Shown here: piece after piece, positions 1 to 64,000 of the stretch | How positions within the stretch are numbered: position 1 is the first letter of the stretch | Layout: every line of letters starts with the position of its first letter | Notes under the pieces: model-generated | Told to the model about the DNA's origin: nothing | Database searches by the model: none | The model's input: only the letters and a program-made list of their open reading frames with translations | Assembly (NCBI GenBank): GCA_964016885.1 | Contig: OZ024741.1 | Location: 170,128,001-170,192,000, forward strand | Direction: 5' to 3' | Origin: Eledone cirrhosa | Lineage: Eukaryota | DNA length: 64,000 nucleotides | Made by a program: the position numbers and the translations under genes

Positions 1-2
1 GT

Positions 3-270
3 CACAGATACACCTTCAGCTTCATACCCATCATTATTGGAGCTAAAGGTTATATACCAACCCGCTTGAACCAAAGTAAAATTGAACTTGGATTTGAGGA
101 CAAAGAACTCAGCTCCCTAATTAATAGACTTCAAATGGCTGCGATAGTTGCCGCCTTCAAAATTTGCAAAACATTCTTGCGATTCTAGGGATGATCATTT
201 CTTTTCTTTTACAACCTTGCCACCAGGAAGGTAGCCGGTCAAAAATGTACTCGATATTAAGAGAAAGATA
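3..270 (+). mobile_element. 3' end of an RLE-type non-LTR retrotransposon (ORF C-terminus 3-188 plus 3' UTR) ending at (ACAT)n
   Basis: Frame 3 reads HRYTFSFIPIIIGAKGYIP...LINRLQMAAIVAAFKICKTFLRF*. This resembles the C-terminus after the restriction-like endonuclease (cf. VIPIVIGALG...LQKACLLGT in the 22373 ORF). Confidence 0.7.
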
Positions 271-441
271 AACATACATACATGCATTGCAAGCATACAT
301 ACATACATGTATATATATATATATATAATAGATACTTATATACATACATACGTACATATATACACATATATACGTACATACACACATATATATGTATATG
401 TATGTCGATATGTATATCCAACCCTCTCTTCATATAAATTC

Positions 442-519
<78 letters not shown>

Positions 520-613
520 GTACATAGGTATGTATGTATTTATATGAAGAGAGGGTTATGTATGTATGTCGATATGTATATCTAACCCTCTCTTCATATA
601 AATACAGGCATAC

Positions 614-673
<60 letters not shown>

Positions 674-676
<3 letters not shown>

Positions 677-1094
677 GAGGTTATATTTAATTTGTTGGAA
701 TTCAACAAGTTTAAACATTTTTATAACTGATATAAAGCACTCAACAGTTTAGTGGAGTAAATATACAATATATTAATAAATGGAAACTATATTTATAAAA
801 CTATATTTTTTTTATTATATATATTTCAAGGGCGACCAAGGAAAATTATGGTGCGCTTTCATCAGATAAAATACAGATTTGTTTTATAAATAAATATTGA
901 CATACCCGGAAAAAAATCCAGCGAATTTCAACCGTTGAGGTTGTCTTTTTTCCGGGTATGTCAATATTTATTTATAAAACAAATCTGTATTTTATCTGAT
1001 GAAAGCGCACCATAATTTACCTTGGTCGCCCTTGAAATATATATAATAAAATAATTATGGTTTTATAAATATAGTTTCCATTTCTTAATATATT
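674..1094. mobile_element. PLE pLTR fold-back: inverted arms 767-915 / 946-1094 plus extra tail 674-766, in (TA)n
   Basis: Arms are near-perfect reverse complements and homologous to the termini of the GIY-YIG-bearing element at 2294-4647. Confidence 0.85.
988..1053 (+). ncRNA. Minimal type I hammerhead ribozyme (mirror copy on minus strand in left arm)
   Basis: tattttat-CTGATGA-aagcgcacca..tggtcgccctt-GAAA-tatatata-ataaaata: stem I 8 bp, stem II, minimal stem III built from TATA. Confidence 0.75.
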
Positions 1095-1114
1095 ATATAT
1101 ATATATATATATAC

Positions 1115-1407
1115 AAGTAGTTCCACAACAGTTAGTTCACTATACCGTGAACAAATGTTTCACCATATTCGGATCCTCAGCTCAGTCTAAATGAAGTTGT
1201 ATGGAATAGGAAAAACAACCGTACGAATACGAATGTGTGCAGAAACAGTCATTTCTCCCGGGGGAGGTAAACCCAAAATAGATCGCTGCTAGTATATAAA
1301 CAACCATCAGGTTATCGAACCAACAAACCAAATGAAAATTTATAATAAAGTGAAAACCAAAGTGCGTGTGTTTTTATTGGTAGCATGACGCTACCAAAGT
1401 AAAACAA
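1115..1407. mobile_element. PLE terminal remnants
   Basis: Right end (gtgcgtgtgtttttattggtagcatgacgctaccaaagtaaaacaa) matches the terminus at 45080-45126. A CTGAGGA..GAAAC core-like motif lies on the minus strand at about 1166-1181. Confidence 0.4.
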
Positions 1408-1413
1408 TATATA

Positions 1414-1449
<36 letters not shown>

Positions 1450-1673
1450 ATATTTATGTACTTATGTGTTTATTTATTTATTTATTTATTTATTCTATAC
1501 TTTCTCCTACTCACCCACTTCTAATACTTTTATCTCGCTACTTATCCCTCTCCATCATATTTAGTTTGCCACACTCTTACTTGTGGTATAAAATATTGAG
1601 TTTTGTTGTAATAAATCACTGTCAAGACTGGAATTGAACCATCAGCACAGTTGAGATATGTCATACATCAATT

Positions 1674-1745
1674 TATGTATTTTATCTGATGAGGACGTAC
1701 TGAAAAAACATCACAGAACCTCCGAAATATATATAATAAAACATA
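1674..1745 (+). ncRNA. Minimal type I hammerhead ribozyme in a PLE pLTR fragment (about 1490-1790)
   Basis: ttttat-CTGATGA-gga..tcc-GAAA-tatatata-ataaaa; same layout as 988-1053 with a different stem II. Confidence 0.7.
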
Positions 1746-1794
1746 TATTTTGATTATGTGAATGTCTCCATTTATTAATATTTTGAATAATATA

Positions 1795-1872
<78 letters not shown>

Positions 1873-1911
1873 TATATTATTCACAATATTAATAAATGGA
1901 GACATATATAT

Positions 1912-2116
1912 AACGAAGGAAGTGTTGTAAGGAACCAGGTGGACCATAACGAACTACAGTACTCAATACTTAGGGTAGTAGAGTGGGTAATAGGAAAATG
2001 TTCAAGACCCCGACGGCAGAGCTCAAACCGTTTCGACGGCTATTTCTGGACAGAAATACTGCAGAAATAGCCGTCGAAACGGCTTGAGCTCTGCCGTCGG
2101 GAGTCTTGAACATTTT

Positions 2117-2120
<4 letters not shown>
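1912..2120. mobile_element. Family B short fold-back (3' end of Naiad-like PLE)
   Basis: aacgaagg..gagtgggtaa tail followed by inverted arms; same sequence as the termini of 58788-60347. Confidence 0.85.
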
Positions 2121-2168
<48 letters not shown>

Positions 2169-2171
2169 TAC

Positions 2172-2282
<111 letters not shown>

Positions 2283-2293
2283 AATATATATAT

Positions 2294-4647
2294 GCAAAAG
2301 TTCTATTTAAATTGTTGGGATACAACAAGCAAATATTTTTATAACTGATATAAAGCACTCAACAAATATTTGGAGTAAAAATACGATATTGACAAATGGA
2401 AACTATATTTATAAAACCATATTTATTTCATTATACATATTTCAAGGACACCAAGTTAAATTATGGTGTGCTTTCATCAGATAAAATATAATATAGAGCA
2501 GTTTTATAAATAAATATTGACATACCCTTAAAGAATGCAACCATTACTGTTGGAAGCTCCCGGATAGTGGAGTTATATTTATACTTATAGTATTAGGTAA
2601 GTTAGTATTGGATATTTTTAAATAAGCCGTTGGGTTACGGAGAAAGAGAAAGAGAGAAAGCAGAATAACAGAGAGAAAAAAGAGAGAAAAAAGAGAGAGA
2701 GGGCATAACAACAGAGAGCGAAAAGAAATAGCAATAGAAAAAATAAAAAAGAGAGAGAGGAGAAAGGGAAAGGAGAGAGAGAGTGAACACTCCAAGTCAT
2801 ATCTTGTTGATTTATCTTAACATTTAAGATGAAATGAATAAATAAAATTAGAAATGTTAATAATCATGAATGGAATATACATATATGAGAAATTTAACCA
2901 TTGTTTAAATATGATTAAATGTTTAGTTACTCAGTTATAATATTGAGATCAATACTTTAAAAATTGAGATCTATATATTAAGAAATATATATATTATTAT
3001 TAAGACTATATATTATAAGAAGAATATAACACATATACACACGCAAAAATATAAATATATATACACACGTATAAAAAATAAATATATATATCTAACTACG
3101 TATATAATATATACATACAAAATATAAAGGATTTTTTAATTTAAGATATAGGAAAACTTATAAAATCAGAGAAAGTCTTTTCAATGTAATATCAAAGCAG
3201 CGTGAAGGAAAATTACGTTACTTAGTTATATAGATGTTACAATTGTTAAGATATTAAATGAATTTTTTTTTGTTATACACACTTTATGTTATTATACAAA
3301 ATTTTATATAAGTTTTATAAGATTAACCTGTTATGTAGTTATGACTGTTATTATATGTTTATTTGTCACGAACCTTGGGATAATCTCTATAAATAAGTGC
3401 AATCGAATTGTATGCGTATATATATATACATACACAATTCACACATATACATATATATATATACACATGTACCCACACGAATATGTAGATATGCATCACA
3501 TACACATATACATACAAATAGACATACACGCATAAAACATATTTATATATATATATGTATATCAGTACACACATATACATACACATACGCACACATATAG
3601 AGAGAATAATATATAAATATAGTACATAGTATAATTGAAGTACATAAAATACAAAAGAATTATATTACGATTTGGAAATATAATTATAAGCAATATATCT
3701 TTAAAACTATAATAATTTTAAAAATATTATAGAATATTTCAAGTTATAATTTTAAAATAATGATATGTTTAATAAATTTAGTATAAAAATGTTCTACGTA
3801 TATTTAACTTAATTTACTTTTATATCCATAAGAGAAAGAAAAAGAAAAAGAAACTTTCAAAAGATAAACTTTCGAAAATAGGAGAAACTATCAAAAATTA
3901 TTTTCCCCTTTTAAGAGCTTTCAGTATATTTCTCTAGAAGAATTTATTATGTTTATTTATATTTAGGAAGAAAAGTTTTTTTTACTTGAGTGTATAATCA
4001 GTAAAAAAAATGAAGGAATCTGATGATTTATCGACAGGTTCAATATATTAATAAAATTAATTAATTAATTATATATTACGTTTTAAATTTATATTTAAAC
4101 GTTGAGTTTTATCTATGTCTACAGCAACTGAATAAATTGTTCCTTAGGTTCAGGGAATTTTTGGTATTTAATATAAAAAATATTTCCTCTATACAAAGAT
4201 CACAATTTTCTGAAGAGGAGTTAAAAGGAGTAGCTTTTGAAATAATATTCCAAATCAACGAATATTTAACATTCTTTAGTTTGAGGTCCCATAATAAGCT
4301 AGATAAAGAAGTTGGAGATTTTTTGTTTGGGTCCGTAAAATAATTTTTATGATTATTGAAGCGGGATTTAAAATCTGTGGAAGTGGATCCCACATAATTA
4401 AATGAATTTAAATTAGTTTTTACATTACAATTATATACTATATTTTTAGCTAAGCAATTCTTATTTAACGGACAGTTAGATTTAATTCTACAGTTTTTTA
4501 AGCGTATATCAATATTTATTTATAAAACTGTTCTATATTATATTTTATCTGATGAAAGCACACCATAATTTAACTTGGTGTCCTTGAAATATGTATAATG
4601 AAATAAATATGGTTTTATAAATATAGTTTCCATTTGTCAATATCGTA
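2294..4647 (-). mobile_element. 5'-truncated Naiad-like PLE with long 3' UTR, 3' pLTR (2294-2532) and inverted pLTR (4496-4647)
   Basis: GIY-YIG fragment at 4109-4495; terminal arms are reverse complements carrying an HHR core (CTGATGA..GAAA); (TA)n on both sides. Confidence 0.85.
4109..4495 (-). pseudogene. GIY-YIG endonuclease C-terminus of a Naiad-like PLE
   Basis: NCRIKSNCPLNKNCLAKNIVYNC..NYVGSTSTDFKSRFNNH..TSLS..CDLCIEE..SCCRHR aligns with the C-terminus of the 46622 ORF. Confidence 0.85.
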
Positions 4648-4671
4648 TATATATATATATATATTTATATG

Positions 4672-4737
<66 letters not shown>

Positions 4738-4798
4738 CATATAAATATAAATATATATATATATACTTATAAATATATATATATATTCACATATATAT

Positions 4799-6191
4799 AT
4801 ATAGACGAGAGGGCCCAAATTCTGCACTCACACCACTACGCTAAACCCATGGTCTCCAAATACCTGAAACTCAAAAACTCAGCAATGTCCAGTAGTGCTA
4901 TGTTTAATATTCTGATCCCGGACCTGGTACGAGTGATGAAGAACGTGTCCCGCATGTGCGACCCAACAGAAATGGAAGGACACATCCAACACTTTATCAA
5001 CCGCATGCAGTTCTCCGGCTACAACCAAAGAGACAGAATCAGAGTATACAAAGGAGCCAGAGAGAAGTATATACCCTCATAGAACTGGACATGACATGAA
5101 TTTGCCCATTATACAGGAGAAAATCATGGACTAAACATACGACAACCAGATAGGACTAAACATACGACAACCAGAGATACCAGAGTGTCATGTTCGTGGA
5201 CGCTACCCCTAGTGTAGAAAGACCCTGAGAAAGACCCACTTAAAGATTAAAGTGGTAGAAAAGCCAGGAACTACAATACAATCCCTGATCATCAAAACAT
5301 ACCCTTTTAAGAAAACCCACTGTACTAATAGGAAATGTATTATATGTAAAGTAATCCCCCGGATAAACTGTAAAATTAGAAACGTAGTCTATAGCATAAG
5401 ATGTACAGAGGGTACTTGCAGAAACATGACAACAACATACATAGGCGAGACAGCTTGTAGCATAGGTGAAAGATAGACCAACACTGGGGGGCGGGGGACT
5501 AAAAGGACGAAAAAACGGTTATGTACTATACGAACACGCCAGACCATAACATGACGATAACATAGACAACATAGAAATTAGAATAATATCTAAACATAGA
5601 AATGAGCCAGCAGGTAGGCAAATAAGAGAGGCAAGCGAAATAGATCTTAGAAGGCCAAAGCTAAACAGAAAAAATGAATGGAATAACAAAAACACCCAAA
5701 CAAACAATACTGACTTGAGAGAAATATAAATAAATAAATAAATAAATATATACACAAGCACAATAACAACAAACACATATAAACACACACTAGTAAACTA
5801 AGATAGAATACAATATCCAAAACACAGTCACCTAAACGGGAACACACACCAAACACTATACACACACGCAATCACATGCGCAGAGAAGAAGACAAAATAA
5901 GTAAATAAATAAATAAGCAGATAACATAAAGATGGGGTAGATATACAATACAACAGGAGGAACATCTGACGATGCTGCAGATGTCCAACGAAAGAACTTT
6001 GTTAGACTATATATATGTGTTTGTGTCTATATTATATCTGTATTTTTGACCGTTGGTCAGTCAATGGTAAACATTGAGGACCGAATGAATTAACTGATAT
6101 AAAAGATACAGAAGCGAAAACCAACCAAACAGTGAGTGTGTTCTGTTATTAATTCTGGCAATATTATTTCAACAATATGACCCTCCCCAAG

Positions 6192-6196
<5 letters not shown>
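4799..6196 (+). mobile_element. Family A PLE, 5'-truncated degenerate copy
   Basis: Colinear with 12883-14366 ([11 protein letters not shown].., VVYSIRC..YIGET) with indels; ends ccctccccaagtataa. Confidence 0.9.
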
Positions 6197-6256
<60 letters not shown>

Positions 6257-6258
<2 letters not shown>

Positions 6259-6446
6259 CGAAGGAAATGTGGTAAGGAACCAGGTGGACCATAACGCACC
6301 AAAGTACTCAATACTTAGGATAGTAGAGTGGGTAATAGGAACAAGTAAGACCCCGACGGCTGAGCTCAAGCCGTTTCGACGGCTAATTCACAGAATTAGC
6401 CGTCGAAACGGCTTGAGCTCAGCCGTCGGAGTCTTACTTGTTCCTA
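6257..6446. mobile_element. Family B short fold-back
   Basis: Same tail plus inverted arms as 1912-2120. Confidence 0.85.
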
Positions 6447-6864
6447 TATATATATGTCTTAACGACATCACCACTTTCTCCGCTTGGCCTGTTTTTCCCC
6501 CCTTTTGGAACTTTTCCCCCGTTGATGGGCGTGAGCCCGAAATATTGGGATTAAATCTCTACTACGGTAACCCTTCTACCTTTGTTTTGTTTTCATCTTT
6601 GTCTCTCTCAACTTTCACTTTCACCTGTTTTTCCTATCTATATTTCACTTCCTACCTCGAGATTTCCCTTTGCATTGTTGTGGCTTTCTTAAATACGTAT
6701 TTTTACACATTTCACAATGCTTCAAGCAAACTTTAACACCCTCATATATATATATATATATATTAAGGTTTGAGGATCACCACTTGATCGAGCTGGTCTA
6801 TCCGATATCAATTATCGGATATCCCCATGGATTTTATCTATTACATTCACGTATTTTATTTCGA

Positions 6865-6922
6865 ATACCTGATGATATCACCGGATTCATACGGAATCCG
6901 GTCATTGAAATCATCATAGTAT
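6865..6922 (+). ncRNA. Type I hammerhead ribozyme in PLE terminal fragment 6764-6970
   Basis: atac-CTGATGA-..accggattc atacg gaatccggt..-GAAA-tcatca-TA-gtat; relatives at 43473-43852. Confidence 0.75.
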
Positions 6923-6970
6923 AATAAACCTTTCAAGGATTTACACAAATCCAGCCTCCTGTCATTTCAT

Positions 6971-7027
<57 letters not shown>

Positions 7028-7419
7028 TTAATATAGATGAGATTCTACAGGACTAGAACTGTTTCATTCATTAGAAATCATCAGGAATCTGGGTATCAAA
7101 AAATAAATATGGTATTTATAGGTCTCTACAAGTGGTAGGAGAGGGTGGGGAGTGGGATGGGTGCAGGTCATTGGTTGATAGAAAAGGGAATTCATTAAAA
7201 GCTTTGCAACATTCAAACACTTTAAGCCAGTGTTAAAGCCCGATGGCTAAAAACGACCTCCCCCTATTGGCCCCTATACCTCCTCCCCACCCTACCCCCA
7301 CCCCTCCTCAACCTGAAATACGGCCACTATGGTTATGTGAGTACCTCTTTCGTATCTACATTTTCTGCCTGTAGAGGTGTCTTTATGTGCCTGCGTATAT
7401 GCGTATATTTATTGAGTAC

Positions 7420-9300
<1,881 letters not shown>

Positions 9301-9678
9301 AATGTGTCTGTTGATCTTTGGCATATAGTTGATTAGTTTAAGAGAAGTTCGAAGATAATAGTAAGATATGCACTCAGTATTTTGAATCTGTCTGCAGAAT
9401 TCTCTAGACCTTTGTCACTTAGTAGAACCTTAATGACTTTCTTTTAAAGAATCTCCCTTTTCTTTAATTCTATCGACCATGACTGACCCCCCACTGATTT
9501 TATAGACATCTGTTAGCTTAAGAGAAACTTATTGACAAGGAATGGTATGCCATCCGGAACCTGTTTATAGAATTCTGTCTGCCTTTGTTACTCTAAAAAC
9601 ATAAATAAATATAAATAAAAATAAAAATAAACTATAGCTTTGTAGAATTAGCTTTTAATGAATTCCCTTTTCTATCAA

Positions 9679-9740
9679 CCAATGACCTGCACCCATCCCA
9701 CTCCCCACCCTCTCCTACCACTTGTAGAGACCTATAAATA
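9679..9740 (+). promoter_or_regulatory. Putative pLTR Pol II promoter (CCAAT 9679, TATAAATA 9733)
   Basis: Motifs lie directly upstream of the HHR; function is inferred only. Confidence 0.4.
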
Positions 9741-9762
9741 CCATATTTATTTTTTGATACCC

Positions 9763-9813
9763 AGATTCCTGATGATTTCTAATGAATGAAACAGTTCTAG
9801 TCCTGTAGAATCT
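9763..9813 (+). ncRNA. Type I hammerhead ribozyme (mirror at about 7040-7090, minus)
   Basis: agattc-CTGATGA-tttc taat gaat-GAA-ACAG ttctagtc CTGT-A-gaatct: stems I and III pair, GUA triplet; stem II is weak. Confidence 0.8.
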
Positions 9814-9895
9814 CATCTATATTAAAACTGTTATACTCTGCTATGTATTGAGTACCTTACTTACTGTGGTTACCTCCGATTCAACCCGGAATAAC

Positions 9896-9969
<74 letters not shown>

Positions 9970-9995
9970 GTATTTATATATATATATTATACATG

Positions 9996-10061
<66 letters not shown>

Positions 10062-10068
10062 CCATATG

Positions 10069-10101
<33 letters not shown>

Positions 10102-10451
10102 TGTTATACTTGGGGAGGGTCATATTTGTGTAATATTGCCAGAATTAATAACAGAACACACTCACTGTTTGGTTGGTTTTCGCTTCTCGCTGTCTTTTAT
10201 ATCTGCGATCTAACTTAATCGGTCCTCAATGTTGCCATTGACTGACCGACGGTCAGAAATAATACAGATACAATATAGACACAAACACATATATATAGTT
10301 TACATAATTTACATAAATCTTTCGTTGCACATCTGCAACATCGTCAGTGGTGTTATATTTTTTTCCTCCTGTTGTGTTGTATGTCTACGCCATTTTTTAT
10401 TCAATCTGTCTATATATTTATTTATTTATTTGCTTGTTTGTTTATTTTATT

Positions 10452-13400
10452 ATTGAACAAAACACAAGCCGAACGACTAAAACACACAATAACAGTTAAT
10501 ATGAAAAGAACAACATACACAAAAGTCAACGCACTCTACAAACAGAAACGCATTAACGGTAAGGAAATCCGAAATCTCATCACACCAAACGAGAGAGATA
10601 ACTTCATGACCGCCATCAGACGTGAAACGAAATACGCTCAAAACGAATGCAATAGGCATTTCAAGAAGAAATTAGAATGGATGAATAAGAAAAAACTACA
10701 AGAAAGGAAAACCGAATATTCTCAAAAATACCCAGATAACATCAACAATATCCGTATGACTGATGTAAAACTACCGGAAGAATTTACCAATGACCACACA
10801 GTAAATATCTATGGGAACACTTTAATCAGCGAACAAGAACAACAAATCCTACGGTTACCACCAAAATTTGCCATCTACAAAAAGATTAACCCTATGGAGT
10901 GCAAAAGGGAGCTGGAAAAGTGTTTCACAAAAATATGTTGGAATGCAAAGGTAAACAACAACAATAATAATAACGGTAGTAGTAATATAAACAATAACTC
11001 TGGGTATAGAAATAACAGCCATAACCATAACAATGGCAGGAAAGTGAGAAATAGTGATAATGGTAATAATACTAGAGATAGACAGAACAACAACAACCAC
11101 AATAATAATAATAATAGAAACATTAACCACAGACACAGCAACAGCGACCACAGTAGTAATAACGGTAACAATACGAACAACAACAACAATAACCACAGTG
11201 GTAATAATGGAAATAGTACATGTAGCAACATCAACAAAAACAAGAAACATAATAATAGCAACAACCACAATGGTAGAAATAACAGTAACAACAACAACAA
11301 TAACGGTGAAGTAAACAACAATACATCTAGCAATCATAACAATAATAATAATGCTAATGATAGAAACAACAACAACCACCATGATAACAATAATAGCAAC
11401 ACACACAACTATGACGATAGATATAATGACAACCCCTTAGAGAAACTATTTTTCAACCCAGCTGACAAAACATATAAGATGGGTAATATCTATCCTACGA
11501 GGTTACCCTTTAATAAAAGAGTTTGCATACCACAGCAAATAGATGACGAGACGGAGGCACAGTTCACCATAGCTAGAAATAAGATTAGACAAGTAGTAGA
11601 CAGGTATACTATGAGACAGAGCAGACCAGAGGCCCAACAACTTGGGAGAAAACCTGTAGAAAGCTTGGTTAGCCTCAAGCAGCGCACAAGGGATGGTGAG
11701 GTAGTGTGTCTACCCACAGATAAGTATGGTAGGATGTCAATAGATAGCATGCCGAACTACATCGAGGCTATGCAACCCCACATCACCAACACGAGCGAAG
11801 TTGCACAACAAACACACGATGGGAGAGAAAAAATCCTCAACGCTCACATGATGATGGGGACTGACATCCTAAAGCCAAGCAGACGCACTGCCAACAACTT
11901 CCAGGCGTCTAACAATGGCATACTACCCTTGTATGGGCTCCGCAATGACCACAAGACAGTCGACGACCCGACAACAGGACCACCAACAAGACCCGTATGC
12001 AGAGCTAATATAGCTAGCAACTACAGGATCTCCTACTTCCTCTCAATGGTTATACGCCCCATAATCAAGATGTCCCCAGATGTATGTGAAAGTACAGAGG
12101 ACCTCCTCAGCAGAATCAGTGAGTGCAACAAAAACAGGAGCCTATCCAACTGCATAATAGGCAGCATGGATGTGGTGTCACTGTACCCATCCATTAACAT
12201 TGATTTTGCTGTGAAAAGATGTGTGGAGATGATCATTGAGAGTGAGGTGGAGTTCTGCGACGTCGACACAGACGAACTGGGCCTCCTACTTAGACTTACC
12301 TACGACACTGACTACCTAGACAGCCATGACCTTAGATGTTTCTGCCCTAGTAGACCTATAAGAGGTAGACCCCCCCACCATAACCTCAATGGCAAAAAAG
12401 ACTCCCATAGGAAGGTGGATTGGGTGGACCAAAGCTATACGGACCCCCCAAAACACTGATCAGGTAAGAAAAATGGTCGCACATGCGATAGGGGCTAGTA
12501 TCAAAACTACCCTAAAGGGCCACATATTTAAGTTTAATGAGAAAATCTACACCCAAAATGAGGGAGCAGCCATCGGCGTCAGCATAGCTGGTGATGTTGC
12601 CAGCCTTTTCATGGTATGGTGGGAAAGGAGACTTAAAGATCTCCTTAATGAAAGCTCCATAGACCTCATCATGTACTCTCGTTATGTAGACGATATCAAT
12701 ATAGTTATAAGAACACCCCCACTAGAGAGCACTAACAAGTTTGATTTAGAAAGTAGCACGATGGAAAGCATCCAGCAGATAGCTAATTCCATACACCAGA
12801 GTATAACTGTAACTATCGACTTCCCTTCCAAACACCCTAACAATAGACTACCTGTATTAGACACAGAACTCTGGATTAACACTATAGACGAGAGAGCCCA
12901 AATTCTCCACTCACACTATGCTAAACCCATGGCCTCCAAATACCTGATACTCAAAAACTCAGCAATGTCCAGTAGTGCTAAGTTTAATATTCTGATCGCA
13001 GATTTGGTACGAGTGATGAAGAATGTGTCCAGCATGTGCGACCCAACAGAAATGGAAAGACACATCCAACACTTCATCAACCGCATGCAGTTCTCTGGCT
13101 ACAACCAAAGAGACAGAGTCAGAGTATACGAAGGAGCCATGGAAAAGTATAAGACCCTCATAGAACTGGACATGAAAGGAATTTGCCCACTATACAGGAG
13201 CAAATCATGGAATAGCTTAGATAGGGCTAGACATAAGATAGGGAAGGCCACATCTTGGTACGACAACCAGAGATATCAGAGTGTCATGTTTGTGGACGCC
13301 ACCCCTGGAGGGAAATTAGCTAACCAGTGTAGAAAGGCCCTGAGAAAGACCCACTTAAAAATAAAGGTGGTAGAAAAGCCAGGAACCACCATAAAATCCC

Positions 13401-13845
13401 TGATCAGCAAAACCTACCCTTTTAAGAAAACCCACTGTACCAATATGAAATGTATCATATGTAAGGTGAACCCCCGGATAAACTGTAAAACTAGAAACGT
13501 AGTCTATAGCATAAGATGTACAGAGGGTACTTGCAGAAACATGACAACAACATACATAGGTGAGACAGCTCGTAGCATAGGTGAAAGGATAGACCAACAC
13601 TGGGGGGGGGGGGACTAAAAGGACGAAAAAACGGGTCAGTACTATACGAACATGCTAGAAAACAACATGACGGTAACATAGACAACATAGAAATTAGAAT
13701 AATATCTAAACATAGGAATGACCCAGCAGATAGGCAAATCAGAGAGGCCAGTGAAATAGAAATTAGAAGACCAAAGCTAAACAGAAAGAATGAGTGGAAC
13801 AACAACAACACCCAAACAAACAACACTGACCTAAGAGAAGTATAA
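10452..13845 (+). pseudogene. PLE RT/GIY-YIG polyprotein, 5'-truncated, frameshifted at C7 (12370-12376) and G12 (13602-13613)
   Basis: PTDK.G, RPVC, SMDVVSLYPSI, YTQNEGAAIG, RYVDD (12680-12694), CxxC linker, VVYSIRC..YIGETARSIGERIDQH; Asn-rich insert at about 10950-11430. Confidence 0.92.
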
Positions 13846-14115
13846 ATAAGTAAATAAAATAAAATAAAATAAGATAAATAAATACATACACAAGCACAAT
13901 AACAACAAGCACATAAACACACACTAGTCACCCAACAGACAAAACACTATACACACTAGTCACACAGCACACATAACACTATACACACACGCAAACGCAT
14001 GCGCAAAGAAGACAAAATAAAATAAACAAACAAGCAAATAAATAAATAAATATATAGACAGACTGAATAAAAAATGGCGTAGACATACAACACAACAGGA
14101 GGAAAAAAATATAAC

Positions 14116-14157
14116 ACCACTGACGATGTTGCAGATGTGCAACGAAAGATTTATGTA
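14116..14157 (+). ncRNA. Minimal hammerhead motif of family A pLTR (stem I degenerate)
   Basis: CTGACGA-t-gttgca gatg tgcaac-GAAA-gatt-TA; repeated at about 5966, 10313-10350 (-), 51883 and 54221. Confidence 0.6.
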
Positions 14158-14407
14158 AATTATGTAAACTATATATATGTGTTTGTGTCTATATTGTATC
14201 TGTATTATTTCTGACCGTCGGTCAGTCAATGGCAACATTGAGGACCGATTAAGTTAGATCGCAGATATAAAAGACAGCGAGAAGCGAAAACCAACCAAAC
14301 AGTGAGTGTGTTCTGTTATTAATTCTGGCAATATTACACAAATATGACCCTCCCCAAGTATAACAATATTTGTTTCGACACACGATTTCATATAAAAAAC
14401 CTCGCTA

Positions 14408-14445
<38 letters not shown>

Positions 14446-14450
14446 TAATA

Positions 14451-14491
<41 letters not shown>

Positions 14492-15407
14492 CTAGTTTCC
14501 GGATCTTATGTAATTTCCAGTTTATAACATTGAAACAGTAGCTTATAATCGGAAATGCTAGCAAGCCGAGAGCATCCAACTTCATTTTAGATCAATTCTT
14601 TCATTGTTAGTGTTGTCGGATATTTCTTTCTTTAGATTCTTCAACTGACACCCATTAGCTGTTTATTAATTGAATCTCTATAAGCAAATTTAAAGACTAG
14701 ATGAATTCTGCTCTCCGAGGCTCCGATTAAATCTCTGAAGTCCACAAGATAAAATTAAATAATGTAACTTGTAAAATAACTGATACATTAACATGATTTC
14801 TTGTCTCACTGTTTCAATAACTCTGGTCTATACGTCTTTTCTGGTACAAATTGTAATTACTGGATCAAATGAGAAGAATATAGAAAGATGACCTAAATAC
14901 AAGTAGGAGACGCCATCCAAATTATATCCGGTCTAGTCGACAACAACAGCTGAACTTAAAATAGTCTCCATTGACGTTGTAATAATTGCTGTTGTTAAAT
15001 AACACTTGAGTTGTGTAGCAGCTGAACAAACCGAAACAATACATTTAAGAAGGAATATGAAGGGAATGTGATTGATAATTGGATAAATAAATGCATAGTT
15101 ACAGATATCGGAATAATATAGAAACAAATATCTAACAAATATAACGAAAATATAAATATTATTTTTTCGCTTGAATTATCATCGTAGAAGAGATCGCGAG
15201 AAACCTGAAAGGAATTTTTGTTTAGAGCAATAATACAATGAAATAAAGTGTTGCCTAAAAGGAAATGCTACAAGAAAATATAATTACTTCATACATATTA
15301 AGTTTGCTCTCCCTCTCCTTTCTCTCTCTCTCTTTCTCTCTCTCTATCTCTTCCTCTCTCTCTTTTTCTCTCGCTCTCTCTCTTTCTCTCTCGGTGTACA
15401 TGTATAT

Positions 15408-15438
<31 letters not shown>

Positions 15439-15442
15439 TAAA

Positions 15443-15744
15443 CAGTTGTCCCCCGGTATTCACATGGGTTACGTTCCTAGAGCACACGCGAAGAGAGAAC
15501 AATCGCGAATATTGGACGTGGTCCATAAACATGCCTATATACGTCAAAGTATAACGTCAAATAGACCGGAAAATACGGTTTATTGTTATTAATAATTTAG
15601 CGTTAAAAAATATATAAGCCACCAAAAAATCGCAGAAGATATTTACGATTCCGCGAATATGCGGTGGTTTCCACGAATAATTATTAGTTAGGTTCTACGG
15701 ATAATTACGCGAATATCTGGGACCACGAATGTCGGGGGTATACA
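15443..15744. mobile_element. Tigger/pogo-like MITE
   Basis: Imperfect TIRs cagttgtcccccggtattc / gaatgtcgggggtataca; homologous to 29736-30683. Confidence 0.65.
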
Positions 15745-15767
15745 CACACACACAATCTCTCTTTCAC

Positions 15768-15813
<46 letters not shown>

Positions 15814-15890
15814 TCTCTCTCACTCTCTCTCACTCTCTCTCTCTTTCACTCTCTCTCCCTCCCTCTCTCTCTGTATATATATATATATAG

Positions 15891-16573
15891 CTGGAGGTAT
15901 AGTGTCTGTAATGCAAAGCAATACCTCTGATGGCTAGTAGACAACTGAAGACGGATATTCCTAACTTCTATTTCTAATTCTTTATTTATTATACTTAAAT
16001 GCAACAACACAGCTCGCCATTTTTTATTCATATATGCTTTCCCCTTCGCTGGCACCTGTCTTTTTTCTCTTCCCTTACTGCTATCCTTTTCTCTCTCCTT
16101 CTCCCTCTTACTTTCACTCACTCCCTCTGCTAGTCATCCTCTCTCGGCTAGCCTCTTCCTCACACTTTCACTCACTTACTCTCTGCTACTCACCCTCTCT
16201 CTTCCTCCATCGTCCCACACCGTACGTGATCCTTTTCCTCGCTCACATCCGTACGGCTAAGTTGTGTCTTTACCTTCTCGTCAAAATACGCCTGTTCTTA
16301 TGTTCGAAATGAATTATTAACTTGATTTTCTCATTTTATCCTCTCTTTATGTTGCCTCACCATTCGTGTTTGTTTACCTGTCTCTCTTTCTCCACCCAAC
16401 TCTTTTTATCCCAATAACTTATTTTAGATATTGTATCGCCCTAGGTGGAGGTATATTGTCTGTAATACTATGATGGCTAGTAGACAACTGAAGACGAATA
16501 TTCCTAACTTCTATTTCTAATTCTTCAATTATTATACTTAATTTCAAAAGCACAGCTCGCCATCTTTTATTTA
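15891..16573 (+). mobile_element. Non-coding element with ~140-bp direct terminal repeats around a pyrimidine-rich core
   Basis: 15891-16035 repeats at 16445-16573; (TA)n flanks. Confidence 0.65.
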
Positions 16574-16830
16574 TATATATATATATATGTATATATAAGG
16601 TAGATTAGCTATGGTGATACTATAATCATATAAGGCAAAACATGATTCAAAGCTCAAATATGATTTCATTGTACTCAGTAAGATTGGCAAAAGACAGTTC
16701 AGAGTTTAATCCAATTTGTAAATTATATATATCCATGCACTCACGCATACATACATACATATACAATACATACAAATATATTCACAAACATACATTACAT
16801 ACATAGATACATACATACCTACATATATAT

Positions 16831-16899
<69 letters not shown>

Positions 16900-18804
16900 T
16901 ACACACATATTCAAATATAAACACTTACTCATGTACGTATATACATACGTACACATACAAATACATATGTACTTACATATATCTCTCTCTCTCTATAACA
17001 TTCTTTGTCTCTCTCTCTGTCTGTTCCTATGCATTCTCAAACGGCTGGACCAAATCAAATCAAATTTTACTAGGTAGTAGTATTAGACCTCGGGAGACTC
17101 AATATGTAATTTTTATTTTTATTTGGATTAAAACAATATGACATATTATCTAAAATAATATTTCTATAGTGAGCTATAGTAAACCACCACCACGACTACG
17201 ACGACGACGACCGTCATATTTTGTATATGAGTGTGTATGTGTCTGTGTGTATGTGTGTGTTTGCGAGTTCGTTGCATACGTTAGGCGTTAGAGAATTAAG
17301 CACACACAACACACATCTACACGCACATATAGGCTTAGTAAATTGCATACATATTATCTTCACACACAGACAATGAAATACACACACACACACGTACACA
17401 CACATCTACACACACATACAGATACATATGTGATGACAGACAGATGTGCGTGACAGACAGATGTCCGTGTGTGTCTGTCTCAGTATATGTATGTGAGTGT
17501 ATGTGCGAGTGTGTGTGAGTGTATGTGAGAGTGCATGTGTGTGTGAGTGCATGTGTGTGTGAGTGTATGTGAAAGTATGTGTGTGTGTGTGTGTGAGTTA
17601 TGTGTGGTATTTTGTATTTTCATTTGGTGTAGCGACTGTAAAAAAAATGAGGTGCAAAGCTATGCATGTGCCTGCGTGAATGTATGTCTGTGTGTGTCTG
17701 TCTTAGTATATGTATGAAGAGCATTGTCACATATCCTGTAATTATACATAAATCAGCAATCTTTTTTTCCATTTTGTAAAATATAACGACATTTTTTGTG
17801 GTGTTTTGTTTCTCATAAAACCTCTGTTACCACCAAGATAATGATTCACTGTCGTTGCCAAAGCATATAGGCAGACATTGATTTGCCTAAATATAGGGTC
17901 TCCAATTTGTTGCAAATATTCACCTCCAAATTGTCGTGAATAATCAACTCTAAATTCCTCAATATCAGCAGCATTTCACTATTTTATTTCTTGTTTAAAA
18001 TTGTTGTTTTATGTCATTCCGAGAGAAATATTTATACATAAATTAATTTGTCTCTGGAAGGCTTCAGTGAATATACTGTATATACTGAATATACTATATA
18101 TAACTGTATATACTCTTGATCTTCCCAGCTAATGGCAGACGTATTATCATTGACAGTGTTTTGATGTTGATTTTTAATGTTACTGCAAATATATCGTAGC
18201 AGTCGTGGTAAAATCAGTTGATACACGTAATATCAAATACCTTAACGACATGGCTGTTTCAAGGAAATGTATGGGTGATCACACACACACACGCGCGCGC
18301 GCGCATGCGCCCCCACAGATAAGACGAATTGACACAATCGTACAGCGTAGTTTGTTTAGGTTTTCTGTGCTTCGAGTTAAAATGCTAGTGAGTCCAACAT
18401 TTCTTTCCGTTGTTTAAGACACGGCAATTAAAGTACGAATCTAAGATAATGCATTGACAGAGGTTTTAGAGTGACATAGTGATGTCCTTCGCTATTTGTC
18501 GGTGTTGTCTGTGTTCGGACGACAACCTGTGTTTCATCATAGTACCGGTACTTGCTTTTCGCTTCACCAGCATCGATGACATGGAAAAGTGTGACGTGTA
18601 GGCATGAGAAAATGTCCATGCATGCAATTTAACTGTTGAGAAGCGATAGGTTTGCTAGTATTGCTAATAATGATACATAACGAATTCGTTATAGAATTCT
18701 CTCTAGAGACGAAAGTTTAAAATAATTGGCCATTTTGGAAGGAAACTCTGTTTCTAACATTGAGTTCTTGTAGAATTCTTCGATCTTACGATACAAACAC
18801 ACAC

Positions 18805-18852
<48 letters not shown>

Positions 18853-18854
<2 letters not shown>

Positions 18855-19003
18855 CGAAGGCAGTATGGTAAGAAACCAGGTGGACCATAACGCACCAGAG
18901 TACTCAATACTTTGGGTAGTAGAGTGGGTAATAGGAAAATGTAAAAGACCCCGACGGCAGAGCTCAAACTCATCAGCTCTGCCGTCGGGGTCTTGAACAT
19001 TTT

Positions 19004-19007
<4 letters not shown>
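18853..19007. mobile_element. Family B short fold-back
   Basis: Same tail plus inverted arms. Confidence 0.85.
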
Positions 19008-19070
<63 letters not shown>

Positions 19071-19090
19071 ATATACATACATATCTCTAT

Positions 19091-19527
19091 CTAGGGCGGG
19101 TAAAATTCCCGAGATCCATGGACGAGTTCTCTCCAGCGGTCTCTGTCCCTCATTATCGCTGCCATGTCATGCGTCTCCAACAGAACAGTGTTTGTCCTTT
19201 GGGCATCAACATATGTTAATCTTCGTCTTACTCTTCCAGTGAGTCCATACAGGGGCTTACACAGGAGCACTGAGTGCAGTGTCAACTCTGGATGTCGGTG
19301 AGCATGTCCAGCTAACCTCAGTCTCCTCTGTGTCACTTTTGAGCTGACTTTAGGCAGGCTCCCATACAGCTCTTAGTTTTTCATCCTCAGTGTATACTGA
19401 TTAATGTTCAGAGCCATCCTCAGCATTCTTGTGTATCCATCTGAGTGAGTTTCTTGGTAAGTGTCCAATCTCAGACCCGTACAGCAGCACAGACTCCACT
19501 ATAGCTATGAAGAGGCGGATCTTCAAA
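19091..19527 (-). mobile_element. RTE-clade LINE 3' fragment
   Basis: LKIRLFIAIVESVLLYGSE, QRRLRLAGHAHRH, MRDRDRWR. Confidence 0.85.
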
Positions 19528-19839
19528 ACACAGGCAAAAATAAATTGAAATAGAAATATCTCGATATAGTTATTCCTTAAAACCCAGAGTATAATCATAT
19601 GATAATATTACGGAATGAACAATAATTGTATATTTCGTAATATATATGACTAGGCAGAAAACAATCAGAACAGAATTATTACTTGGTTGATTCTCATCTA
19701 ACGTTGACGTAGTTACACACTATGAGTTGGCCTTTCAATTTCCCCAATAAATATTCGTATTCTACTTATGTTTGAGGTCTATATTTTTTAGAAAGTTAAT
19801 CAATACCAGTAGTATTATTATATAATAATACTATCTCAT

Positions 19840-19992
<153 letters not shown>

Positions 19993-19994
19993 TT

Positions 19995-20607
19995 TGGTGG
20001 CTGCCAACTCGTTTTCGAGTGCGGCCACTACTTTATATCCATGTAGGAGAACCCCTACCGATGCGCTGAACGAGTGTGACTTTTTAGTCCAGCCAGCGAC
20101 TTGAAAACTCTGGTACAAACACTACACTCTTGACAATTATTGACACATAGTGCTGGGTCCATGGTACCATGTGACGACAAGTACAGAGAGATCTCCAGAT
20201 ATAAAACAATGCCTGTGCCGTGAAGCTTTTATAGTGAGCAAAGGTACTGCACAAAGCCAGTCCCACTCTCTTAACCAAGATGATATTTACCAAAAAGAAG
20301 AACAAGTCAACATCATTGGATACCATCAGGGTTGCAGGTGTTATATCAGAGTTTTCCTTCTCCTAGAATTCTGCCTTGACAAAGGCTAAGGGGTCATCTC
20401 TCCCGGTGATTTTAGATGACCATTGACTCTTAAGAGCTCCTTTGCCCTTTGACAGGTTTTGTTTTTAGTCCTGCATGATGTCCAAAGTTACCCTCCTCAC
20501 CAAGAAACCTTGGTGGGGTTGCCAGTTTAGTCGTCAACGACCCGACCATGAGACAGGTTGAACTGGGATACATGTTACCAGTAGCACCAATTGGTGACCT
20601 GACATAA
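19995..20607 (-). mobile_element. ~600-bp non-coding interspersed repeat ending in (TA)n; second copy at 60372-60990
   Basis: Colinear similarity including 5' end (ggtcac..tgctactggtaacatgt..catggtcgggtcgt) and 3' end (ggcagcca.ca). Confidence 0.7.
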
Positions 20608-20722
20608 TATATATATATATACATTCATATATACATTCATATCTACAGGGTGTCCCCCCCAAAAAAAATGTCTACAGACTTTGATTAGAATGCTGTTGAA
20701 GTGTATATATATATATGTTGAA

Positions 20723-20799
<77 letters not shown>

Positions 20800-20803
<4 letters not shown>

Positions 20804-21850
20804 TGGTTTAATCACAAACCGTGCTTTGATTCTTAGTAAAAGACAGCCGAAAAATGTGAAGCAATTACTAACAAAAGCAAAGTCTGACCTTAACAACAAA
20901 GACCAATCATTCACTGTATCTAAATGCAATGATTGTCGATGTGGCACATGTCAGTTCATACATGAACACAAAAACTGGAAAAATATTCCCAAATGCAAAT
21001 ATGAACTGCAAAAGCAGAAATCTAATTTACTGCATTAAATGCCCGAATTATGAAGAACTATATGTCGGTCAAACTGTAAATGTAATATCGGAACGTGCAC
21101 GGGTGTACCGACAGCAAATCAGAGACCCAAATGTCCGTCAGATACCCCTGAGTAACCATCTAGCAACATGTGGTCAGAAAATATTTATATTTCCATTCTA
21201 CAAACTACACAGCCTAAGTGAAATCAAGAGAAAAATTAAAGAAAAGAATTTTATTGATAAATTCCAACCCAAGCTAAATGAACAATAATAATGCTTAGGG
21301 GTATTACTCCTACTATGACTACGCCTACGACCATGTCGACTACCACCACTAACAACAACAACAACAATAATAATAATAAAAGTGATGTTGATGTTGATGA
21401 TTACTGAAGATTTTTATAAAAACCCTAGAAAATGCTATTTTCATCATTTCTAAAAATAGCAAAACAATTGATGATTTGGATAGGGTCAAATAGAAGTCAT
21501 TATACATGCTCAACCAACCGTGACGTCTAAACCAATCAGCTTTAGTAATCTAGTGAAACCACACACCGATTGGTTGAAATACAGTTTACAAAATTTAGCA
21601 TTCTGTAGTTCCTTTTCACTGTATATAAGGCACAGATTTTAGCCATCTCATTACAGTTGAAAATTGCAAACTTGACTGTCACCACTGAATATGAACCTGA
21701 AGATTGCGAAAGCATGAAAGTGCTTGTTCAATTAACATTTAACACTTAATATTCTACAATACTATTTCATTATAATATCATTATAATTTTAAAGGATTGT
21801 AAGTAAAACGAGTAAATCAGACAAAGTTGGAATTCCTTTTATTAATATAT
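20800..21850 (+). mobile_element. 5'-truncated PLE (Neptune-like Cys linker + GIY-YIG, about 20826-21288) with 3' pLTR
   Basis: KRQPKNVKQLL, CNDCRCGTC, NLIYCIKC..LYVGQT, FIDKFQPKLN; CCAAT/TATA and an HHR downstream. Confidence 0.85.
21692..21730 (+). ncRNA. Minimal type I hammerhead ribozyme
   Basis: tgaac-CTGAAGA-t-tgc gaaa gca-t-GAAA-gtgc-TT-gttca. Confidence 0.75.
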
Positions 21851-22205
21851 CTATATATATCTATACCTCCCCATAAATATATATATGCACACACACATAG
21901 AAAGAGATAGGTACTGGGAAAGCAATCTCTGGTTATTTAAATATTCGATATCTATCAGCTTAAAGAACATTTTTAAAAGCATCATGCTGGCTGCCGAATA
22001 AATAAGACTGCGACATAAAATAAATGTCTTCTTAGTATTAGGCTTCATTATTTGACATTATCTGACAAGCTGGCAAATTCAGTGGAGATGTTATGTCAAT
22101 CTTCCGAAAGTACGCCCACTGATGAAACTTACATTAGTTAAAGAAGCAACAGAATGAAAAAAACAAAAACAAAAAGCAAAAATCTGTGTTTTTAGAGTAC
22201 TCTCA

Positions 22206-22206
<1 letters not shown>

Positions 22207-22289
<83 letters not shown>

Positions 22290-25200
22290 GTTATTACTCT
22301 TTGAGTCTCAGTCATTGATGTTAGTTAACTGGAAAGTTTGTGGAAATGAATATCAAGCCACTACCTCCAGCCTCAGATATTCAGGACGTATCGGAGGGTT
22401 CTTGCTGTTCCCAGCAAGCATGCCTTTTGAAGCGTTCCAAAAAGCGTAAAGGGGCAAATTTTCTTTAACCATCCCTGGAAACTTTTTGAGATAGTCCCTA
22501 GTGCTCCTATGACAATCGGGATCACTTTGACTTCATGGCAGTTCCAGATCCTTTTTACCTCCCACTTTAAGTCCTGGTATCGGTTAATTTTCTCCCTCTC
22601 CTTCTCTTGCACTCTCGTGTCGAATGGGCAGGCCACATCCACAATCAGGCACGATCTTTTTTCTTTATCCACAACCACCAGGTCAGGTCTATTGTGTTCC
22701 AGTTTCTTGTCCGTCTGCATCCTAAAATCCTACAGCACCTTCACCTGATCGTTTTCTATCACCGCCTCTGGCTTATGCTCATACCACTTCTCAGAATGTG
22801 GTAAATTGTTTACTTTGCATAGGTGCCAGTGGATCACCCTGCCCATCACATCATGTCTCCAGCCCTTATAGTGAGTCTGGGCTAGGTGTTTACACTCGGA
22901 TACAATGTGAGCCACAGTCTCCTCTCTCTCTCCACAGATCCTGCACAGTGGACTAGCCTCCTCCTTGTAAATATGGTGTTTCAACCACTTCGTTTTGAGG
23001 GCCTGCTCCTGCGCAGCCATTAACATTCCTTCTGTAGCCTTTTTAAGGTCTCCTCTTTTCAACCAGTTCCATGTCTGTGGATCTCTAAATTCAGTTTTCT
23101 CAAAGAAGGTACTATGAAGGGATTTTTCCTGAAGGCTGCTCTTTCTCCTTGATGTTATTTCCTCCTTGGACATCCCCTGGCCTATTGTCCCCTCCTTCAG
23201 TACAGTTCTGAGCATTGGCTCCTTACTATCAGTCACGTATTTGTGTAGGTTGTTTTTCTCCATCTGAACACAGTCCTCTATGCTGATAAGACCTCTTCCA
23301 CCCTCAGATCTCCTTAAGTAGAGTCTATCGACATCACTCCTCTTGTGGAACATGTTGTAGATAGTCAATAGCTTCCTAGTCTTCCTATCCATTTCTTTCT
23401 GTTCAGCAACATTCCATCTCAGAATTCCCGCACTGTACCTAATAATAGACACAGCTCGGGAATTTACTGCACTTATGGCATTCCTACTGTGCAGATGTGA
23501 TTTAATACGCTCCTTACTCTCCGAATGTATTCAGTTCTTATCAATTCCTTCATTTTTTTGTTCTTGATGTCATCAGCCTCCAGAACGCCCAAATACTTGT
23601 ATCCTTCTTCAGAGTCAATTTCCTTTATCATCTCAGCCGTTGGTACCTGGATTCCGTTACTTCTGCTCAACTTACCCCTCCTCATCACAATGACTCCACA
23701 CTTACTAATACCAAATTGCATACATATATCATTACTGAAAATACGGACAGTGTCAACAAGCACATCCAACTCCTTCTCACTCTTTCCGAAGAGCTTAAGA
23801 TCGTCCATGAAGAGGAGGTGATTGATGGTAAGCCCTCCCTTTCCCAACCTGTATCCTGCACTCACTTATCGCAGTACACTGGTCAGGGGCATCAGGGCAG
23901 GGACAAACAACAGAGGGGACAGACTATCTCCCTGGAAGATACCTCTCTTGATCTTCACGCTTCCCAAGGATTCTCCAGTTGATGTTAACTCTGTTTCCCA
24001 GGACTTCATACTTTTGCCCAACAACTGTCTGATGTTATCTGCCACCTTGAAGATCTCCAGGCTTTTGGTGATCCAAGAATGAGGCCCCATGTCAAATGCC
24101 TTTTTGTAGTCTATCCATCAAATGGCAAGACCAGTGTGTCTCCTCTTGCAATTCCTCATTACCATCTTATCAATAAGTAACTGGTCCTTTGTACCACGTG
24201 ACTTCTTTCGGCATCCTTTCTGTTCGTCCGGTAACAAGTTGTTTGTGTGGAGGTGATGGTAGATTTCCTCAGACATAATGCTTGTCAACAGTTTCCACAT
24301 TACGGACAGGTATGTGATAGGTCTATAGTTGGTAACATCATTACCCTTGAATCGCTCTTTCATTATCAGAACTGTGGTACCTCTTGTCAACCACTCTGGT
24401 ACCTCACCTGACATCAAGCAGTCATTGAACATGGTTGTCAGTTTTGGGTGGAGGGATGTTATGTTTTTAATCCAATACCCCTTCACACCATCTGGGCGTG
24501 GTGATTTCCAGTTGGTTAGTTTTTTGGCCTGCCCCTTAAGAGTTTCAACTGTGATACTCAAATCAGTTTGTTGGTGTGCCTGTTCACTAATCTCCTTCTG
24601 TATTGTCTCAATCCACACTGCCTGGTCATTATGTTTAACATCCTGCTCCCATATTCCTCTCCAGATGTTTTAGTTTGTTCCGCCTCAGGGATCATGTCGT
24701 TGCCTCTTTCTTTCCCTTCAAGCTGTCCAAACAGCATCTTCTGGTTGTTGTCGAACATGCGGTTCTGTCTATACTGGCTGACTCTGTTCTCGTATCGCCT
24801 GATTTTTGCACTCTTTGCTACAATGCGTTGCTTCAGTTCCTCTATGATAATATTTAGCTTTTTCCTCCTAGTTTTGTACTTTATTTCCAGTCTATTTTTA
24901 GTGTCTATGTTTTTTAGTGTCCCATTCAGTAGGGTTTCACGCTTTCCAATGTCATTTCTCATTTCCCTGATTTGACCACTCAGTCGTTTCTTCCACCAAG
25001 GCTCTGCTCTTTCTTGTCTGTTGTTTCCTCTCGCTTTTATACCAAGTAGTTTCCTGACCGTATTTGCTGTTGCTTTGAAGATATTGTTGCACTGGTGAAG
25101 GCTCCTCGCCTCAAGGTATGGGATGACTTTGTTTACCTTAGCTGTTGTTTCTTTTAACTTTTTCCTGTATACAAATCTTAGGTTCATAGGTCTGCCACTA

Positions 25201-25865
25201 TCATTGTTCAATTCATCTACCACTAAGTTTAGGATATCAACCAAATCTTGTCCTAGCCCGTCAGCATTCATCTCCTCAGTGGCCGTATCTCTGTTCCAGG
25301 TATTATTTATTCATAGCATTCAGATCATTGTCTGCTTCTGGTGGTTCCTCCGTTCTCTCGACCTCTTCACCTTCATTTCCCACTGGCTCGTTTGCCTGGC
25401 ATACTCCACTCTCCATCTCTAAGCTAATCTCTCTGCTCAGTTCCTCCAGTTCCAGCTCGCTTATCCACCCATTAGTTCTTATTACCCGAGCCTGCCCGGC
25501 CAATTTTTGTTCATCTAATTTAAATAGACCAATCTCGTTCCAGATGTTATGCATCCGTTTCCTATAGCCTTTCTCCTTGGGGTTACTCTTCAGGTAACAT
25601 TGCATAACAGTTCTATTCAATTCTTTCGTTCAGTTGGTTCTGGTCCCTTTCCTTCTTCTTCTTCCTCCGACACCAGCAGTATTTGGTTGACAGCCAGGTC
25701 CCTGCTGCTGAACAAGGGAGCACCTGTTGGGTGAGAGTCTGTCACATGACATTCTAGTCTCCATTTCACCGTTATTCGAACTGTTTAGGTTCGACATTTA
25801 AACACTCTTATCGAGGATTGGCGAATGTATGGTTACATAACCACCGGTGAATTCATCGTCTCCGG
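22207..25865 (-). mobile_element. Dong/R4-like RLE LINE, near full length, multiply disrupted, 3' end in (TAA)n
   Basis: NYRPITYL, EQKGCR, IFQGDSLSPLLF, LFMDDLKL, CRICGEREETVAHIVSEC, RHD, RPDLVV..IVDVACP. (TAA)n targeting is a known property of Dong elements. Confidence 0.9.
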
Positions 25866-26189
25866 TGGTTCCGTCACTTCACGTGATTTTTGTGTGGCAT
25901 TATCACGCTGTAGACGAACATAAATAAACAAACAAACAAACAGGCACCCCCCTCCCCAATGAATAAGCATAAGTTTCATTGTAATGTAGTGTTTGAATGT
26001 CTGACTTAGTTTTTCCCTTCCCTTCTCTGTCCGACTGTTTGTTTTTCTCTTCATTCTTATTTTCTTTACGTTTTTCGTTGTTGCTGTGCTGCTTTGATTT
26101 TGATTTTTGTTATTTTGATTTTGACCGGGTCATCAATTCAGTCTATTTATATATTTTGATGCCTTCCTCTTTTAGTGGGGGTTCTACGA

Positions 26190-26990
26190 TGTAGCAGGGG
26201 GTAGCGGGAGAGAATAGCGGCGGTAGTGATAATGAGGCAGTGGTGGTGGTGGTGGTGGCGGTGCTGTGCTAGCAGCAACTAGCCGGAGGCAGTGGGAGAG
26301 AATAGCGGCGGTAGCGATAAATCATTATTAGGCAGTGGTGGTGGTGATGTGGTCGTATTACTGTAGTGATGGTGTTGAAGTTGGAGTAGAAATAGCCGTT
26401 GAGTCGACTTAACCAGAGTTTTCATCGTGGTAGTGGTGGTGGTGTTGGTGGTGAAATTATCTTTAGTTATTTAGTCATTTTGTCATTTTCCTCCTTTTCG
26501 ACTCTAACATTCCTGATCCAAAATTAAATATTAATCTTGTTTATTAATATTGTCTAGTGATACCGCCATCTTCCCCTTTCGTAAGTTAACAGAAGGTAAT
26601 GGGGGGATAGCGGTGGTAGCAATGAAGGAGTGGTGGCCGCGGTGATGGGATAGTGGTAGTAATGATGGATGGGCGGCAGTGGCGGTAACTGTAGTGATGG
26701 CGTTGTCGTTACTGAGTTTTGTTGAATGAACTGTATTTTTGTTTGATCGGTGAATCTATGGGGTTAGTCGCGTATATGTGTTGACATATTTTCTTCATAT
26801 TGGAATTAAACATTTTGTTAAAACTTGAGACAATAATAATAGTAATTACTATTATTATGCTGAGATTGGTGGTGGTGGTGGTGAAATTGCCGTTATCTAG
26901 CTGATGTGTTTAGTGTACACAGAGGGGTGATGGGGTAGGTGGTGTATCTAGTTTCTGGTGTTGGTGAAATTGCTGTTATTTGGCTGTTCT
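26190..26990. repeat. Degenerate (GGT/GGC/AGT)n low-complexity region
   Basis: Direct inspection. Confidence 0.7.
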
Positions 26991-27164
26991 ATATAGTGTA
27001 GACAGAGGGGGTTTTCTTACATTTATAACCATTTTCTTTTTTGAATATAAAATGTCTTCTTCTTCTTCTTCTTCTTCTTCTTCTTCTTCTTCTTCTTCTT
27101 CTCTCTCTCTTTATATATATATATATATATTATTATACATATTATACATTTTATTATATTATAC

Positions 27165-27251
<87 letters not shown>

Positions 27252-27253
<2 letters not shown>

Positions 27254-27392
27254 CAAAGAAAGTGTGGTAAAGAACCAGGTGGACCATAAAGCACCAGAGT
27301 ACTCGATACTTAGGGTAGTAGAGTGGGTAATAAGAAAAGCGTCTGGAGGACCTCTACGGCTGAGTTCCGGCCGTTTCGACAGCTAGATCGAT
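27252..27392 (-). mobile_element. Family B single-arm copy
   Basis: Matches the family B terminus. Confidence 0.8.
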
Positions 27393-27729
27393 GTTAAAAC
27401 CCGAACAATCTCTTCAGTTCTTTCAGTTTGGATGTTTATATCGTTCATGACATTTTAGACCTGCCAAGCCTTATTAGTTTCATGCTTTATATTGGAAGAA
27501 AGAGGAAAGAAAGTTCGGCGCGTCGGGCTTAAGCCATTTTCTTCATGAGTAGAAATAGAAACAGGATCACATTGGAGAAACTGAAAGAATGCCGAATAAA
27601 GACAAAAAATCGAAAATGAGAAGGGAAAACAAAAAAGCCGTTAGGTAGTCATATAATCACTTCGGACATGTTACCACATGGATACACGCTTGAATATATC
27701 TTTCATCAGAGAAGAGAGATGACTCCTTT

Positions 27730-27957
27730 TACGGGAATATAAAACAAAAAATATCGACAGTCGATCGACTTCGGACCGAGGAAACAATTTTTCCGTTGGT
27801 CTTTCCACCTGCTAATATTCTCAATCGGTCGCAACTCCAGGTAGAAGGAGCAGCGTGAAATAAAGTGTGTTGCTCAAGGACATAACGCATCGTCCGGTCG
27901 AGGAATCGAACTCTTAAACTCACGAACGCGAATTCAATTTTCATACCACTCAGCAAT
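27730..27957 (-). mobile_element. tRNA-derived SINE, degenerate; relative at 52540-52845
   Basis: B box GAGTTCGATTCC on minus, followed by gtccttgagcaacacactttatttcacg. Confidence 0.7.
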
Positions 27958-28329
27958 ATTAATGTCCTCTACCTTTCATACATGTGTATGTATGTGTGTG
28001 TATGTATATATATATGTGAGCATGTTTAATTTTATATGTGCGTATAATGTATCTTGTATACGTATGTGTAAGTTTTTGAATATTTTTTATATATTTTCTC
28101 GTACGCCATTTTATATGTATATTTGTGTATACACATATATATATTTATTTACATATATGTAGGCACCTGCGTATATATATTTAGTATGTGTATAAGTGTG
28201 TATGCTTTTAAATGCATGTATCTATTTTGATCTATTCTCTTACTTAATTCTCTCACTCAATACATACTTACATACATATTAGAGTGGGAGAGAAAGAAAG
28301 TGAGAGAGAGATAATAAACATTCGAGATA

Positions 28330-28965
28330 TTCATAAGTCCTAGTACAAGTTCAAGAACTTTGGGGATATGAAGAGTCGATTATATTGACAGTACTGAGTA
28401 AGCAATTGATTTTATAAACTCTGGAACTATGAAAGGCAAAAACAGTCTTTGCCAAATCTGAACAAAAACGTCAAGAGCTAAAACTAAATGCCTCATTATT
28501 TTATTTTACAACCCTTCAACCAATTCAACCAATTCCTAGCCCTGACTAATAATTATCGTTTATAACATTGGCCATAAGTTTGTGGGAGGGGTTAATCTAT
28601 AAACTCGACCCTCCTACATGACAAGTATATAATTTTATCTACAGCGAAAGGTTGCAAGACAAAGTTGAAGTCAGAACATAAAGAGTTGAAATATCACAAA
28701 GCATATTGTCCAGCCTTCTATCAATGCTGTCAGCTCAACATTTAAATTAACTGCTTCAAGTACTAGATCAGCAACTTTGTGAGCGAGGTTAGTCGTTTAA
28801 ATCGTCAGCAGTACTTAACTAGTAATATAATCTATTCATTCTGGAGGAATGAATAGAAAAATTTACCCCGGCAGGATCTAAAGTCAGAGAGCAAGAAGCC
28901 GAAATATATACCACAAGGCATTTCATTTAGCACTCAACTAATTCTGACATTTTCGCCGCCTTCTT
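28330..28965 (-). mobile_element. Three degenerate tandem SINE copies
   Basis: Decayed versions of the tttatcgaccc..gatgaaaggcaaagt..gaactcaga motif seen at 62350-62857. Confidence 0.55.
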
Positions 28966-29561
28966 AATTAATAGTTATATAAATGGTTAACGTTCAGTGG
29001 TCACACATTTGTTCACGATAACAACGTATCTTTATAGTTTAGTTAAAATGATAGACAGCTAAAAGCGCTAGTAGTCTGAAAAGGGAATTAGAATAACACA
29101 AAATCTATTGGATAACGATGGGGAAAATTCAATTCATAGTTTACAATATGCCTAAAGGGAAAAGAAGTTGCATTAACGACAAGGCTAATAGATGATACGA
29201 TACGCAACACAAACATAATCTATGTTCCATTAGAAGTTGGGAAAGCCCTTTCCGAATATAAGTAGATGCTTTGACAAGAGCTTTTCACTCATTCTGCTTC
29301 ATTTGATAATGCAATCTTGTGACCATATAGCGTATATATATAATACATATATATAATATATACATACATACATACGCACATACAAACATACATTCAAACA
29401 TACATACAAACATACATACATACATACATAGTCACATGCATACATACATACTCGTTTAGTAGCTTAGTGTCTTTTCACATATTTTGACAACAAAGTTTAC
29501 AACAAGTTTACAGCGATCGTTTTCATTTGTTGAGTCAGCTTAGATTCTATCATCATTTATC

Positions 29562-29706
29562 TGAAAAGAAATTATGATTAGAACAAGTTAGTTATTAAAG
29601 CCGTTTCCTAAAAAAATATGCAATATGTATATATATATATACATATTGCATATTTTTTTAGGAAACGGCTTTAATAACTAACTTGTTCTAATCATAATTT
29701 CTTTTC

Positions 29707-29707
<1 letters not shown>
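29562..29707. repeat. Perfect 146-bp palindrome centred on (TA)7
   Basis: Arms checked base by base. Confidence 0.95.
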
Positions 29708-29737
<30 letters not shown>

Positions 29738-29812
29738 GTGTACCCCGGCATTCGCGGTCACCACATTCGCGGTAAAGGTTATTCGTGGAAATTTCCTTAG
29801 AATCTAACTAAT

Positions 29813-30003
29813 AATTGTTTCTACTTTTGGCACAATGCCAGCAATTATATCAGTGCATTACTGGTACTTTATTTTATCGACCATGTAAGGATGAAATACT
29901 AAGTTAGCCTCGGCGGGATTTGAACTCAGAACATAAAGCGGCGTAACTCTATGCTGCAAAGCATGGCGTCCGACCTTCTACCGATACTGCCAATCCCCCG
30001 CCT
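29813..30003 (-). mobile_element. tRNA-derived SINE with Meta-like central domain
   Basis: A box TGGCAGTATCGG and B box GTTCAAATCC on minus; TSD ctaactaataatt. Confidence 0.85.
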
Positions 30004-30124
30004 AATCCCCCTAACTAATAATTGTTCGTGGAAACCATGGCATATTCGCGGAACCGTAAATATCTTCCGCGATTGTTTAATGATATTTTCGTGGCAATAT
30101 ATATTTTTTAACACTAAATTATTA

Positions 30125-30308
30125 ATTGTTTCTACTTTTGGGCACAAGGCCAGCAATTACTCAGTGCATTACTGGTATTTTATTTTATCGACCCCGTACA
30201 GGATGAAAGGCAAAGTTAATCTCGGCGGGATTTGAACTCAGAATGGCAAGGGCCGTAACTCTATGCGTCAAAGCATGGCGTCCGACCCTCGACCAATACT
30301 GCCAATCC
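30125..30308 (-). mobile_element. tRNA-derived SINE (same family)
   Basis: A/B boxes; TSD aacactaaattattaat. Confidence 0.85.
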
Positions 30309-30766
30309 AACACTAAATTATTAATAACAATATACCGTATTTTCCGTCCTATTGGATGCCGCTTCGCATAATATGCTCCCTCTTTTTTAATTATATTTTA
30401 CGTTATATTTTGACGTTTATAGGCATTATTATCGACCGCGTCCAATATTCGCGATTTTTAACTCTTCCTAGAGCACTCGTGAAGATGAAAAACCGCGTTC
30501 GATATTAGACGCGTTCGATAAAAATGCCTATAAACGCCAAAATATAACGTACAATATAATAAAAAAAAGGACGCATCTTATGCGAAGGGGCGTCCAATAC
30601 ACCGGTAAATACGGTATATTGTTATTAATAATTTAGCATTAAAAAAATATATATTGCCACGAACATATACCAGGTGACAACTGTATATATATATATATTT
30701 ACACGGACGAGAACAGTATATATTCTCGCCTGTCTTCTAGTCCAGCAGTCGCAAGCGGTGGGAGGG

Positions 30767-30810
30767 ACCGTCCTGACAAAGGCCAGTTAAGCCTGAAATG
30801 CATAGACGGT
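30767..30810 (+). ncRNA. Minimal hammerhead motif with uncompensated G8A (probably inactive)
   Basis: accgtc-CTGACAA-aggc cagttaa gcct-GAAA-tgca-TA-gacggt. Confidence 0.7.
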
Positions 30811-31046
30811 TGTCCCCCTTGCTTCTGCTGGACATCACCAGAGGGCGTTAGCCCCCCCCCCCCCCCCGTGCTTGCATAGCTACGGCTTCCTAAAACCGTA
30901 TTTCTTTGGATATACGAAATATATATACATATTGTATAAAGCTATGCTTGAAGCGAAATCCTTTTTCTCTTTTATATATATATATATATATATATGAAAA
31001 CAGGGAGAAAGAGACGATTATGAGGAAGAAAATTATATATATATAT

Positions 31047-34000
31047 ATAGTATTAGTTATACTATTTATGGTTATGTAAATACAAAACCTAATGCAGTTA
31101 TAAGTATTTTACACACACCCTAAATAGTGGTAGGCAGTAATGTATTACTACCTTATTACCAGTAAGTTAAGTAGCTCAATGTAAAAACATCAGATGATTT
31201 ACAGAGCAGTTATATGAAATATAAGAATCAAAGAACTGTTCAAAACATTATTGTACTTACAGCTGTTTCCTCCAAACCGAGGTTTGGATTCTTCGGAGCA
31301 ATTTATTAATGCATGGACAGTTATATGACCTCCTTTTCAGCCGAGAGACATACCGATACATATTCAAACATTGATACATATTCAAACATTGTGGGTCAAC
31401 ATTCATTACAGAATTTAGAATGGCAGTACACACTTCGAGATTACATTTATATTAAGAGGTACAATCAAAAATCAAAAATACAGGTTAAAATACAACATGA
31501 AGATAAGCGGTTATATAGTGCAAATGTTATATGTGTGGCACGCATGTGCGTCTTGTTTATATAGTGTGGCAGAGAGATATGTGTGGTAGAGGCACTTAGG
31601 TAGGTAAACAAGAGTGTTAGGTTGGTAGATCTGGTGGCAAATTCTTTATATGATTGATATAGTCCGTGTGTGGAGAAATGTTATAAGCATTAAAAATTAA
31701 AAATAGTGCAAGCATTAAAAATGTTAAAAGTATTGGAGATGCACAGCGAAGGGATGTCAAGTATTTCATGTACTACTTCGGCATTTTCATGGTCAGGGGA
31801 GTGTATTTTTCGATTATATGCCCCTCACATAATCCACCGACAATCCGATATTGAGCGTTTGACAATCCAGTTAGAGATCGTAGTCTGGTGTTCTTTAGTT
31901 CAATACAGGAGGCTGTTACGTTTCAAGAAACGCCATTGAATACCACCCGGAAGTGTGTGTGTGTGGCTAAGGGGAGTTAATGCATGCGGGGAGGTAACTC
32001 CGGGGTTTCTATACCTAGCTATTAAAATGTGTCACAATATAGACCCTAATTTCTATGGTGATGCGCATCCTCCAAGAAAATTTTTAAAGCATAAAGTGTA
32101 TTAACTATAGAGTAGTTTAATTAAGTTATGCTGAAGGTGATCATATTATTATGGTGGATTAACCCATCGTAAGGTGCCACAAATGGAAATTATAGATGAT
32201 GAGCGAGGATTCTAAATTAATGATCTCTGTGGTTGTAGTCTACTCATAGGACCAGGCGCGGTGATTGCAGGATTGCTTCAGGACCCAATGATCTCTGGTA
32301 AGTTCTGGGTCAACGCTTGCTACATAGGATGTCGAAAGATAATCATCCCCAGGCCGGCCAGAGGTCAATCCGCAGTCCTCGCGACCCCTCTCTGACCGTC
32401 AGATCATCCATATATGTACAACCCGCACGGCAGTTGCAATGCATTCACTCTCTGCGCTCAGCAGCCTGGTCCTACTGCTCAACAGCGTTACTAGATTAAA
32501 TCATTTTTCATCTGTCTAAGGAAGGTGTTTCCTCTGCACAACACTATCCAACCGATCAATTCATGCTCAAATTACCCTTAGAGCGGTGTAGTGCCGTTCA
32601 AGTGGGTGGATGTTGTCACACCTGACGCAGAGGTATAAATGGGTATTCTCCCTGCGAAGGGTTCCAGAGGGATGTCGTTGTTTGTGTTATAATAGATCAG
32701 TTAGTGTTGGGTATGTAGTATAAGGTGTGTCTCTGGTGTTTGATGCTAGATGTGGTGTTAGGTTCCAGTCCGACATTGCTATATATTGGGCTTAAAGTTT
32801 TGGAAGGAATGTCTGAAGCGGTGCTGGCAAGTTGCAAACACCTCAGATTTTTTGTTAAGTAGGTTACGGTTGGAGAAGATAATATTGTGTGTCTCTAGTA
32901 TACAGAGGTTACAAAATTTATTAGGTGGTTTGTACGAGGTCGCGCTGCCTATCACTTCCCATTTGAGTGTGTATGGTTTATTTTTAGTTTTTAGATAGTG
33001 TATGTAGCTAGAAAGTGAGGTGGAGTTTGCTAGGCTGTGCTTTTTGAACGAGTGGATGTGCGAATTATATCTGATTTTGAAGCAGTTAGAAGTGGAGCCT
33101 ACATAGGTTTCTGAAGAGTTGTTAGTCGTGACGGTGCATGAGTATATGATATCCTTGGTTAGGCATTTTTTATCTAAAGGGCAGGTTCTATTAGCTCTAC
33201 AGTTACAATTATCCTGTGCGTTAGTCCGCTGGTTATAATGCCGTGCGGAAGTCTGTGTGGTAGCTATAGGATTTTGGGCGTTCGGGTTGACAACCCTGGT
33301 GTTATTACTTATACTAGTGTTATTTCTATTGTTACTGCCGTTGCTATGGTTGCTTGCTACAGTGGTATTTAGAGGGTTTGCATCCCGTTGTGATTTTGTT
33401 TGTTGGAAGTAAGAACTAATTTTACTATTATTGCTGCTAGCTATGTGGTATGCTAAGTTAGGCGTCGTAGAGTATGAGATTTTAATGGTGTTTTTCTTTA
33501 AGAGGTTGTGGTACTTGTGTCCTAGAGGGAAGTTTTTTATCTAGTAGTGAGAAGAAAGCCCTAGGTATGTTGGTGGAGACATTTAGGTTGAAAGGAGGGT
33601 TGAAAAATGTATTATTTCTTCTTCTATTTTTGCTTTTAGTGTTTGGTGTGTTGCTTCTTCCTAAGGCCCCACAGTAGTTACCATGGTAATGGTTACTTCC
33701 GGTGGCACCCTCCGCTTTGGTGTACTTGTGGTTGCTATTCCTATTATTAGGTTTCCTCATGGACATGTTGTGCGAGATGATGTTGTAGCTATGTGTTTTC
33801 TTAGGTAGGAACTCAATTTCTATATTATGGCCGGAGCTAGCTAATGCTTGATTGTAATATTGTGAGTTTTTGCTAAATATGTTTGCGTCATAGGACAGAC
33901 TAGAGATTCTATTGGACACCCCCTTAGAGATAGAGTTTAATATTGATCTAGGGTGATTAGACTTGGTATCTACGTAAATAAGTTTCTCGTTAGGCTTATG

Positions 34001-35786
34001 GAAAGGTGTATATATTTTTGAGTCTAGGTATAGTGAGGCGTCTAGGAAGTTAACATTTTTAGTGTTTTTGTCCATGGTGATACTAAGGTTAAAGTTTTTG
34101 AATGTCTTATGCAACTGTTTTCTAGTTCTTTCTATATTAAATTTTTTATATTCTATAAGTAGAAGTGCATCATCGCGGTACAAACCACCGTTGAGGTAAG
34201 GGAGGTCCTTATGGATTTCATTGAGAAGGTATAGGCCGACCAAATCAGTGACCTGCGCCGAGTCACTAGATCCCATGGTTATGTCGAAGTTGTTGTGCGT
34301 ATCCTTGCGTGTCCATAGTTGGTCCTCGAAGGTGATTATGGTTTTACGGGCCGCAAGGATGACATCAACCTGGGCTCTAGTCAGGTCGCTATTGCTCATG
34401 GCCATGATAAGTGCCTTATTTAATAGGATAGGGGAAATAGAGGTGTAGTATGAATTGATATCAAATTGAATACATTTTTTGTTCTTATTATTCTTGATAT
34501 CCTTGAACCATTCAATCACTTCACCCGTATTTCCCCATTGTTTAAGGTGTATCTTGTGTTTAATTTGTGGGATGATTTTATCCAAAATCTTCTTGCTGAT
34601 AATACCAATGTCGGACTTGGAAGGGCAGATAAGTCTTATCGTGGGGTTGCTGATGAAATTCTCCTTATGGTCCTTCAGAGAGAATCTAGGGGGGTTCGGG
34701 GTGAAAGGTTGTGTATGCCTCTGCAGTCCTAGTTTAGACACTATATTATAACCCTCTACATTAATATCTTCTAAGTTTTTCAAGGTGATTTTTTTGTAGC
34801 TTTTATGTAGTTCATTATATATAAACTTTCTATAAGTATTATAATCTAGGCTGTATATGTTATTAGTTTTATCTGCGTGTACAATAATTTTATTACTAGT
34901 TTTGAATCCATTAATAGAGGTGTTAAGTTTGTTTAAGAAGGTGTTGCTTCTAATATGGTGCTTATTGTATTTAATGTTCTTAACTAGTTTAACTAGGTCA
35001 TTTTCAAAGGAGTTAAGTAGTGTGTTATGAGGGGGGCTTTTAAAGGTTTTAAAGCCGAAGGACTCAAAATTGTTAGTATTATTCAAGTTGTTAGATCTGT
35101 TTCTATCATAATGGAATGTCCTCCATCTCACTCTATTGATAAATGAATTTACACTGTTGATCAGCAATTTCTCATATGTATTCCTGGATGGTATTGGCAT
35201 GTTCTTGGTTGACATGGGGAGTTGGTCTTTGATTAGCATATTGGCAATATTATATGTCAGCTCAACGATATGGAGCAGTTAATAGTATTAGTTATACTAT
35301 TTATGGTTATGTAAATACAAAACCTTATGCAGTTATAAGTATTTTACACACACCCTAAATAGTGGCAGGCAGTAATGTATTACTACCTTATTACCAGTAA
35401 GTTAAGTAGCTCAATGTAAAAACATCAGATGATTTACAGAGCAGTTATATGAAATATAAGAATCAAAGAACTGTTCAAAACATTATTGTGCTTACAGCTG
35501 TTTCCTCCAAACCGAGGTTTGGATTCTTCGGAGCAATTTATTAATGCATGGACAGTTATATGACCTCCTTTTCAGCCGAGAGACATACCGAAAAGGAGGT
35601 CATATAACTGGAGACATACTGAAAACTGGAGACATACTGAAAACTGGAGACTACTGAAAAGGAGGTCATATAACTGTCCATGCATTAATAAATTGCTCCG
35701 AAGAATCCAAACCTCGGTTTGGAGGAAACAGCTGTAAGCACAATAATGTTTTGAACAGTTCTTTGATTCTTATATTTCATATTTCA
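31047..35786 (-). mobile_element. Full-length Naiad-like PLE copy 1: direct pLTRs (35282-35590 / 31047-31355) plus inverted arm 35655-35786
   Basis: Highly similar to 46001-50614; three HHR copies; (TA)8 flanks. Confidence 0.93.
32779..35239 (-). pseudogene. Naiad-like RT/GIY-YIG ORF with a single +1 frameshift at about 33533-33538
   Basis: 2461 bp versus 2460 bp for the intact copy; A6 versus A5 run in DKNF. Confidence 0.92.
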
Positions 35787-35939
35787 TATATATATATATA
35801 TATTTCTTTTTTCCTTTTTTTTGTCTCTCTCTCTCGTTTTTCTGGGTTAGAAAATGATTAAAACGAAATGTTTTACTTTGTGTGAAGTGTTAAGGTATTA
35901 GTTGATTTATTTATTATTTAACAATGGCATTTATTTATC

Positions 35940-36026
35940 TATCTGGACGACTGCTTCATCCTCTGGCATGAAAGTATAGATAGACTGTTTGAGTTCAAAA
36001 CCCTTCTGAATAAGCTCAACACTAAC
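35940..36026 (+). pseudogene. Isolated PLE RT active-site fragment
   Basis: YLDDCFILWHESIDRLFEFKTLLNKLNTN. Confidence 0.7.
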
Positions 36027-36058
36027 TAAAACATTTCGTTTTAATAATTTTCTAACCC

Positions 36059-36092
<34 letters not shown>

Positions 36093-36220
36093 AAAAAAAG
36101 AAAAAAAAAATGTTTCCTCCTCATAATCGTCTCTTTCTCCCTGTTTTCATATATATATATATATATCCTAACTCGTGTGCCTCCTCTCCACATTTTATTA
36201 TATATATATATATATATAGA

Positions 36221-37448
36221 GATAATTTAATATATCAACTAACATAATCGCACAGATGCACGCCTATGCCAGCAAATACACAGGTTATGTCATAGTACCT
36301 AGGTGGTTCAATGCAGGAGGATGCAGAACAATAATATAAAAGACGTAAAATAAGAAAATCTTTTTTAAAAAATTTTTTACTTACTTAAATTTTCACTCCA
36401 ACTAATTAGTTTCTGCAATGGGATAAAGACAGTTACGTAATCTAACTGTCGAGAATTCATTGCGTCATCAGGGAGTCTATTCTCAGCTAAGTCTCCAGGC
36501 AATGCGCGGACACTGGCGGCTCATATAAAAATAATAATAATTCGGTAGATGGAACAGCTGGCGAGGACTGAATTCCATGCACTGAAATCCTCACTGCTTC
36601 TAGTCAAATGGCCGATTCTAAAGAATCAATCACGTGACACAGAGGCTAGTCAGAAGGAATGGGATGGTAAGTGGACTGACGCCTACTAGCACCCCCCAAA
36701 AAAAAATTTTTTTAGAAGTGGTTTTGGCAGGTTTGCTCGACAAATCAGTGATTTGGAGATAAATATAGATAATTTAATATATCAACTAACATAAGCGCAC
36801 AGATGCACGCCTATGCCAGCAAATACACAGGTTATGTCATAGTACCTAGGTGGTTCAATGCAGGAGGATGCAGAACAATAATATAAAAGACGTAAAATAA
36901 GAAAATCTTTTTTAAAAAATTTTTTTTAAAAATTTTTTACTTACTTACTTAAATTTTCACTCCATAGGCGTGCATCTGTGCGCTTATGTTAGTTGATATA
37001 TTAAATTATCTATATTTATCTCCAAATCACTGATTTGTCGAGCAAACCTGCCAAAACCACTTCTAAAAATTTTTTTTGGGGGGGGGGTGTTAGTAGGCGT
37101 CAGTCATCTTACCATCCCATTCCTTCTGACTAGCCTCTGTGTCACGTGATTGATTCTTTAGAATCGGCCATTTGACTAGAAGCAGTGAGGATTTCAGTGC
37201 ATGGAATTCAGTCCTCGCCAGCTGTTCCATCTACCGAATTATTATTATTTTTATATGAGCCGCCAGTGTCCGTGCATTGCCTGGAGACTTAGCTGAGAAT
37301 AGACTCCCTGATGACGCAATGAATTCTCGACAGTTAGATTACGTAACTGTCTTTATACCATTGCAGAAACTAATTAGTTGGAGTGAAAATTTAAGTAAGT
37401 AAAAAATTAAAAAAAAAATTTTTTTAAAAAAGATTTTCTTATTTTACG

Positions 37449-37454
<6 letters not shown>
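36221..37454. mobile_element. Family C retrozyme-like element: 1.35 tandem ~550-bp units (minus) plus inverted arm 36965-37454
   Basis: 36221 repeats at 36768; no ORF; HHR in each complete unit; (TA)n flanks. Confidence 0.85.
37303..37384 (+). ncRNA. Type I hammerhead ribozyme, family C (also 36395-36476 minus, 44164-44242 plus, 57341-57420 minus)
   Basis: actcc-CTGATGA-c-gcaatg..cattgc-a-GAAA-ctaattag-TT-ggagt; stem II covaries between copies. Confidence 0.88.
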
Positions 37455-37513
<59 letters not shown>

Positions 37514-37967
37514 ATTTTTTAAATATATATACGCACGTTTTTACACATATATAGTAAACACTTCATCCATTTATCTATTATATTTCGATAGCTTATCTTC
37601 TTAAGGAAGACTTTCCTCTCTGAGCTGAATAAATATTTAATGACAATATTTTATGTTTTTCTTTAATTCCCCAATATGTTCGTCATATACGTTTTGATAA
37701 GTTTAGGCTCACGTATTGCAAATTTCATTTGCTTAGAAAATCTGGTGCTTTATACTGTCCGTACGCATACACAGGCATGTGTGCACACGCGCACACACAC
37801 GCATATGTATAAGCGTATGACTCTCTCCATATATCCTTTATCCAATTATAAATTAATGAGTTCATATATTAGCAGCTGAAATATTAAATAAACACACAGA
37901 CACAGATACACACACAATATATGTATGTGTGTGTGTGTGTCGGCATGTGTATGCATATATATACATA

Positions 37968-38713
37968 TATAACGGCGGCGAAGATTCGAAACCGAATCTG
38001 AGCTTTCCCGCCTCTGGGACAAGCAGTGGTAAGTTGTTTACGCTCAAGAGACTAACCCCTTGGGAGAGGCTAAACACAGGTCAGAGGTGTTTACGCCTGA
38101 CAGAAAATAGGTCAGAGGATATATCCATCCTTCTGACTTGTTTACGCTTGGCAAACTAATCCCTTGGGAGACTAACCAAAGTTCAGAGGATATATCTATC
38201 CTTCTAACTTCAACTCTTATAAATACAGGGGTTGTTTACGCCCCGACAGAAAAGAAGTGATATACAGACAAGACAAGTCGTATTTACAAGCTCTAGTCAC
38301 GAAAAACCAGTCTGCCACTTATTCTCACCTTCCTGGCTGATTGCTGACTCCCACTGCAATACAAACAAGCAAATATACTGATACGCACACACGCATTCAT
38401 AGTGAGTTTACACTGTTAGTATTTTTACACGCACCATCTCTGTTTATCCATATTGTATCTTTCGGATACAGTACAAATTATATTATAATCGTATTCTGTG
38501 ATACTTGAATTTACGCGGCTCGAAGAGCCACCAAATTATTGAATGAATATTTTGTGTTATTGATTTTATCATTCAATATTCAAATTGAATATTGTTATAA
38601 TAAAATAACCTTGTAACAACACAATCCTGGTATTATTCTTTACATCGAAACCATCATACCAACACTTCATTCTCTCCACTCATCGTTACAACCACACATA
38701 ATATTCCGTTACA
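37968..38713 (+). mobile_element. Solo LTR (4-bp TSD, Gypsy-like)
   Basis: Termini T(a)TAACGG / CCGTTACA, TSD CATA, internal tandem repeats, TATAAATA at about 38218, AATAAA at about 38599. Confidence 0.8.
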
Positions 38714-38955
38714 CATATATGCATACACATGCCGACACATATATATATATATATATATATATATGTTTGTGTGTATATATGTGTATGTGTGTATATATAT
38801 AGATACACACACACACACACATATATATATATATCATGAATATAAATCATATATATATATATATATATATTGATGGTTGGCAAATCAGTGACGAAGGACT
38901 AATTTTATCATATGTAACCCATGTGCAACCACGCAGTATTCTTCTTTCTTCTCAT

Positions 38956-38994
<39 letters not shown>

Positions 38995-39129
38995 GTATCT
39001 CAAGCATCAGTGACAAAGACATATTTGGCATATATGGCTAATTTGAAATCTTAGTCTTGCTGAAGATTTTCTTACTATTATAAAGTCTATTCGATTCTTA
39101 GTTATATTGTCTGGTAATATCCAAATGAA

Positions 39130-40590
39130 CAGGCTTTTCTTTTGATATATCTGATCATCGTATAGTGCGCACAAGATTTCGCATCAACTTTGTTTGGCCA
39201 CAAAGAACTAAAATACCATCGAATGTTAACTTTGACAACCTCTCATGTAACGAAACAGCAAGCTGATTTAAACTCGAGTTGCAAAACCGCTTTTCAGCTT
39301 TGCAATCTGATGAAGACTCCGACAAGATTTATGACACTATCTGCAGAGGCATAAAAGAGGTATCTGAATAGATTTTACCTAAGCAGAGCCTTTCTATCCC
39401 ACAATGGATGTCACAACAAAGAAAGCAGAATCAGAAGAGGATGTGGCCACATATCAGCCCAATATAGAATAGCAAGGGCTGAATCTAAAGATCTTGTTAA
39501 ATTAGACAAACTTAAGCAAATGTACAACAGCATCGAGGAGCCGCATAACGTATCACCCAACAGGTTATATCATGTTGTTCTGAAGAAACTAAAGACTAAA
39601 CCAAGAAATCTTAGCTGGGGCATTAAAGATTCAAACGATACTATCCTTACTTCCAAAGATGATATCCTTGAACGCTGGGGTAAATTCTATGAAGAACTGT
39701 ACTTCAGCCACTCAGAACCAACAACCATTCATGATTCGACATCTGATGCCATTCCATCTATCCTAGCTAGTTGAGATATCTCATGCCATCAAGAATTTGA
39801 AGCAGGAAAAAGCGTTGGACGGGAGAACATATACTCAGAATTCATCAAAACTGGTGGTGAACCAATTATCAAGGCATCTTAAAATCTTTTTAACAGTATT
39901 ATCACTACAGGAAAAAGCCCAAGAAAGCATTAATAGTTGTACTCTACAAAAAAAGTAGCATACTTGATTGTGGGAATTATCGTCCTAACAGCCTATTGAG
40001 TCACGTTTGTTTACAAGCTTTTCATGAGTATCATTGCAGTACGAGTGAAGACTTTAAGCCTGATTTCCTGAAACATGAGCTGCGTATCAACCTTGAAGAG
40101 GCACCATTGAGCAAACCTAGCTTTTGAACAAATCATTGAGAAATCAATAGAATTCAACAACCCTGTGCACATCACCTTCATTGATTTCACAAAGCTTTTG
40201 ACAACGTGAGACTACTCAGCTTGTGGCAACTCTTAAACAAGACCTCAATTAACAAAAAATATATCAACCTACTGAAAGAAACTTCCACCAACTTAACAGC
40301 ATATATCAAAACAGATTTGGGGACTACACGGTTTATAGACATCTTGAAGGGAGTTAAGTAGGGGGATGTACTATCAGTACTTCTTTTCTGTATAGTTATA
40401 GCTGCTCTTATTTACCAAACTGAAGAAGAATGCTCCTCTGGCTATCAAATAGGAGGTAAAATCCTATCAAATCTTAGCTATGCAGACGATCTGGCCATCA
40501 TGAGTTACTCTAGAACTGATCTGTAAGACTTTCTGAATGTACTGGCCAAACATTCGCTGGAGGCTGGCATATACATCAACATCTCCAAGT
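39130..40590 (+). pseudogene. Degraded RTE-clade LINE (EN end to RT)
   Basis: SDHRIV, FKLELQNRFSAL, ILERWGKFYEELY, DCGNYRP.SLLSH, FIDFTK, KGVK*GDVLS, LSYADDL; many stops. Confidence 0.85.
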
Positions 40591-40619
40591 ATATTTCGGT
40601 CACAAACTATCATCAAATA

Positions 40620-40890
40620 ACAATGTCCGTACCAGAGCACGCGGCGGATGGCTATGAGGCGGTAGGCTGCTGGCTGAGGCGTGCGCGCACGCAACTCATT
40701 GTCGAAAACGTGTCGGTACCATCTGATGTTCTCGATGGTTCTCAGGGCTCTGTTTTCGAGGCCGTCGATACTTTTTGCAAGTGTCTTGAAGGGCCATGTT
40801 TCTGGTCTATAGAGGAGAACGGAAAGAACCGACGCATTGTAGATACGGAGCTTCCTCTTCCGAGAGATAGTGTAGTGGGGCCAAAGGGAC
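40620..40890 (-). mobile_element. RTE-clade LINE 3' fragment
   Basis: TLAKSIDGLENRALRTIENIRWYRHV..NELRAR, RRVLWYGH. Confidence 0.7.
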
Positions 40891-41604
40891 CTACGTCTCC
40901 TGCGTTAACCTAAATAACAAAAACTGCACTTATATAATTCTGCCTCCTCCTTCTCTATTTTCCCTGGACTCTGATCAAATCTAGGAAGCAAACCTAGCAA
41001 GAAAACAACACAGCATATTCCTCTCCGAGAAACAAACACTTTTCTTGTGTATTTTACTGCTGTTTAGGCTACCATTCAGAAAGCCTAGCCTATACATTGT
41101 ACATGAATAACAGTTGAAGTAGCTATTTCCAGAATAGAACGTCATACGGCTGGTGCGTTCTGCTTTTGTGTGAAGTATATATTTCATGTTGCTCCAGTTC
41201 ACTCAGTTGGAAAAAGTGAGTTGCGATATCACTGTATCGACCTTCACCTTTTTATTAGACAACCTCGGTGGCGTGGAAAGTGGGGACTAGTATGCTTGGG
41301 CAACTGTTGTTCTTCTCCAAAAAGAAAATCCCTTGTGCCTTGAAGGGGAAATTTCCAGATGCAAATCCCATGGTGATTCCTGGCTGAAGGAAGTGTGTTT
41401 AAAGTTTTACGTATATCTAAAATTGTAGCTATTATACAACAAACTAAATTAGCACATACCAAGTCATTTGTTTCTATTCCTATCAAATAACAGCAAAGAA
41501 CATCAAATAAAACTATCGATCACTCATAAAAATACCCCACCTACGACCGACAAAAAATGCTATCAGTTAAATATACACCGAAAAAATAGCTAAGAAAGGA
41601 ATGC

Positions 41605-41690
<86 letters not shown>

Positions 41691-42296
41691 CCCAGAGCAA
41701 TTACAAATAATAAATTTAGCTAAATGAAAGATCGATTGTATACAAACAGCACATTATCTCATACAACAGTTACCTCCCATTTGGTTAGCTACGTTGTCCC
41801 AATGATAAGAGGGAAACATTTTTGGAAAGAATGCTTAAATTGATAATTCTATTAGAGAAATCCCTGCGGTGTGCGATGGTTTCGATGTTTAAAACCAACA
41901 CAGATAAACTCTATCGTAATGCATATATTACAATTTGTGGATTTCTAGAATCAATATTGCAGCGAATAGTTTGGCCCTGTTCATTTTAACCAATCAGTTA
42001 CGGGATCAATATTGAATTCTGTCATTCAAACCTATTGTTTTGACACTCCCTAGACTTTATCTTTCGTGAAATACACACATCAATCCTAAAACACCTTCCT
42101 TCTCTTAATATTTGACCATCAGCTACCACAGTTTTCTGAGCTAATGATGATTACAACAAAAACATTTTTCTCATCACCGGAATTCAGCTATTCCCAAGTC
42201 ATATTCTGAAATCTAACTATTGAAACTTCGGGATACCGGCTATGGATATCAAATCTCACTTGGTAGACGTACAGACCTAAACACACACACACAAAT

Positions 42297-42416
<120 letters not shown>

Positions 42417-42459
42417 ACGCACGCACACGCACACGCACGCACACACACACACACGCACA

Positions 42460-42536
<77 letters not shown>

Positions 42537-43141
42537 ACATATATATATATATAAATACAGATAGTCAGAGGCACTTATACAAATACAGATAAACACACTC
42601 TCACATATACACACTAATAATCTACATGAACTCACTCAAGAATATACACTACAAAACGATAACTATCATAAACACACACACACACACACACCAATATAAT
42701 ACACATATGCACACATACCCTTTGGCTATACACAAAACATACACGTTCACCGAATGACACACACATATGCATACACAATAATAGACTCAGTTACACATAC
42801 ACCATCACGAGCAAAATATACACCACTCTAAATACACATACAGACACAAACAGAAAATAAAAAAATACAAGCATGCTCACGAAATGCACCCATCAGCTCA
42901 TCTGTAAAAGCATGAATGGTAACCCTGACGCTCCGCTTAAGAGCCACACACTCACACGCTGGCTTAATTGCCTGTCCACCTACCCCATCCTCATAAACTT
43001 GGTCGTTTTTCAACCTTCCAGCATCTTCATTCCCTTACTTTGATCTTACCTGATGAAGGACTAAGTCCGATACGTTGAAACATTTCCTCTCTGTTTCCAA
43101 CAAGCGTAAAAATAATGAGACAATATACGTGCACACACACG

Positions 43142-43206
<65 letters not shown>

Positions 43207-43209
<3 letters not shown>

Positions 43210-43355
43210 AAAGAGGGTGTGGTAAGATACTAGGTGAACTATAACGCACCAGAGTACTGAATACTTAAGGTAGTAAGGTAGTAGAGGGGGTAATAGGAAA
43301 AGAGTCAGGACCCCGACGGCTGATCTCCGGCCGTTGGAACAGCTAGATCCGAGCT
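43207..43355 (-). mobile_element. Family B single-arm copy
   Basis: Matches the family B terminus. Confidence 0.8.
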
Positions 43356-43369
43356 CATAAATATATATA

Positions 43370-43852
43370 TTTTATTTAGGTTTGTTGGTTCAACACTGGA
43401 TAGAACTGGTCATTCCATATGGTCAATCTCGATGTTTGTGTAGTTTGTGGTGCGAGTACGGAGTTAATTATTATAAGATAACAGGAGGCTGGACTGGTGT
43501 TAATCCTTGAAAGGTTTATTATACCATGATCACCTCAATGACCGGATTCAGTATGAATCCGGTGATATCGTCAGGTATTCAAAATATAACAAAGGAATAT
43601 AACAGATAAAATCCATGGAGCTGAAAATCAGAGACAACAGGACGACCGACCAACTAGCAGCTTCTACCTCAGTCGGTCGTCCACTTGTCTCTGATTTTCA
43701 GCCCCATGGATTTTATCTGTTATATTCCATTGTTATATTTTGAATACCTGATGATATCACCGGATCCATATTGAACCCGGTCATTGAGCTGATCATGGTA
43801 TGATAAACCTTTCAAGGATTTACACCAGTCCAGCCTCCTGTTATCTTATAAT
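43370..43852. mobile_element. PLE pLTR fold-back (arms 43471-43650 / 43672-43851, tail 43370-43470) with decayed HHR
   Basis: Reverse-complement arms; homologous to 6820-6965. Confidence 0.8.
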
Positions 43853-43864
43853 ATATATACATAT

Positions 43865-44289
43865 GTCGGTAGATATATTAATTCTTTACAATTATCTCAA
43901 AATTATTTGTTGAGCAAAATTTGACGAAATTACTACTGTGACTGATAGTAGTGGCTAGGCTCTGTCTTAATAGCACCCCCACTCCAAGCTGGTTAACCTC
44001 AGTGTCACGTGATTGATTCTTTTGAATTTGCCACTTGACCAAGAAGGCAGTGAATTTTTGAATGACTTGGAATCTAGTCCCGCTCGCTTTTTTCCATCCA
44101 CTGAATTATTTTTATATAAGTTGCCAGTGTCCCCGCATTGCCTGGAAGCTTAGCCGAGAATAGACTCCCTGATGACGTAAGGCTTCTCTATAGTTATTAC
44201 GTAACTATATTTATCCCCTTACAGAAACTAATTAGTTGGAGTGAAATTTTAGTAAGTAAGTCAATTTTCATAACTTTCTTATTTACGTC

Positions 44290-44294
<5 letters not shown>
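43865..44294 (+). mobile_element. Family C diverged copy
   Basis: Colinear with 36990-37454. Confidence 0.8.
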
Positions 44295-44347
<53 letters not shown>

Positions 44348-44351
<4 letters not shown>

Positions 44352-44538
44352 AAGTATGACCTTCAACGGCAGAGCTCAAGCCGTTTCGACGGCTATTTCT
44401 GTCCAGAAATAGGCGTTGAAACGGCTTGAGCTCTGCCGTTGGGGTCATACTTTTTCCTATTTCCCACTCTACTACCCTAAGTATTGAGTACTCTGGTACG
44501 TTATGGTCCATCTGGTTCCTTACCACAATTCCTTTGTT
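44348..44538. mobile_element. Family B short fold-back (opposite orientation)
   Basis: Arms plus tail. Confidence 0.85.
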
Positions 44539-44560
44539 ATATATATATATATATATATAT

Positions 44561-45186
44561 GTTGTTATACTTTGGGAGGGTCATGTTGCCAATAAGAAAC
44601 ACACGCACCAATTGCTTTCACTTCAATTTATTATAATAAATTTATAAATTTTGGAAATTATAAATTTCCGGTTGGTTGGTTGGTTCCACAACCAGATGAT
44701 TGTTTATATATTGTCGAAGTTCTTTCGTCACACATTCTGTGACCTCTTCAGTGACTGGGGATTCTTTTCTTTGTTTTTGTGCCTCTCCTTTGTTCTGTCC
44801 TACGCCATCTTGTTTTTGTGTGTGTGTTGTGTGCTTAGAACACATGCGCAAACTAAACACACAACACACACACAAAAACAAGATGGCGTAGGACAGAGCA
44901 AAGGAGAGGCACAAAAACAAAGAAAAGAATCCCCAGTCACTGAAGAGGTCACATAATGTGTGACGAAAGAACTTCGACAATATATAAACAATCATCTGGT
45001 TGTGGAACCAACCAACCGGAAATTTATAAATTCCTAAATTTATAAATTTATTATAATAAATTGAAGTGAAAGTAACTGGTGCGTGTGTTTCTTATTGGCA
45101 ACATGACCCTCCCAAAGTAAAACAACATCGGTTTCAACACACGTTTTCAGATAAAGAATCTTGCTACACAAATTCAGAAACGAAAT
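44561..45186. mobile_element. Family A-related pLTR fold-back (arms 44561-44838 / 44853-45126, tail to 45186) with HHR at 44936-44978
   Basis: gtca-CTGAAGA-g-gtcacataatgtgtgac-GAAA-gaac-TT-cgac; terminus catgaccctcccaaagtaaaacaac. Confidence 0.85.
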
Positions 45187-45328
45187 ATATATATATATAT
45201 ATATATATATAAGTTGAAATAAAATGAAAACGAAATTTCATTTCTCACTCTTAGTATGGCACTTACTTAAATGTAAGTATGTATGTATACGTACATACAT
45301 ATATGTATACAGACGTACAGTAGCATGC

Positions 45329-45423
<95 letters not shown>

Positions 45424-45581
45424 TACATACAGGTACACATACATATATGCACGCATCAGTTTAGCGGGCGCTTATTATAACGCCGCTTTGTTCGTTTGTG
45501 AACAAACTGAACAGCCTGAATTTATGCCATACGGTGTTAAGGCAACCACGTCACCTTTTTGTTCAACACTGACACAGGAAC

Positions 45582-45620
45582 GATGTACTAGTTTCAAGCT
45601 TGTTAGCTATCATCAGCACC
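45582..45620 (-). ncRNA. Minimal type I hammerhead ribozyme, family D
   Basis: ggtg-CTGATGA-t-agct aaca agct-t-GAAA-ctag-TA-catc. Confidence 0.8.
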
Positions 45621-45862
45621 GTATACCCATCTGCCATATAGTTGAACGTTCGAAAGTATATACTTTCCTTATGAAAATTAACGTCTGAGCAGCCTAATTT
45701 GCATATTGAGTGAGTTAAATCGGTCAGGCATACCGAAAACGATAAGTTGAAATAAATAAAATGAAAACGAAATTTCATATCTCACTCTTAGTATGGCACT
45801 TACTTAAATGTAAGTATGTATGTATACGTACATACATATATGTATACAGACGTACAGTACCA

Positions 45863-45996
<134 letters not shown>

Positions 45997-46325
45997 TATA
46001 CCAACCTAACACTCTTATTTACCTACCTAAGTGCCTCTACCACACATATCTCTCTGCCACACTATATAAACAAGACGCACATGCGTGCCACACATATAAC
46101 ATTTGCACTATATAACCACTTATCTTCATGTTGTACTTTAACCTATATCTTTGATTTTTGATTGTACCTATTAATATAAATGTAATCTCGAAGTGTGTAC
46201 TGCCACTCTAAATTTTGTAATGAATGTTGACCCACAATGTTTGAATATGTATCAATGTTTGAATATGTATTGGTATGTCTCTCGGCTGAAAGGGAGGTCA
46301 TATAACTGTCCATGCATTAATAAAT

Positions 46326-46372
46326 TGCTCCGAAGAATCCAAACCTCGGTTTGGAGGAAACAGCTGTAAGCA
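46326..46372 (+). ncRNA. Minimal hammerhead with U4C core variant (also 50525-50571, 35694-35740, and minus copies near 31257-31300 and 35489-35535)
   Basis: tgct-CCGAAGA-a-tccaaacc tc ggtttgga-g-GAAA-cagctg-TA-agca. Confidence 0.78.
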
Positions 46373-46621
46373 CAATAATGTTTTGAACAGTTCTTTGATT
46401 CTTATATTTCATATAATTGCTCTGTAAATCATCTGATGTTTTTACATTGAGCTACTTAACTTACTGGTAATAAGGTAGTAATACATTACTGCCTACCACT
46501 ATTTAGGGTGTGTGTAAAATACTTACAACTGCTTAAGGTTTTGTGTTTACATAACCATAAATAGTATAACTAATACTATTAACTGCTCCATATCGTTGAG
46601 CTGACATATAATATTGCCAAT

Positions 46622-49081
46622 ATGCTAATCAAAGACCAACTCCCCATGTCAACCAAGAACATACCAATACCATCCAGGAATACATATGAGAAATTGCTGA
46701 TCAACAGTGTAAATTCATTTATCAATAGAGTGAGATGGAGGACATTCCATTATGATAGAAACAAATCTAACAACTTGAATAATACTAACAATTTTGACTC
46801 CTTCGGCTTTAAAACCTTTAAAAGCCCCCCTCATAACACTCTACTTAACTCCTTTGAAAATGACCTAGTTAAACTAGTTAAGAACATTAAATACAATAAG
46901 CACCATATTAGAAGCAACACCTTCTTAAACAAACTTAACACTTCTATTAGTGGATTCAAAACTAGTAATAAAATTATTGTACACGCAGATAAAACTAATA
47001 ACATATACAGCCTAGATTATATTACTTATAGAAAGTTTATATATAATGAACTACATAAAAGCTACAAAAAAACCACCTTGAAAAACTTAGAAGATATTAA
47101 TGTAGAGGGTTATAATATAGTGTCTAAACTAGGACTACAGAGGCATACACAACCTTTCACTCCGAACCCCCCTAGATTCTCTCTGAAGGACCATAAGGAG
47201 AACTTCATCAGCAACCCCACGATAAGACTTATCTGCCCTTCCAAGTCCGACATTGGTATTATCAGCAAGAAGATTTTGGATAAAATCATCCCACAAATTA
47301 AACACAAGATACACCTTAAACAATGGGGAAATACGGGTGAAGTAATTGAATGGTTTAAGGATATCAAGAATAATAAGAACAAAAAATTTATTCAATTTGA
47401 TATCAATTCATACTACACCTCTATTTCCCCTATCCTATTAAATAAGGCACTTATCATGGCCATGACCAATAGCGACCTGACTAGAGCCCAGGTTGATGTC
47501 ATCCTTGCGGCCCGTAAAACCATAATCACCTTCGAGGACCAACTATGGACACGCAAGGATACGCACAACAACTTCGACATAACCATGGGATCTAGTGACT
47601 CGGCCCAGGTCACTGATTTGGTCGGCCTATACCTCCTCAATGAAATCCATAAAGACCTCCCTTACCTCAACGGTGGTTTGTACCGCGATGATGCACTTCT
47701 ACTCATAGAATATAAAAAATTTAATATAGAAAGAACTAGAAAACAACTGCATAAGACATTCAAAAACTTTAACCTTAGTATCACCATGGACAAAAACACT
47801 AAAAATGTTAACTTCCTAGACGCCACACTATACCTAGACTCAAAAATATATACACCTTTCCATAAGCCTAATGAGAAACTTATTTACGTAGATACCAAGT
47901 CTAATCACCCTAGATCAATATTAAACTCTATCTCTAAGGGGGTGTCCAATAGAATCTCTAGTCTGTCCTATGACGCAAACATATTTAGCAAAAACTCACA
48001 ATATTACAATCAAGCATTAGCTAGCTCCGGCCATAATATAGAAATAGAGTTCCTACCTAAGAAAACACATAGCTACAACATCATCTCGCACAACATGTCC
48101 ATGAGGAAATCTAATAATAGGAATAGCAACCACAAGTACACCAAAGCGGAGGGTGCCACCGGAAGTAACCATTACCATGGAAACTACTGTGAGGCCTTAG
48201 GAGGAAGCAACACACCAAACACTAAAAGCAAAAATAGAAGAAGAAATAATACATTTTTCAACCCTCCTTTCAACCTAAATGTCTCCACCAACATACCTAG
48301 GGCTTTCTTCTCACTACTAGATAAAAACTTCCCTCTAGGACACAAGTACCACAACCTCTTAAACAAAAACACCATTAAAATCTCATACTCTACGACGCCT
48401 AACTTAGCATACCACATAGCTAGCAGCAATAATAGTAAAATTAGTTCTTACTTCCAACAAACAAAATCACAACGGGATGCAAACCCTCTAAATACCACTG
48501 TAGCAAGCAACAATAGCAACGGCAGTAACAATAGAAATAACACTAGTATAAGTAATAACACCAGGGTTGTCAACCTGAACACCCAAAATCCTATATCCAC
48601 CACACAGACTTCCGCATTGCATTATAACCAGCGGACTAACGCACAGAATAATTGTAACTGTAGAGCTAATAGAACCTGCCCTTTAGATAAAAAATGCCTA
48701 ACCAAGGATGTCATATACTCATGCACAGTCACGACTAATAACTCTTCAGAAACCTATGTGGGCTCCACTTCTAACTGCTTCAAAATTAGATATAACTCGC
48801 ACATCCACTCGTTCAAAAAGCACAGCCTAGCCAACTCCACCTCACTTTCTAGCTACATACACTATCTAAAATCTAAAAATAAACCATACACACTCAAATG
48901 GGAAGTGATAGGCAGCGCGACCTCGTACAAACCACCTAATAAATTCTGTAACCTCTGTATACTAGAGACACACAATATTATCTTCTCCAACCGTAACCTA
49001 CTTAACAAAAAATCTGAGGTGTTTGCAACTTGCCAGCACCGCCTCAGACATTCCTTCCAAAACTTTAAGCCCTATATATAG
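46622..49081 (+). CDS. Penelope-like (Naiad-like) reverse transcriptase / GIY-YIG endonuclease, 819 aa, uninterrupted
   Basis: KNIPIPS, ADKTNNIY, LKDHK, RLICPSKSDIG, FDINSYYTSIS, ITMGS, LYRDD, FLD, CNC..CPL..KC, VIYSC..YVGST, CNLC, CQHR. Clade assignment is by resemblance, not by a tree. Confidence 0.93.
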   Translation: MLIKDQLPMSTKNIPIPSRNTYEKLLINSVNSFINRVRWRTFHYDRNKSNNLNNTNNFDSFGFKTFKSPPHNTLLNSFENDLVKLVKNIKYNKHHIRSNTFLNKLNTSISGFKTSNKIIVHADKTNNIYSLDYITYRKFIYNELHKSYKKTTLKNLEDINVEGYNIVSKLGLQRHTQPFTPNPPRFSLKDHKENFISNPTIRLICPSKSDIGIISKKILDKIIPQIKHKIHLKQWGNTGEVIEWFKDIKNNKNKKFIQFDINSYYTSISPILLNKALIMAMTNSDLTRAQVDVILAARKTIITFEDQLWTRKDTHNNFDITMGSSDSAQVTDLVGLYLLNEIHKDLPYLNGGLYRDDALLLIEYKKFNIERTRKQLHKTFKNFNLSITMDKNTKNVNFLDATLYLDSKIYTPFHKPNEKLIYVDTKSNHPRSILNSISKGVSNRISSLSYDANIFSKNSQYYNQALASSGHNIEIEFLPKKTHSYNIISHNMSMRKSNNRNSNHKYTKAEGATGSNHYHGNYCEALGGSNTPNTKSKNRRRNNTFFNPPFNLNVSTNIPRAFFSLLDKNFPLGHKYHNLLNKNTIKISYSTTPNLAYHIASSNNSKISSYFQQTKSQRDANPLNTTVASNNSNGSNNRNNTSISNNTRVVNLNTQNPISTTQTSALHYNQRTNAQNNCNCRANRTCPLDKKCLTKDVIYSCTVTTNNSSETYVGSTSNCFKIRYNSHIHSFKKHSLANSTSLSSYIHYLKSKNKPYTLKWEVIGSATSYKPPNKFCNLCILETHNIIFSNRNLLNKKSEVFATCQHRLRHSFQNFKPYI

Positions 49082-50616
49082 CAATGTCGGACTGGAACCT
49101 AACACCACATCTAGCATCAAACACCAGAGACACACCCTATACTACATACCCAACACTAGCTGATCCATTATAACACAAACAACGACATCCCTCTGGAACC
49201 CTTCGCAGGGAAAATACCCATTTATACCTCTACGGCAGGTGTGACAACATCCACCCACCTGGACGGCACTACACCGCTCTAAGGGTAATTTGAGCATGAA
49301 TTGATCGGTTGGATGGTGTTGGGCAGAGGAAACACCTTCCTTAGACAGATGTAAAATGATTTAATCGAGTAGCGCTGTTGACCAGTAGGACCGGGCTGCT
49401 GAGCGCAGTGAGTGAATGCAATGCAACTGCCGTGCGGGTTGTACGTATATGGATGATCTGGCGGTCAGAGAGGGGTCGCGAGGACTGCGGATTGACCTTT
49501 GGCCTGCCTGGGGACGATTATCTTTCGACATCCAATGTAGCAAGCGATGACCCAGATCTTACCAGAGATCATTGGGTCCTGAAGCAATCCTGCAATCACC
49601 GCGCCTGGTCATATGAGCAGACTACAACCACAGAGATCATTAATTTAGAATCCTCGCTCATCATCTATAATTTCCATTTGTAGCACCTTAAGATGGGTTA
49701 ATCCACCTTAATAATAATATGATCACCTTCAGCATAATTTAGTTAAACTACTCTATAGTTAGTACACTTTATGCTTTAAAAGCCTCTCTTGGAAGGTGCA
49801 CCTCACCATAGAATTTAGGGTCCATATTGGGACACATTTTAATGGCTAGATATAGAAACCCCAGAGTTACCTCCCCGCATGCATTAACTCCCCTTAGCCA
49901 CACACACACTTCCGGTATTCAATGGCGTCTCTCGAAACGTAACAACCTCCTGTATCGAACTAAAGAACACCAGACTACGATCTCTAACTGGATTGTCGTG
50001 GATTATGTGAAAGGCATATAATCGAAATATACACTCCCTTGACCATGAAAATGCCGAAGTACATGAATTACTTGACATCCCTGCGTTGTGCATCTCCAAT
50101 ACTTATAACACTTTTAATACTTGCACTACCTTTAATGCTTATAATATTTCTCCACACACAGACTACATCAATCATATAAAGACTTTGCCACCAGATCTAC
50201 CAACCTAACACTCTTATTTACCTACCTAAGTGCCTCTACCACACATATCTCTCTGCCACACTATATAAACAAGACGCACATGCGTGCCACACATATAACA
50301 TTTGCACTATATAACCACTTATCTTCATGTTGTACTTTAACCTATATCTTTGATTTTTGATTGTACCTATTAATATAAATGTAATCTCGAAGTGTGTACT
50401 GCCACTCTAAATTTTGTAATGAATGTTGACCCACAATGTTTGAATATGTATCAATGTTTGAATATGTATTGGTATGTCTCTCGGCTGAAAGGGAGGTCAT
50501 ATAACTGTCCATGCATTAATAAATTGCTCCGAAGAATCCAAACCTCGGTTTGGAGGAAACAGCTGTAAGCACAATAATGTTTTGAACAGTTCTTTGATTC
50601 TTATATTTCATATACA

Positions 50617-50672
<56 letters not shown>

Positions 50673-50938
50673 CAGGTACACATACATATATGCACGCATC
50701 GGTTTAGCGGGCGCTTATTATAACGCCGCTTTGTTCGTTTGTAAACAAACTGAACAGCCTGAATTTATGCCATACGGTGTTATGTCGTTCCTGTGTCAGT
50801 GTTGAACAAAAAGGTGACGTGGTTGCCTTAACACCGTATGGGATAAATTCAGGCTGTTCAGTTTGTTTAGAAACGAACAAAGCGGCGTTATAATAAGCGC
50901 CCGCTAAACTGATGCGTGCATATATGTATGTGTACCTG

Positions 50939-51013
<75 letters not shown>

Positions 51014-51066
51014 GCATGCTACTGTACGTCTGTATACATATATGTATGTACGTATACATACATACT

Positions 51067-51157
<91 letters not shown>

Positions 51158-51165
51158 GAGGGGGG

Positions 51166-51231
<66 letters not shown>

Positions 51232-51731
51232 GAGAGAGAGAGAGAGAGAGAAAAGGTGAAGTTGGAAATAACACGGAAAATATATTTAAGGGTCTGTTTT
51301 TATTTTTTGATTCGTCAAAGTAACATTATTGAAAATATAACATTCACAAATTGATAGGGACAATTCTTTTTAAAAAAGATTTTTGTAATGTATATAATGT
51401 ATATGAAGAATTACCGGTTTCGATGTGTTATTAAAATGAAGTGTTAAGTTTAAAAAAATTAAAAAGAGTTAAAAGCGAAGTGTTTAAAATTAAAATCAAA
51501 TGTTTGGATACATCTTCTGCTATCCTTCTTGCTAAAAAATTGGGTTGAAAAAGAAGGCTACTTGTTTGTCTTCACAGAAGGAAGTTGTCTTTTGAAAAAC
51601 ATCCTGTGAGTCTATTGTGTTAATCGAGTGGTCAATAGTTCAAAAGGGGATAGGAGATTGTAAGTTAGAGGTGAATTCTGTAGAAGTAGAAGTAGGATTG
51701 TATGAGAAATTCTATTATTGGAATGTGGTTT

Positions 51732-51782
<51 letters not shown>

Positions 51783-51824
51783 TTTTGCGAGGATTTTGAA
51801 ATGAAATCGTGTGTCGAAAATAAA

Positions 51825-52121
51825 CATACTAAATAAAGATGGCGTAGACATACAATACAACAGGAGGAAACATAATAGCACCACTGACGATGTTGCAGAT
51901 GTGCAACGAAAGAACTTTGTTAGACTATATATATATGTTTGTGTCTATATTGTATCTGTATTTTTGGCCGTTGGTCAGTCAATGGTAAATATTGACGACC
52001 GAATAAATTAAATTAACCGATATAAAAGACAAAGAAGCGATAACCAACCAAACAGTGAGTGTGTTCTGTTATTAATTCTGGCAATATTATTACACAAATA
52101 TAACCCTCCCCAAGTATAACA
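51825..52121 (+). mobile_element. Family A 3' pLTR fragment
   Basis: Matches 14070-14366. Confidence 0.85.
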
Positions 52122-52135
52122 ATATATATATATAT

Positions 52136-52384
52136 TAGAAAGTGAGGTTTTTTACAAAATGAAAAATAACCGAGGTGTCCTACACGAGTGAAAGTATAAA
52201 GAAAAAAAAGATGAAATCGAAAATGCAACTAGAGTTTTATTTTTAAAAACCACAGACCCTCCATCTCAACTCTACTTTTGAAAAGCAGAAGAACTGCAAA
52301 ACCGGAAAAGGAACCAAATAAATATTACTTTTTTTTAAAAATAAGACTCCAGTTACATTTTCGATTTCATCTTTTTTTCTTTAT
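52136..52384. mobile_element. Family E mini fold-back
   Basis: Same sequence as 58388-58728; HHR decayed. Confidence 0.8.
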
Positions 52385-52539
52385 ATATATATATAAACAG
52401 AAGAGAAAAGGTGCTTATGTCTTTATTGGCAGTATGATATATATATATTGTTATACTTCGGGAGGATCATACCGCCAATAAAGACATAAGCACCAGTTGC
52501 TTATCATTAGTTACTTAACTAATCTATTCCTCAATTTTA

Positions 52540-52845
52540 GATGGTACTCCATCGGTTACGACGACGAGCATTCCAATTGATCCGATCAACAAAACAGCCT
52601 GCTCATGAAATTAATGTGGCTGGGCATTCCACAGACAGGTGCCCCCTTAACGTATATCTCTGGGAGGTTCAGCGTGACACCAAACGTGACAATGCTGGCC
52701 CATCAAATTACAGGTACAACTCATTTCTGCTAGCTGAGTGGAATGGAACAACGTGAAATAAAATGTCTTGTTCAAGAACACAACGTGCCACCGGGAACCG
52801 AACACACGATTGTGAGGCGAATACCATAACCACAAAGCCACGTAC
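52540..52845 (-). mobile_element. tRNA-derived SINE
   Basis: Decayed A/B boxes followed by gttcttgaacaagacattttatttcacg. Confidence 0.7.
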
Positions 52846-52884
52846 CTTCACATTCCTTGAATAGTTTAATATAAATATTCTTAA

Positions 52885-52925
<41 letters not shown>

Positions 52926-52926
<1 letters not shown>

Positions 52927-54464
52927 CAGAGTATAACTGTAACGATCGACTTCCCTTCCAAACACCCTAACAGTAGACTACCTGTATTAGACACAGAACT
53001 CTGGATTAACACTATAGACGAGAGAGCCCAAATTCTCCACTCACACTATGCTAAACCCATGGCCTCCAAATACCTGATACTCAAAAACTCAGCAATGTCC
53101 AGTAGTGCTAAGTTTAAGATTCTGATCGCAGATTTGGTACGAGTGATGAAGAATGTGTCCCGCATGTGCGACCCAACAGAAATGGAAAGACACATCCAAC
53201 ACTTCATCAACCGCATGCAGTTCTCTGGCTACAACCAAAGAGACAGAGTCAGAGTATACGAAGGAGCCATGGAGAAGTATAAGACCCTCATAGAACTGGA
53301 CATGAAAGGAATTTGCCCATTATACAGGAGCAAATCATGGAATAGCTTACATAGGGCTAGACATAAGATTGGGAAAGCCACCTCATGGTACGACAACCAG
53401 AGATACCAGAGTGTCATGTTTGTGGACGGTACCCCTGGAGGGAAATTAGCTAACCAGTGTAGAAAGGCCCTGAGAAAGACCCACTTAAAAATTAAGGTGG
53501 TAGAAAAGCCAGGAACCACCATAAAATCCCTGATCAGCAAAACCTACCCTTTTAAGAAAACCCACTGTACCAATAGGAAATGTATCATATATAAATAAAC
53601 CCCCGGATAAACTGTAAAACTAGAAACGTAGTCTATAGCATAAGATGTACAGAGGGTACTTGCAGAAACATGACAACAACATACATAGGCGAGACAGCTC
53701 GTAGCATAGGTGAAAGGATAGACCAACACTGGGGGGAACTAAAAGGACGAAAAAACGGGTCAGTACTATACGAACATGCTAGACAACAACATGACGGTGA
53801 CATAGACAACATGGAAATTAGAATAATATCTAAACATAGAAATGACCCAGCAGATAGGCAAATCAGAGAGGCCAGTGAAATAGAAATTAGAAGACCAAGA
53901 CTAAACAGAAAGAATGAATGGAATAACAACAACACCCAAACAAACAACACTGACCTAAGAGAAGTATAAATAAGTAATGAAAATAAAATAAATAAATAAA
54001 TAAATAAATAAATACATACACAAGCACAATAACAACAAGCACATAAATACACACTAGTCACCCATCACACAGCAAACAAAACACTATACACACACGCAAA
54101 CGCATGCGCAAAGAAGACAATATAAAATAAACAAACAAGCAAATAAATAAATAAATATATAGACAGACTGAATAAAAATGGCGTAGGCATACAATACAAC
54201 AGGAGGAAAAGATAGCACCAATGACGATGTTGCAGATGTGCAACGAAAGATTTATGATAAACTATATATATGTGTTTGTGTCTATATTGTATCTGTATTA
54301 TTTTTGACCGTCTGTCAGTCAATGGCAACATTGAGGACCGAGTAAGTTAGGTTACCGATATAAAAGACACAGAAGCGAGAAGCGAAAACCAACCAAACAG
54401 TGAGTGTGTTCTGTTATTAATTCTGGCAAATATTACACAAATATGACCCTCCCCAAGTATAACA
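52926..54464 (+). mobile_element. Family A PLE, 5'-truncated copy (RT thumb + GIY-YIG + pLTR)
   Basis: Near-identical to 12797-14366; ORFs 52888-53598 and 53670-53969. Confidence 0.92.
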
Positions 54465-54521
<57 letters not shown>

Positions 54522-55014
54522 AGTTGACACGGCGCTTTTCTGCGAACATAGCTATGTGGAATTGTGTGTCTTTCGCAATGTAGATATGAAATGATATGCA
54601 CTCGCACCAACATATTTTGTCTTGCGGTTTATTTACTTAATTGACGTTTATTCTCTACAACATGGTGACAGCTAGCTTAATTAAACTAAGGTGGAATATG
54701 AACCAGTAATAAACAGAAATATGATTGAAAGATCGCAGCGCAGTTCGAGCAAATTTCCATATCTTTAAAAAACAAAAACAACGTATTTTTTACCGCCTCC
54801 TCGTTACTCCACAGTGTCTATCCTGTAGCGCGCAGTGGAGAAAATCACTCATAATTAAAGGGCAAAGTTTCCATTTTCGCTGGCGAATGCTACGTACTTG
54901 GAACGACATATTTGATTTGGTAGTGCATCTACTACAATACTTATATTGACCGAAATAGCCAAATTCCCGTGCGGATACACGTACAGAAATAACACAAAAA
55001 CGCCCAGAAGTTCT

Positions 55015-55665
55015 TGCTTTCTTCGTAATCCCGCTGCATTTTAAGTTACCTTAAATAGTAACTACACAACCATTTCTATTCTCCATATATTTCATGTTCT
55101 TCGCTGTGACCATTCTTCTCTCCCCTTCTACCTACCTATTTCGCCACTTTCTACTCTCACCCCTCTTTCTTCCTCTCCCTTTCTCCCTATATACTCTTAC
55201 CCCACTTTCTTCCTCTCCCTTTCTCCCTCTCACTTTCACCCCCTCGTCTGACGGTTTAACAGTTCTCTTCTCACTTACAACTGCGGCGATCAGACGTGTG
55301 ACTTGTTTCCCTCGATTACTCGGTTTTGAACTTAAGTTCTTTTTATCGAGTGGTCTTGGATTTCCTACCTATAGTTGCTCGCACATTGCTCGGCTTGTGT
55401 TTTTTTTTCGCTGTTTTGTATTTGTTTCTCTTTTCTTCCCCTTTGCTTTCCTTCCCTCCTTTATTCGTTTCACTAATAACTTATCCAGTTATTGACGCTC
55501 TGGGGTAAAGTGGTATCTTGTCTTTAAAGCGTAGAAATATCCTAGACCCCCAATAGACAACAGATGAGACCCCCGCCCCTGTTTTTGTTTTCTTCGTATT
55601 CCCACTTCATTTTAAGTTACCTTAAATAGTAACTACACAGCCATTGCTATTCTCCATATATTTCA
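55015..55665 (+). mobile_element. Non-coding element with ~80-bp direct terminal repeats and pyrimidine-rich core; relative at 56059-56460 (minus)
   Basis: 55015-55095 repeats at 55586-55665. Confidence 0.65.
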
Positions 55666-55681
55666 TTATATATATATGTAT

Positions 55682-55765
55682 ATACAGGGTGTCCCCAAAG
55701 AACGTATGCACATATTTATAAGAATGCAGTTGAAGTTTGTATACATTTGTTGCGGACAGCCTATA
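55682..55765. mobile_element. ~80-bp Tc1/mariner-type MITE; partial copy at 20644-20705
   Basis: TA-cagggtgtcccc...gcggacagcct-ATA. Confidence 0.6.
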
Positions 55766-55780
55766 TGTATATATATATAT

Positions 55781-55991
55781 AACAAAGAAGGCGTGTTAAG
55801 ATACCAGGTGGACCATAACGCACCAGAGTATTTGATAATTAGGGTAGTAGAGTGGGTAAAAGGGAGAAGAGCTAGGACCCTGACCGCTGAGCTTCGGCCG
55901 TTTCGACAGCAAGATCCGAACTTTCGACAACTAGATCCGATCGAGCTGTCGAAACGGCTGGAGCTCAGCCGTTGAGGTCCTGACACTTTTC

Positions 55992-55995
<4 letters not shown>
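55781..55995. mobile_element. Family B short fold-back
   Basis: Tail plus inverted arms with a duplicated junction. Confidence 0.85.
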
Positions 55996-56059
<64 letters not shown>

Positions 56060-56679
56060 CTTAAAATGGAGTGAGAATAAGAAGAAAGGAAGAACGGGAG
56101 GGGGTGAGTTTTCCTCATCAGTTGTCTACTGGGGGTCTTGGATATTTCCACGCTTTAAAGACAAGATATCTACCGTCTAGAGCGTTAAATAACTGGATAA
56201 GTTATTGGGAAAACGGAGGAGGGAGAGAAGGAAAATAGAAGGGAAAAGGGAAGAAAAGAGAAAACAGCGAAAAAAAAAACAACAACAACGTACGACGAAT
56301 GTGCAAGAAACTTAAGGTAAGAAAATCCAAGACCACAACGATAAGAGAACTTAAATTCAAGAGCGTGTGGGCGAGCGAAAAGAGACACGTCTGACCCCAG
56401 CGAGTTATAAGTGAGAAAAGGACTACTAGAGGGTCAGGCGAGGGAAACAATGTGGTGGACACTACGGCTTAATACGGGATGTTTGTTTACAAACACACCG
56501 AGCATTATAATAAATGTTCGGTGAATCCATACGTACATATATATATATGTGTGCATGTATGTATATATATATACATGCTAGTGTACGTCTGCATACATAT
56601 ATGTATGTACGTGTACATACCTATATTTAAGTAACAGCCGTACTAAGAGTGGGAAATTAAATTTCGTTTCATTTTTTCC

Positions 56680-56720
<41 letters not shown>

Positions 56721-56724
<4 letters not shown>

Positions 56725-56905
56725 GTATGTATGTGTGTGTGTGTGTGTATTCGTATATAGCCTAATGCACAAGAAAATATTGTTTGTAAATGTTGAATAC
56801 TCAGACATAAAGGCAATATATAATACATAAATAAGAAGAAAGAAAACATAACGTATAGACCAAAACAAGAAACAATATATACTATACATACCCACACACC
56901 AACCC

Positions 56906-56966
<61 letters not shown>

Positions 56967-57212
56967 TATATGGGGGGTACGTGTGTGGGTATGTATAGTA
57001 TATATTGTTTCTTATATTTATATATATATGGGGGGTAGGTGTGTGGGTATGTATAGTATATATTGTTTCTTGTTTTGGTCTATACGTTATGTTTTCTTTC
57101 TTCTTATCTATGTATTATATATTGCCTTTATGTCTGACTATTCAACATTTACAAACAATATTTTCTTGTGCATTAGGCTATATACGAATACCCACACACA
57201 CACACATACATA

Positions 57213-57213
<1 letters not shown>
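56721..57213. repeat. ~190-bp inverted repeat centred on (TA)n, with an extra partial arm at 56971-57013
   Basis: 56721-56908 versus 57029-57213. Confidence 0.9.
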
Positions 57214-57256
<43 letters not shown>

Positions 57257-57257
57257 G

Positions 57258-57290
<33 letters not shown>

Positions 57291-57298
<8 letters not shown>

Positions 57299-58040
57299 CG
57301 TAAAATAAGAAAATTATAAAATTAACTTACTAAAATTTCACTCCCAACTAATTAGTTTCTGAAATGAAATAAATATACTTTCCGAAGAAAACATTGAGAA
57401 GCATTTCGTCGTCAGGGAAGACTATTCTCAGCTAAGTATCCAGGCAAAGCGTGAACTTTGGAAACTTATACAAAAATAATTCAGTGGATAGAAAATAGCA
57501 AAGCGTGGACTGAATTCCTAGCCCCCATTGAGAAAATCACTGCCTCTGCGTCGGTGGGAAATTCAAAAAGAATCAATCACGTGACATCGAGGTCAATCAG
57601 TGGAAAGTGGTTTGTTAATAAGACAGCGGCCTGCCTGCTACCATAGCAGCAGTCTTGGCCAAATTTTTGAATTTGCCACCGACGCAGAGGCAGTGATTTT
57701 CTCAATGGCTAGGAATTCAGTCCACGCTTTGCTATTTCTATCCACTGAATTATTTTTGTATAAGTTTCCAGAGTCCACGCTTTGCCTGGATACTTAGATG
57801 AGAATAGTCTTCCCTAACGACGAAATGCTTTTCTATATTTTCTTCGGAAAGTATATTTATTCCATTTCAGAAACTAATTAGTTGGGAGTGAAATTTTAGT
57901 AAGTAAGTTAATTTTATAATTTTCTTATTTTACGTCTCTCATATTATTGTTCTGCAACCCCATGCATTGAACCACAAAGTTACTAAGACAAAACCTATAT
58001 ATTTGCTAGCATTGATATGCATCTGTATGTATATATATGT
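57291..58040. mobile_element. Family C fold-back, third subfamily
   Basis: Arms about 57291-57567 / 57665-57942, tail to 58040. Confidence 0.85.
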
Positions 58041-58055
58041 TACTAGATATTAATT

Positions 58056-58090
<35 letters not shown>

Positions 58091-58166
58091 TATATATAAT
58101 CAAGGTTTAGCAAATAAGAAAAGTTTCAAAATAAATTTCAAAAAGTTCACTGTACTTACTATCGTT

Positions 58167-58253
58167 ACCTTTACCGAATCAGTTTCGAGTCTCAAAAATA
58201 AATGGATAGTCCTTGCAGGCTTCCATTGAAAAGTTAAACTCTCGTCAGAAGGT
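58167..58253 (-). ncRNA. Type I hammerhead ribozyme in element 58100-58360
   Basis: acctt-CTGACGA-gagttt..agactc-GAAA-ctgattcgg-TA-aaggt. Confidence 0.8.
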
Positions 58254-58387
58254 TCTTTTCACTCGGAGAATATAAAATTCCCGAGTTCAAATTACGAACT
58301 GGCGCTATTCAAAATTGTTCCAGAGATGAGAATGAATGATGTGGAAGCAATTCTGTCCGTATATATATCTATATATATATATGTATG

Positions 58388-58728
58388 TAGAAAAAGAGAT
58401 GAAATCTAAAATGCAACTGGAGTCTTATTTTTTTTAAAAATATATATATTTATTTGGTTCCTTTACCGGTTTCGCAGTTCTTCTGCTTTTCAAAAGGTGA
58501 GTTGAGATGGAGGGTCTGTGGTTTTTCTCCACAGACCCTCCATCTCAACTCACCTTTTGAAAAGCAGAAGAACTGCGAAACCGGTAAAGGAACCAAATAA
58601 ATATATATATTTTAAAAAAAAATAAGGCTCCAGTTGCATTTTCGATTTCATCTCTTTTTCTTTATACTTTCACTCGTGTAGGACACCTCGGTTATTTTTC
58701 ATTTTGTAAAAAAACCCTCACTTTCTAA
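58388..58728. mobile_element. Family E mini fold-back (arms 58388-58520 / 58530-58662, tail to 58728)
   Basis: Reverse-complement arms; HHR in both. Confidence 0.85.
58553..58590 (+). ncRNA. Minimal hammerhead, U3-A8 variant
   Basis: cctt-TTGAAAA-gcag aagaa ctgc-GAAA-ccgg-TA-aagg. Confidence 0.8.
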
Positions 58729-58734
58729 TATATG

Positions 58735-58787
<53 letters not shown>

Positions 58788-58789
<2 letters not shown>

Positions 58790-60347
58790 CGAAGGAGTTG
58801 AGGTAAGGAACCAGATGGACCATAACGCACCAGAGTATTCAATACTTAGGGTTAGTAGAGTGGGTAATAGAACAATGTATGACCACAACGGCAGAGCTCA
58901 AGCCGTTTCGACGGCTATTTCTGGACTAAATTAGAATGTTTAGCGTCGTAAATAAATAGCCGAACTTTTCAAGGGGTAATTCCTTATATGGGAAAGTTGT
59001 AGTTGTCAAGAGGATTGGTCAAAATTTCTTGTAAACACAATTAAGTCTATCATGGCAGTGGGTGTGTGGTGGGGGTGGCTGAAATTGCCAGTAGAACAAT
59101 GAGGGAGTGGGTGGAGCCGGTCAAGCGTTGACAGTGAAATCTATACACCAAATTCTAAGGATTGTGTATGAAAGTAGGCCAGAGAAAGTAGGCGAAAAAG
59201 GGTTCTGGAGAAAATAGAGGCGGGACGTTATAGAATAGGTAAATGAATTGAGATTTGGAGACAATAAAAAAAATAATAGAAAGATATATAAAAATATAAA
59301 ATTGGATAGTAAGAAGTGATAAAAAACAAAAACTGTGGAGTCTAAAACAGCTCCTATAATTAGTTAGAGTTGCTTTTTCGGCCAATGCTATAGAATAGGT
59401 TAATAAGTTGAGAATAGAAGATACTAAATAAGAATTTTTGAAGGTATAGAATTGGGTAGTAAAAGTAATACAAAATCTCTGGGGTCTAACACAGCTGCTA
59501 TGATTAGTTAGTATTGCGTTTTCGGCCAATGCTATCTTTAATTTACTGGGGTGGGGGTAAGGAGGCTACGGAGGCCCAATGGGCTGCCTCGGGGTAGGCG
59601 AAAGGAGGAAAAAAGAAAGAGGAGGAAGATCGGGAATGGAAGGAAGTGATAGGGGGAGACAGAGGGAAGAAGAAAACAGAGAAGAAAAGAAAAGAGGTAC
59701 CTATGTAAGCTGGGGATTCCCCTATCTTATTCGGCAAGTGGGATGTTTCAGCCATTGTCTACTCACCCGGGTCGTTAGGGGGTTTGAGGGCGTGGTAAGT
59801 CCTACGTAATCGGTGTTTGCATGCAGTTACCAATTCGTCTTTTTTGTTTAGGAGTTGGTCCATCGTAAACAGAATTTGTAATGTTTCCTCAGGCGTCCTC
59901 CCGTGTAGGAGTTAGCTCTGGACAGTAAGCTCCAAGTAAGATTCTATGTTATGTTATTATCTTGGAGGTCCCAGATGTGGCCCGAAAGTGTAGTGGCATG
60001 TCGCCGGACCAGGTTTCGGAACGTATGTCGGTGTTGGTAGAGCCGGGTCTTAAAGTCACAAGCGGTTAATCTTATATAAGCTTTGTTGGAGGTGTCCGTC
60101 CTGACGTTGCACTAGTAGATCACGTTACGTCCTCGGCATCTGTTGTTGAGGGGGAACGTAGATTTATCAGAAGAGTTACACCTCCTGGAAAATTCTGACC
60201 GATCCTCTTGACAACTACAATCTTCCCATATGAGGAAGTACCCCTTGAAAAGTTCGGCTATTTATTTACCAGGCTAAAAATTCTAATTTAGTCCAGAAAT
60301 AGCGGTCGAAACGGCTTGAGCTCTGCCGTCGGGGTCATATATTTTCA
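58788..60347 (-). mobile_element. Family B parent: 5'-truncated Naiad-like PLE (GIY-YIG remnant 59800-60185) with inverted arm 60190-60347
   Basis: RCN..PLNNRCRGRNVIY*CNV..AYI.LT..FKTRLYQH..TTLSGHIWDL..LLNKKDELVTACKHR. Confidence 0.85.
60240..60335 (+). ncRNA. Type I hammerhead, U3-A8 variant with long stem II (mirror 58883-58977)
   Basis: acccc-TTGAAAA-gttcggctattt..aaatagc.gtc-GAA-ACGGC ttgagctct GCCGT-C-ggggt. Confidence 0.82.
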
Positions 60348-60371
60348 TATATATATATATGTGTGTGTGTG

Positions 60372-60983
60372 TCGGGTCACTATTAAGTGCTACTGGTAAC
60401 ATGTAACCCAGTACAACCTGTCGCATGGTCGGGTCGTCGGCGACTAAACCGACAACCCCACCAAGTTTACTTGGTGAGGAGGGTGATTTTGGACATCCTG
60501 CAGGACAAAAAACAATACCTGGCAAAGGGCGGAAGAACTCATAAGAGTCAACGGCCATCCGAAAGTGTGTAAATATGTATATACATGTACATATGTATGT
60601 ATATGTATATGTATATGTATATATACATGGGTGCATGTGTATGTATATGCGCGGGGTCATAGAAATAGTCAGGCTGGACACCCGATCGTGCGGTAAAACC
60701 TCTGAGAGTGAAGGACCCCTAGCCTTTATCAGGGCATTCTTCTAGAAGAAGGCAACTCAGGAAACTAGGATAACTTTGATATAAAACCTGCGGCTCAGTA
60801 ATTATCGATGAAGTTGATCTTTTCTTCTTTTCGGGTTATAGGTACTTTCGCTGAGAGAGTGGGATTGGCTCAGTGCACAGTCTTTCCTCACTTTAAAAAA
60901 TATCTTCACGGACAGGCATTGCACGATAGAATTAATTAATGATGGTATATCGTGCAATGGCCATACTCGATAAGGAGGGGGCA

Positions 60984-60990
<7 letters not shown>
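60372..60990 (+). mobile_element. ~600-bp non-coding repeat (same family as 19995-20607)
   Basis: Colinear similarity; interrupted by a simple repeat at 60570-60650. Confidence 0.7.
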
Positions 60991-61064
<74 letters not shown>

Positions 61065-61128
61065 CATATGTATATACACATATCTCTGCGTGAACATATA
61101 TATACACACACATACATACATGTATATG

Positions 61129-61350
<222 letters not shown>

Positions 61351-61657
61351 CAATCACAAGGATTTATTACGTGTGTGTATGGGTATTTATTTATATTAGG
61401 TTATTGAACAAGAATTCGGTCAGATTTAGAAGCAATGAAAATAATGATAAAAATGGAAATAAAAAAGTTTAATACAAATTGTATGAAAGCAGTTTAGATG
61501 TGGAGGCAAGATATGCATGAATTACATGGTGTGGGGTTTGATGTATGCGAATGGCTTTTGGAAGGGAAGTCAAAATGCGTATACATTTTAAGAGCGTCGT
61601 ATTGACTTGCTCGAAACACCAACGTATTTATATATACGTCATATCATTTAATCTTAA

Positions 61658-61735
<78 letters not shown>

Positions 61736-61764
61736 ATATATATATATGTATGTATATACATATA

Positions 61765-61917
<153 letters not shown>

Positions 61918-62349
61918 ATATAAATATATATATATATAGATATATATGTTTATTTTCATAATATAAGAAAACAGAAAGAAGAGAGGCAGAGAACATGACG
62001 AGAAGTTATTTATATAGTCAAAATAATGTCTTCATTATTCATACTCATAATTAATGATTTAATGATACTCCTTTTGAATGCTGCAATTCAAAAATGGCTG
62101 TTTGAACTGTATGTTTGCAAGTGTGTTATATCCTGGATAACTTTGGTTTAAACGGATCATAGATTTTGAGATGACCAAGTTGATAGGGTCGAGTTCAGAG
62201 ACAAATTGAGAATAATTTTGTTTTGTAAAATCCTAGGATTCGTGGGAGAAACTTATGGTCTGCTTCAACAAATATTAAAGCAGGGGAGAGTTCAAGGAAG
62301 GGATTTGCAAGTTAATTATGCGGTGAAAAATTACATCAAATGCTTGCAC

Positions 62350-62857
62350 ATAATTAAAATAATTGTTTCTACTTTTGGCACAAGGCCAGCAATTAACCAG
62401 TGTATTACTGGTACATTATTTTATCGACCCCGTAAGGATGAAAGGCAAAGTTAACCTCGGCGGGATTTGAACTCAGACCATGAAGTACATAATTAAAATA
62501 ATTGTTTCTACTTTAGGCACAAGGCCAGCAATTATCCAGTGCATTACTGGTACTTTATTTTATCGACCCCGTAAGGATGAAAGGCAAAGTTAACCTCGGC
62601 GGGATTTGAACTCAGACCGTAAAGGGACATAACTATGCTGGAAAGCATGGTGTCCGACTCTCTACCGATACTGCCAATCTACCGATTTATGTAATTAAAA
62701 TAATTGTTTCTACTTTTGGCACAAGGCCAGTAATTACCCAGTGCATTACTGGTACTTTATTTTATCGACCCCGTAAGGATGAAAGGCAAAGTTAACCTCG
62801 GCGGGAATTGAACTCAGAAATGGCAAGGGCCGTAACTCTATGCGTCAAAGCATGGCG
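62350..62857 (-). mobile_element. Three head-to-tail tRNA-derived SINEs
   Basis: Each begins taattaaaataattgtttctactt; B box GTTCAAATCC on minus. Confidence 0.88.
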
Positions 62858-63350
62858 TGTGTGAGCGATACATAATGAGTGTGAGCGATACATAATGAGA
62901 GAAAAAATTAAAGAGTGTGTTTTAGTAGAGAGGGCCAAAGTTATGTGCAAGATTAGGATTAAATAAGGGGGTAAGTGATCGTGAAGTTGGTACGAATTCT
63001 ATCATTGTCTACTGCAAGTCCGTTCCGTTCAATGTGATCTCGTTATATAACTTTAATAGATTTTTGTCAGTTGGGATAGTGCGAAACATCTAACTTTAGC
63101 TCATTTATAATGACACACTCTGAAATCCAATTCCATGTTCAAGTTTTACCTATCTGAATGTCTAACCGTTAGACATTTAGATAGTTAAAACTCTAACGCA
63201 TCAATCTTACCAGATTCGGAAGATCTTCAATGATTGCGTGTAATGTTCTGCCACTTCCTTTGAATATCTTATAAAACAAAATAACTGAGTGAGTTTTGTT
63301 ATTCAACACTCTAAACAACTTTATGACAAAGAATATTTTAATTTTATACA

Positions 63351-63390
<40 letters not shown>

Positions 63391-63656
63391 GGAGAGAGAG
63401 AGAGAGAGTGAGAGAGAGGGCGAGAGAGAGAGAGAGAAGAGTTAGAGATGGCAGAGAGAGAGAGAGAGAAGAGTTAGAGATGGCAGAGAGAGTGAGAGTG
63501 AGACAAAAATGAAGCCGGGACGAATACGGCAAATTTTTCTATAAGATACTGCTAATGATTTTGATAATACACCGCTTTTGTACGTTAATAAGTGTGTATA
63601 TATTTATCTACATATGTGCGAATATATTTCTCTACATAGATGTTTTTATACATATA

Positions 63657-64000
63657 TAACTTTGATAACTTTGATAGGTTTCGGCCAGTGTTGGCCCTGG
63701 CCATGTCTAACTTAATAGCACCACCTGGTGAAGTCTTTCAAATCAGGATTTGGGCACCATGGCCCACTCAAGTAGAGAGTTATTGTTTACTGAGGCATAT
63801 TCGGGTGTAGGAAGTTTATCCGGGAATTCTTGAAGGAATTGGCCCAAAGACTTCTTGAACTTTTAATGTGTTTTGGTGTAATGTTAAAGAGAGCAGGGCC
63901 AATTGAGGTGAAATGATTGTGCCGTATTGTTGTTATGAGATGCGAGTGAGATTTTTGTCGTGGGCGGATAGCACGGGGCCCAAGCTTTGGGCGTACCTTA
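63657..64000 (-). mobile_element. 3' end of a CR1/L2-group LINE
   Basis: FTSIGPALFNITPKHIK, FKKSLGQFLQEFPD.., NSLLEW; short tandem tail (tatcaaagt)2. Confidence 0.7.

What the first reader, a model, noticed from the sequence alone, without database searches (positions are those of the whole stretch)
30995..36150. Nested site suggesting the Naiad insertion created its flanking (TA)n
Seen: an older fold-back has a left arm (30995-31033 + 35803-35876) split by Naiad copy 1 and an uninterrupted right arm (36027-36150). At the insertion point the left arm has (TA)8 on both sides of the PLE, while the right arm reads ggaaaca|tttttttttt with no TA tract. The PLE end also stutters (atttcat atttcat). 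Known: PLE RTs are the closest relatives of telomerase. Inference: reiterative TA synthesis during insertion may help explain the extreme (TA)n load. This is a single site and the arms are somewhat diverged.
Basis: partly seen in the sequence, partly recalled or inferred. Interest (0 to 1): 0.75.

Follow-up and report, generated by a model that had tools for sequence, protein, structure and literature searches.

The report
Retroelement landed in a TA repeat
A young Penelope-like retroelement sits inside an older one with (TA)8 on both sides; 35 other insertions of the same family and dozens of empty sister sites show that the family lands in TA repeats that already exist, so this insertion likely duplicated part of its flanking TA rather than creating it.

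Summary
A 4.7 kb retroelement (31050-35787) splits one arm of an inverted structure, has (TA)8 on each side, and shows a terminal ATTTCAT stutter. The other arm has no TA at the homologous point.

The interpretation mostly does not hold.
- The insert is not a Naiad. Its single ORF runs RT then GIY-YIG, with Hydra-clade motifs.
- The "fold-back" is itself a two-armed insertion of a Neptune-like PLE. In 42 sister copies the site is a 0-7 bp TA seed in 40 and has grown to 14 and 30 bp in 2, without any insert.
- All 57 outer 3' ends in 36 insertions of the insert's family abut TA-rich tracts. Some of these are old, interrupted arrays over 300 bp long.
- Copy 2 in the window sits in a repeat whose 16 empty copies all carry 15-129 bp of TA.
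- Only 6 of the window's 119 TA tracts touch this element.

Three things remain of interest. The stutter recurs at 8 of 27 termini of that type and at 0 of 27 internal copies of the same site, which points to slippage at initiation. Flanking TA sums exceed the length-biased expectation by about 20 bp, which fits a target-site duplication. All 21 two-armed insertions have one end of each type. TA synthesis at this one site is not excluded.

The parts
30973..30995 (.). (TA)11 outside the left end of the host element; the host's own target tract
   Evidence: Sister copies of the host also abut (TA)n of 8-66 bp here.
30996..31033 (-). Host element, arm 1, outer piece: reverse complement of the last ~38 nt of a Neptune-like PLE (3' end ...CCCTGTTTTCA)
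   Evidence: 92-100% identical to the matched stretch in sister copies. The family has 1373 first-look candidates.
31034..31049 (.). (TA)8 on the left of the insert
31050..35787 (-). Guest retroelement, copy 1: PLE with a Hydra-type ORF. On the minus strand it reads: inverted partial arm (35787-35654), pLTR (35591-35282), RT frame (35239-33482), frameshift, CxCX5C + GIY-YIG frame (33540-32779), about 1.4 kb of 3' UTR, pLTR (31356-31047). The main arm ends at ...AACTAATAC (31050 side). The inverted arm ends at ...TTTCAT (35787 side).
35775..35787 (+). Terminal stutter TTTCAT-ATTTCAT at the end of the inverted arm
   Evidence: Recurs at 8 of 27 such termini and at 0 of 27 internal copies of the site.
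35788..35803 (.). (AT)8 on the right of the insert
35804..35942 (-). Host element, arm 1, inner piece (3' UTR in reverse complement)
   Evidence: 87-99% identical (all but one at least 97%) to 29 other genomic copies.
35943..36026 (+). Host element, arm 2: RT fragment LDDCFILWHESIDRLFEFKTLLNKLNTN, joined directly to the 3' end region (internal deletion)
   Evidence: Same sequence as the RT frame of sister copy L005.
36027..36149 (+). Host element, arm 2: last ~123 nt of the 3' UTR. Holds the uninterrupted site GGAAACA-T10-C-T8.
36150..36198 (+). Host-internal (TA)9 plus a 31-nt tail (CCTAACTCGTGTGCCTCCTCTCCAC...)
   Evidence: The same tail follows a 12-18 bp TA in 6 of 7 tail-bearing sister copies.
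36199..36218 (.). (TA)10 outside the tail; the host's target tract on the right
45996..50614 (+). Guest retroelement, copy 2 (96% identical to copy 1). Open 832-codon RT-EN frame at 46583-49078. Ends at ...TTTCAT. Flanked by about 134 bp and about 55 bp of TA.
50943..51013 (.). Empty mirror-arm spacer of the repeat that hosts copy 2: about 71 bp of TA

Best explanation
A Penelope-like retroelement with a Hydra-type RT-then-GIY-YIG reading frame is nested in the 3' UTR of an older Neptune-like Penelope-like element, and it most likely landed in a (TA)n tract that had already grown there from a short TA seed, with staggered nicks probably duplicating part of that tract.

Shown directly:
- The anatomy of both elements.
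- The family's invariable TA-rich flanks.
- Pre-existing TA at empty sister sites of other insertions.
- Two alternative 3' ends (E4577 ...TTTCAT and E4737 ...AACTAATAC, 160 nt apart), each followed inside the element by TAT(A/T)AACTGCTC.
- One end of each type in every two-armed insertion.
- The recurrent terminal stutter.

Inferred mechanism, following the in vitro work on another PLE (PMC11167929). The endonuclease would nick both strands inside (TA)n. Each TA-ended 3'-OH would pair with a short UAUA-like motif beside one of two internal start sites on the RNA and prime cDNA. This would give two inverted, 5'-truncated arms with unlike ends. A stagger of roughly 10-25 nt would leave a TA-rich target-site duplication. 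Occasional realignment on the UAUA motif would give the stutter. On this reading, the (TA)8/(TA)8 at copy 1 is a split and partly duplicated tract of about 8-16 repeats.
For: (1) All 57 outer 3' ends in 36 insertions abut a TA-rich tract, while pure TA tracts make up 5.7% of the window.
(2) L065 and L080 lie in interrupted TA arrays of more than 300 bp. These arrays are much older than inserts that are 93-100% identical to copy 1.
(3) Copy 2 lies in the TA spacer of a repeat whose 16 empty copies, including the mirror arm at 50943-51013, all hold 15-129 bp of TA, median 58. L073 and L092 each have a flank from the same repeat.
(4) The host site is a variable seed. In 40 of 42 sister copies the longest alternating TA/AT run is 0-7 bp. 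Two copies have grown it to 14 bp (L017) and 30 bp (L022) with no insert.
(5) Target-site duplications are readable in two events. L083 has at least 16 unique nt plus TA. L093 has ATATAAATA, with at most 4 nt of TA between the element end and the duplication.
(6) The sum of the two TA flanks in the 21 two-armed events has a median of 66 bp. The size-biased median of 450 background tracts is 42 bp (95% interval 23-63 for the median of 21 draws). The excess of about 20 bp is the size of such duplications.
(7) Left and right flank lengths are uncorrelated (Spearman 0.08, p 0.72), and near-equal pairs (5 of 21) are not above chance (permutation p 0.22).
(8) TA bias is reported for both Hydra and Naiad clades (PMC8557442). 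Two internal RT start sites, a tail between them, and cutting and extension of both strands are reported in PMC11167929.
Against: The three sister copies most like the left arm (L107, L028, L006) carry only TTAT, TTATAT or ATATAT at the site, so the pre-insertion TA at this particular locus is not seen directly. Only 2 of 42 empty copies have grown a tract.

The 20 bp excess could also come from TA synthesis, or from a preference for long tracts. The background sample is only about 150 kb: the window and 29 loci.

In L083 the left copy of the duplication is followed by 15 nt of TA plus CTCA that are absent after the right copy. This looks like TA made at insertion, unless a 7-nt deletion or an older local duplication explains it.

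Five one-ended insertions (L061, L066, L079, L082, L091) have TA at the 3' junction only.
Confidence: 0.6

Rival explanations
1. One reading: the reverse transcriptase made the flanking TA at insertion. It would copy a UAUA motif at its start site over and over, as telomerase does, starting from the host's short TA seed.
For: Terminal units TTTCATA(TA) are reiterated 2-6 times at 8 of 27 E4577-type termini and never at 27 internal copies of the site (Fisher about 0.004, my arithmetic). The number of TA steps between units varies (L070), so the enzyme does realign on TA. L083 has a 15-nt TA filler after a non-TA primer end. The family's usual sequence at the copy 1 site is a 0-7 bp seed. Flank sums run about 20 bp above expectation. 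Five one-ended insertions have TA at the 3' junction only.
Against: Several E4737-type junctions show an interruption within 3-9 nt of the element (L066, L068, L071, L079, L084). L093 shows at most 4 nt of TA between element and duplication. Long tracts of new pure TA are therefore not the rule. Many flanks are old interrupted arrays or compound microsatellites. Empty sister sites of copy 2 already hold TA. The two flank lengths are uncorrelated and range from 10 to 88 bp, much like background tracts. If seeds were sufficient targets, most insertions should sit at seeds, which far outnumber long tracts. That last point is inference.
Confidence: 0.2
2. The element entered at a short seed or short tract, and both flanks grew afterwards by ordinary microsatellite slippage.
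For: TA tracts are very unstable here, with 119 tracts of at least 12 bp in 64 kb. Two sister sites grew without any insert. The two 300-nt repeats of copy 1 differ by about 1%, so some time has passed.
Against: It would need two independent expansions to the same 16 bp at a young insertion. It also leaves unexplained why all 57 ends in the family touch TA.
Confidence: 0.1
3. The TA lengths at the junctions are assembly errors.
For: TA tracts and inverted PLE structures are hard to assemble; PMC8557442 section 6 says so for short-read assemblies. I could not lay reads on the site.
Against: Both junctions are short (16 bp). The same architecture recurs at 36 loci on many contigs.
Confidence: 0.03

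Closest known systems
Hydra clade of Penelope-like elements (Craig et al. 2021, PMC8557442; section 11 read)
   Same: C-terminal GIY-YIG. DKT instead of DKG (ADKT). A CxCX5C linker (CNCRANRTC). No CxxC inside the GIY-YIG core. CxxC (CNLC) and CxH (CQH) near the C-terminus. Insertion into (TA)n. Relatives in aquatic invertebrates.
   Different: No hammerhead ribozyme, whereas the paper calls it universal in the clade. The unit is about 4.2 kb rather than under 3 kb. It has RWR rather than RWK. No phylogeny was made here.
Naiad clade of Penelope-like elements (same paper; section 6 read)
   Same: pLTRs, an inverted 5'-truncated partner, a tail at one end, no hammerhead, and a strong (TA)n bias that hides target-site duplications.
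   Different: Naiads have the EN at the N-terminus, a KR-rich block plus a CxC domain between EN and RT, and DKA. Here the EN is C-terminal in a single 832-codon frame, and the motif is DKT.
Poseidon PAc of Anolis, studied in vitro (Frangieh et al. 2024, PMC11167929; abstract and main text read)
   Same: Two internal RT start sites with a tail between them. Both DNA strands are cut and extended. Cleavage prefers AT-rich DNA.
   Different: In PAc the start site has no homology to the cut DNA and the tail is 30-40 bp. Here both ends show 3-4 nt of TA overlap with the flank and the tail is 160 nt. The stutter and the one-end-of-each-type rule are not mentioned in the parts I read.
Neptune-type canonical PLEs (as described in PMC8557442)
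   Same: The host element has RT followed by a CX5CxxC linker (CGRPNCGIC) and a GIY-YIG with CSGC...H...H inside the core. It also sits in (TA)n.
   Different: Assignment rests on motifs only. Its tail is separated from the body by an internal (TA)6-9.
3' repeat slippage of LINEs, and birth of microsatellites from retroelement tails (UnaL2, L1/Alu poly(A)). Only the search listing (titles and abstract starts) of PMC1636434 and PMC3812793 was seen; the rest is recalled.
   Same: A reverse transcriptase realigns on a short terminal repeat when it starts on the nicked target. Insertions can seed or lengthen simple repeats.
   Different: Those elements start at the RNA 3' end. Here the start is internal, and the repeat mostly pre-exists in the target.
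Telomerase
   Same: [quoted passage not shown] Reiterated copying of a short template stretch is the formal likeness of the stutter.
   Different: No dedicated template RNA. Repeats of 2-6 units at 30% of one type of end, not processive arrays. No IFD was looked for.

Membership tests
Naiad PLE | GIY-YIG endonuclease N-terminal to RT (permuted order) | tested here: not met
   The frame order is RT (ADKT, YRDD), then NPPF, CNCR, YVGST. Copy 2 and L074 have one open 832-codon frame in this order.
Naiad PLE | DKG motif changed to DKA | tested here: not met
   The motif reads HADKT.
Naiad PLE | No canonical hammerhead ribozyme | tested here: met
   No hammerhead family in Rfam at E up to 1 (30900-36300) or up to 10 (31040-32800). 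No CUGANGA box on the sense strand of either copy.
Naiad PLE | Insertion-in-fingers domain between RT3(A) and RT4(B) | not tested
   No reference alignment was at hand.
Hydra PLE | C-terminal GIY-YIG in a single ORF | tested here: met
   The EN region is 38% identical to a Solemya velum protein that carries Pfam GIY-YIG. Pfam itself finds nothing on the window's frames.
Hydra PLE | DKG changed to DKT; RWK motif near the N-terminus | tested here: inconclusive
   ADKT is present. The N-terminal motif reads RWR, not RWK.
Hydra PLE | Linker CxCX5C; no CCHH inside the GIY-YIG core; CxxC and CxH near the conserved E and N | tested here: met
   CNCRANRTC, CNLC and CQH are all present. There is no CxxC between IIY and YVG, whereas the host EN has CSGC there. 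The two Cys in the core are absent from the Solemya relative.
Hydra PLE | Canonical hammerhead ribozyme present | tested here: not met
Hydra PLE | Short element (under 3 kb) | tested here: not met
   The direct repeats are spaced 4235 nt apart.
Hydra PLE | Insertion into (TA)n | tested here: met
   57 of 57 outer 3' ends.
Hydra PLE | Placement inside the clade in an RT/EN phylogeny | not tested
   No reference sequences were held. The protein atlas gives only leads: the nearest clusters are cnidarian, mollusc and arthropod.
Penelope-like elements in general | pLTRs from partial tandems, an inverted 5'-truncated partner, and a tail at one end | tested here: met
   The tail is 160 nt (E4578-4737) and is present on one arm only in 21 of 21 two-armed insertions.
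Neptune-type PLE (host element) | RT followed by a CX2-5CxxC linker and a GIY-YIG with CCHH | tested here: met
   L005, L009 and L030 frames: CGRPNCGIC ... NLIYVLTCSGCLEHYIGQ ... VHK. Pfam GIY-YIG E 2.5e-4, just under the cut-off. Clade placement was not tested.

The most novel reading that the evidence does not exclude
The reverse transcriptase of this Penelope-like family works in a telomerase-like way when it starts. It realigns on a UAUA motif beside its internal start site, and so adds TA units and whole TTTCATATA units to the nicked target. Every insertion then lengthens or even founds a (TA)n tract, and the elements and the TA repeats they target feed each other's spread.
Probability: 0.2. 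Interest if true: 0.7.

Novelty: new variant of a known kind. Interest (0 to 1): 0.35.

Why it matters
TA insertion bias of PLEs has so far been read from flanks alone, and target-site duplications are said to be undiscernible. This genome holds a very young family: 39 other places are 100% identical over 208 nt, from 679 first-look candidates. It also holds abundant repeats that serve as empty-site controls. That makes the question of targeting versus making TA testable here.

The answer is mainly targeting, with a likely TA-rich duplication of about 20 bp. The recurrent stutter and the strict pairing of unlike ends are in-genome footprints of the two internal RT start sites seen in vitro in a distant PLE. 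They could guide mechanistic work.

Tried and rejected
- Laying public reads to find an empty allele. The runs found are low-coverage contigs or RAD-seq and were not used.
- A second insertion at the same host site. The only full-length match (L096) has a different host.
- Whole-tract duplication or cutting at the centre of the TA palindrome. Near-equal flanks (5 of 21) and the left/right correlation are not above chance.
- Pfam and PDB sequence search find nothing on the guest ORF.
- The search of earlier findings had no notes for this genome.
- First versions of two scripts found no copies because of regex errors. One search mislabelled three ends (L061 right, L079 left, window copy 1 left), which I corrected by eye.
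- Dropped before the counts: L075 (two copies of one fragment inside a satellite array), L071 block 2 and the 5' side of L074 block 1 (cut by locus ends), and blocks under 200 nt.
Full report
**What is there**

The sequence reads GAAGAAAAT-(TA)8 (31034-31049), then a 4.7 kb insert (31050-35787), then (AT)8 (35788-35803)-TTCTTTTTTCC. The reverse complement of the other arm reads GAGGAGGAAACA-T10-C-T8 with no TA.

The insert has 300-nt direct repeats (31047-31346 and 35282-35581, 99%) and an inverted 129-nt partial copy at 35654-35782. Its right end reads TTTCAT-ATTTCAT.

**The insert is not a Naiad**

On the minus strand an RT frame (35239-33482; HADKT, GLYRDD, FNPPF) is followed, after a frameshift, by CNCRANRTC and a GIY-YIG (IIYSC...YVGST), then CNLC and CQH (33540-32779).

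A second copy lies in the window at 45996-50614 and is 96% identical. That copy and genomic copy L074 carry all of this in one open 832-codon frame. The endonuclease is therefore C-terminal.

Craig et al. 2021 (PMC8557442; I read passages, section 6 and section 11) define Naiads by an N-terminal EN and DKA. They define the Hydra clade by a C-terminal EN, DKT, a CxCX5C linker, loss of the CCHH motif, CxxC and CxH motifs near the C-terminus, and insertion into (TA)n. All of the Hydra features fit here.

Three points do not fit Hydra:
- No hammerhead is found. Rfam gives none at E up to 1 or up to 10, and there is no CUGANGA box on the sense strand of either copy.
- The unit is about 4.2 kb.
- The N-terminal motif is RWR, not RWK.

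Pfam and PDB sequence searches see nothing. The one longer relative found is a Solemya velum tandem RT-EN-RT-EN protein. Atlas neighbours are invertebrate RT/GIY-YIG clusters (leads only).

The family is very young. Thirty-nine other places are 100% identical over 208 nt, out of 679 first-look candidates.

**The "fold-back" is itself a PLE insertion**

The left arm is the reverse complement of the 3' UTR end of a high-copy element (1373 first-look candidates). In sister copies this continues for hundreds of bases.

The "loop" at 35943-36026 encodes LDDCFILWHESIDRLFEFKTLLNKLNTN. That is the RT motif C region of the same element in L005. There the frame goes on to a CGRPNCGIC linker and a GIY-YIG with CSGC...H...H (Pfam GIY-YIG E 2.5e-4). 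The host is thus a canonical, Neptune-like PLE.

The structure is therefore the usual PLE pair of inverted 5'-truncated arms, not an ancient hairpin. The right arm carries an internal (TA)9 (36150-36167) and a 31-nt tail. In 6 of 7 tail-bearing sister copies that TA is 12-18 bp, whereas ends without a tail abut TA of 8-66 bp.

**The empty-site test at copy 1**

I read the homologous site in 42 sister copies of the host (34, 8 more). It lies at an A-run/T-run boundary with a variable TA seed: ATATAT, ATATT, ATTTTTT, AAAATTT and so on. Forty copies have at most 7 bp of alternating TA.

Two copies have grown a tract with no insert: L017 (14 bp) and L022 (30 bp). The copies most like the left arm read AAAATTATTTT (L107) and AAAATTATATTTT (L028).

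The right arm of the window is one more variant (AAACATTTT). It differs from the left arm by about 4 substitutions plus run lengths, so it cannot stand in for the pre-insertion state.

The family's usual sequence has no comparable TA, but some empty copies do. No second insertion at this site was found among the 40 scored candidates.

**The family as a whole**

I fetched 34 stretches of 10 kb around other copies. With the window's two copies they give 36 usable insertions: 21 two-armed and 15 with a single outer 3' end.

All 57 outer 3' ends abut a TA-rich tract. Pure TA tracts of at least 12 bp make up 5.7% of the window (119 tracts).

Evidence that the TA was already there:
- L065 and L080 lie in interrupted TA arrays of more than 300 bp.
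- Many flanks are compound microsatellites.
- Several E4737 ends have a TG or TT interruption 3-9 nt from the element.
- Copy 2 sits in the TA spacer of another repeat. Its mirror arm (50943-51013, about 71 bp of TA) and 15 further empty copies all carry 15-129 bp of TA, median 58. The filled sites hold 189, 99 and 61 bp.

Target-site duplications can be read twice:
- L083 has at least 16 unique nt plus TA.
- L093 has ATATAAATA, with at most 4 nt of TA between the element and the duplication.

**Does insertion add any TA?**

In the 21 two-armed events the two flanks sum to a median of 66 bp. The size-biased median of 450 background tracts is 42 bp, with a 95% interval of 23-63 for the median of 21 draws.

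The surplus of about 20 bp has the size of the readable duplications. Synthesis, or a preference for long tracts, would also give it.

Left and right flank lengths are uncorrelated (rho 0.08). Near-equal pairs (5 of 21) are not above chance. The 16/16 at copy 1 is therefore not part of a rule.

Points in favour of synthesis:
- L083 has 15 nt of TA plus CTCA after the left duplication copy, and these are absent after the right copy.
- Five one-ended insertions have TA at the 3' junction only.

**Start sites, unlike ends and stutter**

Arms end at one of two points, E4577 (...TTTCAT) or E4737 (...AACTAATAC), 160 nt apart. Inside the element both are followed by TAT(A/T)AACTGCTC.

All 21 two-armed insertions have one end of each type. 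Under random pairing the chance is about 5e-7 (my arithmetic).

This matches the two internal RT start sites, the tail between them, and the cutting and extension of both strands shown in vitro for Anolis PAc (PMC11167929; abstract and main text read). Here, however, there are 3-4 nt of TA overlap with the target.

The stutter (2-6 TTTCAT units) occurs at 8 of 27 E4577 termini and at none of 27 internal copies of the site, which always read TTTCAT-AT-AACTGCTC (Fisher about 0.004). It therefore arises at insertion. The varying number of TA steps between units (L070) shows realignment on TA.

I did not see the stutter or the unlike-ends rule in the parts of the two papers I read. My two literature searches do not show that they are unpublished.

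**Verdict**

The label Naiad is wrong.

The general claim does not hold for this family: the element lands in TA that already exists, as already published for Hydra and Naiad PLEs. It also does not account for the window's TA load, since only 6 of 119 tracts touch it.

For this single site the pre-insertion state stays unknown. I put 0.6 on a pre-grown tract that was split and partly duplicated, 0.2 on TA made by the enzyme, and 0.1 on later growth.

Noticed in passing
window 30996-36198 (host) and loci L002-L030: The host 'fold-back' is a two-armed insertion of a Neptune-like PLE. Its 31-nt tail is separated from the body by an element-internal (TA)6-9. Its body ends in ...GTTTTCAT(AT)n, the same TTTCAT+(AT)n ending as one end type of the guest.
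   Followed up: partly
L061-L094 and window copies 1 and 2: Every two-armed insertion of the guest family (21 of 21) has one arm ending at E4737 and the other at E4577. The 160-nt tail is therefore always on exactly one side.
   Followed up: yes
window 45270-45583, 45806-45865, 50669-51070; loci L116-L142: A repeat built as an inverted pair around a palindromic core, with an internal (TA)n spacer (B'-(TA)n-A'). It often stands in arrays with a period of about 500 bp (L117, L120, L122, L128). It was hit by the guest element at window copy 2, and L073 and L092 each have one flank from it.
   Followed up: partly
window 46583-49078 (+) and L074: Open 832-codon RT-EN frames. Together with 39 places 100% identical over 208 nt, this suggests the family is or recently was active. 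Copy 1 carries a frameshift between RT and EN.
   Followed up: partly
L075 4884-5104 and 5804-6024: A 221-nt fragment of the guest's 3' region (E4356-4576) is repeated with a 920-nt period inside a TA-rich satellite (GTATTTGTATGTATTTTTATAGATATAT units). Here the element end is not followed by plain (TA)n.
   Followed up: no
L083 3820-3900 and 5100-5230: The target is a palindrome, TGCATACATTTTTAATTTGAAT-(TA)28-ATTCAAATTAAAAATGTATGCA, next to a (TA)21. A 15-nt TA filler plus CTCA lies between the duplication and the 5'-truncated element.
   Followed up: partly
L086 about 8447-8540 and L090 2688-3031: Tiny or partial guest fragments lie tail-to-tail a few TA repeats away from full insertions. 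This suggests repeated hits in one TA tract.
   Followed up: no
window 30853-30869: A run of about 17 C just left of the host element.
   Followed up: no
L010 1968-3134 (-): A 389-codon open frame of a LINE-like reverse transcriptase lies near a host-family copy. It is unrelated to the finding.
   Followed up: no
L096 1440-1565: Two diverged tandem units, GCTAGCATGGAA..GTTAAA..GATGATGAT+(TA)n, precede a guest insertion. This looks like the 3' part of a SINE-like repeat that ends in TA.
   Followed up: no

Follow-up and report, generated by a model that had tools for sequence, protein, structure and literature searches.

Organization of the insertion

The window, i.e. the whole stretch of 64,000 nucleotides of Eledone cirrhosa DNA that was analysed, contains, inserted head to head inside a (TA)n tract, copies of a non-coding unit of 564 nt that bears a type I minimal hammerhead ribozyme (HHR) and is referred to here as family C (Table 1). 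Unit positions are counted from the predicted HHR cleavage site. The minus arm begins at 36964/36963 with (t)GGAGTGAAAA, the 2-nt ambiguity at the junction placing its start anywhere from 36964 to 36962. It runs for 564 nt to a second HHR and for about 180 nt more before it stops near 36221 in (TA)n. A preliminary description of this DNA, made from the letters alone, had the arm begin with the predicted cleavage product at 36964 and continue over a full monomer, through the second HHR at 36400 and some 180 nt beyond, and both statements are borne out. Its figure of about 550 nt for the unit is to be corrected to 564 nt for the monomer here, the range being 521-594 nt among the 83 monomers extracted from the family.

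The plus arm (36964-37458) has an HHR of its own, with CUGAUGA at 37308, and also ends in (TA)n. Compared with each other, the arms show 95% agreement across 498 nt, with 5 substitutions and, for the rest, homopolymer gaps. No stop-free frame of at least 120 aa overlaps the insertion in the ORF scan of the window, in agreement with the earlier remark that the unit lacks an ORF. An Rfam search of the insertion returned nothing at gathering scores.

Table 1. Positions of the family C insertion, its parts and related elements in the window (a point marks features given no strand).
Feature	Position	Strand
Left arm, complete monomer of 564 nt bounded by two cleavage sites	36400..36963	-
Left arm, partial second unit, 3' end at site B (unit position ~200-205)	36221..36399	-
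Right (inverted) arm; starts at unit position 149, crosses the HHR and ends at site A (~83)	36964..37458	+
Head-to-head junction with 2-nt microhomology, at the predicted cleavage site of the left arm	36963..36964	.
Tail of ~120 nt from site A to site B; contains two hairpins, one short (unit ~90-110), the other covarying (unit ~147-180)	36763..36880	-
Type I minimal HHR, left arm; GUU^ cleavage predicted between 36400 and 36399	36395..36476	-
Second copy of the HHR, right arm; cleavage predicted between 37379 and 37380	37303..37384	+
(TA)n target flank, left	36199..36220	.
(TA)n target flank, right	37454..37511	.
Older family C copy, 79% alike, single arm ending at site A	43856..44297	+
Older family C copy, 72-76% alike, head-to-head, one A and one B end	57289..58067	.
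Autonomous PLE with Hydra-clade motifs, 820-aa ORF (ATG 46622 to 49081), 4,199-nt unit	45996..50614	+
Inverted relative of the 820-aa PLE	31047-35782	

The predicted hammerhead ribozyme

The HHR of the locus consists of stem I (ACUCC/GGAGU), the core segments CUGAUGA and GAAA, a stem II with a C-A mismatch at its base, and a stem III formed by a 12-nt palindrome, AACUAAUUAGUU. Folding of the 101-nt HHR region gives z = -2.93, and this value, together with the covariation seen across the family, places the ribozyme beyond chance. A pattern search of the 3.0-Gb genome finds 6,553 matches to the intact motif and none to the reversed control. Among 171 distinct sequences, compensatory changes are evident in stem II, where pair 2 is CG in 63, TA in 63, AT in 24 and GC in 14 and pair 5 is TA in 106 and GC in 54; the core and the cleavage-site U were fixed by the search pattern, so that variation at those positions is not informative.

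The PLE minimal HHRs described in PMC4209133 are characterized by an extra base between positions 9 and 10.1, the G10.1-C11.1 pair and a palindromic helix III. All three traits recur in family C, with a C inserted after A9 in 166 of 171 sequences and G-C at the 10.1-11.1 pair in 162 of 171. Minimal HHRs of this kind with a palindromic stem III work as dimers (PMC4209133). An additional A stands ahead of GAAA in 169 of the 171, a base for which no mention was found in the description of PLE minimal HHRs in PMC4209133.

Family C in the genome

Every unit carries a type I HHR with a conserved core, and the units, a few hundred bases long and devoid of ORF and LTR, are arranged head to tail. In terms of its sequence, family C conforms to the metazoan non-LTR retrozymes of PMC7229834. 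The partial tandem, the inverted 5'-truncated copy and the optional 3' tail correspond to the structure of PLEs. A target-site duplication, longer than 4 bp in retrozymes when present, would be masked by the (TA)n flanks. The unit closes head to tail on itself in all 83 extracted monomers, the first 58 of which are 73-99.8% alike, and the youngest copies are about 0.2% apart outside homopolymers. The longest array listed is inverted and comprises about nine units (G000:C1:120075197-120079644). A short ORF running through the HHR was rejected because it is not conserved across subfamilies. A comparison with four contig sets shows pieces of family C in runs coded as three organisms, one of them at a depth of about 3, and was given no weight as evidence.

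The statistics given below are drawn from loci of one contig (C1), taken in genome order and found by two exact patterns. After removal of 20 overlapping loci, within-locus duplicates and single hits shorter than 60 nt, the sample comprises 125 insertions at 120 loci. A DNA search that scored the best 40 of 2,316 candidates was biased to full monomers and was left out of the statistics.

Pairing of the 3' ends

The 3' ends of family C cluster at two sites separated by about 120 nt, namely site A (~83 in the unit, CTTT(T/C)ATAT) and site B (~200-205, ATCTATAT), and 176 of 185 A or B ends in the C1 sample run into a TA or CT tract. Inverted insertions make up 76 of the 125. All 63 intact ones pair an A end with a B end, with no A/A and no B/B case, and 13 more have an interrupted arm; the 49 single arms end at A (20), at B (27) or elsewhere (2). 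For an independent choice of ends, p is about 3e-7 and 1.5e-8 in two samples with sampling bias allowed for, all samples behind the pairing counts being from contig C1. Exact end junctions number 3,882 for A and 925 for B genome-wide, under patterns that differ in strictness. No head-to-head A/A or B/B insertion is found among the first 100 A ends or the first 100 B ends listed.

The tail hairpin between the two sites exhibits compensatory changes in 72 representatives. The two arms of an insertion are close kin, in that no sampled arm is closer than the partner in 25 of the 36 insertions that could be tested, at a median distance of 2.2%, another arm being closer in 11 of the 36. Lengths and start points vary independently between the two arms, each arm passes straight into (TA)n, and the junctions between them mostly overlap by 0-5 nt.

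Several variants of the ends were observed. In some subfamilies (e.g. at L034, L049 and L113) site B reads TTCTCTAT and the end is often lengthened by (CT)n before (TA)n, which suggests slippage during priming. Some B arms stop at or near site A (L046, L052, L037; L383) and are tail-only arms, as classical twin priming would give; an arm of this kind was also seen once in the autonomous PLE described below. Two head-to-head junctions (G000:C7:32262923 and C1210:48497) are joined exactly via the 12-nt palindrome of stem III.

5' ends at the cleavage site

Among 176 position-sampled arms, 2 start at -2..+4 against 2.75 expected. The visible excess occurs at +5..+22, where 26 starts compare with 7.8 expected (p = 8e-8; none of 2,000 scans as extreme), and a smaller one inside the HHR (28 against 16.3 expected at 481-528). 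An exact start at the cleavage site, as at 36963/36964, is unusual, and a single copy proves little.

Over the whole genome, 47 junctions at the cleavage site were matched against 5,417 that read through (0.86%). The rate at a control position is 3 of 2,008 (0.15%; Fisher p = 3e-4), although this position adjoins a stretch of low truncation and the 5.8-fold ratio may be an overstatement. The filter for cleavage junctions is estimated to recover about a third of them. The first 30 of the 47 matches, from 26 insertions, include 8 clear double starts at +1/+2, 2 more that are probable, and 2 that represent indels rather than 5' ends.

A direct pattern yields 13 insertions in which both arms start at the cleavage site, each of them no more than 2 nt from the predicted scissile bond. 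With spacers of 3-30 nt there are 12 matches, one a local duplicate, i.e. about 54-fold fewer per offset pair than the cleavage-site double starts, and the control position for double starts gives 2 matches, none within 4 nt. The 8 clear double-start insertions are all A/B. In 4 of these, an additional complete unit is present in one arm, which suggests a linear template whose 5' end had been cut while an internal HHR had not. Starts at the cleavage site are real but rare. The enrichment of 5' ends at the cleavage site on which the preliminary description made its reading depend is found genome-wide, together with the 13 double starts, and involves a small minority of starts. The double starts are the best, though indirect, sign of cleavage in vivo, being the trace expected of two cDNAs that run off one cut 5' end.

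The neighbouring autonomous PLE

The 820-aa protein of the PLE next to the insertion contains RWR, DKT, CNCRANRTC (CxCX5C), CNLC (CxxC) and CQH (CxH), which agree with the Hydra clade, for which RWK-like, DKT, CxCX5C, CxxC and CxH motifs and a (TA)n target are described (PMC8557442, section 11). Its endonuclease has 100% matches at no fewer than 150 places in the genome, and at many of these the frame is open over its full length. Among 20 loci picked as inverted, 18 of 18 insertions pair an A' with a B' end (+47 and +211) and 2 more are interrupted; the inverted copy in the window shows the same +47/+211 pairing. A young autonomous PLE that follows the same rule and has many intact ORFs lies 8.5 kb away, so that template and enzyme are at hand.

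The HHR of the 820-aa PLE has a CCGAAGA core in place of CUGANGA and a stem III that is palindromic, and its cleavage site is predicted to be GUA. The 3' region of the element is long (~1.5 kb). Common to this PLE and family C are the context of site A (TTTCATATA..TG.TCTG.A), the hairpin after it, and an unpaired base on both sides of stem II in the HHR. The profile similarity between the two is weak (E = 0.024) and falls at the homologous place. The 820-aa PLE, with its two-site rule, is a candidate for the class of mobiliser that would serve family C.

About ten related PLE families, with 31-44% identity, occur among the loci examined. No autonomous copy joined to a family C unit appeared in the 50 of 10,597 GIY-YIG candidates inspected, and in the loci examined no ORF with RT and GIY-YIG lies in or is joined to the unit. 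A partner search by a relaxed tail motif listed almost only family C. Three loci were rejected as partners. Two of them have a PLE end upstream on the same strand, but at L097 the unit has inserted into the terminal TA tract of another PLE family, and at L091 a TA tract lies in between; L122 is a neighbour as well. Pfam gave no family for four PLE proteins of the window and the PDB nothing matching the long PLE ORF, while an Atlas look-up returned GIY-YIG and HTH-bearing clusters that serve as leads only.

Proposed mechanism of integration

Taken together, family C is probably a non-autonomous PLE, i.e. a non-LTR retrozyme, copied by a Hydra-clade PLE protein that primes both cut (TA)n strands at sites A and B of one RNA. 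The sequences themselves display the target, two 3' ends that pair strictly, the close kinship of the arms, the variable 5' truncation, the short junction overlaps, the covariation of the HHR and the rule followed by the Hydra-like PLE. The preliminary view of a retrozyme-like non-coding unit, mobilised in the manner of PLEs and copied from a template longer than one monomer, is supported. It did not include the fixed A/B pairing of the 3' ends or the connection to Hydra-clade PLEs.

The PLE protein would bind the folded tail and cut both strands of the (TA)n tract, presumably as a double-strand cut. One DNA end would be primed at site A and the other at site B via TA microhomology, with one shared RNA serving both arms under strand displacement. 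Both cDNAs would head for the 5' end of the RNA, stop at variable points and then be end-joined. The usual template would be uncleaved at the HHR, as a multimer or a circle, and would give rise to more than one monomer; the rare template would be cut by the ribozyme, and both cDNAs would run off the same 5' end. Arms that overlap call for strand displacement or for a second RNA, and the two leave the same sequence. Against this reading stand the exact partner, which was not found, the weak profile similarity to the 820-aa PLE, the 11 of 36 insertions with a closer non-partner arm, the anole PLE in vitro, with start sites that neither differ between strands nor share homology with the target (PMC11167929), and the origin of all pairing counts from contig C1.

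We would place somewhat less than even weight on a broader reading, in which this PLE lineage integrates by programmed twin priming. Here an RT-endonuclease dimer would use two target-mimicking sites that flank a folded tail, one cut end per site, producing the tail and the inverted pseudo-LTR; the double starts would record HHR self-cleavage in the germline, and family C would be a retrozyme tied to the Hydra clade. In L1 twin priming, a single RNA is primed by both target strands, which yields a head-to-head inversion with microhomology at the joint; the second site is opportunistic and the arms barely overlap. In family C, by contrast, the two sites lie at fixed internal positions and overlap between the arms is unrestricted.

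It is possible, though rather doubtful, that the main template is a circular RNA of about 550 nt, produced by HHR cleavage and ligation, around which the RT rolls, as in the standard retrozyme model and as the preliminary description had considered; such a template is compatible with two-site priming. The great majority of junctions read through the cleavage site (5,417 against 47), tandem arrays reach more than 6 units, circular folds are stable in all six monomers folded (z of -3.2 to -5.8), and the retrozymes of mussel, coral and axolotl form circles (PMC7229834). Moreover, a duplicated locus and a locus that holds two distinct insertions being excluded, neighbouring units or arms within an insertion differ at 183 positions, of which only 44 involve alleles common elsewhere, compared with 70% between loci. 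Differences that are mostly private to an insertion fit a circular and a multimeric template alike, and a homogeneous tandem master would yield the same arrays. A circle, however, has no 5' end, and the additional complete unit in one arm of 4 of the 8 double-start insertions suggests a linear RNA.

Alternatively, the A/B asymmetry might arise from two RNAs on an asymmetric protein dimer, or from a single priming event, after which fold-back or an endonuclease-mediated resolution would supply the tail. This is unlikely in our estimation, since the lengths and starts of the arms are independent, both arms run directly into (TA)n, and shared 5' ends at the cleavage site exceed the neighbouring rate by far, as expected from one template or template class. 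It draws on published proposals that ascribe the tail to EN-mediated resolution (PMC8557442) or invoke self-priming on an antisense template (PMC3846280), and on the predicted dimer of the anole PLE protein (PMC11167929).

The 5' ends at the HHR might also reflect stalling of the RT on folded RNA, or a transcription start, with no self-cleavage involved. The larger excess at +5..+22 and the smaller one within the HHR agree with this, as may the extra base before GAAA; in addition, cleavage in vitro failed for 8 of 9 retrozyme dimers from Xenopus (bioRxiv 10.64898/2026.07.22.740005), and no RNA-seq ends were found at the anole HHR site (PMC11167929). Nevertheless, we regard this origin as improbable in view of the double starts, all 13 of which lie at most 2 nt from the predicted scissile bond, of a control position with 2 matches and none within 4 nt, and of the covariation, by which the fold is kept.

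That the unit is only the pseudo-LTR of an autonomous PLE after heavy 5' truncation, as the preliminary description had considered, is very improbable and does not occur at detectable frequency, because 83 monomers close head to tail and no arm in the loci examined is joined to an ORF or to shared foreign upstream sequence, even though other hammerhead repeats here adjoin PLE endonuclease ends (L293, L289) and the inspected GIY-YIG candidates were 50 of 10,597.

Relation to known systems

A recent preprint argues that non-LTR retrozymes derive from PLEs and are non-autonomous (bioRxiv 10.64898/2026.07.22.740005). Family C resembles metazoan non-LTR retrozymes in being a non-coding, low-GC tandem with one type I HHR per unit and thousands of copies in a genome that contains PLEs (PMC7229834; bioRxiv 10.64898/2026.07.22.740005). 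Its unit is longer than the 150-450 nt of PMC7229834 and lies within the 51-972 nt of bioRxiv 10.64898/2026.07.22.740005. It departs from them in its PLE-type minimal HHR, in its mostly head-to-head arrangement of one or two units in (TA)n and in its fixed, paired 3' ends.

The (TA)n target, the HHR, the partial tandems, the inverted 5'-truncated copy and the one-ended tail are shared with the Hydra-clade EN+ PLEs of PMC8557442. In contrast to these, family C has no ORF, a tail of ~120 nt rather than 30-40 nt, and no contiguous autonomous parent that we could find. Chlamys elements such as MRC1 (PMC8557442, section 10) are likewise non-autonomous PLEs with a pLTR and head-to-tail copies, but their 3' ends are in general similar to those of an autonomous family, and canonical HHRs are lacking in most Chlamys elements (PMC8557442).

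An anole PLE of another clade cuts and extends both strands in vitro, with two internal starts that bound the tail; use of the start sites does not differ between the strands, and they have no homology to the target (PMC11167929). This element, Poseidon of Anolis (PAc), is like family C in the two internal start sites bounding a tail and in the use of uncleaved RNA as the main template. Family C is distinguished from PAc (PMC11167929) by sites that are both TA-rich, target-like and strictly paired, and by an HHR cleavage site that is marked by genomic ends.

One of the inverted pLTRs is already known to carry a tail (PMC3846280; PMC8969392), and the formation of the inverted repeats and tails of PLEs, as well as hammerhead cutting in vivo, are stated to be open (PMC8557442; PMC11167929). 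Family C itself is of a known kind, and the one-ended tail was known qualitatively. With its thousands of protein-free insertions, a strict pairing rule and a base-precise cleavage footprint, it bears on PLE integration and provides, as judged from sequence, unusually clean evidence on its mode. A search of mainly open-access papers returned no report of family C, no paper on a cephalopod retrozyme and no statement of the strict A/B pairing. The main text of an octopus repeat annotation does not mention hammerheads (PMC13282606).

Other repeats in the window

Further short head-to-head inverted elements are located at 758-1103, 43469-43853, 44559-45128, 50602-51008, 56683-57255 and 58383-58667, some of them with other hammerhead-like motifs. 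Hammerhead-like motifs near 6869 and near 865/996 resemble those found beside PLE endonuclease ends elsewhere in the genome (L293, L289). A second PLE family (10279-14441, 4800-6256 and 52927-54476) has RT and GIY-YIG domains, frameshifts and an asparagine-rich insert, and its HHR is a typical minimal one, CUGACGA...GAAAG. Broken RT frames of a non-LTR retrotransposon lie on the minus strand at 22730-25310.
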